From positions 1,240,001-1,304,000 of the forward strand of contig CDLV01000011.1 in assembly GCA_001244265.2 (NCBI GenBank): 64,000 nucleotides of DNA, written 5' to 3'. A program made the translations under genes and the position numbers. Under the pieces are notes generated by a model. That model did not search any database. It saw nothing but the letters and a program-made list of their open reading frames with translations, and had not been told where the DNA came from. Below are positions 1-64,000 of this stretch, one piece after another; position 1 is the first letter of the stretch; each line of letters begins with the position of its first letter. The DNA comes from Microbotryum violaceum. Its lineage: Eukaryota.

Positions 1-2
1 TG

Positions 3-824
3 AACGACGATCTACGACGGAGATGTCGCTGGCTTGCGCATCTACCGACCTCATGCGATGTCGTTTTTATCGAGGCGGATTTGACATCCGTCGTTCCGGG
101 ATCGAGTTTGGAACCTTTCTCGCACGCTTTGAAGCAACGCAGGACGAAGAGGAGGGATAAAGCAAGGAGGGAGGATAAGGCCAAGCTCAAGTCGGAGCAA
201 AAAGAGGTCGAGGCTCGTCCGGTCTACATGGCGACTTATGGATCGGTGGGAACGGGACATAACAGTTGGAGCAATGTTCCCATGACGACGGCTTTGACGC
301 AGCAGATGATGGCGTCGACGACGGCGTTCCCTCCTCCTTCGTCGGGATCTAATCCCGGTAGCTCGGGGGGTAATGCGCATGGTTTCCCTTCCTCCGTTTC
401 TCCCACCAGGCCCGCTCCTATATCAACTTGGGGATACCAAGCTCCTTCCACTGCAGCGAACACCCAATCCTTCGCAGCTCCTCGATCCTTCGCTTCGGCT
501 CTCCATTCCTCTTCCAGACCTTCCCCTAGCCGACCTTCGCAGGGCCATGACCTCGACGATTGGGACGATGCGGAATTTGATGAACGGTGGCACGATTTCG
601 AGGATCGATTACATGGCGCTTCCTCCAACTCGTTTTCTTCGCTAAATTTAAAACGGGGAGCAAGTCGAGGTGGGGGGAGCGCGAGTGGATCGAATGCTGG
701 TGGTGGGGCAGCGGGTAAGGATGGAAGTGCGACGCCGAAGCAGAGTTTCGGGGGCAAGAAGAAGGGGAGAAAGGCGGCGTTGACGTTGAACCTTAGTGGG
801 GCGGCGATGAGAGGGACCGGATGA
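3..824 (+). CDS. 3' end of RNF10/Mag2-like RING finger protein (5'-truncated by window)
   Basis: Frame 3 reads NDDLRRRCRWLAHLPTSCDVVFIEADL..LEPFSHALKQRRTKRRDKARREDKAK and ends GKKKGRKAALTLNLSGAAMRGTG*. This matches my recollection of the conserved RNF10/Mag2 C-terminal region. The RING domain itself is outside the window. Confidence 0.75.
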   Translation, partial: NDDLRRRCRWLAHLPTSCDVVFIEADLTSVVPGSSLEPFSHALKQRRTKRRDKARREDKAKLKSEQKEVEARPVYMATYGSVGTGHNSWSNVPMTTALTQQMMASTTAFPPPSSGSNPGSSGGNAHGFPSSVSPTRPAPISTWGYQAPSTAANTQSFAAPRSFASALHSSSRPSPSRPSQGHDLDDWDDAEFDERWHDFEDRLHGASSNSFSSLNLKRGASRGGGSASGSNAGGGAAGKDGSATPKQSFGGKKKGRKAALTLNLSGAAMRGTG

Positions 825-943
825 AGGAGGGGGGCTGCGTCGTAGATTGATGACGGCTTGGTTATCATAGCGTTGTCGATTGTGTGTAGGTGACGAAATA
901 TAGAAAGCTCGCATTCACCTCGCATAACAATGTCAATTCTTCA

Positions 944-947
<4 letters not shown>

Positions 948-1013
<66 letters not shown>
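948..1013. repeat. (AG)n microsatellite, ~33 units
   Basis: Perfect AG dinucleotide run between two convergent genes. Confidence 0.98.
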
Positions 1014-1014
<1 letters not shown>

Positions 1015-1414
1015 AGTTCACGAATTACGACGACAGTTTTTCCGTTTGCGTTTTGAACCTTGCACAAACACAGATTGCAGCAGCGTCCGGGCGTGCTATA
1101 CTACAATTTATCCAAAAACGGTACCGTAAAGAAAGAAAGACAAGAAACATGAAGAGTTGCGAAGCTGCGTTGAAAACCCATTCCGACATGGAGAAACCCA
1201 GAAACCCAGGATCCAAAAAAGGGTGCACAAAAAAAGGGCAGGGTACACGAAAAGTAAAGGGGACAGAGGAAATCCGGAAGACACGGTTGAACAGGCGGGT
1301 AAGCCTGCCATGCATAGGTCGATGACGAGAGGCAGTGATTGATGGTAGCACGGGATGGGCAAGATTGTACTTGCACATTTTGTGGTTTTTTATGGGCGCC
1401 GAGGTGTTCCCTTC

Positions 1415-3877
1415 TTAGCGACTCGGTGCGTACAGAGACCCTTCAGTCTCGAGCGAACCAGCAGTGCTTTCACGAGCTCCGCGAGGAATAGGGGCTCCAT
1501 TTTCGTCGAGGTCGTATTCGTCCCCGGAGTGATGACCTCCCTGATCGTATTCCTGTCGGTGGTCTGATTGTTGCACCTGCTGTTGCTGGTGATGATGATG
1601 TCGCAGAGTAGGGGAACTGCCTTGCAAGGGCGGGAGGTTGAGCGCAGCCGTGCTCGAGCCCGAACCTGAGCCCGCGCTAGCGCCCGCGCCGGCGCTTGTG
1701 CTGGAAACCCCGCGCGACGTCGATTGGTGCGGGTCCTGTTGCCCCTCGCGGTTACCAAAAAAATGTTCGAGCTGGATCGAGAAGGAGGCATCGCTTTGTC
1801 CCGGTGCTCGATGGACCCTGAGATGCTGATTGAGGTTGTCGTGGCGCGAGAAGAGCTTTGCACAGCCCGGCCACTGGCATTGGAATGCTGCGATGGATGG
1901 AAGCAATGGGCAAAGCATCAGCTAGCTGGAACGAATGAGCCTCTGAAGGAATGAGTGAGACCGCTCACGTTTGATCTCGGTGTGGATCGAGCGTACGTGC
2001 CGCTTTAGATGCTCGCTTCGCTTGAAAATTTTGTTGCAGTCAGGAACCTTGCACAAGAAAATCTTGCGCGGCTTGCCAGTCTTGGTAACGCCCGAGTAGG
2101 CAATTAAAGCCTCGTTCGGATCAATGTTGGGGTTGCTCGGGAAAAGGAGCTCGGGGGACGAGGGCGGCCGGCGACCCCTCGAGCGTTTGGTCGGCAGCTG
2201 CATAAACTCGTCATCGGTCGGGATGCCAGCCAATTTTCCTGGCGGAGCGGATGCTGCTACACCCGGGATACCTGACCACGGTAGAGAGGGAGCGTTCGGG
2301 GCGAGCATTGAGCGCGGGGTAGGGTGGTACACGTTGCTGCTTTGCCGGACGGCCGCTGCGCGCCGTACCATCGTTCGGCGTGCGGGTCGCCGTGAGCTCC
2401 GCCCGCCCGAGGACTGTTGCCCCTGCTCCTGGTGGTCGGTTTGCCCGTCATCCCGACCGTGGTCCATATCCTCTCTCGGCCCGAGGTAGCGTAACTCGTG
2501 TTGTTGGTGGTGTTGCGGGTGTTGTTGGCTCGGGTGTTGCTGGTGGTGCACGTGTTGCGCGTTGTCCGAGTAGTACATAGGACCGGAGAAGCCAGGTCGA
2601 TGTTGATCACTGCCATGGTCGTGGTAAGCGGGCGGAGGGTGTTGCTGGAAATAGGGATGTCCTCCGTACTGCATCGTGGACGGATCGAGACCATCTGCGG
2701 ACCCCTCTGCGGAGTGCTGGCGCTGCGGGTACCCTGAGGGGTAAAAAGGAGCCTCGTTCTCCATGGCGTGGTGAGCCCCTAAGGCCACGTGGGCGGTCGG
2801 GGTGCGGGGAGACATGCCTGCGAGCATCGGCACCGCGGGAAGATAAAAACCTTGAGAGTTAGTTTGGACTCCCGGGGGTGGCAGTCGGGGTAGAATCATG
2901 GGACGAATGTCGGGGGATCGTTCCATGCGTGGGGGCGGCGACTGACCGGCCGAGCTCGATCCGGAACCGTTTCCATGCTGATACTGATGCTGCTGGCCAG
3001 GGTACATGCCCATGGGGTGCTGTTGGGCGGGGTGGGGCATAGACGGGATCGTGTAAGACTCATGGGTGATCGAACTGCCGTACACCACTTGAGCTGGCTG
3101 CTGGGGATGGGGTATGGACTGCGAGTGGTTGTGCAGCAGCAAGTTGCGAAGGTGGTTTCCGCTCGTGCCTCCTTCGAGATTGTATTGTCGAGGGGTGTAT
3201 GGATGGGGCTCCGGAGTAGCGTAGTCGTTAGAACCAAGAATAGGGTACGAGCGTCCCACGGTAGAAGAGCGATGATCACCCTGGTCGCGGCCACTGTGCT
3301 GGTCTCGAGCGGAGTATTCGTGCCGACTGCTAGGCCTTGTCTCGGACAGAGGAGGCAACGGAGGGAGCCCTCGTTGCTCGGGGGTCGGGACCTCCTGCTG
3401 GCGGAGGGAAGGTGAGTGACTGAGTATCGGGGTCAGTCCCGAGAAGCTCATCGAGCGGGGCTGCTGCAAACCATCGGGGAGATCGCGCGAAGGGTGCTCC
3501 GACGTAAGATCGTACTGAGGAAAGCGAGGCAGATCACTCTCTGCGAACTTTTCCTTGTCGGAAACAGCGGCAACGTGCTCAGAGGACAGTACTACTCCGC
3601 CCATCGCGGTTGAAGGAGAAGGATGCCGGTGGGGGCTCTGAAGGGGTTCGGGTGTAGGCGATCGCAGCTGGTCCTGTTCGAGATCGGCTTCGGACCGGGT
3701 CGCCTGGGGACCGCCACTGGGGGAAGGGAAGGTGTACTCCTTGAGGTGCTGGTTGTGGGGGACGAGTTCGATCGAGGCAGGCGCGATCTGTACGCTCCGA
3801 TCGTTTTGAAGATCGCCACAAGAGTTCGGCGGCGAGAACGCGACAGTGGCGTTGACCGTGGATGAGACGATTGACAT
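1415..3877 (-). CDS. C2H2 zinc-finger transcription factor, Msn2/Msn4/Seb1-like (2 fingers split by an intron ~1897-1968)
   Basis: FLCKVPDCNKIFKRSEHLKRHVRSIHTEIK plus FQCQWPGCAKLFSRHDNLNQHLRVH, with a long Q/P/H-rich N-terminus. First in-frame ATG is at 3877. Confidence 0.85.
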
Positions 3878-6401
3878 CAATGTGGATAACGGAGGCAAGG
3901 CGGATAGGGCGGTGCCGCTCGAGACTCAGGGATCGATGTGGTGTGGGTGGGCAAAGGAGCTGGGATGGGTTGGTAGTCAGTCAGCAAAATTCGTGCCGCA
4001 AATGACTCTCCAGTAGAAAGAAGGTCGATGGCTTGGGCTGGGCCCTACGTCGCTGGCCACGGTCGACGGGCAACAACTACTCGCCGACCGTGCGCGCCGA
4101 TGGGAACGGGCAGCGCTCGCGCAGTTCTAGCCAACGAACCAGCGCTGATCGCTCAAGAACGGGCAAGCCGGTCCAAAGCACCAAGTCACGGAGCGCCAAA
4201 TTCAACAAAGTGTATCAAGGCGATCACAGCTTCGATTATGTATTTAGGGTGGTCCTGGCCTAAGCTGCCAGCGCGATACGACCGTGCGCGCCGCCGGCTG
4301 TGGAGATCAGCACCCGCGCTAAACGCAAGGCTGCCACCGGTCGTACGGGCAAGAACGCAAGAACGCCGTCGACGAGCGGGCACGCGATCGGAGGTTGTCG
4401 ATCAATTCATCCCAAGCGACCAGCAGCCGCAGAACTTACCTTTTCTGGTCCCAAGGGTGTGGTGCAACTTGAACTTGTCGCGCAAGACGAATAAATCGAG
4501 GCCGGAGCGGCGGAGTGAGGCTGCGCGAAGTCCACAGTCGAAGCACAGGGGAGTCGATTCTGGGACAATTCCGAGTTCGGGGGCGCTAATCAAGCGTATT
4601 GAGGGCGGAGCTCGGCCGGTCAGGAGAGGACGGATTAACACGACGTGGTGGCAAAGGGGGAAGGGCGGAGGGGCGTATCGAGTGTGGAACAGGAGGAATG
4701 GGCGTCAGGCGTCAGGGAGCTGGCTAGGGGGCTCGCGAAAGTTGGCAGGAGAGTGAACAAGGAAAAGTAAAGAGGGCAAGAGCGTGGTCACGTCTCGCAC
4801 GAACTGATGCCCCGAGCGATTCGTATATCCGGCCCGCCCCCGACGCGTGCGCTGGAGGGCGTGCGCTGGAGGGCGTGCGCTCACAAGTGATTGCCCGCCG
4901 ATCATTGAGCTAGTGTACTTAGGAGAGGCCATCTTGTCTTGCAGACGCACGCGGTTACAAGAGTCGCTCCACCTTCGGCTCACTTAGCGGTCATCACACC
5001 ACTCTCGCTTCGCGTCATCGTAGATGTCGGGCACGGCCCCCCGATCGCCTTTCCCTCTCCGCTCCTTTTCCCGGGCGTACGCCTCCTAAGTGACCCGACG
5101 CGGCTCAAGTGACACCATTCCCGTCGATCCCCGCCCTCCAAGTCACACGCCAAAGTGTCGCACAGGCTAAGGGAACTTAACGCTTAGCTACGCTATCTGT
5201 GACAGGGATGTATCACCTGGGGTCCGTTTCAGTGTACCCTGAGTCTGGCGGCTCGACTGCGCAGGCGGCTGAGGGGTTCTCGGGCCACAGTGGAGTCGTT
5301 CTTAGCCGAGCCTCGCAAGACCAGTCCGAAAGGCTTGTCTATCGATCGTTCACAACAAAGCCGCTTCCTCGTAATGCACAACTACCTAACATGATGCCAG
5401 GCTGGCGGAGGCGGTCCGCTTCAAAAGTTGGCACACGGATAGCACTACCTACCCGAGAGCGAGGGGTCTCCTTTTCCAAGACAAACTGATGTTCAAGCCC
5501 CGAAATGCCGAAAGCACCGCCGCCGCTGAGCGGCTGTGGTCGCGGCATCGCCGCCGGTCGTCACGAGGTTTGCGACCACCGGCCGAAAACGTGAAATCGA
5601 GGGAGAGATCGCCCGTGCCGGTAAAACATTGAGACCGCTTCGTCTGTACGCTCAATACTCTGCGATCGGTTGGTAAATCGGCTTTTCTGGTGAGACACGT
5701 TGGATTAATGACATGATTGATCGACGGCGCGGCGGCGAACGAAGAACAAAGCCGGCCACGGCTATCGGTAAGTGAGGTATGCGCCTCTGAAATCTGTCGT
5801 TCTTGACCCGCTAGACTAAACCTCAGTCTCAGCTAGAACTCGATAATTTTAGCTACTCAGAGGCTACTAATAGGGCTGTGAGGCGTCCCCTTGTAGCCAC
5901 CGCCGTCGTCGGTTCCCAAATTATTGGGAAGCCGGTAGGCGCTCTACCGTTCGCTTTATCTCGGCACACATCGGGCCGAACGGGTCTGTATCGTCTCGAT
6001 AGTTCAACCATCCCCGCACTGCCGCTTCATCACAGCAGTGCAATGACGGAAATTGAGTCTTGAAGCTGCCTGCCCCACAAAAGGACACATACTCTGCCCA
6101 GCGGCAGTTCCGCGAGTCCGAAACAAAGCCCCGCTAGTGGCTATGGGGCAAGATACATCGATATCAACGCAAGAATCCCTCGTGGTTGTCGCTTGCATCA
6201 AGTTGCGAACTTGGCCAAATAGTCCGGCGGCTCAATGATCCCCCGCCCGCCCCGCCCACCGCCGTCCCAACCACACCGTCTGCCAAAGTTTTAGATCACT
6301 TTCGCTCGTCCACGAGTCTTCTCACTCAAGAGTGTTCATGATGACCGACCCGATCAATACGAGTGGATATGGTACGAGAGGTCATTATTGTATACTCTAA
6401 T

Positions 6402-8387
6402 CTAGTCTGTATAGCTCTCCCCTAGCGACACCCAAAGCGCATCCGAACCGCATTCGACCTGATCGATTCCCCACTCGACGCCGTCTCGGTCCAATCCAAG
6501 CTCTCGCAAGGGCAAATCCACTTCGGTCGGTTTGTAAATCCGTGAAGGGACAGTAGGTTTCTCTCGAGTCCGTGGAGCAGATCCGACCATCCCAACTCCC
6601 AGTCGTCCGTGCGAGTTATTGACGCCCCAGGTGTACAAAGCCGAATTTCCCTCGGGCGCGTCTGTCGCAAGAGGTGGGCCGCATGTCAGTCAAGCTATGT
6701 GAGATATCGGGCCAGTCGGGGTGACGAGCCTCGTATAGCAGTAGCCCCACCCCACCCAGCCCGGATCCGCGTGATCCCACACCCTTCTAGTGCGTCGATG
6801 CGCTGTACCGTCGTCGACTCGAGGGTTGAAGAGCCAAGACCAAGAGCGCCATATCCCGCAGAGTAGACCGAGCCTCGATCTACCCATCCACAGATTGGAT
6901 GTTAAAGTCAGTTGCTCGGTTGGGATGTAAGTGCATCGAATATGGATCCAGAATCGCGATCAGAATGAGTACGCAAGGGGCTCGCCTCGACGCAAGCGAC
7001 GAGTGAGTCCCCACGTCTGTGTTCAGCAAAAACCGGCGTCGTCCGGCCTTCGAGTCTCCGTCCGCCTCTTCCTAAAAAATTCGGACCAGACTCGTCCGAT
7101 GGCCCCGGCACAAATGTTTCATCACATCGCAGTCCCTGTTAGCTGAAGCTCCAAGACTCACCGTCTAGAACAATGGCGAACGATCCTCCACACTGATAGT
7201 CGACGATCCTTCGCGATAGAGTAAGGAAGGAATCATCTATCGGTATTGGCGTATGTATCTGGTCGATCTTGATCCCCTGCAGGCCCTGGGCATATTCCTG
7301 CGGGTGGAAGAGCAAATTATCCGCTCAGCGTCTCGAGCTCGTTTGAGCGCGTTAGAGCAAATACGCACCGAATTGCCCCATGTCCACAGTCTTCCTTCCT
7401 TCGTGATCAAGGCAGATGTATCCGCTCCGGCTCGTATTGTTGCGATGCCGCCTTGTGCCAAAACCTCGTCTGGTATCGGCATGGGTGTGAGCTGATAGAT
7501 ATCGGCAAGGCAAGCTTCCCCGAGTCCGAGTTGCCCATCTGTGTTGCAGCCGGAACCATAGAGAGCCCCGTTCTCTGTGAGATTGTGAGGTTCGTCAGTG
7601 AGTAAACTGAGGATCAGTAAGGGCGATCCCACATCATGATTTACCTGACAGAATCTGAATATGCTCGAAACCTGTTTCGATCTGGCTGATTCGGCCTAGT
7701 TTTGGCGGGAGCGTCACCTGGGTGGCTTTTGACAAGAGTGACATTGCCGGTTCCTCATGCTCCTCGAGGGGAGGTGGTGGATAGAGGTTGGGTTGTGCCA
7801 GTCGACCTCTCGATAGATTACCGCAGACGTAGAGCGCTGTCTCGTCTGAGCACCGAGAGCAGAAAAGGTAGGAGCCGAGTCCATCATCGAGCCAGTGAGC
7901 AGAATCCGCATCAGCGGTTGAGCAAGCTTGAATATGCTTTGTAGTTTTTCGCTAACCGACCCTGCTGTTCCAATACGATATAACCGCTCTGGCAAGCGGC
8001 CTTGGTCGACAGTATGCGATCGCCTTGGAAACCTTCGACTAGGCCTCTCGTCTCCTCCTGGCTTGCGAAATCAAGCCCCAGTTGACCGGTTTCGTTCCTC
8101 CCAACAGCAAAGACCCTCCCTACGCCCGTAGAGTTCTCATAGCTGAGGAAGGTATGGCCTTGACCTGCCGAGATGGACGTGAGGTGGTAGCCGCCTGCGA
8201 CGTCTTGAGCTCTGCCGATCGAGCCGAGCCACGACGACAAGGGGACGGGTGACAGCGAGGGGTTTGAAGGTGACTGTTGAGAGCATTGAGAGTAGGCCAG
8301 AGGTGGGGAGAGCGGGTTGTGGCCAGCGAGGAGCAGGTGCGACAGGCGACGGATCGGACGAACGGAAGAGTGTACGATCGACGTCAT
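6402..8387 (-). CDS. RCC1/BLIP-II repeat protein, multi-exon
   Basis: Repeats ISAGQGHT..VFAVGRNETGQLG, LYGSGCNTDGQLG, IRAGADTSALITKEGRLWTWGNS, YTWGVNNSHGRLG. The Arg/Ser-rich N-terminus could be a mitochondrial presequence. Confidence 0.85.
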
Positions 8388-8895
8388 GGTGGGCGAGCGA
8401 CGACGATCGGGCTGGTTGCGGCACTTTGCACTCCAGTGCACCCCGTACCACCACTCGTGAGCTACCCCCAGCTGTAGTTTTACGCCCGGAGTCTGCGAAC
8501 CACGTCACTCCACGGGCAGCAGAGCAAGGAGCAGAACGGCGCAAGACTGCGCAAGACTGCGCAAGACGGCCGACCGCGACCTACCGCGACACGGATTCGG
8601 CAGGATTCGGAAGGATTCGGCGGGGGGCCCCCACATTCGCTCCTTTTCTCCCAACGCTCCACTGAGTCCACTCCGCGCCTTACTTCCTCGTTTCTCTGAC
8701 CTTGTGCCTGTATATTCGTCGCACCGACTAAGTGCTCCTCGAAGCACGGTTGTTTCTCGGTGTCGAGAGATCTGCCCCATCCCACGCTGCATCGCAGGCG
8801 GGTCTCACTCGCTCTCCACCTCGCTCCCATCTCTCCCCACGTACCATACGACGTTTGAATCTCCGATCACCGTTACATCGACGCATCTTCGTACT

Positions 8896-10430
8896 ATGGC
8901 ATCCGCAGACCGGCCCCAATTCTCGGCTGAGCAGTTCTTTGCCGAGCAACCACCACCCGCGAGGCTGCAGGAGCACCTTAACGCCGTCCAGGCCTTTGTT
9001 GAGCGCAATGCTTCGGCTGGACGGAGAGTCGTACTCGTCACCGTGAGTAATACCTTCATTCAGAAGCCCAAAACAACGTACTTGACCATTGATACTTGGC
9101 ATGCCCCCGCGGCTCGATCGCTCGTTTGGCTGAACTTGACGGAACCTCTGGACATTCAGAGCGGAGGCACTACGGTCCCTCTTGAACACAACGTGTCAGT
9201 CATCCCGGAGCATGCATATAAACGTTTCAAATTTTCAGTAGATCTGACCCGCTTTCACTCTCCTCGGTCGTGCAGTGTCCGCTTTCTCGACAATTTTTCC
9301 GCCGGCACTCGGGGCTCAGCTTCGGCCGAGCATTTCCTCCGCACGGGAGACTATGCCGTCATCTTCTTGTACCGACAACACTCGCTCAAACCTTTCTCTC
9401 GCCACTACTCGCATTCGACCAATCCCTTCCTCGATCTGTTGACGATCGTTAACGACCACGAGCACGCGTTCCGAGTTCCCAGCAAGGACGACAACGATGG
9501 CTTCTTGTTCCCTCCCGTTCCGGCCGTCGGGACCGTCTCGGCGCCGCTGTCCCGACGACCTTCTGCATTGGATGGATCCGACTATAAAACTCGGCCAAAG
9601 TCACCCGTGACGTCGGACGGGTCGCCGCAGATCCAGATCCCGTCACCGCACTTGGAACCGATGCTCTCCCTACTGAGGTCGTACAAGCTCGTGCAAAAGA
9701 TGAAGATCCTCTACTCGATACCGTATACGACCATTGACGAGTATCTATGGTACCTAAGAGGCGTCAGTCGCGTCATGGGAACCGCCAAGGATTCGCAAGG
9801 GCAGGCGCTTGGCAGGAGAGGCATGTACTACTTGGCAGCAGCCGTATCGGATTTTTTCATCCCGTTTCAGCGAATGGTCAGTGGGGCAAAGTGAACCCTT
9901 TGAATCATGGAATCAGCATTGGCTCACCGGGGGGCTTCTCCTACGCATTCACACGCAGAGCACACATAAAATCCAGTCGGGCAAAGGCTCGCTCGTCATC
10001 GAAATGGATCAAGTTCCAAAAGTGCTCAAAGCGATGGTCGACGAATGGTCTAACGACGGGTTTATTGTTTCCTTCAAGGTGAGTATATCCTCCGGGACGA
10101 TCATTCCAACCTGACAGCATAGCGAAACATCATCCAAACCACTCCAACCCTTCATAACCTTTCGTCCAGCTCGAAACCGATCCCGCTATCCTGATTCCAA
10201 AAGCTCGAGCCGCGCTCGAGCGTTACGGCCACCAATTGGTCATCGGCAACACGCTCACCAACCGCAAGCACGAGGTCATATTCGTGCATCCTTCCGGTAA
10301 AGAAGACTGGCTAAGGATCGAATTACCGACCGCTTTGGGGGAAGGGAAAGCGGTTAGGGAGATAGAGGAGGACATCATCGCGAGACTGGTGGGGCTGCAC
10401 GAGAGGTGGATTGATGGGAAGGGGGCTTGA
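8896..10430 (+). CDS. CAB2: Phosphopantothenate--cysteine ligase (PPCS), multi-exon
   Basis: [67 protein letters not shown] motifs. Confidence 0.93.
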
Positions 10431-10839
10431 AGAGAGACTTATAATCATGGATAGGCGACAGCGTATCATGGTGATAATAGTCTTGATGATGTTATTACAA
10501 TAGGGTGTGGACACAATCGCTCCGAACGACAAGGATGTGTGTGGCAAGAGGGAAAGAAGAGAATGAACCAGATGACTGCGCGCGCTATAGGTATAAACAG
10601 GCCGCGGCGCATGAGAAGTTGAATACACACACAATAGGGGACGAAGAAAAAAAATGAAAGAGGGAAGAAAAAACGGGACTTAAAGAGTGTCCTATGTATA
10701 TAGTGTCTCTGCAGGCCCAGCAGGGGCAAGATCTTTGTCCCAGCGATCTTGGACGGCATCCGGAGGATACTCTCTCCCCACGGTCAACGAAACTTTAAAA
10801 GGCCCCACTACGACTCGACAACAACGCTCGACAATCCGC

Positions 10840-12691
10840 TCAAGGTGTCCCTACCATCCCGAACAACTGTTCCATCCGAGCGCGCGAATCCCGATTCGCG
10901 AAATCGTCGGCGACATACCCGTTCGACTGACCGCCCGTGGAGCTGACACTGTGGCTGCGGGTTTGGAAGCTGCCTGGTCGTTGTAGTGCACCTGATTGTT
11001 GGTACGTCTCGTTTTGATGAGTGCAGTGGCCGCCGTATAGCTCGTACGCAGAATCGGACATCGGGTGAGCTCCCGGGTGGCCTTCGTAGCCCATGCTCGA
11101 GGGGATGTTGGGATTTGACTGTACGAGGGCGAGGTAGCAGGATGTCTCCAAGTCAATTCACCATCTGGATACTGATCGACTGTCGGTAGCGCATATACTC
11201 ACAGATCCATATGGATCGTATGACGATGCACCCATGTGCATACCCTCGGCGCGTTGGAACATGTCAGCGTAGTCGCTCTGGCTCGGTCGATGGCCTGCAC
11301 CGAGCATCGCCTGGGCCTGCTGCTGCTGCATGTGATGCATGCCCCTACCGGCCGGACTAGGTGGAGGATGGCTGATTACTCTAGTACTGTGAGGGGATAT
11401 CGGCGACGTCAAAGGTTGGTCCATGAAGCTTCCGCCGTTCCCACCGCTCGTCATTGGCGTCGGGAGGTGCGGTACAGGAGGCACATCCGGATCGTGGCCG
11501 ATCCGGATCGCTGTCGGGATATGGATTCGTCCCTTTGACGACACGCGGCGGTTCGAGGCAATGGGTCGACTCTGACTGCTGATTCTCGGGTTGGCCTTGA
11601 GTGCGATCTGACCGCCGTGGGTGGCCGAGTTGGCCTCAAAGTTGCCACTAGATGTCGTTTGGTAGCTCGGGTGCGAGGGAAACGGAGGTGATCCCGTGTC
11701 TTTGGCCTCCTGTGACGAGATAAATGGAGCGGGAAGAATGAACAACTCCTGCATCAGTGGGTGAAGTCTTCGTGCCCTTCCCTATCCCGAGCGACTGACT
11801 AAGCATGCGGCGATCAACTTTTGCCCCTGCGATAGCTGGCCATTCTCGTCCTCCTTGACCAGCGGCTTGAATTTGTCCGTGGTGAATGTATAGACCCAGC
11901 CTGACTCGGATACCACAAGCAACAAGACTTGAGTCCCGGTAAGAGTCGAGAGTTCATATGCCTAGTGATGATCGAAAGCAAGTTTGAACCGATGGTCCGT
12001 GCGACGGCAGGCAGGCCCGGGCGTGGGCGTGGGCATGGGCGTGGGCGCGGGCGCGGGTGCAGGCGCGGGTGAAGATTGGGCGGGCGGGTGAGTGGGGTCA
12101 GTCACTGAACTTTATGACTGGAGCTAAGACTGTGCAATCGTCCGGCGGTCTATGCAATGCTTGCATCAACGACACTGAAGTGTAGCAACTGACCTTTTTC
12201 ATAATACCCGCTTTCCGCTTCGAAAAAGTGATGTGCCGCTTGCTCTTCTCCTCGATGTATTCGATCTGAATCTTGCGCCGTGACTTGTCGTCGTCATCGC
12301 CTGCCGCGGACTTGAGACTCTGCATCGATGCTGTTGAGCGAAGGTTGCCTTGACTCTTGCGCTTCTTAGGCCTGGTGTTCGATCGTTCACCATCCGAATC
12401 ATCGTCATCCGAGAGAGGAGATGCCCTAGGGTCGAACAGGATCATCGACGGCTGGTTTGACCCGGTCGGTTGAACGAGACCGGCCGGCGCAATGACGGCG
12501 GAGCCAGCTGGGCCAGTGCTTGTTCGGTGATCGTCGTCGAAGCCGGCTTCAGGGTTCAAGTATATATTATTGCCATAGTTGTTGGGATCCGTCGACTCGG
12601 AAGGTGAAAGGCCGGCACCGCTGGAAGCGGAGAGCTGCGTCGAGTCGGCGGCGATCGTCGCAAAAGGCCGCTGCTTCGAGGAAGGCGGCAT
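10840..12691 (-). CDS. MCM1: SRF-type MADS-box transcription factor, multi-exon
   Basis: RRKIQIEYIEEKSKRHITFSKRKAGIMKK, intron, then AYELSTLTGTQVLLLVVSESGWVYTFTT (~11961-11805). Confidence 0.93.
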
Positions 12692-13574
12692 GGCGAGGGC
12701 GAACCGGGTCCGACGGAAGTCGTTGATGGGTTCGACCGAGGAGCTCTAGACGAGTCGATGCGTCGCTTTCGATGTGAGCAGCGCGTAGGATCTTGGGTAG
12801 GGTCACTTGAGGCAGTTTATCGGAAGAGGTTCGACCAGAGTAAATGGATGCTGTATGTTGGACAGAGCTTAAAAGCCAAACAGCGGTGGAAGGTCGAAGG
12901 CAGCGCGCACGGACTCCGCAAATGTGACCCTAATCCGACCCGCTAGAGATCCGGTGTCGGCTCGCGCTCGGGGCCTTCAAAGCGCCCGTGTGCCTCCCGG
13001 TTGCCAGCGCCGTGTAAAGAAGTGGTTGGAAGTCACTCGTGACCCCGTGAAAAAAGGCCGTGCCTCAATCGCCTCAATGGGCTTTTCGCCGATCGATCAT
13101 CCATCCCCCGAAGTCGCATCATTACGGGCTCGGTCAAAGGCTCAAAGGCATAAAGCCCCTCCACCCGGCTGGCCTTTACTTCATCGAGATTAAGCGCTTG
13201 CAGTGAGCGTGTTTACCCCTGATGAGGTTTCGGTATCATCCTGTCCCCCCGGAATATCTTTCTACGCCTACTGGGAGCGGGGTCTTGGAGTGCATCGATC
13301 GTGCTTCGTGGGACGTGGCATCAGTTACAGCGCCTGGCACTGCGTACCTCCCGAACGGGGCAAGGATCACCCACTGTCTGTCAAGAAGCCGCGATGATTG
13401 CAAGAGCGGCGAGCCAGCGAGAAGTAGATTATTCCTTCAACCTCTGCGGCCACACAAGCTTTCGCGCAGGCGCTGCAGCCGGATCCCGCGGGCGGTCAGG
13501 CCGGTCAGGCCGGTCAGGCGCGGCAGGCGCGCGTGCAAAAGCCCTGGGGTTACGGTCGCGTCTAGAGTCATTTG

Positions 13575-14244
13575 TAGGGCTGGGTCACTAATAGGTGACA
13601 TTAGTGACGTGACATTAGTGACCAATTAGTGACGGATTAGTGACAAGGGGGTCCCAGAAATCGTTGTCACTAATGTCACTAAGTACCTAGGTCGGTACTA
13701 GGTACCGGTCTATACCCGGTCTAATTGATGGCAGCCCTGGAATGCGAATGACAAGTCTGGAATGCTGTTTACCGACACGAAAATGCCGGGTCACGACTCC
13801 GGCCCACGCGCCTCAAGGCTTTGCGTACCTCTAGACGCGATAGTCCTCGCTTTGCCTCATGCCTTTCTCCGATTCTGTTCTATCTCGACTATCCGCGTCC
13901 CAATAACCGAACCTCAAAGCGACACCCATGACGACGAAGCGATGTTTCTTTGGTCACCTGATGACGAGATGACGATGTAATTATAGTCTCTCTAGCGCAC
14001 TTGTTATGTTGAGTGCTAGTAGCGCTTGCGCTCCGACAGTGCAATTTACATCGTTTCCATTTAGTTACATTAGTGACCAAATATTGGATTTAGTGACATT
14101 AGTGACAGCATTTTGAGTGATGGTGACACAGGTGACAGGCGGAAATCTGGTAACATAAGTGACAGTGACAATAATAAGTGACCGAGGTTCCGACTTTTGT
14201 CACCTATTAGTGACGAGGCCAAAACAATTAGTGACCCAGCCGTA
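13575..14244. mobile_element. Non-autonomous hAT-like MITE (670 bp)
   Basis: TIRs TAGGGCTGGGTCACTAAT / ATTAGTGACCCAGCCGTA (1 mismatch in 18). Flanking 6-bp direct repeat CATTTG at 13569-13574 and 14245-14250. Dense subterminal (TA)GTGAC motifs at both ends; no coding capacity. Confidence 0.85.
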
Positions 14245-16030
14245 CATTTGGCAAGCACGGCCGGGGCGAAATCCGTGTGGGTATTTGCATCGTGAACCAT
14301 AATCTCAAGTCAGGTTTTGTACGGACTTCGGCATCTGGACGCACTGTTAAGTAGTGTCAAATTGTTCCATGCTCTTCGGCGCATGCCATTCAATGGCAGC
14401 ATATTTGCACTTTCCGGGTACTTGATGCATGCTGGGCGCCGGCGTCGTTGCCTCACTGCTGGGCATTGTGCCCCGCTAGCAGAGGCTCTTCGATTCGAAA
14501 AGCTCGATGCGGCGGCGGGATCGGTCGAAGCTGGCCCAGGGGCCAGGGTCCGAGCGCCTCGCGTCGAAGTCGGCAAAGCCCTGCCAGGCCGTCGCACCGG
14601 TTCAGGAAAAACCGCTGATGCAATCGCGTTCTGACTTCTCAGGAAGCTGTCCTCCTCTAATCGCCGATTCAGATATGCAATACTCACGAATTCAGGAACA
14701 GGTATGCACTTTCTGGCACATCGGTTGGAGCTGATACGACTTTGCATCTGTCCGCATGACTCGTGGGTTACGCAGGTTGTTCGAGGCCCGGCTGCCTAAG
14801 CAGGTTTCTAGGTAGGAAGGCAGGTAGTGGGTGCTTGTCTTTCGAGAATGAGACGAAATTCCTATTTATCCCAACGCCGAATAATGCTGTGGGAGGCTCC
14901 ACCAATTGTCGCTTAGGGAGGCGTTCAGCTCGATGATAGAAAGTCGGCAAAAGTTGTGACACCGCCTGAAGACTTGCCCCTAAAAAGCGACAATCTCGAT
15001 TACCACTCACCGTACAGGGGCGGGTGTTGGCAACACAACGGGATCTCAAGCTTCAAGAATGCATAAATGTCATAGGTTGCACTCTCATCCAGCACCAAAC
15101 ATGGCCGACACGTCGACTCGCGACCCCTGTTGCAATATTGCGCAATTCATCCGAGGAGCAGATCAGCTAGCAGATTCGACTTCGAAGCAACCTTGTGTTC
15201 GCACGTGCTGAAGTTGCTCCTTGTATATCATTGAAAGCCTTTGATTCAAATGTCTAAAAGGAACAGCTACGAAGAAGCTTGGCCTGTATTGTCAAGGATA
15301 GCTGGTTTCACCGTCCTCATCCGATCACAACATCTAAGTTGGTTCTTGGAATTGAGCCCAACGTGCCTTCATTTGGCCCGTTGGTATCTCAATCTCCCAG
15401 CGCTCTGATTGTCTCCTTAGTTCCTCTATTATTGCAGCGCTTTACTAGTTAGCCTTCCGCGAGTCTGTCCCTTAGTCTCTGGCCACTCTGTTCTCGTCCC
15501 TGTTCATTGGACTGAGTCGTGGTCATCATCAGATTCCACTAGAGAACAAACCGTGAAATGTATATTGCAGGCATCACATAATTTCTTCCCGCCGGCTATA
15601 GACGCGAGCTGCAGACTGCAAAAGACTAGCGGTGCTGTGCGTTCCCTAGCCGATACGGCAAACACACTACTAGGTAGGGTAAGCAGCTACCGACGATCCT
15701 GTGTCACTGTCATGGAAAATACTTCAAGACTTGCCCAATGCATCCTTGGCTCTCACCACCACTGTTCGGTAAAGAATCGAGGATTCAAATCGAGATCGAG
15801 CAGATCTGCAGGCACGCGTTGCTGTGCCGGGGCGATAGCCGTAACACCCTGTGACTTTGGACGATCGTGTCCCAAATGAGAAATGTTCCTCGCTAAGCAT
15901 GGCTATTGCTACACCGTAGCACAGCTACACGTGGATGTCTCGGTGGCCATGGTCTTCCATGACACTCAGTCTATGCGTTACAGTACGGTCTTCTGGCCCG
16001 GACACACAGGGGACCCGGCACCACGGCTCC

Positions 16031-16337
16031 TGTAGACTCGTACTTCTCGAGGGAGACTGGTTCGACAACCAGTAAGTACACGAGACAGAGTACGAGTTGT
16101 AAGGGAGTAGTTTGGAGCGTTAGGATTGCAACTAACCTGGATCGACAACCAGTAAGTACACGGGACAGAGTACGAGTTGTAAGGGAGTAGTTTGGAGCGT
16201 TAGGGGAAAGACTAAAGAGGTGCGCAGTGCGAGTGCGCGAAATATCTCTAAGTCCAAAGAGAGGTCCAAGCGGCGCGGCCGGCTAGGCCCGGCGCGGATT
16301 GGAGATCGATCTAAGCAAGAGTGTATGGAATTCAACA
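16031..16337. mobile_element. Solo LTR (307 bp)
   Basis: Begins TGTAGA and ends TTCAACA (TG..CA; reads TGTTGAA on the minus strand). Flanked by a 5-bp direct repeat GCTCC at 16026-16030 and 16338-16342. Contains an internal ~63-bp duplication with period 80. Confidence 0.7.
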
Positions 16338-17109
16338 GCTCCAAGCTCGAGCTCAGCGTCGTCGCCGGAACGACGAGCTTGCAGGTTGGTGGGCCGCAAG
16401 ATGGCACGTGACTTCAAACAGTCGAGCCCTAGTAGGCTACTACTAGCTCCTCGACATCCCCATCGCACAATCCAGAATACTTTCGATCGCTGTAAAGTCA
16501 ATAACAGTACTGTGATCATGTAGGGGCCACTTTCCGTAGGTACCGACTGGCGGACAAGTTCGACGAGGTTTCTGCTCCTGCGAGCCGGCGCTTGGCTCGA
16601 CGTCGGGCGCCCGGGCAGCGAAGCGAGCCACCACGAGTTGTCCGAGCAATGGCCATGGCATCATGTACCTAGGTAACTGAGTGAAACCCAGTCTCCCACG
16701 GTAGCTTAGCTAGGAAATAAAAGTCCCGAAAAGGTTGATTCAGGGACTCTTATGGTCCTTCGATCCTGTGTGCATAACTGGAACACCTGTGCCGGCTCCG
16801 AAGCCATCTCGGAGTTAGAGGTCTTTCAGGCTCGCCCAGCCAATCAGTGAGCTATCATGCACAACATATCTAGGCAGGCAGGCAAAAGCAAACAGTCGTC
16901 GAAACATATGCTCTTACTTTTGCTTTTGGTATACTGTGATGAATATTGGCATCAACCGACGCAAGTTTGGAAGCGCAAACTCAAGCCCCACCCTCACATC
17001 CGAGCGCCTGGTCCGAGCTGCCAAATCGCCTCGACTGCGTCGCAAGCGCGTGCCCAACTCGGGCTCTCCATTCCACCGCCATCAATCATCGTCCAGGCGA
17101 TCCGCAATC

Positions 17110-18819
17110 ATGTCACGGTATGGGGGACCTCCAGCAAATAGCTATGGCCAACCGCAACAACGCTCGAGTGTCGTGTTTGGTACGTTCAGCTCATCCGTTC
17201 AGCCCATCTCTGTGGCATTGGAAAGATGACGCTGACGTTGGGACCACCGGATGTGCCGTGCTCAGTCGGCAATTTGCCGTTCGACTACACCGAGGAGCAG
17301 CTCATCGAGGTAAGCGGAAGTCACGTGTCAAACGTAGAGAATACTAGCGCTCATATCTGCTCTCTTTGACTACCGTCTGCAGACCTTCAGCTCTGTTGGA
17401 CCAGTCGTGTCTTTCCGGTCCGTCCCCGACTTCGCAGATCACCTGTGTCTTGCGACTCGCACCGAAGCTCATCCAACCCCCCATCTTCCTGCGCAGTCTT
17501 GTATTCGATCGTGACTCCGGTAAACCGAAAGGTTTCGGATTCTGCGAGTACAAGGACCCGGAGACGGCGGCTTCGGCATTGCGCAACCTTCAAGGGGTCG
17601 AGGTCGGTGGCCGTGGTCTGCGCCTCGACTTCGCCGATACAGAGGACGCACCACCATCCAAACGAGGTCCTGGAGCTGGTCCACCTCGGTATGGACCGGG
17701 AGCTGGCGGTGGCGGTGGTGCACACGGTGGACCGCCCGGAGCGCCGTCTTACGGGGGGCCCGCACCGACCCCTGCATACGACCAAGCTCCGAGACCGCTC
17801 CCTACCGGTGTACCACTTGCACCTGGCCAAACAGCATCTGACAACATCACAAACACTCTCGGCACAATGCCGCCGGGCCAACTGCTCGACATAATGAGTC
17901 AGATGAAGGTCAGTCCTGGCCTCGCAGCTGCGCGCCATCACTTTTGGGGATCTTTCGAATGCTGAAGAACCCACCACGCTTGCCCTTATCCATTGGATCA
18001 CAGGCGATGGTCACTGCGTCACCCTACGAAGCACGCACTCTCTTGACAACAAACCCCCAACTTTCCTACGCCCTGTTCCAAGGAATGCTTCTCATGAACC
18101 TAGTCGATCCGGCCGTTCTCAACGTAGGTATACTTCGGATCACAAGCTGCGACCGGCGACACCGTTCTTACAAAGGCCTTTGTATCTTGATGTACCTACA
18201 GAAAATGCTACCTCAGGCCGCCCCCGCCCCCGCCCCGACACCATATGGTGGACCTCCGCAAGCCGCTGGCTACGGTGCACCACCTCAATCCGGTTACGGC
18301 GGTGCCGCCCCACTCCCATCCGGCTATGGCGCACCCGCAAACCCACCCTATGGCGACAACGGCTACTCCCAACCACCTCCCCAAGCAGCACAAGCAGGGT
18401 ATGGCTCGGCGCCCTACCCGTACGGAGCTCCTCAACAAGGGCCACCAGCTGCGCCAACGGCGGCGCCAAGAATCGATCCTCAACAGGCCGCTGTGAGCGC
18501 AAGATGCAAATGCTCAGGCTCTGGCTTTTGATGTTCTACTGATGGTTTCTTGCACCTCCGGACGACGCAGCTGATCCAACAAGTGATGGCGATGACACAA
18601 GAACAGATCGACATGCTGCCAGCCGAGAACCGCAACACCATCATGCAGATTGTGAGTTTTGGCCTGAAGGTGACGTCCTAGTTAACGATCCTTGGAGCTA
18701 GCAGAATTATCTGTTCGGGCTTTGAGACACTGGATGCTGATGCATTCCGAACGACTCCTTCTATTGCCATACGATAGAGGGCCCAGGCCGCGGCGGCTCA
18801 ACTCGGTGGTCGACGATGA
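17110..18819 (+). CDS. RNA15: Cleavage stimulation factor CstF-64/Rna15 (RRM + hinge + C-terminal domain), multi-exon
   Basis: [47 protein letters not shown], hinge [28 protein letters not shown]-terminal [17 protein letters not shown]. Confidence 0.92.
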
Positions 18820-19269
18820 TTGTGGCGGCCGGAGGAAATTCGAGATGCCTGCACACTGCCACTGCAAAGACGAGATTGTACCTAACTGTCTAGAAATGAG
18901 TTGGAATTGTACCTGTCAGGAAACCATCTGCAATTCGAGGCTTTTTGAAAAGAACAGGCTTGCTGTGGGGGCAGCATCACGTCTCGAAGGCCGAAAGCAA
19001 CTGAGATGTACTTTCTATAGAGAGCAGCTCGACAAGATCGAATTTCAAGATCACCCCCAAGCCTCCGCCGTAACTGTCCGGACTCGGACTGACTCGAAAG
19101 GCGACCGAACTAATGCCCGGCAAGCCGAGTCTGGCCGAGCTCCGTCACCTCTCGCCACAAATCGCTCTTACACCTTTGGATACAACCGCTCTTCAGTATA
19201 CAAAGCAACGTGAAACGCCAAGCACCCGAATTCTCAAAGTTGTGATCCTCGATCCCAGACCTTCGAAGC

Positions 19270-19778
19270 ATGACACGGCAATCTCAGCTGATCAACAGCC
19301 TCTCGACGCTCGTGATGGTCTACACGATCTTGTATCTCCGCCTCGTGCCTCTGCCGAGCTTTGTCACACCCAAGATCCAGGACGAGATTATTCCTGTTGT
19401 AAGTATTGCGATGTGAAAGGCGATGGCCAGGACCCCGTAGCGTTCCCACGCTTCCGAAGGTTGACGAGAGCTCTGTGCTCACACTTCGGCGTCCCCGACC
19501 GCTGATGAAAACGTCGTTGTTACATTCGCAGCTCCCGTTCAACATCCTTGTCGCGATCGGAAGTTATTGCCTTTTCGAGCTCGGATGGGGTATCTTGACG
19601 TTCGGAGAATGCAACGAGGCGCAGAAGGAGTTGATGAGGGTCAGTCCCTGCCATGCCGAGGATGGAGACTTGCTGAGGGTCACAGAGAATGCTTTACTAA
19701 CATCATTTACACTCTCCGGTACAGGATATTGACGAGGCACGAACAGAACTGAAGAAGCACGGCATCTCGATCGATTGA
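19270..19778 (+). CDS. DPM3: Dolichol-phosphate mannosyltransferase subunit 3 (3 exons)
   Basis: MTRQSQL..IQDEIIPV | LPFNILVAIGSYCLFELGWGILTFGECNEAQKELMR | DIDEARTELKKHGISID*, with GT-AG introns. Confidence 0.88.
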
Positions 19779-20018
19779 ATAACGGAGCCTATCGATCCCC
19801 GTAGCATGGCGAATTGACGTGGTTCAAGTTTCGCCACAAGAGCCATGCCATGTAGCTGCATTCCTCTTACCTGTTGTACATCAGATTGAAACACTTCTAA
19901 CGCCTTCACTATCGCGGTATAGGATATTACGAATACAGTGTTGCCAATACGAAGGAAAACCCCTCAATCCACGACGAGTGACCGCCAATACCGCCCATCA
20001 CCAACCCACAGTCTAGCC

Positions 20019-21563
20019 TCACTTTCGCCCTCGACCACCCCTGCCTCCACCCCTTCCACCGCCCCTCCCACCTCGTCCCCCCCTCTGTCCCATGGACAGC
20101 GCCCCTCGACCACCCGTCAACTGCTTGATCGCCTTGCGCTCGTTGATCATCGAACTCGCCGAAACGTCCTTGCCCGCCGTCGGGGCATCGTCCGAAACTT
20201 TGGTACGCTTGTTCGAAGGCGTAGCTCCAATCTTGGTAAGGATCGACATGGCCTTATTGCGTTCAGCTTTGGCGTCGACTTCGTTGGGGTCGAACTTTAG
20301 GAAGAGGGATCCATAATAAGTTGATCAGGTTTCAGCCAAGCGGATCAACAATTCGATGCCAGACATACTTTTCGCTTAATGTTCTTCTCCGCATTCTCCC
20401 CTTTGAGTTGAGCATCGAATTTGCCCATACTCGCGGTCGCCTTCTTGGTGATTTTGAGTTCTCGTTCGAGCTGCACCTTGCGCTTCTCGCGCTCGCTCGC
20501 ATTGAATTGGTTCGTCGCGACTTGGGTCGTGGCGTTCGCGGCGGCGCGTTGCATGTTCTTGAGAAATTGCGTCTCGTTCTTGGCTTTGCGGGCGGTGCGT
20601 TCTTGTTTCGAGTTGGCGACGGGGTCGAAGGAGTTGTCTGATGAGGTCGAGGTCGAGGTCGAGGTCGAGGTCGAGGTCGAGGTCGAGGTCGAGGTCGAGG
20701 TCGAGGTCGAGGTCGAGGTCGAGGTCGAGGTCGAGGTCGAGGTCGAGGTCGAGGGGGAAAAGATTCGTTAGCTACCCGCTACGAGTACAATCACCAAACC
20801 AAATTATAACGAGACTTACCGGCATCATCAGGCACTTCGGTGATCCACTGATCCTCCGACTCCTTGTTCTTGCCCTTGTAACCCCACCTCGGGACCCAAT
20901 CCTGCTTCTCCTCGTCAAAGACCATCCGATCCTTCTTGGGCTTGGAGGCAATTCCTTTGGCCGTTGCGAACGCTTGCCATTTCGTCATGGCTTTAGCTTT
21001 GGGCAACTGTGTTGAGCAATGAATGATCAGTGATCGTGCTCAACAGGGCAAGCGATAAATAGGAAGGTGTTAAAACTAACAGGCTTCTCACGAGGAAGCT
21101 CAGTCGAAATCGGAGGTAAGTCGGCCACGACTCCATCATCGACCAATCGCGTCGGTTGGTTCCAAATCCCGTTCACGAGCAGTTGAATGCCGTCCCTCGC
21201 GTGCGAAAGGAGCGTCTGTTCACGATCCATTCTGGGAGGTGTAGAGCGGTAGTCAGTCCAGCTTCGGGTTGCGAAAGCGAGTCTGGAAAGTCGCTCGGGG
21301 AAAGGACTGGGTACGGAAAGGGTGGGCTGGAGCTTGACCTACTTGTATACTTCGTCCTCGATGGGGTTGGGGTCCAGGATGGCCATGAGTCCGAGGTCGA
21401 TCTCGACGGGGATCTCCTTGGGAACCTGGATCGCCAGTCTGCGAGAAGGGACGGTGAGCATTCAGTCGCACCGTCAGCTACAGAACCTAGGCAGTAGGAT
21501 CTGTCATCGCTCAGGGACCTACTGCTTGGAGGAAGTGGCTTCCAAGAGCTCTGATACGTCCAT
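20019..21563 (-). CDS. RRS1: Ribosome biogenesis regulatory protein, multi-exon
   Basis: ARDGIQLLVNGIW, LPREKP-LPKAKAMTKWQAFATAKGI..DWVPRWGYKGKNK, ATASMGKFD. Confidence 0.93.
20643..20754. repeat. (GAGGTC)18 hexamer array inside an RRS1 intron
   Basis: 18 perfect units. On the sense strand it lies between the GCTAAC branch site (~20767-20772) and the CAG acceptor at ~20640. Confidence 0.97.
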
Positions 21564-21973
21564 CGCTGTTGAGGACGACATGTTGGACGGGTTCGAATTG
21601 ATGCGGGGTGGAGTCGACCAGCTGCGACGGTGCGACCAAGCGCCACCAAACCCGTGCGAAGAAGTCCAAATTGACGATGGGATGCGCACGGACCGCTTGC
21701 TCAGGATCGAGTCGGCGAAAGCTCAACCCAAAGCCCGAGGTCAGGATGGATGCTGTCTATAGTATACTGCTGTGAGATATTCACAGCATGTCATATAGTG
21801 CATACATTTTTTCGGAGCGCATCCTGGCTGATGACATTCCGTCCTTGCAAGTATTGTGCCTCGAAAGAAAAACCAAGGTGCACGCCAGAGGAATTCGACA
21901 TAACGCTGGGAGAATTACATATCACGGCAAGCACACCAAAACAAAACCAGAGACGAATAAACATTCGATCATA

Positions 21974-23590
21974 TCATCTTTTCTTCAGCTCTGCAAATCT
22001 CTTCGTCAAAGCCTCGAACGCATCCTCCTCGGTATTCTTCGGTGCAGCAGGGATCGCACTCAAAGCACGTGCTCCGATTTGCGGTGCAGGAGGGGGTACG
22101 ACCCCGGGTGATGGCAAGCTGGTGCGTACAATGACGGTATCTTTGGCTGCTGAGGGGTCGACGGGAGGGGTTTGAGGGAATCCAGCGGCGTTATCGAAGG
22201 GTGGAAGGGACAGGGGCGCCTTCATCGGCGTAGAAGGGATTGCAGGCGCGGTCGGCACGAAAGCATTCTGCTCGAGCTCATTCGAGATAGGCCAGTCAGT
22301 GGGTGTTCATGATTCAAAACATTGTTCTATACTCACGGCAGGTGTAGCGGCTTGAACAGGTTGGTTGGGGTCGGGGAAACCTTGTGGGCGCCAATCGATG
22401 GAGTACTAGACAAAACAGCCTGTCCACCTTAATCTCGGATGGGTAAATCGTTTACTCAAGGCCCAACTCACAGCTTTGGAAATCTCGTACAGATAAAGAT
22501 CAACAAGCTCGGGAGGTGGAGTCGCAACAATTAGTTTGGACGTGATCTGCACGGATGCCGACGGTCAGTGAGGCTCGAGGCCACGCCAGGGCTATGTTCC
22601 GCACTGACCCGTTCGGGGACACAGTTGTCAGTGTTATCCATACAGGCAATCGCAAAATCTCTACCTCCCTTGGCCATAAGCATGTTTCGCAATAGATGCA
22701 ATTCTTTGAGCTCGGTTCTGTGGACGTGGACGGAGGGGACTCGAGGCTGAGCTGGGAAAGGGAACGTTCGGGCCCCACAAATGCTCGAACTGACCTTGGC
22801 GCGGCGTGGATAATGCCGATCACAGCTTCGGACACTCCAGAATCAATTTCTCTGTGTATTACGAACAAGATTGTTTTCGGTGAGAACCATCCTAGCTGCG
22901 GGATAACCTGGCAAGTAACGACGGACTTGACTTGTTCCAACAGGCCAAAGCGGGCCAATAGCAGCTCGCAGTAGAGCTCGAGCATTTCAAGTAGTTCGAT
23001 TGTCAGGTCATCGCCCATTACGCCTTCGACCTGCAAGGTTCAGTGTCGTCGAGTCAGTCAGCGTGCCCGGGACGAAGCGGAGCTTTGAGGCCCCACCTTG
23101 ATGCCTGCGGACTCGATCTTGCCCTTCTCGAGCAGGGATGCGATCTTGGTGCAATGTGTTGTCGGGTTAGTATAGAAAGCACGTAGCTGTGACGGCGATC
23201 GTTGGATTAGGGAGGGATACTGACCTCTCTGCGAGTGGTCTTGGCGAGTTGGGTCTTCTTGCCGGCCAGAAGGCGCAATCGTTGGATGGCCAACTTGAGT
23301 TGAATCTTGGCCCGTTGGGAATTCCATCCTGCCCCACTACCACCACCTCCTCCTCCTCCCTTGCCGGACGAGGACCGGTTGAACGACAGCTTGAGGACGG
23401 AGGACGGCGTGCCCGAGTTAGGAGGGGCGGTGACGTCGCCAGCCGCTGCTGAGGCTGCCGGATTCACACACGAGTCGCCGGGAGTTGCTGCACTGGCTTT
23501 GCTAGAGTCGGCGGAGGATGTGGGCTCGGACGAGTTGTTTGGCGTTGGGGAACGCCCGAGGAGAAAGTTGAGGGTATTCACGCTGGGCAA
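21974..23590 (-). CDS. IST1: ESCRT-III-like regulator of Vps4, multi-exon; start codon uncertain
   Basis: WNSQRAKIQLKLAIQRLRLL..IASLLEKGKIESA, ELLEMLELYCELLLARFGLL, C-terminal MIM1 EDAFEALTKRFAELKKR*. No in-frame ATG upstream (see findings). Confidence 0.88.
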
Positions 23591-23862
23591 GTTGGATTTG
23601 TCCCGGAAGACGAATCGGGGTGTGAAGAGGAGAGCCCAAACGCAGCGGCGAGCTCGCTCTGGCGCGCCGGTTGGCTGGGATGTCAATTTGGCGATTTGAT
23701 CGCATTTGATCTCATTCTCATGATCGCGCGGCAAGGCGCGGCAGGGCGCGGCAGACACGCGCCGAACTGTTTGGTCTTCTGGCGCAGCTCGCGCTCCTCT
23801 CGAGCCTTCACCCCGGTCGTACTCGCCACCATCACCGTGTCTTCTCACAGTCCCACCTCTCG

Positions 23863-26800
23863 ATGAATCGGGAAGACGTGGACTGGCTCTTTCGCGAGTC
23901 GTCGCCGCTCTCACCGCTTCCTTCGTCGCAGGAAGACCCCGACGCCGACGCCGACGATGGCGATGGCGATGGCGATGATGAGACCGTCGCACTGTCGCCC
24001 ACCGCGCTGCGCTCGCCTCGATCGCCGTCCCCGAACAAGGTTGGTGCGACCGAGCACGAGCACGACACGGATCTACGAGCCTCGAAGCGACCTCGGATGT
24101 CGACAGATTCGGAGTCCTCTGTGCCTTCGCTCCAATTAGCTCGGGATGCCACACCTCCTCCTGACCAAGCACGTGATAACGACGCTCAACAAGTCCCCGC
24201 GTGTCGACGCGACGAAGCAACGTCAGTCACTCCCCACGCGCCACCGATTGCGACCATCGACACCGCTGAGACGACAATTCCACCTCGTACGGACGATGCA
24301 TACCTTCAGCAACAATACATGCCCGCGAATGGTGCCGCTCTGATGCTTCAAGACCGCGTCGTCGAAGCTATGTCGTCGTGGATCAACGAACCCTCGTCAA
24401 TGGTGTGGACTTCCTATGGGGCATCGCAAGAGGTCCGACAGCTACAACAAGAACTTGGATCGCAGGACCTCGATGATTGGACACCGTCTTCTCAGGCTGT
24501 GCCATCTTCACCGGCCATGGCAGGTCTCGTATCAGGGCGTGATCCAGCTACCGACGAGACCGGCGCCGATGATTCGGGCATCTTTGTGAAGGAGCCAGAC
24601 TGCGCAGAGGACGACGGCGAAAAGTGCGTTGGTAATGGTTATGCAGAAGAGGCAGAGCCCGTAGGTGTGGATGTGGAAGCTGAAACAGAAGTGGAAGCAA
24701 GCGCAGCCGCCGAGGCCGTGGATGACGATATGGAGGATTACGAGGGCGACGACATGTGGGACACCGCGAGACTAGACGACCTAGATGGCGAACTGGGTCT
24801 CTTTCAACCGACAACCAAGCCGACCACGGTGGAGAAGGGTAAAGTTCGAGCGCAAGACGTGGACGACGACGACGACGAACCCTATCTCGAGGAAGAGAAC
24901 ACGGAGGAGCAATTGCGCCAATTCGGATTCGGCCACGTCCCACTAGGCTTCGAATTCGCCAACTCTCAGGCCCAAGAGTTTTCGGTAGGCACATTCGTAT
25001 TCCGTAGTAAAGCTATGTCAAAAGAGATCTCAAAGGCCGAGCTCAACAGAATCAAGGCGCTGCTTGATGCCGACGACGAGGACGATCAAGGCGGCGAACA
25101 GCCGACAACGCAACGACCAGTCATTGCCACTCGCGAGCTTCCAGCGTTCGTCCCACCGATGCTCAACAGACCCGGCGGCCGAACACAAGGCACGGACCGC
25201 CCACGCGAGATGGCAAGCAAGGTACCAGTTTCTACTCCACAATTTGCTCGGCCGCTGATCGTCCCGACGTCACAAGCGCCAAACCTACCACCGTCGTCTC
25301 GTCCCCTGACACCACACACCGCATCGATGGCCCCTTCGAGCGATGTCTTCGGTTCCGGATCACGGTCGGCCGCACCACTCGCCTTTTTCTCAAGAGCGAA
25401 TGGTCGACCCCTCCCAGCCCCTTCAGAAGACGCTCTTCAGGTATCTCGCGCGATGATGGAATTCTCTCCGCCCCGAGCACGCCCGTCTTCCCGCGGCTTG
25501 CCTTCACCGAACCCGAATCACAAGGTGGATACACCGACCAAGGTTAGCCGTCGATCTCCATTATTGTCTATTGAAAATGGATTTGCTCCCGCTAGGGCAG
25601 TATTACCATCATCGAGTATCGCAACAGCCGAGGTCGAGTTGCCGACCGTCTCTCCGTCTCCAAACGTGCCTTTGCCGGTATCGACTGCGCAAGTCGCCAC
25701 ACCACAGCCCATCCGGACTTCCATGCGTCCATCCTCCGCCTTTCGACCACCGTTCTTAGGTAGTCCCACGGCCGTGACATCTACCCCAGCCGGTGTCAAG
25801 ACTGCACCAGCGATGCGTCGATTGAACCTCGGTATGACTCCTCGCGCGCGAGTTGGGGTGAATGGGTCTCCCGTCCCCAAGTTTACGACGCCATTCAAAA
25901 ATGGCAAGCGTCCCGAGGGCCTCACGCCTGCCGGTATCGCTCGAGTTGACCGGACACCGGCAAAAGCTCAGGGGTCCAACGCCGCGAGGGCTACATCCAA
26001 TAACATTCAGTCGGCAGCGACCGAAGTAGTACGGCGACGCAATACCACGAGCGTCTTTGATTTCAGCGCGCCCAAGGAACCAAGACAAAGTCTGCGGGAG
26101 TTTGGTCTGTACCCTGGAACGGTTGATGAAGCAGCTCTTCGCGCCCTTGGGATGTGAGTCTTGTCCAAAGCGGCAACAAGAGCTCAACTGGGCAGTTCTG
26201 ACCCGGCTCGGACCGAGTACAGACCTCTGGAGATCATCCAAATGGACCACATGCGCGCTGAAAAGTATGCGTTCCCAGGCGGATTCGGTGCTGCGCAAGC
26301 CCTGCAGTCGCTTTTTTTTGCCGGTTGCGATTACGCCACTTTGCCCTGGGTCGCTAACCATTGGTCGCTCGTCGTCTGGAAACTCGCCTCGTACGTTCGT
26401 GTCAGGCCGACGATGTACAGGCAGGTCGAGTGGTGGTCTTTCCAAGCTGCAATCCGCCAGTTGAAGTATCGCTATGAACGCGAGATAAATCAAGCCCAAC
26501 GGTCCTGCATCAAGCGCATACAGGAGCGGGACTCGAGCAGCTCGTTGCCGATGGTGCTGTGCGTGTCCAAGATACGTTATGGGGATCCGAACTCTTTCGG
26601 CGACGAGGTGGAAGAGAGTCATACTGGCCGCAAGGATGTTGCTGGACTCGAGTTGACCGACGGCTGGTATCGGATACGAGCCAATGTTGACGCGACGCTG
26701 AAGAGCGCAGTCGAGAGGGAGAAAGTCAGAGTTGGAAGCAAGATTGCTGTTTCAGGTGCCAGGGTGAGTCGACCAATAGAAAAACCTCGTCATTTTGAGC

Positions 26801-28016
26801 GACATCTTTCCCACTCCGACTGACTCGACGTCTCACGTTATTTACTCAATTAGCTCGAAAATTCTTTCGAGGGAATCGACGTACTAGAAGCTTTGTATAC
26901 CACCTCGCTCGCCATCACCGGCAACTCTACCTCTCTCGCACAATGGGACGCCCGGCTCGGCTTCACCGGTCATGCCTTTACGGCCACACTCCGATCGCTT
27001 AGCCCCGCGGGAGGTGTCGTGCCCCTTCTCGACGTCATCGTCGAACGAGTCTTCCCTCGTGGATACATCGACGCGGGAAAAGGATCAGGAGGTGAGCCAT
27101 GGAACGAGGTGGAAGAACGACGGCGACAAGAGGAATGGCTGGTGAGCTTCGCACCAAATCAGATCTCTTGTCATCTGAGACTTATGCAAGCGGTTCCTTT
27201 CGGACAGAATGAAAGCGCTAAAGCTCGGAACGGAGGTGACAAAGCCGCCAAGGCGATGGCGTTGTGGGATGAGTTGACGGACATGCTCCGTGAAGCGGTT
27301 GAGACGAGCAGCAATGGTCCGGAGACGGCTCGGTCTTCGGCAGGTGTGTTCCATCTGCCCAAAGAGAATAGTTCGAAGACTGACGGACGGCTTGGCTTTC
27401 CAGATGATCACGATCCGGACGAGGTCTTGGATCGGCTTAAAGAGGCAGCGTCTCGTTTTCAACGCGCCAACATCGTTCGTCGTTTATCGTCTCAACACGT
27501 TACCTCGTGTTTGGACAAGTTGGCGGAGCGGGCTGAAATAGCCAAGGAAAGACGGTCTCGCGGCTATGACGTGGACGAATCGGTGAGTATATATAGGCCT
27601 GTACGACGACCTGTCCTTGGGCCGATACTTCCGTTCGACCTCTCAGCAGATGCAACGTGCTCCACGAAACGTTCGAAGCTTCCGGGTCATTCGCATTCGG
27701 GATGCTCTTGTCACGGACGAGACGAAATCGCAGCGCACTGCACAACTCACGGTGTGGGACTGCGACAACCTTGGCGATGACTTCTTGCGGGAAGGCAAAC
27801 GATATATGGTGAGTCAAGGCATAAACTGCGTATTGAGTACATGGCTTATGAATAATCGGGCCCATCACAATCGCAAACCAGATCTCGAACGCTGTACCAA
27901 AAGGCGTGTGGAATTTGCGCAGCAGCGAAATCACCCTCTCGACACGCAAGGATGCGAAATGGAAACGATTAGCCGCCTCGGGCGTTCCCATCGATAACGA
28001 TGTAGACTCTCTCTGA
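23863..28016 (+). CDS. BRH2: BRCA2 homologue (Brh2-like): BRC motif(s), helical domain, OB folds; multi-exon
   Basis: BRC-like AFFSRANGRPLPAPSEDALQVSRAMM; WVANHWSLVVWKLA, QLKYRYEREIN, PMVLCVSKI, LELTDGWYRIRA, NSTSLAQWDARLGF, AQLTVWD, LSTRKDAKW. Confidence 0.93.
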
Positions 28017-28585
28017 TTTCATTCTCTTAGTACCCTATTTCGTAGTTGCATTACATGTATTCTGAAATACTCTACGCATCGTCGTTAGCATTCATCTCAT
28101 TCTGTGTTCTATCAATTTAGAGAGCAGCGAGGCGGCTTGAGCAGTACTTCGAGCACCATGTTGCCCCGAGGGTGCGAGTGGGGGAAGGCCGCAAGGTGTA
28201 TTCGGTCGCGTTGTAGATATGGCTGGCTCTATTTATGGGCGAAGATTCGCTGATTGGTCTTTCTCCCTGCGGCGCCTGGACTCACTGCAGTGAGCTGGCC
28301 CCAGGTCTTTATTTTGAGCCGGAAGCGAGGTGCTGGATGGCCCGTCACAACAGGCTGAGACGGATACATGCTTAGTGACGCAATAATACCATGAAGGGTC
28401 TTCGGAATCCCTTCTCGGAATCGCGTGCGCTATCTCGCTCACCACACCTCGCTGTTGTCATCGGTGATGCTCGAATTGATGGTTCCACTGCAGCACTAGC
28501 CAAAGTTACCTACTAGTAGACGGCCGGGCCACGCGTCTGACACGCTGTGTAGTAAACCTGTCGAATGTGCACTTTGTACCATTTA

Positions 28586-29420
28586 CAGTCAAACCTGAGA
28601 AAAACTGTATTTTCGGTGGACGGATAAATTAAGACAGGTATAAGCTTGGAGAGTTCGGCTTCAGATCAGTACATCATGACCTGAAACTCCGTTTTTGAGC
28701 TTCCTACATCAAATCAAGAATTTTTATGCATCGTTTGAGTCGATACATTGACTTTTGAGGGGGAGGAAATTCAGAAGGCCCGAATTGCTGAATTGCAGCC
28801 AATGTACGGCCTCTACCGAGGCATGATGACATCTAACAAGTTATGAAAGCTCCAAGCAAAAAATATCTTGACCTACTGACGCTGGAAATACGAAGTCATT
28901 GTCGTCTGAATCCTCGCGGCATCCTGCTCGGCAACAAGAGCCCTGCGAATCCTCCTAGCCTCGTCCTCAAAAGAAATCAAATCCGCTGGACCTGAGTACC
29001 CATTCATAGCAAACCTAAAGAAAACATCAAGCGCTGAGATTGCCTCCTTCAGTGTCGTTCGCTCCGCCGGTCGGATCTCTATCTCCGCTTTCTCCTCTCC
29101 TCCTTCGAGTTCTCCCTCGCAATTCTCCTCCAACTCTTCGGCAATGACCAGGTCCACAATCTCCTGCTCGGTCATTTCAGCCCCATCAGCAAGGTTATCC
29201 TCCTCCACATCGACGAGAAAGTGGATACTCATCTTCTCGTTGCTCGTAAACTATCCCCTTTTCGACCAGCTCATCGTTCGTCGTCTTCAGAGCGTTCATC
29301 GCGTTGATGACGCCGCGATCGTCATCGAGAGGCCCGCGACCGTTGGGAAGAAGTGTATGGTCGGTCGATCCTTTGTTCTTGCGATCAGACAAGATTTGAG
29401 AGTGGCGCCAGCAGTTGAAT
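28586..29420 (-). mobile_element. 3' remnant of a pogo/Tigger-like (Tc1/mariner, DDE_1) DNA transposon
   Basis: C-terminal transposase motifs NCWRHSQIL, KMSIHFL, MTEQEIVDLV, TLKEAISALD, QTTMTSYF*, with a frameshift near 29248. Candidate terminus TA|CAGTCAAACCTG at 28584-28597. The partner TIR was not found. Confidence 0.7.
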
Positions 29421-30191
29421 TCCGGGAAGGGAATGAGACTATGATGATACGAGAAGGAATTTCTGATGAGGGCTTCTCGGATTGTGAAGATGTTCATTTC
29501 GGCGTCGTTGTCGGCGGAAGAGGACTCGGAGAGAGAAGCACGTCGCGACTAGCCTGTCAACGTGTAAATCGCTGCTTTTGCTCTACTGTGCTCGCTTCTC
29601 GGCTGTTTCGGGGCATTTCGGACTCTTCCAGCAGGCGGCTCGTCAACAAGAACGCCCAAGGAAAGGCCAATTCCTGATCAATCGCTCATTTCCGGCTCTC
29701 TCTTATCTTATAATTTGACCTGTAAACCCATAAATTAACGCACCGTGGGGCGGCGACGAGTCCCTGAACCTCCAGTGCCCTCTATAAACTCACACTCACA
29801 ACTATGGCCCGAGGATAGGCACTACCTCCTACTTAGCCGCAAGCGAATAAGCACCGCAAGACAAGGCTATATATAACTAGAGACTCTAACGACAAAGTAA
29901 ACCCACATTTCATTCAATTTCGACTGCATTTCATCTCAAAATTTCTTCTCTGTCGTATCCTTATTCAGACATTTCTATTTCCGTTGTCCAAACAAGGTCC
30001 AGGAACCCTTTCTTTCCCCACCATTTGCTTGAGACCAATCAAGCATGAGCCTTCCCGGTCCTGCGGTAGGAGCCAGCCGCGCGCTCCGAAGAGACTTCAT
30101 TCATGATCCTCGTCGGCGGCCTCTTTCGCCTGCGCATGGACCTGGTTCTTGTTGTTGTCAGTGACTGTTGAACGCCAAGTAACCAAACCCG

Positions 30192-31740
30192 TCAGCCGGT
30201 ATAAAAGTTTGAGTGGGGAATTGCGGGCTTGAACTCATCCTTATGACCATCGGTGCTCGACAAGTCAATATTCAGCTCGGCGTCCATTGCCGAACGCTTG
30301 ACAGGGGAGGCGATGACCCGCCTAGGACTGCGGACTGTCGGCGGGGGCGTGGTTTGGCGTGTCATCTGTCGCACATCAGACAAGGAAACTACACCATGCC
30401 CATGCAATATGCATGAAAGGTTTGCCGGAGGACCTGTCCCTCCAAGTGCGAGCCTCGACGGTGCAGACAACCGCACATAGATCACCTTCACCCAGGGTGC
30501 CTACTCCCCAGCGTGGGAAATCTTTGTGCGAGTCGCCCAGGGTGCTCATCGACAGTCACGGGGAGTTGCGTAGGATATCCTTTGGCGTACATGCGACCGG
30601 TAAAAAGCCCTTCCCGTACCTCCGCATAAAATTGACTGTAATTGGGCAGGTCGAGAATGTTCTCCGGGTCCAAATGGGAACAGGCGGAACCACGCCGGCC
30701 TCCAGCACCCCCTGTGACTCCATATTCCCAATGACTGCACACAACCGGGTCAACCCAATCATCAGACGCTGGAGCACACAAACGCAAACATATACATTAC
30801 TACTTACATCCTGGGTGTGATCAACTGGTGTTGGATGGAGACTACCTGCGGCTTCGCCGTTAGTAGGTTTGGCTTGTTGAATGCGATCGCTGGCCAGGCC
30901 GGTGAGGGTGAGAAAGGGGAAGGAGTCACAGGTCTGTCTTTCTTTGCCACAGATTCAACTTATATTAACTATTTCCCAATTTCCATGCCGTTGCCCCATG
31001 TTCAGAAAAAGAAGGATCGCAACTTGGACATGCCCCGAGTCGCAACTTCGCCTCGGACTCGGACGTCACGCGTCACGAGCAAGTGCTCCGACCGCTGCAG
31101 TGCCTTTCCGGAGACAAGCTTGTGCTCGAGACTGAACACACAAAGTGTACCCCGAGTCAGTCTCTATGATAACAGCTAGTAGTAGGTGAGCTGGCCCTCT
31201 AGGTCGCTTCGCCGATGGACCACGCCAACCAGTGATTGCAGCACGCCATTTGGCATTCCTCGAAATTAAACGGTGTAGGCCTGGGGACGAGGATGTCTTT
31301 GGCTGTGCTTCGCTTGAAGATGTAGCCACTCTCGCATGCTGGACAACGCCCAGCGCATGAAGGCAATAGACTACCCAAAAATAATTATGTAGTCTTTGAT
31401 CGCCGAGAGAGTAGTCCAGCAAGTTGTGAGTCTGACAGACAATCTGCAGTTGTTCTAAACGAAGTTTGACGTTGGATAAGACGAGCTGTCGCAACTTAAA
31501 CGAGCACCTGATCACTAGATCGTCGTCAAGCGAATGTGAGGCATTGAATCTGTTTGGTCGATAATAAGCGTACTGTACTCGTTCGCCATGTTGACAAGAG
31601 CGACTGCCTCTTGTCAAGCCAAGCTCCCAGATGCTGTCCAATGAGTCGCAATGACTCGGCGTCGCGAGGCACGACTAAGACACGTGAACTGGGAGAGATC
31701 GATATCGCCGCAGGGTGGGTGGACACAAATGCCACTTAAT
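30192..31740 (-). pseudogene. Unassigned decayed coding relic
   Basis: Protein-like exon-sized pieces with splice signals (CSFKLRQLVLSNVKLRLEQLQIVCQTHNLLDYSLGDQRLHNYFW; DDWVDPVVCSHWEYG...), interrupted by stops. No family recognised. Confidence 0.25.
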
Positions 31741-32408
31741 ACCAATGACTGGTGTGTCGAATCGACTGAGCACCGTTCATGACTGATGAACTACTCCACG
31801 GTGGAGGAGGGCTGTACCATAAGCTACTGAGATGTTGATGGCAACTGGGCCAAGCGCGCCGATAACTCACAAGCCCTCAGCTTCCCAGAGGGATGGGCGT
31901 CGAGCTTAGGGGGCGCGCCGCGAGCTTGGGGATTGACGACGATCTCAACATTACTAATTCTCGTTGGCGGGGGGCGGCTCCCGCACATGCCCGCGCGCAA
32001 GGTCAGTAGCCGGCATACCCAGCGGGCACAGACCTGCACAGACCGGCGCGGAACGGCGGCGAATGGCACGGAGTGCAAAGTCCTGTAGGCCTCCGAAATT
32101 TTGGCCCTGAAAGTGCCCCCTTGCTGTAGCATGGCATATATTGGTGCTATCTGAAAACTGGAGGGATAAGTCTCTACTTCATCATTATATATGAGGCTTC
32201 ACCGAAGCTTGAAGTATAGAAACGCTTGGTCATCTCGCTACAGCAGCTTGAATCAACTGATACCGAACGAGACGCAGGTCGGCGCACGGACCAGTCGTAG
32301 TCCGGTCCGCGTCGAAGGTTGCATAGATCCAGGTCACTTAAGCCCGGCCGCGCCTCACGCATCCTCTCTTTCCTACACTCAACATCGCACCTCCCCTTAC
32401 GATAAGCC

Positions 32409-33604
32409 ATGTCGGTACAAACACCCAGGCCGGCTAGGGGACCGCCCCGTCGACATCCATCAATTGAGTTCAGGGCGTCTCCCTTGCGATCAGCTTCAAG
32501 GGCCAGTCCTACGACCCCAGCACCGAATCATTCAACCAAATCGACAACCGTTCTCGGTTACTGGAGGCCACGTTTGACTCAGGAGGACCGACGAGATTCC
32601 AGCGAATTATGCAAGAAGATCAAAGTTATTCTGGGCGAAAGTCTTGACGAGGACTCTACCCCCGGCCTGTGCAGATCGAGGCCATTGCTGCACTTTTCGA
32701 CCTCGATCACATTGGGAACCGGGATCGATATGACGCTATGTTCGTCACAGCGCCAACAGGTTCAGGCAAAAGTGTTATTTTTGAAGCAATGTATCTTATT
32801 TATGGACGCCGGGCCGTCACCATTGTTGTCAGTCCACTGAATGGACTGAGCAATCATCTGGTCAGTTTTTCTGCCGACTGCAGTGGGCTTGCTGGACCGA
32901 CATCCGTGCTGATTTCCCCAGTCACATGCTTCTTTCAAGCTGCCGATCTCAATCGAAAGGGAAAGAAAGCGGTTGTGGTATCTGAGGAGACCTGGAGAGA
33001 CGACGAGCTGTACAGGCAGTTGGACGACCCCAATCACACGATCTCCTTCATTCTGATTGTATGTGCCGGTTGACCTCCTGTTTGACATCTGCCCTGGGTC
33101 TTGGGATACATTGGCCTCGTGTTCGGACTGTGACTTAATACGGTCGGACCACTGATGAAGACAATATTCAGCGCAAGGGTCGAGGAGGGCGTAGTAGGCA
33201 GCGGTCAATTGGGATCACTTTTTTGGAGCCTCGGAAGGACGCACGTAAAAAGGACGCAGCGAGCAATCCGGAGCAAGACGACACAACTCCAGACGAGATT
33301 TCGACTTCCGGTATGCATGGCGACCGTCCACGACTCGAGCTACTCACTGAGAACGAACTGTCAATCCGTTTTTTCTACGAGTCGAAGGCGTGTTTGCACG
33401 CTCTGGCCATCGTCCTATACACGTGAGTTGAACCCGTCAAGACGCACGGCCATAGATAATCTAATCCCTCGTACTATGGATAAATGCAGGCAAGGCGAGC
33501 TTCCGCTGAACGCGGACGATCCTCTCATCGTTGCTGAAATGGAGCGTCAAGGAAACATCACCGGCAGATCTTGCCAGTGTTCTCGATGTGATTGCAAGGC
33601 CTGA
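32409..33604 (+). pseudogene. RecQ-like SF2 helicase fragment (central part deleted)
   Basis: Q-motif RPVQIEAI, Walker A FVTAPTGSGKS, motif Ia TIVVSPLNGL, then a jump to a C-terminal Cys cluster (CLHAL..SCQCSRCD). No DEAH or helicase-C motifs. Frameshift at C-run 32659-32663. Confidence 0.75.
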
Positions 33605-33749
33605 GGCCTTTTGCCCGGGAGCCGGAAGAAGGTGATGGAATTTTGGGGCTTAGTTGGATAGCTTGCGCGCGCCTAGAACCTCTCTTGGCTTTCGCCAGCT
33701 GACTGCCTCGAGGTTCTAGACTTGAACTGCGACTGTTTGATCCTGTCTA

Positions 33750-34710
33750 TCATTCTTGGAGCACGGCTGCACGCGGTGCTTCCAATAGTGCAAGGATTAA
33801 AGTTACCTTGCGCCCTAAGTAGCTCCCTTCTGATTTCAATCTGCATCGATTGAAATTGTTAGCCTTTTTGGCTGTGTAGTCCAGTGAAGGGGCTGGCCTT
33901 ACAGTGATTCTCAAGGCGCCAAGTACATCATCGAACACCTGAGGTACACCACAGAGGAAAGCTACCACGAGTTTTCAAGTTACGACGAGGCAACCATCGA
34001 AGCAGACAAGATGAGCCAACCCACACAATACTCGCAGGTCGAAAATGCCGAGGACGACTTGGAGGACTTTGCCGATGAACGCGCAACGCAGTCAATCAAT
34101 CGACAGACGAGAGGGCACAATCCGTGGCGTATGAAGTCCCCTCAACGAGACGGATTTGTCGAGAAACTCCTACTCGAGTACAGGCAATATACTCGGGGCC
34201 TGAATTATGGACCGACTGAGAACTGTCTTCGGCGATTGCATCGAGCCGGGCGTCGATGTAATCGGATGCGAGGACTTCGGGAGCCAAGTCATGGCTAGCG
34301 ACGAAGGCGCACTTGGTTCGCTTCATCTCTCTAATGATGATTGAGTCGGCTTGCACGCGGATAAGGCAAGTATTCAGTAGCTTTATTGAATCCGGAGAAT
34401 CAGTCCAAGAAGTACGAAGTATTGCCCACCTGCTCGTCGATCCAGTCATTCGCCGGCTGCTTAACTCTGCGCCATCCTCGCGTGCAAGTCGTAGAATGAG
34501 ATCAAGTACACACTTGAGGCTGGACCAGTTGCTGTTGAACAGCTTTGGTCGGTGTGTTTGAACGCCTTCAAATCGTGTGGATGGGCTGAAGTACCACGAC
34601 AGGTATTGACATAGCGAGAGATCACGGCTACGAAATTCAGCGAATAGATCCGCCTCGCGGCGGTTGTTCTGGCGAGTTGATGAGGCACGGCGTCTGCTTA
34701 TTCGGGACAT
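33750..34710 (-). pseudogene. N-terminal remnant of a putative Academ-type (DUF6589-associated) transposase
   Basis: Protein-like ORF (LSLCQYLSWYF..LKCVLDLIL..QADSIIIREM) and VAFLCGVPQVFDDVLGALRIT, which resembles the region preceding the catalytic domain in rust-type Academ proteins as I recall them. Convergent to the helicase. Confidence 0.4.
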
Positions 34711-35180
34711 TTTTGGTTTTAGATATCGTCGCGCCTAATGTGGCCGACGGATCATCGTGAAAAGAGGAGAACAGCGAAGCGTACGGAAAGGGATCAAGCC
34801 GAACGGAGCAGGCTCGCCGATGATGAGAGCGCCAATTACACGATGCGCTCGGACCATCTGGGGCCCGTTCGACCGAAATCGCAGACTTCGGATCGCTGCA
34901 GCTCCACCCACAGCTTATGAAAGCTCTCGCCACTTGGGTATGTCATTTTTAGAGCATAAAGAAAAATAGGGTCCTTCACTTTTGCATGGATGCGCCTACT
35001 TACCAAGTTACACAGAACCACCCCAAAATGGCCCTGAAATTTCGGAGGGCAACTGGGCCAAGCGCGCCGATTACTCGTAAGCCCCTCCCAGCGGGAGGGC
35101 TTAGTTGAGCTTACGCGCCCCCCGGTGTTGACACCGTCGTCAATTTCCCAAGCACGCACACATAACCGCTCTACTCGCTT

Positions 35181-35574
35181 GTCACTTTGGGCTCACATAA
35201 GGTCGGCTTTTGGGCCCACGTCGGAGGCACTCTGGTCCCACACCGGAGGCGACTCTGGTCCCACACCGGAGGCGACTCTGGTCCCACATCGGAGGCGACT
35301 TTGGGATCACATCGGAGCGGACTTTGGGATCACATCGATGCGGACTTTGGGATCACATCCGAGTTCATTCTTGTACCACGTTCATGGGAACTTTGGTACC
35401 ACATAGTGTAGAGGCCTGTATCTCTTGCAATATGTGATGTATCACTCTGGGGAATGTAGTATGATGTATGTACAGGTCTATAGTACTTCTGGCCGGTGAG
35501 ACGAGGCGGACAATGCAGTAGTTGCTACATCGGGGTTCTTCCCCGCTGTGCCGCTCCGCGCCCGTGTCAGCGGT
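35181..35574 (+). repeat. Left TIR with ~10 tandem 23-bp units (GACTYTGGKMYCACAYCGGAGGC-like)
   Basis: Reverse complement of 43793-44142; the aligned non-repetitive part is roughly 85-90% identical by eye. Confidence 0.93.
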
Positions 35575-36050
35575 TAAACCTTACGCCGATCGTCACGAGG
35601 CAGCAAGCGTAGCTTGCAATAAATATCATAGGGTGGAGCAAACGTTTTTTCTTGCTGACTAGAATACTTATGCGGTAATGGCATAATCACTACATGGGTG
35701 AGCTGTAGTGTTCCTTAGGCCTGCAATCGTTAGCACCCTTATTCGAGAAAATTCAAACATTCGGCGAAAGCCCTGGGGCCGCGCCAAAACTAGCAGGCGC
35801 TCGTCGTTTGACGGGCTACACCGGCAAACTCACGAATGCCCCTGAAAGCAGCTCCTTTCCTCAGAGCTTCACACGCTCACTGGTCTTTCCCCCACTCTCT
35901 CTTTCTTCTTACACATAAAGTCCTCACGTAAACACTCCTCCCTACCTTAGTCGCGCGGAAATACTGTGCATCTCGAGCAAACGACGCCCAGTGAAGGGTT
36001 TACCTTCAAGGTAGATGGCGCCAGTCGCACTCATCATGTCGACAGGATAA

Positions 36051-39000
36051 ATGAGCCAACTGCTCCAAAACAAAGGGGGCCGACCACCCATCGCGTTGCA
36101 GGAACAAAGCTCCCCAGAGGGATACGCATCGGAAGTTGACTCGGAAGTGGATGAGGATGAGAACAGTCTGCAAGTCTTGGCAGCTTTGGTCCCGGTTCCC
36201 TCAAAGTCCTCAATATCTAGCCCCTCCGCAGTCTCGGGGCTTTTAATCTCTCCAAAGAGCCGTTCGAGAGACTCCGACGAGGATTCGGCAGACGAGGGTT
36301 ACTACGGAGTCGACGACGACAATTCGGACGAGAAATCAATTGACAACATCTTCTCGGCACTACTCCTGGCTCGGAACGACAAGAAGATCCTTGACCGGCA
36401 CACGTACGAGCCCTCTCGACAGGACAAAGAGTTATTGAACACGACGCGCGAGGCAATTTTCTCAAACATGATCCTCACGACTGCAGAGCACAACGAGCTC
36501 CGTCTCAGGCCGCTTGTTCTCAATTGTCGCAAGCCGAGGTCCGAATGGGAATTTGTACGCAAACTTCCTGTCCTGGAGCTCCCAAAGTTCATGGCTACAG
36601 AGGTATGTTGAAGCTGCATGCTGCGCTGCGTTTTGTTTCGTCCTGTGAACGACCTAACTTTCATTGGTGCGATCTATTAACAGAAGCATGACTGGACTCC
36701 ACGCAAATATGAACGCTGTCTCGCTGTCGTCGAGCGACCTTACGGTGACGCGCCATCGTCTACTCATCATCAACATCCGTCGGAGGTGGCAGTGGGGATC
36801 GAATGGCGTCCGGAAGTGCCTATCACCCTTCGAGAAGCTTGGAGTCAACCCGGCGAAGGTCGACCTGTTGCGGAGGTTCTACGGATTACACATCGTTGCT
36901 CGGGGCCTGTAAAAGAGTTCGGGTCAAGGATGGCAAACTTGGGTACAAGAAACGAGACAATGACAAGGACCCCGGGAAAACATGCTCTACTCAACTCAAG
37001 GTGATCATCCCGGATAGGAAATCAAAGGAGCTTGGGTTGGGTGGCTGATAAGACTCTCTGTTACCTTCTTCGTCCCTTGTGTAGATCCTCGTTCAGGCCG
37101 ACGATCTTTCATTGGCGCTGGTGTACACCCTCGGCAACCACGAAGGACGCCAACCACCGCCGAACGTCCGACGTCCAGCCCCTTTCATTCGTGCGTTGGC
37201 GCATCAGGAAGTCTTTCGGCAGGCCAACACGCCCACGCTTGCATTTCAAAGTGAGTGTGTGCTCCAAGTTTGCACAAGAAGTTTTCACTTCTCAAGACTG
37301 ACCATCAGTTCCTTTCTCGATGATGGACTCGATCATTTCACAGATATGAACCAGCGGATGTCGGTTTGGGAGAAACAGAACGAGATCATTCTCCCGCAGT
37401 ACAGGAAAGTCGGCGCAAAGCAGCTGCGCAATATGTTCAGGGCAAAAGGTCGACAGAACGCGCAGCATGGATCCGCCTTGTACTCGCTAGCTCGCACAGC
37501 TGAGCTGAGACCGTTCACCCTTCAAATTGCAACGGAGCCCAAGACACGCGGAGTGGCCTAGTGAGTGATCACGATCTAAGCTGCTTGCCGATCTGATGAG
37601 CTAACAAGCGGCGGAGGTATTTACCCTTGTCAGCTTTCAACCTTTTAATGAGAAAACGAGGCAGCCGTTGATCTGCGTCCTTGCCTCCCTCCACTCCATC
37701 GACGTGTTGATTTCCTTCGCCACAGTTGGGAACGATTCAGGCGATTGGTCGCGGTTTGTTGGACTTGACTCAAGCTGGCGATACCTGAACGAGAACCGCG
37801 CCCCCTCACCGCCCTCGTCGCGACTGGCTTGAAAGACAAACTTGCGCTAGGTGAGAGCCCGGGAAGCACTTGAAAGGAAGGTCCGGACGAGTACAAAGAC
37901 TCATTTCATCGCTTATGTATTGTCTTCTTCAGGTCCTATGCTTCTCTCCAGTGATGTGAAGGCAGATACTCTCGTCATCTACTTGGACACGGTAAAGAGG
38001 CTGGTCGAGGAGCGCGCCGCGATCCTTGTAAGGAGTGCGTTGTAAGATGGGTTGACCAGGGTGTGCTGCGCGTCACGACAGTTTTGAGAGGAGTCGCTCA
38101 CGCCCTTCCGTACCGTCGACGATTTGCATGCGTACTTCAGAAGCTCGTGAGAATGGGCCCAATCTACCCGGCTCGTCCCCCAGGTTGCCAAATCTTCTCC
38201 AAAATGCCGAATTCATCTTGGAAAATCAGTGGCAACCACCAAATTTCATGATCGACAAATGTCGGACTGAGCTCAACGCCTTGACACTCTGTAAGCGCCG
38301 CTGCTTGCTAGGGCTACTATATGAGATGTGCAGACTGCTCTCACGATTTTGAATTCCTGGTGATCGTCGTCTTCTGCATCTACGTTACTATAGGGAAAGA
38401 AAAGCACAACCTCAACTTTCACATACGCCTTTGCCAATTCCACGTGGTTCAGGCCATTATTCGGTGGTCGAGTGACAGGAATGACGGCGAAAGGGGCAAC
38501 ACCGTCAAGCCTTCTCGGATTGCTCGCAAAACGTTGATCAACATTTTGTACGAATTTTGATCCATCATCCAGCGCTTTCGTTTCATACGCACCGAGCATG
38601 AAACAGATGCCGAGGCGACAGCTCAGCGCTCGGCTGAGTTCGAAGGGAAGAAGCGGGCGTTCTTTGAAAAATCGGACGCATGGATCAACAAAGAGTTCCG
38701 AAGTCGTCGCAAGCCAGCAGCAAACAAATCAGACGTCACCAAGAAGTCGGAACTGGGTTGCAACAGCCGAGAAGAAGAACAATTACAAGCAAAGAAGGAT
38801 AACTTTCGGGCGTATTTCAATGTCAACTGGTTCGTACAAGAGTGGATCGGTGAGTCTTACTTATTCCTTCTTTACGTGTTCTCTCACAGTTTTTTTGGCT
38901 CACTCATTTCCACAATTCTGAAGAAACATACACAGATGATGGTTTACCCCTTGGCGTTTCACGGGAAACCATCAACACCAACAACGTGACTGAACGAGCC

Positions 39001-41860
39001 TTCAAGACCATTCAGCAAGAGCATCTCCACGGCCGAGCCAACAAGAGGTATTGCGTAGCACCGGACTCAAGGAGCGAATCTCGACGGAAGAGCTGACAAT
39101 TCTGCTTGCGCTCTGCACCTGCTAGGATCGACAATCTCGTTGTGGTCTTACCCGACAACGCTCTAGTTTATAACATTTGGAAGGACGTATCGAATGCAAA
39201 ACCGGATCATGTTCTTCGAGATACTCTGGCAAATTCGATGGACATCTGGGAGCTTGGACAGTTCCGCCCTACCGATAAGGAGGGCCAGTGGGTGCTTAGT
39301 TTACGGTGAGGTTTTACGGGTACCAGTGCCTTGGCTACCAAGCCCTTACTGACGCGAGAATGCTTCGGATTTCAAACTCAGATCCATGGATTCATCAATC
39401 ACTCTCGATACTCGCGCGCCTTATTGTCCTTGTCGCGCATTCAAGCAAACAGGAAATAAATGCGCTCATCTTTGGGCGTGCGATCTGCTGGTTCACAATG
39501 GCGACTACCACACAGCGATGAGTGCGTCCGAAAGCTTTGATCACCCTCGTAGCGGCTTCACAAGCCTACAATCTGACAATTGGTGTGGGATTTCTCTTGC
39601 AGACCGCATCATGGCAGCAGCAGCAGCGGCAAAAGCAATGTCGGACATGCGGGACGGAACAAAATCAAGCAAGCTCCACGACGCCTCCGTCGAAGCCTTG
39701 GTCGACAAAGTATTGGGCTCTAAAATGCCATCGGCTTTGGAGGACGACAACGAGCCAGACGAGCCCTTGTCAGAGGACGAACTCGACGAACGCGACGAGA
39801 TGGATTCGGACGTCGAGGACGAGGACGAACGCGCTGCCGATATAGCCGATGTTGCTGAATTTCAGCCCAACTGCTCAACTGTCAAAGGTGAGCAATGTCT
39901 GAACGCCTTGCCGGAACGGAGGCTTCCGTTCCAATCTGGTCTTGTTCTGTCACACAGGCAGATCAGCCAGGGATCGGCCATCGCAACCCCATCGTAGCAA
40001 GAAGACAGCCAAACCGAAACTCTCAAAATCGAAGTCAAATTCAGGGGTCACGCTCGAGCACTCGGAGAGAGTCGATGGCAAAGCAACGGCAGTAACTAGA
40101 CGTTTGATACGCGACAAGCTCAATCCTGATCAACTTCGTCCAAAAACTTCCAAACACACCATCTTTGAGAACGGAACCACTCAGTTTGGGAAGACCCGTG
40201 GACGCCCACGTGAGACAAAATTTTCCAACAGCTTATCCTGGACCAAGGATCACGCGGCTGCCAAGCGAATGGCGGCCATTCCCGAGGTCATAGACATCGA
40301 AGAACTGAGCGACGACGAGAGGTCACCATGCCAGCTCGCGCCGTTACAAGAAGGACGTCTTCCACTCGACATCTACGATACAGTTCAGCCGGAGGAGCGC
40401 CGAAGCAATGTTTCCGCCGTCAAGGACATTATCAAGCGCATTCTCAACGAGGTTCAGAAGGTTGATTGGGAAGTATTCCTCGACATTCACGCCGGCGACC
40501 ACGCACCAGGCCTGAACTTGAGCTCCTTGCGCGAAATGGCCAACGCCAATTTGTGGTTGAGGGCTTCGCACATCGATGCTTTCAGCAGCGCTATCAATCG
40601 GTTCCTGTCGTTTGATATGTCATCCGCGCAGATACCACAGGCACAGACACATATCAGAGTTTGATCTGTTTAAGTTAGGGAGCGCGCGGGGCTTTTCTTC
40701 CCGCGCGGCTGTTTACTCTTGGTAGCTTTCTCATCACTCGCTCTACATTGTGGTCCTGACTTCTCGGTGTCGTGCACCCTCACCTATCGGAAGGTTAGTT
40801 ATGGAATACTTATTATCACTCGCTCTACATTGTGGTCCTGACTTCTCGGTGTCGTGCACCCTCACCTATCGGAAGGCTTTACTTCCGCGCTCTCATCGTT
40901 TCTGCGATAGTTCCAAGGCCAATTGCCTTTCAATGGTCGGTCAAAAGAGGTTCTTGACCTTGAACCAACATGCTACGCATTCTATCTCGAAGGAGGAAAG
41001 TGCGCCAAGGGAATTGGAGGCACTCGACCAACCGAGCGGCAACAGGGGGTGAGTTCGGATGGGAGTTCGCGAGCATATCTTTCTATCATTATTGACAGGA
41101 GGCCTGCCTCTTTGTTTGCGCTGCCCCTTTACCAGATTATCCTTTCTCGAACACCAGTTCTACTCTTCCCAACTCATGTCACCAATCATTGGATACTTGT
41201 CGAGGCACGCCTTTCGGATTGTACATTTCGGGTGTACGACTCTCTTTTTGGCAGGTAGAACATGCGCAAGGAGGCAAACGAAAGTCTCGATGTGAGTTCA
41301 TCCCCATGACCATCACAAAGCACTTTCAAAGGCGCTCAAACTCTGCGCAGCTGCTGACGTCATTCGCCCTTTCTGCCTGCCAGTCGATCATCACTTTCTT
41401 GGAAACTCGTGCAGAGGGACCGATAGAGCGCATCACTGGAGGCATCGATCGACTGACGGTCCCGTACAGAAATTGGAAGCGATTGATTGTCAAAGCGGCG
41501 AAGGCCGGCGATCAGCCTCAACCGGATAGATATCCTCAACAGACTGATGGCAACGCGTGTGGGGCGTTCGTGTGCCGAGCGATGGAAACCCTGGTATGCG
41601 CAGCAGTCGCCAAAATGGAACCCGATTGGAGCTGGGGCCCACAGGTTGAGCCCGGAAGATTTTATTCGGAGCTTCGAGACTATATGTTGGATGTCACCCT
41701 GCACTCTCGTCTACAATGCGACATGAGCTCGTCTTGGTTTTCGGGCTCGCCGGAGTCTCCAACCGTCTCGTGTGCTACTCGTGACCCAGACAACACAATG
41801 GATAGCAGGAAGCCTCATGGCAATACACAGACTGGAGATCACGTCGGTGAGTTCGAATAG
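36051..41860 (+). pseudogene. Spliced MULE-type DDE transposase fused to SWIM zinc finger and Ulp1/C48 peptidase (disrupted)
   Basis: D1 FVGLDSSWRYLNENRAPL (37767), D2 FMIDKCRTELNAL (38254), CxxH IRLCQFHVVQAIIRW (38432), E NTNNVTERAFK (38992), SWIM YCPCRAFKQTGNKCAHLWAC (~39422-39481), Ulp1 NHWIL..VYDSL (41184-41246) and PQQTDGNACGAFVC (~41534-41575). Frameshift at 36902-36905 and in-frame TGA at 38558-38560. Confidence 0.85.
40733..40876. repeat. Exact 62-bp direct duplication (period 82) within the Ulp1-coding region/intron
   Basis: ATCACTCGCTCTACATTGTGG...CCTATCGGAAGG at 40733-40794 and 40815-40876. Confidence 0.95.
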
Positions 41861-42559
41861 GATATTGAAGCTCCTGCATGCTCTATTGTCCTAAGGAGCT
41901 CTGCTCTTCTCCTCCTCATGTCCCTTGTTGTTTCGGAATGACTCACCCCTGATCTCATCACCCGGCCATTGTTTCGTGCGCCGGCTACTGTGGTAGTGCT
42001 AAACGGTTGCGATTGGAACTTGTGCGCCGAACGCGACATGAGAGGAGAGAGAGCGACGACGGGGACGGGCCGTACGCGAGAGGGGCAAAGCGCGCGCGGG
42101 GAACTGGCGGCGCCGAGATGGGAGAAAGGGGAGGAGAGAGAGTTTGAACTGGGACGGGGACGAAAGGCTCGGAGACTTGGACGCTTGAACACTTGAACAC
42201 TTGAAAACACACACACACTCAAATTCCCAACAATGAAACCGTGAGATCTAACCAGCACCAACCGTATGGCCTGATTCTTCCTGAAGTGATCTACCTAAGA
42301 AAGAGAGCAAACCGAGTCCCGTCGAGCCACAAAAGTCCCCAAGTCCCCCTTGTCCGTTGCGCTGTCCCGAAGCGGCCCGCCGCCCCCTCTGCTCTGCTAC
42401 CTCCTACAATTCGCAAGCCTTCCGAGGTACCAGGATTCTCGAACTCGATGATACATGTGATCACTGAGATGTTTTGATAAACTAGTTGTACTTGTCCTTC
42501 GTTCGATCCTCTGCCTCTTGTACGCGAAGGTGTCGTTTGGACAATCTGAGACTTCTCTC

Positions 42560-43593
42560 CTTCCGATGCCTTTGGCGTTCGCGAATGGACTAGGGTAGCC
42601 AGAGCCAGGAGTCGACTAGCGCTCGGGGACAGGATCGGAGGTCGTCGCGCGCGTGGGTAGAATTGCCTCATCCGGCGCCGGGTCAATCGAGTCACAGTTG
42701 TCGTCGGTGAGTCGTCGGTCGTGCACAAAGAAGATCCGGCCATCAAAAGCTTGGATCGAGAAGGTCACACTCGTCGCAAGTGGCGCTGTGGAGGGAGCAT
42801 GCCGACCCATCGAACACCCGTTTACACCCGTTTAGCGCGGCGGAGCTCGGCAGTCAATTGGGTGCACGATCCGGAGTACCACACTACAGCAGTGACGACG
42901 CGGAAGAAGTCTCACAACATCACAGTAAGTTCCAGGACAGAAAAAGCAACTTCTTGGCTTTGCTCGTGCCCTCGATTCCAGATTGTCACTCAATGATCCT
43001 TCCTCTCTTCGTGTCTGCGCCGCTCTAGTTTCCACCCCTGTGTCTACGAGATCCGTAACCTTCGAGGGGTCGAGACTTGCAAGGAATGTTTCGTTCTCTG
43101 CTGACACAGTCATTATCCAGCACCCACAACCTGGCGGTTTGTCACACGTGGAATCTGTACAAGGAAACAACATGTCGACAGCACGAACTCGTCTTGCATC
43201 GGACCAATCCGATTCGCCCCTAAACCGACCAACGCTCGCCTTTCCTTCATTTTTGCCAGTATTCGCCACGCGCGACATCGAACACCTACCAAAGAAATGC
43301 AAGTACTCTGCGGTTACTCAAGAGAGTAGCCCTTCCGCTGTTGTTACTCCCAGCAAACGGCGTCATTCGGCAGCGGAAAGCGTGACCCCGAGCTCCAGTC
43401 GGCGGAAAGCTTGCTCGCAATGTCGAGACCGAAAGTTGAAGTGTGATATAGATCATCCATGCTCGAAGTAGGTAAAGTCTAGTATTTCATCATACCAAGG
43501 AAGAGCTGACAAATGGTTTGTTCACTTTGAGCAGCTGCACTAAGAAAAGGAGAGGTAAAAGCGAGCCAAGTTTTTACATGTGAATACGTTTAA
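42560..43593 (+). pseudogene. Second element-borne ORF (decayed) ending in a Zn(II)2Cys6 cluster
   Basis: RRKACSQCRDRKLKCDIDHPCS | intron 43468-43534 | NCTKKRRG..; the sixth Cys (TCEYV*) is one base out of frame at T-run 43571-43575. Upstream WLCSCPRFQ is SWIM-like. The 5' boundary is approximate. Confidence 0.7.
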
Positions 43594-43792
43594 ATATCGT
43601 TCAACTGCAATGATCATACAAGCAAAAGTCCGCCGATGTCGAAGCGTGACTTATTAGAATCTGTATCTTCGCTCGATCTCTATAAACTGTTCTTCGTGGA
43701 TGAGAGAAGCGAGGGACCGGTGCCAATTCTGGTCTAATCCGAGTCGGCGCAATCACGTTCGGGAGTGTCGGCCTTGGCGGTTCGGGCGCTGG

Positions 43793-44142
43793 ACCGCTGA
43801 CACCACGGGCGCGGAGAGGCCAGGCGGGGCAGAATATCGATGTAGTAGCTACTGCTTCGTCCGCCTCGTCTCACCGGCCAGAAGTACTATAGACCTATAC
43901 ATGCATCAAACTACTGTTCCCAGAGTGTTACATCACACATTGCAAGAGATACAGGCGTCTATACTATGTGTTACCAAAGTCCCCATGAACGTGGTACAAG
44001 AATGACCTCGGATGTGATCCCAAAGTCCGCATCGATGTGATCCCAAAGTCCGCTCCGATGTGATCCCAAAGTCGCCTCCGATGTGGGACCAGAGTCGCCT
44101 CCGATGTGGGACCAGAGCTGCCATTTTCGGGACCAAAGTGCC
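43793..44142 (-). repeat. Right TIR with ~8 tandem 23-bp units
   Basis: Inverted copy of the left TIR; ends CCAAAGTGCC versus left GTCACTTTGG. Confidence 0.93.
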
Positions 44143-46233
44143 CTGCTATTCGCGGGATTAACCTAATTCCGTTTTATTATACAGTTTTAAGGATTTAGCA
44201 AAGTGGCAAAGTTGCTGATGAGTATTCCGAAGATGCTAAGTCGAGTTGAGTTTAGCATTGAGGAACACGAAATATAAGTATGTACTAGTGAGCACAGTGC
44301 ATGCTATTCTGGGCGACCGATCAGTACGCACCTGAACCTAAGTTCGAACGCCGGGGGACAGAAATGATTCGCCGCCTGTTCAAAGCAGCAGATTAGGACA
44401 CCGATGCCAGAAGTAAGCAAACGTGGTCAGATACGTCCAGTATTTATCGTCTTTCAATTCAGCGCACTGAGGGCTCGCCTCGTCAAGCGTTGTAATCCCT
44501 CCGGCTCGCCAATCTGTTCAGGAGCCATGATTAACGGGCAACCGTGGAGGCGCCGAGGTGGAATTTTCTGATAACACGGGGACGTATGGGTATTGTGCGC
44601 CCCAAAGTCTGGTTCTGAGATTTGGAGATGGGCGAGACTAGAGCACTGTGTGAGAGACGCGCAACTGTTCTAGGAGCTTGTCTTTGATCCACTTTGAGTG
44701 GGCCTCCCCGGTGGCACCAGACAAGTGCCGAGCTACCGGCTGGCGTTGCGAGGAAACAATCACTCGTCGTGGAAACCCAAAAGATTTCAGTCGTATACTA
44801 AAATGGCTATTCATAGGAACTGCGTCATTCTACGATCGTACCCTATAGATTCGTGAATTTGAGGCGCTCCGATCCCGCCTGATGCACCCTGGCTTTTCCA
44901 CCACAAGTCCGCCAATGGTCAGCTCAGCCCAGGTCATTGGAACACGCGCGCTCACAGTCCTAGGCACCTTTTCTGGCCTTTTGGCTTAGATCAAGTGTAG
45001 TATCTGTTCTTATCAGTTTTGATTACTGATAGTTGTTCAACGAACAACATCCAATCAAATCTTATCTTTCATTGCCAGGGTGTGCAGTTCTGGGGCTTGC
45101 CCTCCTGCCTCCCAAGATGTCCGTGCTATCTCACTTCCAGCACGGTACGTCACTGGCGCTATTTTTGTCTTTTGCCACTGGCCCACTCTCAATTCCTTTT
45201 TACTTCTCTGTTTGTAATACCTGGACACCAAGGGGGCAATAAGGGCGCGCAACACTACACAGCCCTAACGAATGGGATACGTGATAAGAAGCCCATAATA
45301 CTCCGCGGTGGAGTAAAAGCGGGTTCCTCGGTAGTACTCTCGAAGGTGCTTGACAAATTGAACAATGAACTGATCCGTTGCAGAGCGAAACGTTACATCA
45401 GCTCACTGTGTGGCGGACAAGGACGAAGTCGGGCAGTCTGAAGGATCATCAAGAGAATTACTCACCGTCCCTCCTGGGGTACGATCGAAGATTGTCGGTG
45501 CAGTCAAAGCGTCAACGGGCGCGCACCTGAACGTGCTGAACGACGACGCGCGCGATCCACAGGGGCGCAGGGATAGGTTCCGTTTTCTACTGGACCCCAG
45601 GTGCGCCACAGCCTATGCATCGCCCACTCACTCCCGGAGGTCGTTGACGGTACCGTAGGAGCACCTCATTGGGGCATAGCGAGTGCAGGCTCTGGCGTTC
45701 TTGAAGAGCGAGGCGCAGGACGCGCAGGCATCATCTGCGATACAGATCAGATTCGTCCATCATTACACAGTGCCGTAGAAAAGCTTACGCTGGCCTCGGT
45801 GAGAGGCGATGTAGTGAAACTAGGACGTAAAGTAAACGATGGATAACTTCTGTGGAGCGTGCCGAGACGGGATAGCGAGCGCGGAGAGTAAGAAGGCCGA
45901 GGAGGAGGAACATAACTCACCGATGAAAACCTCATGTCCCTCGCAAGGACTGCGCATCTTGGCTTGGGGAACCACTTTCTTCATACTGCGAGTAGCAGTT
46001 GAATAACGGGAGTGAAGAACAAGCCTAGCGGCAACGATGATGTGAGGATCTATCATAGAACCTTGCTTGTAAATCTTCCCAGTAACGCCGCACAGAGTTA
46101 CCGGAGCTGCCGCAGAAGCTTGACACAGAGTCCCATTGGGACTTAGAGTCGACGCATTGCAATAGCCTGGCAGCAGTGCAAAGGTCTAAGGGGAAGTGTT
46201 GAAGGTGTTAGTAGACCTTGCACTGATATCAAG

Positions 46234-46306
46234 GGCCGGATAGCTTAGTTGGTCAAAGCTTTTCCAATGGATGGAAGCGACCCAGGTTCGACTCTTGGTC
46301 CAGCCG
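46234..46306 (+). tRNA. tRNA-like gene, nominal anticodon TGG (Pro) with atypical anticodon loop; possibly a pseudo-tRNA
   Basis: Cloverleaf: GGCCGGA/TCCAGCC acceptor (1 mismatch), GCTT/AAGC D-stem, TTTCC/GGAAG anticodon stem, CCAGG-TTCGACT-CTTGG T-arm. A and B boxes are intact, followed by a TTCTTTTTTT Pol III terminator. Confidence 0.7.
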
Positions 46307-47399
46307 TTCTTTTTTTGTTGATCATTTCGGGATCATCTTTGATTCCAACAGATGACACCGCAGCGAGCGAACAGCGTTCTGCGCCGGAGAGGAGGATGGA
46401 AAGGGGCCCGACCAGAGATTGACGTTGAGCGGTGGAGCCGACGGGAAGCTCGAGATGGTGGAAAATTTGAAGGAGGGGACGAAGGAGAGGAATCGAGAGA
46501 CGAAGCGCGTTGATGATCCGGTGAGGATGAACGTCAAACAGCACCCAGCATTTTGTCATGGGTAGGTAGGTAGAGAACACGATGCTGACGCGTTCTGTTC
46601 ATCACGATCACCGTGAGAGCGGCCAGTATACGCCAGTATCTTGGTACCCGCGTCGCGCGCGCATGCCTATCCCAACTCCCGAGCTCCTGAGTCCTGCCGA
46701 TCGCCGAATCCAGGCTGGAGACTTATAAACAGCTAAACTGGGCATGATGACTGCAACTGCCGGTGTGTGAGAGCTCTTCACCACTCGCGAGATCCGTTAA
46801 ACTCATTTCATACATACCTATGGAATTCACTTACCTAGGCAGGCGGGTAGGTGAGCCGGCAGTTTAAATAGGTAGCTCGCAACATCGCGGGTAAGGTACC
46901 ACGAAATAGGTGGCGCACAACCTTGCAAAGGTCAATCCTTGGCGTCAAAATATCGAGAGCAAACCGCACTCGCTCCCGCCGAAGACGGGCTATCCGAGAA
47001 AGCATGTCATGACAAAGAACAACCATTTCTATTACGATGTGCATATGTGTGCAAGAAGAGCATCACAAAGGACCGAAGGCAAACATGGGGAAGAAGCAAA
47101 GAAGTGTCCGTCCCGCATCCCGCCGGTCGCTGCCGGCTGGGAGTTAATCATTCTGATATGATCCGAGGTTAGACAAACAAAAAGACAGGTGGGGCAATAT
47201 GATAATATACTCATAACCCTCGGCAATCAGGGAGGCAAATAAGCTAAATGAACTTGGGAAACATAAGAACAAACACAGATGTCATCTTGGACACAATCGG
47301 GATCAGCGGAAGTAGAGTGTCTTTCGGTTTAGGTCGGGATGAGGACATGGGGCGTAGCGTCGTCGTGAAAATACAGTTGTAAGGGTTGTATCAAGCGCC

Positions 47400-50300
47400 T
47401 CAGAGTTGCGGAGGTGCAGCACCAGGCGGGAGGGAGCCGCCCCCTGAGGTCGGAGAGAAGACGGCGTCCTGTCCGCCTTGGGAGGGCCTTGATCGCTGAT
47501 GCGACGATGTTTGACCTTGCTGCGATGGTCTACGCGTACGTTGGATGACCCTCACGCCTTCCGAGCCTGGAACAGGTCCCGCATCTACGAGGCTGACGCC
47601 GCGTGGCTTACTTGGCTGGCGCGCAGGTCTCGACGTGTCGGTAGCGTTGGACGCCGAAGGGATGTTGCTCGAGCGACCGGAGCGACCTTGCGACTCGTCG
47701 GGTGTCGAGTTTCTCCCAACCTCGGCTGGGAAACTCGCCGTCGAGTCGAGAGCCGGAGAAGATCTCTGTTGCTCGCTGAGGATGGCCTCCCTTTCCAACT
47801 CGTCGCTATCATAGCCCTCGGCGAAGCGAGGGTACTCGTGCGCGTGCCCATTATGGAACGAGGTCGTGGAAGAGTGCGCGCTAGCCACTTGTTGTGCCAA
47901 CGGCGCAGGGAGCTCGAGCTGAGTAGGGTAGCGGGGAACGGTGCTCAAAGAAGCGCTCGCTGGCAGAGAGTTGTACGTATCGGTTGAGACGATCGAGTGA
48001 CGGTAGCTCGTCGAGCGGTGTGGGGAGCCGTGACGGATGTGCGCATTCAGAACGTCGTAGGCCGAGTCGCGCGAGAGCGCTCCGGCTCGGTAGCGACGAT
48101 CGCGTTCAAAGTCGGCCCATCGCTTCATGACGATATTGCTGCTGTCAAACGTACCGTCCTTGTCAGAGTGCGAACGTCCATCGTCACCCGCGACCTTGCG
48201 AGTCTGACCCCACGAGAAGTCGTCCATGTGCAAGAAGGCGTAGACAGGGAGGACAAAGTTCCAGATCGGCAGCGACAGGAGATAGATCATCATCCAGCCG
48301 AGATACTCGACCTTGCGCGACGTTACGACGATGAGAATTGCCGGGATACCGAGAATGATGGCCAGCAGGATGAGAGAGAGGACAGGTTTGGTCGTGCCGG
48401 GGATGATGGCGATGACAATGAGATATCTGTAAGACGGACAGCAAGTTCGATCAGTCCCAGCGTAATACGGTGTATTGCGCAGCGCGTCATAAGCTCACGT
48501 GGTGAAGGCAATGGCAGCAGGCAAGACCAAGGTACCAGCCAACTCCATGAAGATGACGAAGCGCATCGAGAAGCAAAATACACCGCAAAGATCGGGGACC
48601 TTGAATAGCTCGAACAAGTTGTGTATGGTCGAGTTGATCCAACGACGACGTTGCGACAGAAGGACTCGAAACGTGTCAGGGACCACGGTCTTGCACACGG
48701 CCTGGGGGCAGAACATCATTTTGCGGCGCGGGAAGGTCGACAGCATCAACGTCGTCAAGTATCGATCTTCTCCGAGGAGCAGCAGGTTCTTCTTGTGCAG
48801 CGTATCGACGACGTTCTCCGAGTAGTGCATGACGATGTCGGGGTTCGCGAGCACGGGCACCCAGTATCCGTCGGCTCCCTTTGGCGCCTTGATGCGGTAC
48901 ATCGAGAAGCAACCGGGAAGGCAGGTCACACCACCAAACATGGATTCGAACGCCTTCGTCAAGTGATGTGACACGTAGTATTCGAACACTGCGAGATCAA
49001 CTTCGCGTCAGCACTCATCCAGAGCAAACACCAGTTCGACTATGCCCACCTTGGATCATCGTCACCCACGTCTCGCTCTTGTTCGCGATCTTGGTCTCAC
49101 CGCACAATCCCATAATTTCCGGGTCGTGGACCATGCACGAGATCATGCGCGAGACTGAATCGGGGAAAATCTTGGTGTCGGCGTCGACCATGAGCACGAC
49201 CTCGTATCGGTCCGGCGAGATGCCGGTGCATCGCCACAGCGAGTTGAAGAACTCGTACTCGAATGTCGTCATGCGCTCATCAAACATGACCTTTTGCAGG
49301 AAGCTCAGCAACATGACTTGCGAGTCACGCTTGCCTCGGTTGCCCGGTTTGGGATCGTTGGCCTCGGACGGGTTGCCGATCTTGGCGACGAGCACGATCG
49401 GTACGCGCTGTTGCTTGCTCATTTCGACGGTGTTATTGTCATAGTCGTAGAAACCGGCAAATATCTTGGCCTGATTATGTGCCTTGTGCCCATCGGCGAT
49501 GGCGACGTACGATTGCGGCTCGACCTCTTGGACCGGCACAACGAGCTCCTTCATCATGCCGAGCACGATCTCTGGCGTCGTGAGACGATTACCCGATCCC
49601 TTAACCATGCCGTCGGCGATGACGAGGATGACCTTATGCGAGTTGGGGTAATCGGTCGTCGAAAGCGAGTCGAGGGTGGTGCGCAAGCCCTCAATGGACT
49701 CGGAGTAGGCCGTGACGAGCAAGATGGAGTGCACGAGGGGGTAGTTGAACGGCTGGTAGTCCGCCGGGGGTTGCGCAACGACGTCACCGAGAGGGAAGGG
49801 ACAGCCGGTACCGTTCCCGAGAGAGTCGCCGGTGGGGGAGCGAGACATCATGCCGTAATTGAAGACCGAGGGGGGGAAGGAAGCCGAGCTGGGCGACGCG
49901 AGCCCACCGGGCGAACCAGGTGGGGAGTTGCGCATCGCGCCGCCGATAAAGTCCTTGCTGCTGAGACTGGGCGCCATCGACTTGCGGTACTCGCCGTACT
50001 TGTTCTCCGCACGCGGTGACGTGACTCCTGAGCCGGCGGCATGTGCCTTGAGCAAATCACCGCGAGAGAATCGACTCTTGTTCGGCAGCATCGACTTGCG
50101 TTGCAGCTTGACGTTGGGGCGGAAGCGCGCCGGGGCCGGACGATAGATGTCCTGGGTCCAGTTCTCAATCTCACTTGCACGTGCCCGTCGTTGCTCGTAG
50201 GTCTCCTGAGGAAAACGACCAATCTTCCACGACAAAAACCAGCCAAAGATGACGGCCATCGCGAAACGGATCACCACGACACCGATAATTACAACCAGTG

Positions 50301-52228
50301 AGACGTAGAGCACGACGTCGGACGCGACACAGCCGATTGAGTTCGAGTCGACGAAACCGACGCGGATCGTGTCGACGAGGCATTCGGCGACGCGTCGCTG
50401 CTTCGTTGAGACCATGTGCGCGGTGATGTCGGTCGCGGTGAAGGTCGAGTTCGGGACCATGAGCGCATCAAAGATAGGAGGGAACGTGACTTGCGTTTTG
50501 TCGAGCCAAGTTAGCAACGAGAAGTCGAGAACAGCTCTGTGTGAAGTATCAAATACAACTGCGAGTCAGCCCGGAGCGTTTAGACGGCAAGGCACACGCA
50601 CACGCAAGCTTGTGACCTTACCCATCGTAGACACCCAGATTCCTCGATGCGTTTTTGAGGTCACTCCATTCGAAATAGACCTGTCCCTGCGACTTGAGCT
50701 TACTGAAGGCGGTGCGAGCGTCGGCTTGCGTGTGGCACAGTCGTCCTTCGGAGTAGCCCGTCAAGTTGCGCGTGCTCGTACCGTATTGGTTGTAGAGGTT
50801 ACAGGGGAAGTACCAGCCGAGCTTGTTGCCGGAGGTCGGGATCCCGGTGCCTGCGGTTGGGGTAATGATATCGAGGCACTTTTCGTTGACCTTCTGGAAG
50901 AGAAACGAGCCGTCCATCCCACCGGCGCCAAAGGATGAGTAAAGCGGGTTCGTGCCGGCGCCGATCCCGTACGCTTCGACGTGGGTGAAGTTATTGAGGT
51001 CATAATCGTAACCGTGAAAGATCATCGAGCCTCCTTGGATCGTGTTGTGGCGGTAGCGCAACGGCGGCGTGCCACACACGGAGCTGGTGAAGCCGAATGT
51101 CAAAAACCCGACCGCAGCCATGCAAGTCGCGATGATGCAGAGCATGCCGATCTTCTCCCGCCACGCATCACGACGACCTTTAGAACGCAGACCTGTGCAT
51201 AAAACCCAGAGTTCGCGCGTTAGTCGCTGGCATCATCGACTATCGCAGCAGCGAGCGCAGACCACAAGCAGCGCAGCGCGGAGAGCGGAGAGCGGGGAGC
51301 GGGGAGCGGAGAGCGGAGAGCGGAACTCACCAAAACATTTGAGCAGGGCGGACGGGACAAGAATGGTGACGACTCTGCAGAAGACCATCCACGGGCCAAG
51401 AGGCTTTTTCTGCATATTGGACATGCGACTCTTCTCGTATGACCCTCCGGCCTTCACGGCCTGGTTCGATGCACCTGATTGAAGGTTGTTGGGGCGGCGC
51501 AGCGTCGTGCCTCGCTTGAACATGCTCAGCCCGGTTTCGGTCGCCATGCCTTCCTCGCGGCCGAGCACGCTCTTGCCTCGACGCAGGCCAGTACCTGATC
51601 CGGGGCTCGCCGTCGAGTTCCCTGCCACGATGGAGGGGTCGACATGGGACAAGCCAGCGGTCGCGGTGTGGCCGGTCCGAGACACTGCGGCGACGCCTCG
51701 GCCCTCGAGCTCCATCACTGCGGCGTGCTGGCGGTAGTTGTAAAGCCGATGCGACTCGTCAACGCGCTCTCGATCGGGTCGCACGAGTGACTTTTTCCTT
51801 CGGAATCCGTTCCCTGCAGCACTCAATCCCGTTGCTGTGGCCGAGGTGTCGTTGCTGTTAAGGTGGTGGGGGTTCTGCGACGTCGAGGCACCCCCGGACG
51901 GCGGTTCACCCGTCGCGCCTCCGCCTCCGCCGCCAGAGCCGAGCAGGTTCGCGCGAGATGCATCGAGCACGGAGAACTGCACCCTCGATGACGAAGCACC
52001 CGCGACGGCGGGCACCGACAGGTCGGACCCGTTCGCGTAAGGGTTGGGCATCAACGGCGGTCGAGACGGCTGAGGGTCCTTTGCGTAATAGGAGGGGGCG
52101 GACAGATCGGTGCCGCTTGACGATTGTCGATTGATGGACGGCGGCAGTGCCTGCGCTCGCTGTGGCCTCGCACCGACGCCCAGCGCCGACGCGGGAGCCG
52201 ATCGAGCGGGTCGTCCGAAGTCGTCCAT
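47400..52228 (-). CDS. Chitin synthase, class IV (yeast Chs3-like, no myosin motor), multi-exon
   Basis: [86 protein letters not shown]. Confidence 0.96.
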
Positions 52229-53553
52229 CGTCTCGGGCGTGTTGGGTCAGACCCTGTCGTCAATGCTCTTCGAACTGACAGACGAATGGTAATAGGGGAT
52301 CGATGGCGACGGCGGACCCAGCTGTACGGGGGCGAGCGTTTGCTGGCGCGCCGGCGGGGTGCGACGACACTCTTGTGTGCTTCGGAGCCCAACTGAACCA
52401 ATTCCTAGCGTTTGGTCACACCAGAGGCGAAAGAGCGCTCGGGGGGTCGTCCCAATCGTAGCAGAGCTCGATCCAGTCGGATCGAAGGGTCGTGACGGTT
52501 CGAACGAAGTTGCAGTGGAGACGGAGCAAGGGATCGAGCCAAGTTCCGAGGGGGCAACAGCGTCGATCTGGTGTTTATGGCCGGGAGAGGAGAGCGTTAG
52601 GAACGGGCTACGGGCACAGACGACGGGCGGCGCCGACGGCCTGCGCTGGCCTGCGCACGCGAAAGGAGCGGGTGCGCGCGAAACTTCTTATTCACAAATT
52701 CCACGATTTCAAATGCGAAAGGTGAAAAGCAAACCCCGTCGCGATGATCGGCATTACGCATGCACAAAACAACCGGCGGCTCAGCGAGGCCCAGCATGCC
52801 ACCACCTGCAATCTCTCGACCTCGGGCTTCGGCACACTCGATCAGGGGGTATGTTGTTTTTCATCTGCAATAAGACTTCAATTTTGCTTCTGCAACATCA
52901 CCTTCCAGCTCCTTAGCCGCAATCTCGTGTGCAAAGAGCGGTGAATTGCACAAGGTTCCGAAGGTCTGCCCTTTAATCCCGATCCCGCCATCGTGCCGAG
53001 CCCATGCGCTGATAGCGCGCAGTGGCGGTTCGCGGTGGTAACGCGGTGACGGTCGAACGTTCGGAGAGAAGCAAGATCATCGACCCGTCAACCGCCCAGT
53101 GCCACGGACGTCAGGCACTCGTGGCCCCATGATAGGGTGCTCTCAAGTAGGACGGTCCCTGGGGGTCTAGCCGGGATGAGCATCGCTCTGTAACTCTCAT
53201 GATTCCATGTTTCGAAAGCGGTGAGACAACGGTCACCAGCGGTCGATCACTCGTACGCATATCTTGCAAATAGGTTTTCCTTCTCCGTATGTTGGCGATC
53301 CTTGCATCGTCTTTGATATCACCGAAAGAATGGGTTTTCCGTTGGACAGATAACTCGATCTTGTCACCAGTACCTCAACCTTTAGGAGGCCACGTCTGAT
53401 CGTCGAAGCGACCACGTTCGAATGGACACAAGAAAGGGCTCTCGAGTGGGCGTCAACATCTTGTGAGTACAAGTAGCATTTCCGCAGAAAGAAGTCAAGT
53501 AGCAATGTGACTCATTAAATACATCTTAAGCGTGCCCGTAACCCTCATCGTGC

Positions 53554-56500
53554 TTATTCATCGTCCTCATCCGAATCAATAACCACCTTCCGCCTCTTGA
53601 CCGCCGCACCGGCCGCCTTCGCATTCGCAACTTCCCCTTCGTCTTCGCTATCGCTCATCTCCCTCTTCTCCGACGAAAGGTGATCCCCGTTCTTCAGTAA
53701 AGGACCGACAAAAGAAGCGGACGTGGACCTTGCTTTCCCCGTCAGATTCGTCCCCGCTCCCGAAGACGCCGTCCCAACATCATTCATCCTAACATCCTCA
53801 TCCCCAACATCCTCCTGCTCTGAAGACGACGACGACGACGAAGAAGAAGACCGCGTCTTGCCCTTTTCCTTCCTTGCCTCCCTCCTTAAAACCTCCAACC
53901 TTCCCTCATCCAAATCCGATTCGTCCGAAACGTCCACTTCTCGAATCGGCGCAAACTCTTTGTTCTTCTTCGGTCGACGACTAACACGTTCGCTCTTGTC
54001 CTTTTGGAGCTTCTTCGGGACGGTCTTGGCTTTGGCTTTGGTCCCACCTGTTGTGGAGGCCGATTCGATCTCACCTGCTGCCAATTTGGCTCGTAACTGA
54101 AACCAATCAGAGCCGATATCAGCATCCCACTCAACGTACCTCCGTCTGCCAAGAGATAAATCAAACTCACCTCAGCCTCCCTAGCAAAGAACCTCTGGTC
54201 TTCGAGCTCATCATCGTCCGAGTCCTCAATAAACTGCGCACTCTTATAAGCGACCATATCCTCCCTCCCCTTCTTGACCCTCTTCGTAACCTTCTTCACC
54301 ACCTCGATCAAGTTGCCCTCCTCATCATATTCAGGTGTGCCTTCTCTACGTGTACGACGTTTGACGGGCTTGCGTTTCTTGCGCAGGTAGTCGGCTGCGG
54401 TCTTGCCGTTTGGATCGACGGGATCGAGGAGGAAGTTTTCGATCGTTTGGACGTAACCGTCTAGTGTTGCTGGCGTGAGGGACAATGGGATGCTCCATAT
54501 CAATTCCGTCGAATTGTCGTCTGTGCGGAAAAAATCACTGAAGAATCAGCAACTCAAACTCCGATAACAACTCTTCCGATCGTTGAGAGTACTCACTCTC
54601 CCTACTCTCCCAATTCAACAACCCCATCAACAACCTCAAAGTCGCATTGCCCGTCACCTCCTCCTTCTGCCCCGTCCCTTCCTCGAAAATCAATTGATGA
54701 GACATGAATTTGTCCATCGCGAGTTGGGAAGGGCCTTTCAACATCGCGGCTTTGCGTCGGATCGCTTCGTCTGAATCAGGTTCCTTCTCACCACCTTCAG
54801 CGGCAAGTTCGACATCGAGAAGGGCAGCTGATGCCCCGTCGGTGGTGAGGACGATTTCGGTTCGTGCGACTGAAGCGAGGGCGAGTTGGGAGAGCACGAA
54901 TTCGACGAGGGGGAGATCGCCGGCGTCGACGAGGCATGCGACGGCGATGCCGATTTGTTGGGTCAGACTGAAACCGGGCGCGACTTCGACTTCGCCTGGG
55001 ATCTTGAACTGGTGATTGAGGATCAAAGAGGGTCAGTATGTGTTTGGTGTCGACGTGCTCAAGGATGGAGAACGAACTCTGCAGCTCGTTCCGGCCTCAT
55101 CGTCCGAAGAAGCATATGGATCGACCTCGCCCATCCTCATCTTGTGCAACTGCGACCTCGTCTTGGGGAAGAAGCACTGCAAGCATAACCCTACCAACAT
55201 CAGCGCACCTTCCCTTCCCGTGCTCTCTCATGCCGTCACTGACCTCAAGTAGTAACATCGGCTTCTCCTTGACGGCCTTGAAGAACTTCTTCAGGACGAA
55301 CTCGATCAGTTTCTTGAGATCGGTCGTCGCTTGATCCCTTGCAATTCGAACATGATCATCGTCCAAGATCCGCTTGAAGAGATCCAACACTGATGGCTTT
55401 GAGTTATAGAACGAAAGCGTCAGTCTCCTCCGGTTTCACGAGCACAGGTCTAGAGAAGCATGAGACTGACTTTGTAGAACAATCCCTCGGATTTACTCTT
55501 GACCGCTTGACGGTGCATCAAACTGACGATCCGTTTGAGTTGTTCAGGTGTCTTGAAGGATTTGTATGACTCGAGGTAGGTCATGCACGTTTGGAGAACA
55601 CCCTCGTCGGCGAATTTCTAAAATAGAGGCCCGAGACATCTCTAATCAGCAAAATGGTCTTGGGGATCGGGTCCGCGGATTGGCTGTTCTTGCCTCCTCG
55701 AACTTTGCAAATTCAAAAGCGTGTTCGCCAAACGAGACGACCGACCGGTCGACCTCGTCCTCTTCCTCGTTCCCAAAGAGGCCGAACTCATCCTCTTCAA
55801 CATCCCCATCCTTCTTCCTGCCTGTGCGCTCTCAGAACCCCAACTATGAGCACTCGTCCTCGCCCGAAACCACCTGCCTGAACGTACCTTTCTTCTTCCG
55901 ACTCTGTCTCGCCTTTTTCTTCCTTACATACATATACGCCTTACTCTTGGCATACCGCTCCAACATTCTCAACAACACATACGCCAAATTAATGACCGAA
56001 TCCAAATATTTGTGCGATTGCGTGTGGTATTTCGTCACGACGGTAACGACCATGTCGAGCGTTTCGGCCTCGTAGTAGATTTTGTTTTGCAGGATTTCGG
56101 CGACGTCGATGTGGTCTGGGATACCGGAGGCGGCTAGAGCTTCAATCACGAGGAGCTGTACGAGGTCAAGTGTCGCAAAGAGTCAGCTACGAGAACCAAA
56201 ATAAAACATGGTAACCTCCTGACATCGTCTTTCAACCCTGACGAACCATTTGGGTAAAACATTCAATTCCCGCATGTAAATCCATCCAAAGCGGTGGTTT
56301 CTCCTCCAAAGCGACCTTCATCCTCTGCGTTACGAACGCGATGCTCTGCGGCTCCGTCATCTCGGCGATCAAACCGAAATCATGCCCTTCTTCACTACTC
56401 GAATCGATCCCACGAGCTTGTTCGTCCGCGTGAACGAGGAGGAAGAATTCGAGGAAGAAGCGGGATAAGAAGAGGAATCGAATCGTATCGGATTCTTTGA

Positions 56501-58433
56501 CCTTCATGCGTTCCATGCGGATGTCTTTGAGCACGGAGGAGAAGAAGGGGTTGAAAGCTGTATCGAGGAAGGCGAGGGCGACGCGTCGGAGGACTTTGAT
56601 GGCTGAAGGTTGGAGACTTGATGGAGGGGCAAGATCGTCCTGTGAGATTGCACATAGTCTCGACTAGTCAGAGTCCGCGAACGGGAAACCCGAGTGTTGC
56701 GTTGCGCTCCAACCCACATCAGCTCGGTACTTCTTCGCTTTGCTCTTCTTAATTTGATCCAACGTTTGTTCAGCACCCCTCGACAACGACGACTGCTTGT
56801 GCATGATGTACTGATGCCCGTCCTGTATTTTTAAAACCGAACCAAACATTCGTCAGCGTCCACTCGTTATGCCCCTTAACCCTGTAGGGAGAACTTGCCG
56901 ATTTGAGCGCGACGGTAGTACCGAATCTCGAATGCCTCGTATTGCCCAACCTCGCCGCGGCTTTCTTCTCCTTGCCTTCAAAGTCCAACAGATCCTTCAA
57001 GCGGTTCTCCGTGATCTGCGGGCAGCAGCATCTGTTAGTCATCAAAATACCTCTCCCTTTCCCACCCACCCCTCCCATGAACTCACCTTGTCCGAAGCAA
57101 CCATCAACTCATTAGGTCTCGCACACCTAAATACCAAATGCAGAATATCCAACACGACCATATTCCAAGGCCCGTATTCCGACGAGGTCGAACTATGCGC
57201 GATCGCGACCAAGAGATCAAAGATGCCTTCTTCGTACATTTGAACGATGAGGGAGGATTGCAGTTGGGCTCGTTCGATCGCTTCGGACGATTCAGAGCGC
57301 GCTGGACGGTCGACCATTGCGACGAGGTTGCGGAAGGTGTAGAGGATGAGGGAGATGACGCTCTCGTCTTTGGTAGTACGGTCGCTGTAGGGGGGGAAGA
57401 CGCCAATGAGTTTGGCCTCGTTAAACTTCAGGAGAAAACTTGCTCCGCTCACTCACCGACGGGTTTTTGACAAACTAGGTGTCATGAGTCGGAGCATCAC
57501 CCTGAGCACGTCATTCCTCAGAATGATGGATTTATACGTCAACTGCGCGTCGATCAGGGAGGTGTAGTCCTGCGACTTTTTGAGCTCGTCGTGAGTTTTC
57601 GCCTCTTGTAATTCGGCGACGACGTCGATCGGCCAGGTCATGGCTCCGATCAACTCGACTGCAGTGAAAGAAGAACGTTCGGTAAGCCTCACAATCCACC
57701 TGAATCCGGCGGGACACGTTGCAACATACTACAAGCCAAACCTATTCGTTCCCCTTTGGCGCCCGACTCCAAGGTCGCGAGCAGGATGGGGACCAAGTCA
57801 TTCTTGAGCAATCCGACGTCGTAAAAGATCCTCGCGACCGTTCGATCGTCGTCCTTTTCGTCCATTCGCCAGAATCGTTTCAGATCTTTCAAGCAGCCTG
57901 TACGCGCGCCATCAAGGTGTTTCGAGGACGATCAGCTTTTATGGAATGGGGTGCAAAAGTGAGGGGCTTTCCTTTTAAAACGCGTCGAGCCACGCTGACT
58001 CGTACGCGGTTTAATCCCGCAGAGTTGGGGGTGACAACGTACCGACGACTTGATCGCCCAAAGAATAAGCCGAAAAGATCTCGCCATCGTCATCCTTGAA
58101 CTCTTCGACACCACCCAAGGCCGTACACAGCGAGGCGATCGGCGGTTTCAACGCGAGGTATTTCCTGGGAATCAAGCGGCGTATCCAGGGATCAGCTTCA
58201 GTCGTTCCCCGTCACCGATCACATTCACGAGGTGCTGACCTTGATCCAGCGGACAATCCCGGATCGAAACCGGCTTCATCGTCCTCATCATCGTCCGGCT
58301 GGTCCCCTTCGCGCTCGTGGCCGGCTCGACTACCCCGATCGGTCCGACTATCCGCCTCGCTGTGCAGTTCTTCCCCGCCATACCGTTCGGCTCGCTCGTC
58401 ATCATCGTCGGCGGCGTAGCGTGACGAGTTCAT
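53554..58433 (-). CDS. TOF1: Replication fork protection protein Tof1/Swi1/Timeless, multi-exon
   Basis: CTALGG, CLKDLKRFWRMDEKDDDRTVAR, ELIGAMTWPID, TRHSRFGT, LQNKIYYE, YLDSVINLAYVLLRMLE, MHRQAVK, YKSAQFIEDSD. Confidence 0.92.
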
Positions 58434-58522
58434 TTTCCGGTGCCGGACCGAGATTGGAGAGGGGAAGGTGGAACGAGCGGAAGGCTGCAACTTGAAGAGA
58501 GGTGACCGACCACTGCCGGGAT

Positions 58523-58542
58523 ACGCGTGCCGACCGACGCGT
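58523..58542. promoter_or_regulatory. Two MCB-like ACGCGT elements in the TOF1/centrin divergent promoter
   Basis: ACGCGT at 58523-58528 and 58537-58542 within a 225-bp head-to-head interval. Confidence 0.45.
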
Positions 58543-58658
58543 CGTAAATTGAGCTTGGACGCGCCTCGACCCGCACCGTCCGCACGGAAAGCGCGTCGGA
58601 ACGGCAACCATCGCCTACGCTCCTCCCCCTCTCCCCCTTTCCCCCTCCCAAGCCAGCA

Positions 58659-59492
58659 ATGATGTCGTTCCCGTCCTCGTCCTCGAAAGCGCACTCACGA
58701 CCGATCGCCTCTTCCTCGAACGCCAATGCGTCCCCCCTCCTGAGCCGACAAAAGCACTCCGTCGCCTCCACCTCCACCTCGACCCCGTTCCGCCTCTCCT
58801 CGGACCAACTGTCCGAAATCCGCGAGGCGTTCGAGTTGTTCGACCACGATCGGGATCAACAATTGGATTACCACGAGTTCAAAGTATGTCTGCGGGCGTT
58901 GGGGTTCGATTTGAAAAAGGCCGAAGTGGTGAGGTTGTTGAAGGAGGCGAATGGGGTCAATCACGCGAACGTGGCCGGTGGGGTCGGGGTCAATGTTGGG
59001 GAGATGAGGATCGGTTACGAGAGGTTTACGAATATTGGTTAGTTTCATCGCCGGGCACGCAGGCCGGGGGGAGGAGTCGCCGGCCCGACCCCGAGAACTG
59101 ATCGTGCGCGCGCGACGGGGATACCGACAGTCGAAGGCATGATTCAACGAAGGGATCCGATGCTCGAATTGAAACGCGCCTTTCGACTCTTTGACGAGGA
59201 GGGGACGGGCAAGATCTCGTTGGACAACTTGCGCAAGGTCGCCAGTGATCTCGGCGAACAACTCGGAGACGAAGAATTGTACGCTCACCCAAGTCACATC
59301 CTGCGAGAGCGCACCCGAGCTGACTCTTTCCCGTGGCGTGGGCAGAAGAGCCATGATTGACGAATTCGACTTGGATCAGGACGGCATGATCAACGAGGCC
59401 GAGTTTATGAGGTTTGTCGACGCTCTCGTTTGGGCGATCAGATCGCCAGCTGAGCTGACCCTTACTGCAGTATCATGGCCGACGATGTATGA
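58659..59492 (+). CDS. CDC31: Centrin (EF-hand), multi-exon
   Basis: [88 protein letters not shown]. Confidence 0.93.
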
Positions 59493-59625
59493 GCTGCTTC
59501 CCTTCGCTGTTGGGGTGGTATTCTCCTTCGTAGTCTCTTTTGTAATTCAGCATCAAATAAGTAGCCTACTCCCGCCTCGCGTGTCTGATCCGCTCCCCGC
59601 TGGCAACGCTGTGCAAGACCGCATC

Positions 59626-60261
59626 CTACAAGCCCTCCTCCCTCTCTTGCTGGGCGATGACCCTAGCAGCGGATTCCCTCTGCCTCGACGCCTTGAGTAC
59701 CTTGATCAATTCAAACCTCTTGCGCTTCGAAACGGGTTTACAATTCCTTATTTCGACTCGATCACCGATCACGCATTGCGATAAAGGGTCGTGAATGAGA
59801 TATTTCTTGTGCGTTTTGAAAGCCTGTTCGGGGAGGGAGAGAGGGAAGGCCAGGTCAAGTCAGGTCAGGTCAGGTCAGGTCAGGTCAGGTCAGGTCAGGT
59901 CAGGGTACGATGCTACCATAGGTAGTCTTCTTTTCTCGCTCACCTTTAATGTCTTGTGATGGGTCTGCTGACGCTCGACGGTGACGGTCGTCGTTTGGGC
60001 CGCGACGCCGGCTTGGGTCACCAACCCGTTCAGCACCAAGCCTTTGGGCAGCGCATAGCGCGAGGGTGGTGGGGGTGGTGATGTAGAGGAGGGCGCGGGA
60101 TTCGCCGAAGTGGAAGTGGAAGTGGAGGCGGTCGAAGAAGAAGAAGAGGAAGAGGTGTGCAATGCGGAAGAGAGCAAGGTCGTGCGCCCCGCGAGGATGG
60201 TCGTGGAGCAGGTGCACGAAGGGAGGGTGGTGGTGACCGCTCGTCGGAAGAGGAGGGACAT
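59626..60261 (-). CDS. Mitochondrial ribosomal protein uS17m (2 exons)
   Basis: Presequence-like N-terminus; LVLNGLVTQAGVAAQTTTVTVER..H | KKYLIHDPLSQCVIGDRVEIRNCKPVSKRKRF. Confidence 0.88.
59851..59904. repeat. (CAGGT)n pentamer array in the uS17m intron
   Basis: About 11 units, one variant; reads (CTGAC)n on the sense strand. Confidence 0.95.
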
Positions 60262-60514
60262 GCTTCGTTGCTGGAGGAGCTGCAGGCCAACAGGAAAGAG
60301 AAGGAGGGACTGACACCTCGCGCGCGGTCATGAACGCACGAACTTGAGCTCGGACCGCTTTTGCGAACGAGCGCGCGCGAAAAGCGAAGCAGTAGCGAAG
60401 CCGGCCCAGCGAGGGTTAGTCATCCCGGCGTCGACATTGTGTTCGTTTCGCTATCACCACCCATCCCAGCGTACAGCGTACAGCGTCGAACGCGCCGATC
60501 GCGCCTACCTCGAC

Positions 60515-62328
60515 ATGACAATATCCACCACCACAAGATCGCTCCTACCACGCTCCCCACGCTGTCTCCCCCTCCTCTGCACCGCAGCACGGCGCACGCT
60601 GCTCCCTTCCTCACCGGCCTCACCGCTTCGTCATCCACCCCGACGATCACTGGCGACGACCTCGCCCCGCCGCTCGACTCCCACTTCGGCCGATCCCTTG
60701 CCGTTGCAGGTCACCGCCCTTCCGAATGGAGTCAGAGTAGCGACCGATCCGGCACCGGGCCACTTTGTAGCTGCGGGCATCTACGTCGATGCCGGCAGTC
60801 GATACGAGAATGACCTCACCCGAGGCAGCGGTCACATGGTCGATCGATTAGGCTTCAAGGTACACGCGAGCTGGAGAAATGCGGTCTCAGTAGCAACGTC
60901 CCGACTGACCGACCCCCACGTTCTTGTATCCTTCTGTAGAGCACCTCGAACCGCACCTACGAACAAATGGCCAAAGAGATCGAACACCTCGGCGGGCAAT
61001 TTCTGTCCTCTTCGTCGAGGGAAACGATCATGTACCAAGCCACAACATATACTCATTCCCTCGATTCGGTCGTATCCCTCCTCTCGGATACCGTGTTGAA
61101 CCCTTTGATCACGCCGGAGGAACTCGATCAACAGCGCGATGCGGCACTGTGGGAGATTGGCGAGATCAAGACCAAACCCGAGATGATTCTCCCCGAAGTA
61201 TTGCACGAAGTCGCTTTCCAGCACAACACCCTCGGCAACCCTCTCCTGTGCCCCGAAGACCGACTCAGAACCATGGCCACGAGCACGCTCAAGGATTTCC
61301 TCAAAATGTGGTACAAACCCGAACGGATGGTCCTCGCCGCAGCAGGGGTCGAACATGATCGCATGCTCGACTTGGCCGACAAGTACTTTGGTCATCTCGA
61401 AAAGGGTGTAGGGGTAGGCTCGACGATTACACCGGCCACTTCCTCTAGCCTCCCTTTCGTCCCGAGTGCTGCATCCACCTCCATCCCCCCCTCGGCATCA
61501 ACGGCCTCGTCCTCGCTCTTCCGCCACCTCTCCACCTCCGCCACCTCCTCGGCTTCCCTAGCTTCTTCCTCCGCTTCACCCTCCCCCCTCGACCCCACTG
61601 GCTTCGATTACCTGTCCACCGCCCCCGCGAAATACACGGGTGGTGAACTCTACCTCGACAACCCCGATCTCGAATTCACCCACATCTACATCGCCTACGA
61701 AGGTCTGTCCATCCACGACCCTGACATTTACGCCCTCGCGACCCTCCAAGTCCTTCTCGGAGGAGGAGGTTCCTTCTCCGCCGGTGGTCCAGGCAAGGGG
61801 ATGTATTCCCGCTTGTACACCTCGGTTCTGAACCAACACTACGCCGTCGATTTCTGTGCCGCCTTTCATCATTGCTATCTTGATTCGGGTCTCTTCGGTC
61901 TAAGTATCGCCGTGAACCCTACATGGATCGCTTCGGCTCCCTGGGTCTTGGCTAACGAACTCGACGCCATCACTCGACCAACGCAGGGAGGGATCGATCA
62001 TGGCGACGTGCAAAGGGCCAGGAACCAGTTGAAGAGTTCGTTGATGATGGCATTGGAATCTCGAATGGTTCAAGTCGAGGATTTGGGACGACAAGTTCAA
62101 GTTCACGGAAAGAAAACGCCTATGCAGGAAATGGTCGCCTTGATCAATCAAGTCAGCTTGAACGATATCTATAGAGTTGCAGGGAGGGTTTTGAGACCTA
62201 AAAAGAGCTCGATCGTGGGGGATCGGAAGAGGAGTGGCAAACCGACCATTGTGGTGCAGGGACAATTGAATGGGTTGCCGGATATCCCGGGGACATTGGC
62301 GAGGAAGGGGTTGAACGGCGAGGCATAA
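60515..62328 (+). CDS. MAS2: Mitochondrial processing peptidase alpha subunit (2 exons)
   Basis: QVTALPNGVRVAT, YVDAGSRYE, HMVDRLGFKST, SSSRETIMYQ, glycine-rich loop LLGGGGSFSAGGPGKGMYSRLY. Confidence 0.96.
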
Positions 62329-62524
62329 GTGGAGTGGTTTATAGAATGCATTTTCTTTTGTATCCCCATAACGGACACCCACCTCTTCTTCTCTGTCTTG
62401 TAATCTTACTACCCAAACCACCCAATGTGCGAAAGAATGCGATATTTGCAGTAACGAGCACGAAGAACATGCGGGACCTACGAGCGAGCAGTGAAAGAAG
62501 GCTTCGATCCGAACCGAAGGCCTC

Positions 62525-62870
62525 TCAAAGCTCATCCCTCCTCCTCTCTTGCCCTTCCTCCTCTCCTTCTTCCCCTTCGGCGTCCTCCCACTTCCTCCCA
62601 AAAGCCTCCGTCAACCTCTCATACTCCTTCGAAACCTTAACCTCCTCCAACCCCTTCTTCCCAACATCCTCATCCCCATCATACCCAATAGGTCCAGCAG
62701 GGGGACCTTCTCTGCCCCCTACACCTCTTACTCCTGCTCCGGGCTGTGCTGTGATTTGTTCCAAGGCGGCTTTGACGGCGCCTGCTAGACCTCCCGGTGC
62801 GTCGACAGGTATAACGAAGGGTTTGATAATCCTCCCTCCTGCTCCTGCTCCGGCTCCTGCTCCGGCTCCG

Positions 62871-62956
<86 letters not shown>

Positions 62957-64000
62957 CCCTCCTTGTCCTACACCTCCACCTCCATCCCCAGCAGCACCAG
63001 CACCAGCAACACGTTCTGGCCCCTCCCCGTCCGCCCCATTCCCAGGTAAGAGAAGCGCGTTCAAAGCCTTGGCCAATTCTTGCATATTCTCCAGCCGACC
63101 CAACTTATGATCATCCTCTTTCTCCTCTTCCTCCTCCTTCGTCTTCCCTGCTTTCGCACCAAGTTGAGCCAACAACTGTTCCTTCATCTCCTCCAAGGAA
63201 GCCCCTTCTTGACCCACGACATTCGGCTGAGCATCGTCTGCAGTACTATGGGGTGGGGGGCTTATCGAACCGACTTCACCTTCGACGGGAGCCAAGATGG
63301 CAGCTTTGAGTACTTCACCCGTTGCCGGGTGGTACACCAATTCGACGTCAATACTTTGCCCCCAGTCCTCCCCTCCCCTCGTGTTCTTCGGAGCATCGAG
63401 GTCGGTTCCGATCTCCTCTGGTGCGATTCGTTGAGGTGGTGCTTGATTTTGTTGTTTTGGAGGTTGTGGTACCGTCACCGGTACGGTAGGATACGTTTTC
63501 TTGGGTAGTAGATGGCCCGCCAACACCTCCTCCTGATCGTCTCGAACGATCGGCGGTGCCGTCGGCACTTTGGGCGCATCCACGCTTTCTCTCAAATGAC
63601 GAACGACGGCTCGGCATTCGATCGCCGAAGGACCTCTTTCCGATGAGGAAAACGTTCTTTGTCGTTCGAGGAAGACGGGCTCGCTACAGAGCCGTGGGGT
63701 GTGGATGATCATGACGTAGCGGCAGACTAAAGGTGTTGGACCGGTCAGATAACAAATACTGAAAGCTTTCGTTTCAGAAGAGGTGGGAAGCACTCACTGG
63801 CCGTTTCTCGAATGAGTGCGATGCGATCGATCGTTTGCGTGTTGCAATGAAACTGTTGGTGAGGAACACGTTTCGATTCAGATCGAGCAAAGCCTTTTTC
63901 TCCCGCTCCTGGACCCGCGGAAGTAAAGATAAACTCACCTGCACTTCAACCTCCCTCGGCAATCCCGTCTTGTCGCAAATCGTACCATCGTCCCAAATCT
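62525..64000 (-). CDS. YOS9: OS-9/Yos9-like ER lectin (MRH/PRKCSH domain), 5' part outside window
   Basis: WDDGTICDKTGLPREVEVQ | FHC..DRIALIRET | CRYVMIIHTPRLCSEPVF; C-terminal RDEL ER-retrieval signal. Confidence 0.85.
62835..62960. repeat. (GCTCCT)n coding repeat giving a ~20x Gly-Ala tract in Yos9
   Basis: Hexamer array in frame on the minus strand. Confidence 0.95.

What the first reader, a model, noticed from the sequence alone, without database searches (positions are those of the whole stretch)
35181..44142. Long-TIR Mutator-like element: transposase-SWIM-Ulp1 fusion plus Zn2Cys6 gene
Seen: a discrete ~9 kb unit with ~350-390 bp inverted ends. It carries an intron-rich gene with a Cys/His N-terminal region, a complete D-D-CxxH-E core (GLDSSWRYLNENRAPL / MIDKC / LCQFH / NTNNVTE), a SWIM finger and a Ulp1 catalytic triad (H-D-C with the oxyanion Q), followed by a second gene with a fungal Zn2Cys6 domain. 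Known: MULEs carrying Ulp1-like domains exist in plants, and Zisupton elements carry SWIM and Ulp1. Inference: this is a divergent basidiomycete MULE family with its own deSUMOylase (a candidate anti-silencing function) and its own transcription factor. The combination may be undescribed.
Basis: partly seen in the sequence, partly recalled or inferred. Interest (0 to 1): 0.78.

Follow-up and report, generated by a model that had tools for sequence, protein, structure and literature searches.

The report
Decayed fungal Mutator transposon with protease
This is a broken copy of a 9-kb Mutator-type jumping gene of anther-smut fungi whose transposase is fused to a SUMO-protease-like domain and, unusually, to a fungal zinc-cluster DNA-binding motif; the kind is known, the zinc-cluster add-on seems new.

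Summary
The unit is real. Window 35181-44142 is bounded by inverted ends of about 394 and 350 bp, of which 319 nt are 91% complementary. Each end holds an array of 23-bp subterminal repeats found nowhere else in the window.

The element carries one intron-rich gene of about 20 exons. It encodes a Cys/His N-terminal domain, a D-D-CxxH-E core, a SWIM finger, a Ulp1/C48 domain with H-D-Q-C and a Zn2Cys6 cluster.

The core is Mutator-like, not KDZ/Zisupton:
- Its HMMER relatives (177 representatives, all named ones Basidiomycota) include many proteins that hit Pfam MULE.
- None of 76 proteins scanned hits a KDZ model.
- D, D and E are invariant in 40 aligned relatives.
- The best solved fold is the IS256-family ISCth4 transposase (Z 11.3).

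C48 is common across this clade. MULEs with C48 are already described in plants and animals. The Zn2Cys6 cluster occurs only in this one Microbotryum family. Two independent annotations of sibling copies splice it onto the transposase, so it is not shown to be a separate gene.

The window copy is dead or damaged, with three in-frame stops and two homopolymer frameshifts. No target-site duplication could be established.

Verdict: a new variant of a known kind, of modest interest.

The parts
35181..35574 (.). Left terminal inverted repeat (about 394 bp). The outer end reads GTCACTTTGG.
35209..35363 (+). Array of 23-bp subterminal tandem repeats (6.8 copies; unit ~TTTGGGCCCACATCGGAGGCGAC, each with CGG).
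   Evidence: TRF. The motif search gave 9 matches in the window, all inside the two TIRs, against 0.14 expected.
36015..41860 (+). Transposase-SWIM-C48 reading frame, about 15 exons. Siblings start at ATG 36015. Here a TAA at 36048-50 precedes a second ATG at 36051. The in-frame stop at 41858-60 applies if the last donor is not used.
   Evidence: tblastn of sibling proteins; splice junctions
36684..37144 (+). N-terminal Cys/His beta-rich domain (C-x-G-x-C ... C ... H), probably of the WRKY-GCM1/FAR1 type.
   Evidence: Alignment A2, model with pLDDT 75.7. Top PDB representatives are WRKY domains at Z 4.1 and 3.9, AFT2 at 3.7 and FLYWCH at 3.0. The match is weak.
37761..38994 (+). DDE core: D 37767-9 (GLD), D 38254-6 (MID), C/H 38432-43 (LCQFH), E 38992-4 (NNVTE).
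   Evidence: D264, D364 and E567 are invariant and C409/H412 at least 90% conserved in 40 relatives. Coordinates. Fold.
39425..39469 (+). SWIM zinc finger CPCRAFKQTGNKCAH.
   Evidence: Pfam SWIM E 0.041 on the window ORF. It is significant in relatives. C660/C662/C672 are nearly invariant.
41172..41569 (+). Ulp1/C48 catalytic motifs: His 41187-9, Asp 41238-40, Gln 41540-2, Cys 41558-60.
   Evidence: Pfam PF02902 E 2.8e-7 in sibling P0002. H-D-Q-C is kept in 29 of 43 relatives. Weak alignment to SENP2 over both motifs.
36902..36905 (+). Lesion: the G-run is one base shorter than sibling proteins require, giving a frameshift inside the N-terminal domain.
37801..37805 (+). Lesion: the C-run is one base shorter than siblings require, giving a frameshift 11 codons after the first catalytic Asp.
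38558..38560 (+). Lesion: in-frame TGA where siblings have Arg, between CxxH and the catalytic Glu.
41256..41258 (+). Lesion: in-frame TAG where siblings have Glu, between the C48 His/Asp and Gln/Cys.
41847..42876 (+). Putative 1030-nt intron. The GTGAGT donor lies 11 nt before the stop; the acceptor is AG at 42875-6. It joins the C48 frame to the Zn2Cys6 exons.
   Evidence: Sibling models P0002, P0004, P0005 and P0006, and independently P0164 (MVLG_07067), read ...GDH(V/I)G-YSSDDAEEVSQHH-ISTPVST.... Window junctions. No RNA evidence.
42877..43657 (+). Four small exons (42877-42924, 43029-43467, 43535-43554, 43629-43657). They encode a serine-rich stretch and the cluster CSQCRDRKLKCDIDHPCSNCTKKRRVRRC, then SVTY and a stop.
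   Evidence: Pfam Zn_clus E 6.6e-4 on the window ORF and 4.5e-6 on P0002. A unique GT-AG solution gives the canonical Cys spacing.
43793..44142 (.). Right terminal inverted repeat (about 350 bp), with 23-bp repeats at 44006-44117. The outer end reads GGCACTTTGG on the reverse complement.

Best explanation
Window 35181-44142 is a decayed copy of an autonomous-type cut-and-paste transposon of the Mutator superfamily (a MULE). It belongs to a clade spread through Basidiomycota.

Architecture. In intact siblings one long spliced gene makes a single protein with these parts, in order:
- an acidic N-terminus;
- a WRKY/FAR1-like Cys/His DNA-binding domain;
- a DDE (D-D-CxxH-E) RNase-H-fold transposase;
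- a SWIM finger;
- a long disordered linker;
- a Ulp1-like C48 cysteine protease.
In this Microbotryum family only, a Zn2Cys6 cluster is added through a 1-kb intron.

Inferred mechanism. The N-terminal domain, and perhaps the Zn2Cys6 cluster, whose class reads CGG triplets, bind the CGG-bearing 23-bp repeats in the long TIRs. The DDE core then cuts and rejoins the ends. The C48 domain removes SUMO or another ubiquitin-like modifier from some chromatin, repair or transposase substrate, which favours transposition. The splice at 41847 may decide between isoforms with and without the zinc cluster.

What is shown: the structure of the unit, homology to MULEs, conservation of the catalytic residues, presence of the modules in siblings, and decay of this copy.
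What is inferred: DNA-binding specificity, the protease substrate, splicing, and any activity.
For: - TIRs and repeats.
- Siblings: multi-copy relatives in M. silenes-dioicae, M. saponariae and M. lychnidis-dioicae, 76-97% identical per exon.
- Family size: phmmer with the core of P0002 found 177 representatives at E<=1e-3 and 90 at E<=1e-10.
- Pfam MULE (PF10551): 23 of 29 relatives at E<=0.05, 20 above the gathering score. Also 1 of 30 and 3 of 11.
- Alignment of 40 relatives: D264, D364 and E567 invariant; C409/H412 and the SWIM Cys at least 90% conserved.
- Core model: pLDDT 81, pTM 0.75. Best solved folds are the ISCth4 (IS256 family) transposase at Z 11.3/11.0/9.6, then Hermes at 9.3.
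- N-terminal domain model: the top hits are WRKY, AFT2 and FLYWCH.
- C48: 16 of 30, 4 of 29 and 8 of 11 relatives. H-D-Q-C in 29 of 43.
- Tree: the Microbotryum and Phenoliferia clade nests among Pfam-MULE-positive rows.
- Zn cluster: the same splice appears in two independent annotation sets, and the Cys spacing is canonical.
Against: - The Microbotryum proteins themselves give no Pfam MULE hit, even at E<=10. Membership rests on intermediate sequences, motifs and fold.
- The fold margin over hAT is small (Z 11.3 against 9.3), and Foldseek alone gave no match at E<=0.001.
- The WRKY-like match is weak (Z about 4).
- No target-site duplication was found. There is only an 8-mer with one mismatch that does not abut the ends, and about 3 such matches are expected by chance.
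- No RNA evidence supports any intron, the 1030-nt one included. One junction (about 40605/40911) has no canonical donor in this copy.
- The window copy cannot make the protein.
- CGG in a 23-bp GC-rich unit is not itself significant.
- In M. saponariae copy P0004 the fourth Cys of the cluster is Arg.
Confidence: 0.85

Rival explanations
1. The Zn2Cys6 exons are a passenger. They would be a captured 5' fragment of a host zinc-cluster gene (Pack-MULE-style transduplication) or a separate small gene, with no role in transposition. The fused gene models would then be artefacts of the gene callers.
For: - The cluster is absent from the second Microbotryum family and from all other relatives scanned: 0 of 30, 0 of 29 and 0 of 11.
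- It sits next to the TIR behind an unusually long 1030-nt intron.
- The protein ends six residues after the last Cys, with no linker or dimerisation part.
- Sibling model P0003 stops at the stop codon before the intron.
- P0004 has lost one Cys.
- MULEs are known to capture host fragments (passage read in PMC4948706).
Against: - No host parent was found. The only proteins matching the 147-aa exon were element copies, 5 of 5 hits.
- The open frames hold no start codon of their own. The one Met is Ile in M. saponariae.
- A consensus GTGAGT donor sits just before the stop.
- Two annotation sets agree on the splice.
- The exons are kept open and about 77-95% identical across three species, similar to the rest of the protein.
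Confidence: 0.35
2. It is a Zisupton/KDZ-superfamily element, as suggested by its large size, its SWIM finger and its basidiomycete host.
For: - SWIM is part of the canonical Zisupton architecture and KDZ elements are 6-11 kb (passages read in 10.1101/2024.08.15.608186).
- Zisupton makes 8-bp TSDs (passage read in PMC12730594).
- The only flank repeat seen here is an imperfect 8-mer.
Against: - No KDZ_trans (PF18758) or CxCn hit in 76 proteins scanned, nor at E<=10 in P0002/P0004.
- Relatives hit Pfam MULE instead.
- The best solved fold is an IS256-family transposase.
Confidence: 0.03
3. It is a domesticated host gene, an exapted MULE transposase like FAR1/MUSTANG or the ZSWIM genes, and not a mobile element.
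For: The protein is long, has many domains and many introns, and lies among ordinary host genes: BRCA2-like, chitin synthase and M16 peptidase.
Against: - It is framed by 350-390-bp inverted repeats with subterminal repeat arrays.
- Many divergent and truncated paralogues occur per genome.
- This copy carries stops and frameshifts.
Confidence: 0.03

Closest known systems
C48-MULEs / KI-MULEs (Kaonashi) of plants, and MuDR-type elements with Ulp1 of Hydra and lancelet (passages read in PMC4948706 and PMC2836005)
   Same: A Mutator-superfamily transposase together with a Ulp1/C48 protease domain, often with long TIRs. The function of the protease is unknown in those elements too.
   Different: - In the plant KI-MULEs the C48 domain lies in a second gene. 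Here it is fused to the transposase after the SWIM finger.
- The host is a basidiomycete fungus.
- The Pfam MULE model does not detect this subclade directly.
- A Zn2Cys6 cluster is appended.
MuDR/MURA, Jittery and FAR1/FHY3-type architecture (WRKY/FAR1 zinc finger + MULE core + SWIM). This architecture is recalled from general knowledge, not from a call.
   Same: The order N-terminal Cys/His beta domain, D-D-CxxH-E core, SWIM finger, and long TIRs.
   Different: - The protein is much longer (about 1500-1650 aa).
- It has extra C-terminal enzymatic and DNA-binding modules.
- There is a single gene, with no mudrB-like partner.
- The TSD is not established.
ISCth4 / IS256-family bacterial transposases (PDB 6xgx, 6xg8, 6xgw)
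   Same: The best structural match of the predicted core: Z 11.3, 243 residues aligned, rmsd 5.3. That IS256 is the prokaryotic wing of the Mutator superfamily is recalled knowledge.
   Different: Only about 10% identity. These are bacterial proteins with no SWIM, C48 or zinc-cluster modules.
Zisupton (KDZ class) transposons of fungi and fish
   Same: Large DNA transposons of basidiomycetes whose transposase carries a SWIM finger.
   Different: The defining KDZ transposase and CxC domains are absent here.
Ginger1 transposases with C-terminal Ulp1, OTU or PHD domains (PMC2836005)
   Same: A transposase fused at its C-terminus to a Ubl protease, sometimes followed by a small zinc module. A relative here, P0166, has C48 followed by PHD. 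Three relatives carry UCH instead of C48.
   Different: Ginger uses a retroviral-type integrase core, not a MULE core.

Membership tests
Mutator superfamily (MULE/MuDR) | Sequence homology of the catalytic core to recognised MULE transposases | tested here: met
   The homology is indirect but strong. phmmer relatives of the core (E 1e-5 to 1e-47) hit Pfam PF10551 in 23 of 29 cases, 20 of them above the gathering score. The Microbotryum clade nests among them.
Mutator superfamily (MULE/MuDR) | Direct hit of the protein itself to Pfam MULE (PF10551) | tested here: not met
   No hit in P0001-P0006 at E<=0.01, nor in P0002/P0004 at E<=10. The subclade is too divergent for the model.
Mutator superfamily (MULE/MuDR) | DDE triad with a C/DxxH motif between the second D and E, in an RNase H-like fold with an inserted helical domain | tested here: met
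   D264, D364 and E567 invariant and C409/H412 at least 90% conserved in 40 sequences. Model pLDDT 81. Best folds are ISCth4, Hermes and P-element transposases.
Mutator superfamily (MULE/MuDR) | Long terminal inverted repeats | tested here: met
   About 394 and 350 bp, with 319 nt 91% complementary.
Mutator superfamily (MULE/MuDR) | Target-site duplication of 9-11 bp (range recalled, not from a call) | tested here: inconclusive
   Only one old copy is available. The best flank repeat is an 8-mer with one mismatch, displaced 2-3 nt from the ends, and about 3 such matches are expected by chance. No genome is held.
Mutator superfamily (MULE/MuDR) | N-terminal WRKY-GCM1/FAR1-type zinc-finger DNA-binding domain | tested here: inconclusive
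   Conserved C..C...C...H pattern. Five of the top nine of 48,161 PDB representatives have this fold (WRKY x4, FLYWCH), and AFT2 may too, but Z is only 3.0-4.1. Foldseek found none at E<=0.001.
Mutator superfamily (MULE/MuDR) | SWIM finger C-terminal to the core | tested here: met
   CPCRAFKQTGNKCAH. Pfam SWIM is found in 4 of 30, 13 of 29 and 3 of 11 relatives.
KDZ / Zisupton | KDZ transposase domain (PF18758) | tested here: not met
   0 of 76 proteins and none at E<=10.
KDZ / Zisupton | N-terminal CxCn zinc-chelating domain | tested here: not met
   No CxC family appears in any of the Pfam scans above.
KDZ / Zisupton | 8-bp TSD | tested here: inconclusive
   as above.
Peptidase C48 (Ulp1/SENP, clan CE) | Pfam PF02902 above the gathering score | tested here: met
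   Siblings score 24-31 bits against a cut-off of 20.7. Relatives reach 81 bits. Window fragments alone score 15-17 bits.
Peptidase C48 (Ulp1/SENP, clan CE) | Catalytic His-Asp-Cys with the oxyanion Gln at Ulp1-like spacing | tested here: met
   His to Asp +17 and Gln to Cys +6 in the window. H-D-Q-C in 29 of 43 relatives and H-N-Q-C in 5 more. That this spacing matches Ulp1 is recalled. In this copy a TAG separates the two halves.
Peptidase C48 (Ulp1/SENP, clan CE) | Isopeptidase activity on SUMO or another Ubl | not testable with these tools
   Needs a biochemical assay.
Fungal Zn2Cys6 binuclear cluster | CX2CX6CX5-12CX2CX6-8C | tested here: met
   CSQC-RDRKLK-C-DIDHP-C-SN-C-TKKRRVRR-C after removal of two GT-AG introns, which is the only solution found. 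Pfam Zn_clus E 4.5e-6 in P0002.
Fungal Zn2Cys6 transcription factors | Linker, dimerisation region and fungal-specific TF middle homology domain | tested here: not met
   The reading frame ends six residues after the sixth Cys. No Fungal_trans family appears in any scan.

The most novel reading that the evidence does not exclude
The Zn2Cys6 cluster is a working part of the transposase. It would be a fungal-specific transcription-factor DNA-binding module recruited by a MULE to read the CGG-bearing 23-bp subterminal repeats, possibly switched on or off by use of the splice donor that sits just before the stop codon. As far as my searches show, this would be the first zinc-cluster domain serving a transposon. 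It would also be a ready route by which such elements could scatter binding sites for, or compete with, host zinc-cluster regulators.
Probability: 0.25. Interest if true: 0.6.

Novelty: new variant of a known kind. Interest (0 to 1): 0.35.

Why it matters
- Ubiquitin-like proteases (C48, OTU, UCH) have been picked up again and again by unrelated DNA transposons, and nobody knows why.
- This clade shows the association is old and conserved in Basidiomycota. The catalytic residues are kept in most copies, and one subclade has swapped C48 for UCH.
- Microbotryum grows as haploid yeast-like cells, so the question could be put to a bench test there.
- The lineage-specific Zn2Cys6 addition is a small, concrete example of domain traffic between transposons and the largest family of fungal transcription factors.
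- For genome annotation, these 1500-2500-aa 'hypothetical proteins' with SWIM and Ulp domains should be masked as transposon genes, because Pfam's MULE model misses the Microbotryomycetes branch.

Tried and rejected
- Whole genome: none is held. Copy number, empty sites and TSDs of siblings could not be examined at the DNA level.
- Sequencing runs: 20 rows from 7 studies hold part of the stretch (best share 0.67), and no RNA holder is listed. There is no evidence either way on expression, introns or empty sites.
- TSD search: nothing convincing.
- Other copies in the window: none.
- Host parent of the Zn2Cys6 exon: only element copies were found. The search is word-based, so this is weak evidence.
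- Pfam on single window ORFs: only sub-threshold hits.
- PDB by sequence with the C48 domain: only SENP2, at E 0.87.
- Foldseek against PDB: no match at E<=0.001 for either model.
- Earlier scan notes: nothing.
- Zisupton original paper: not held. No held paper has both 'Zisupton' and 'Ulp1'.
- Tree with named Hop, MuDR or KDZ references: not possible, because no named reference sequences were obtainable with the tools.
- In the tree the label 'none_seen' includes rows I never scanned with Pfam (for example P0158, P0161, P0163, P0169, P0172, P0174, P0176) and many truncated models. One row (P0073) was dropped by the program.

Full report
**The unit.** The inverted ends are real. Arms 35248-35566 and 43804-44122 are 319 nt long and 91% complementary. 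BLASTN of the region against the window gives 326 nt at 91.4% and finds no other copy in the 64 kb. A global alignment of the two ends has 332 matches, 28 mismatches and 73 gapped columns. The gaps arise mostly because the left arm has two more outer 23-bp units than the right. Tandem Repeats Finder reports a 23-bp array at 35209-35363 (6.8 copies) and arrays at 44006-44117. A 16-nt core of the unit occurs 9 times in the window, all inside the two arms, against 0.14 expected.

**Surroundings.** The element lies among ordinary genes: a BRCA2-like OB fold at about 26.9 kb, chitin synthase at 47.4-50.6 kb on the minus strand, and an M16 peptidase at 60-62 kb. A U2 snRNA gene lies at 44966-45159 and a tRNA-Pro gene at 46234-46306.

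**Relatives and the gene model.** A search with the SWIM-bearing ORF found long proteins of Microbotryum silenes-dioicae, M. saponariae and M. lychnidis-dioicae. Laid back on the window, they define about 20 collinear exons from 36015 to about 43657, 76-97% identical per exon. Most junctions have good GT...AG signals. One junction, about 40605/40911, has no canonical donor in this copy. Its 300-nt intron holds an exact 62-bp direct repeat.

**State of this copy.** Measured against the sibling proteins, the window copy is damaged:
- One base is missing from the G-run 36902-05. Siblings read RCSGACKRV.
- One base is missing from the C-run 37801-05. Siblings read NENRAPLTALV.
- TGA at 38558-60 replaces Arg.
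- TAG at 41256-8 replaces Glu.
- TAA at 36048-50 replaces Glu, just ahead of a second ATG at 36051.

The two frameshifts lie in homopolymers and could be assembly errors. The stops are substitutions. This copy therefore cannot make the full protein.

**What the core is.** Pfam sees no transposase family in the Microbotryum proteins, even at E<=10. A full HMMER pass over 1.84 billion representatives, with residues 197-887 of P0002, found 177 proteins at E<=1e-3 and 90 at E<=1e-10.
- Of 30 long hits, 16 carry Peptidase_C48, 4 carry SWIM, and 1 carries MULE plus UCH.
- Of 29 further hits, 23 carry Pfam MULE at E<=0.05 (20 above the gathering score), 13 SWIM, 4 C48 and 2 UCH.
- Of 11 more, 8 carry C48, 3 MULE, 3 SWIM and 1 a PHD finger.
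- None of these 70, nor the 6 proteins, hits KDZ_trans or a CxC domain.

Named members come from Microbotryum, Phenoliferia, Tilletia, Mycena, Roridomyces, Lentinus, Earliella, Phellopilus, Polyporus, Dendrothele, Athelia, Pholiota and Marasmius. All are Basidiomycota and all are labelled hypothetical.

In an alignment of 40 relatives, D264, D364 and E567 are invariant. These are the GLD, MID and NNVTE of the window. C409/H412 (LCQFH) and the SWIM cysteines are at least 90% conserved.

An AlphaFold model built on that alignment has pLDDT 81 and pTM 0.75. Foldseek ranks the P-element, ISCth4, Hermes and RAG1 transposases first, but none at E<=0.001. The VIA-align second look puts the IS256-family ISCth4 transposase on top at Z 11.3, 11.0 and 9.6, ahead of Hermes at 9.3.

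In a quick maximum-likelihood tree of 73 cores, the two Microbotryum families (4 and 6 rows) are sister to Phenoliferia (SH-aLRT 98). They nest among Pfam-MULE-positive Agaricomycete rows. The three UCH-bearing proteins form one group (SH-aLRT 86).

I conclude that the core belongs to the Mutator superfamily, in a branch too divergent for the Pfam model. It is not KDZ/Zisupton, whose published architecture is KDZ domain + CxC4 + SWIM with 8-bp TSDs (passages read in 10.1101/2024.08.15.608186, and in PMC12730594).

**N-terminal domain.** A conserved C-x-G-x-C ... C ... H pattern folds into a beta-rich domain with pLDDT 75.7. Against 48,161 PDB representatives, the best matches are two WRKY domains (Z 4.1 and 3.9), AFT2 (3.7), two more WRKY domains (3.5 and 3.3) and FLYWCH (3.0). 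The scores are low, so I call the domain WRKY/FAR1-like only tentatively. If so, the order zinc finger, DDE core, SWIM matches that of classical MULE transposases, which is recalled knowledge.

**The protease.** Siblings pass Pfam's C48 threshold (E 2.8e-7 to 3.8e-5). The window keeps His 41187-9, Asp 41238-40, Gln 41540-2 and Cys 41558-60. The spacing is that which I recall for Ulp1, and a weak SENP2 alignment covers both motifs. Across 43 C48 domains of relatives, 29 keep H-D-Q-C and 5 have H-N-Q-C. This argues that the protease is used by the elements.

**The zinc cluster.**
- The ORF at 42929-43471 has no start codon before the cluster except one Met, which is Ile in M. saponariae.
- A consensus GTGAGT donor sits 11 nt before the stop of the C48 frame.
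- The M. silenes-dioicae and M. saponariae models, and independently the M. lychnidis-dioicae model MVLG_07067, all read ...GDH(V/I)G-YSSDDAEEVSQHH-ISTPVST.... This implies a 1030-nt intron.
- Two further small introns give a single solution with canonical spacing, CSQCRDRKLKCDIDHPCSNCTKKRRVRRC, followed by six residues and a stop.
- No host gene resembling the exon was found.
- The cluster is absent from the second Microbotryum family and from all other relatives scanned.

It is therefore a lineage-specific C-terminal addition, not a complete transcription factor and not demonstrably a second gene. Whether it is functional is open.

**Mechanism.** I commit to a cut-and-paste MULE mechanism. 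DNA-binding modules recognise the 23-bp repeats, the DDE core catalyses excision and integration, and the C48 domain acts on a SUMO-like conjugate to help transposition. The last two clauses and the DNA-binding assignment are inference.

**What is in print.** MULEs with Ulp1 in plants, Hydra and lancelet, and Ulp1, OTU and PHD on Ginger1 transposases, are described in passages of PMC2836005. C48-MULEs with the protease in a second gene are described in passages of PMC4948706. C48 is treated as an accessory domain of fungal DNA transposons in a passage of PMC5751038. TIR elements including MuDR/MULE are pooled without detail in Microbotryum (passages of 10.1101/2022.08.03.502670). A search for Zn2Cys6 + MULE + transposase gave one paper, unrelated by its title. 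I found no description of a zinc cluster on a transposase, but Repbase and Dfam could not be searched.

**Limits.** There is no DNA of sibling copies, no reads and no RNA evidence. No TSD was established. No named reference transposases were available for a tree.

Noticed in passing
window 44966-45159 (+) and 46234-46306 (+): A U2 spliceosomal snRNA gene (Rfam RF00004, 127 bits) lies about 0.8 kb from the right end of the element. A tRNA-Pro(TGG) gene lies about 2 kb away. The insertion therefore sits in a small-RNA gene neighbourhood.
   Followed up: no
window 40733-40794 and 40815-40876: An exact 62-bp direct repeat (82-bp period) lies inside the unusually long intron (about 300 nt) between the linker exon and the first C48 exon. 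The donor of that intron is not canonical in this copy.
   Followed up: partly
proteins P0090, P0126, P0134 (relatives): A subclade of the same MULE family carries a ubiquitin C-terminal hydrolase (UCH, PF00443) in place of C48. This looks like a swap of one Ubl protease for another.
   Followed up: partly
protein P0166 (Earliella scabrosa): This relative has a PHD finger after the C48 domain. The C-terminal tail of these transposases therefore seems to accept different small zinc modules, Zn2Cys6 in Microbotryum and PHD here.
   Followed up: no
protein P0170 (Phellopilus): This gene model fuses eIF2-alpha/S1 domains to the N-terminus of a MULE-C48 protein. It is probably a gene-model merger or a captured host fragment.
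   Followed up: no
window 23710-29677 (+), 47400-52246 (-), 60314-62328 (+): Flanking host genes are a BRCA2-like OB-fold gene, a class IV-type chitin synthase and an M16 (insulinase-type) peptidase. The region is gene-rich, not a repeat desert.
   Followed up: no
protein P0164 (MVLG_07067): This M. lychnidis-dioicae copy has Gln in place of the catalytic His of C48 (NQW instead of NHW). It is another sign that many copies are decaying.
   Followed up: no
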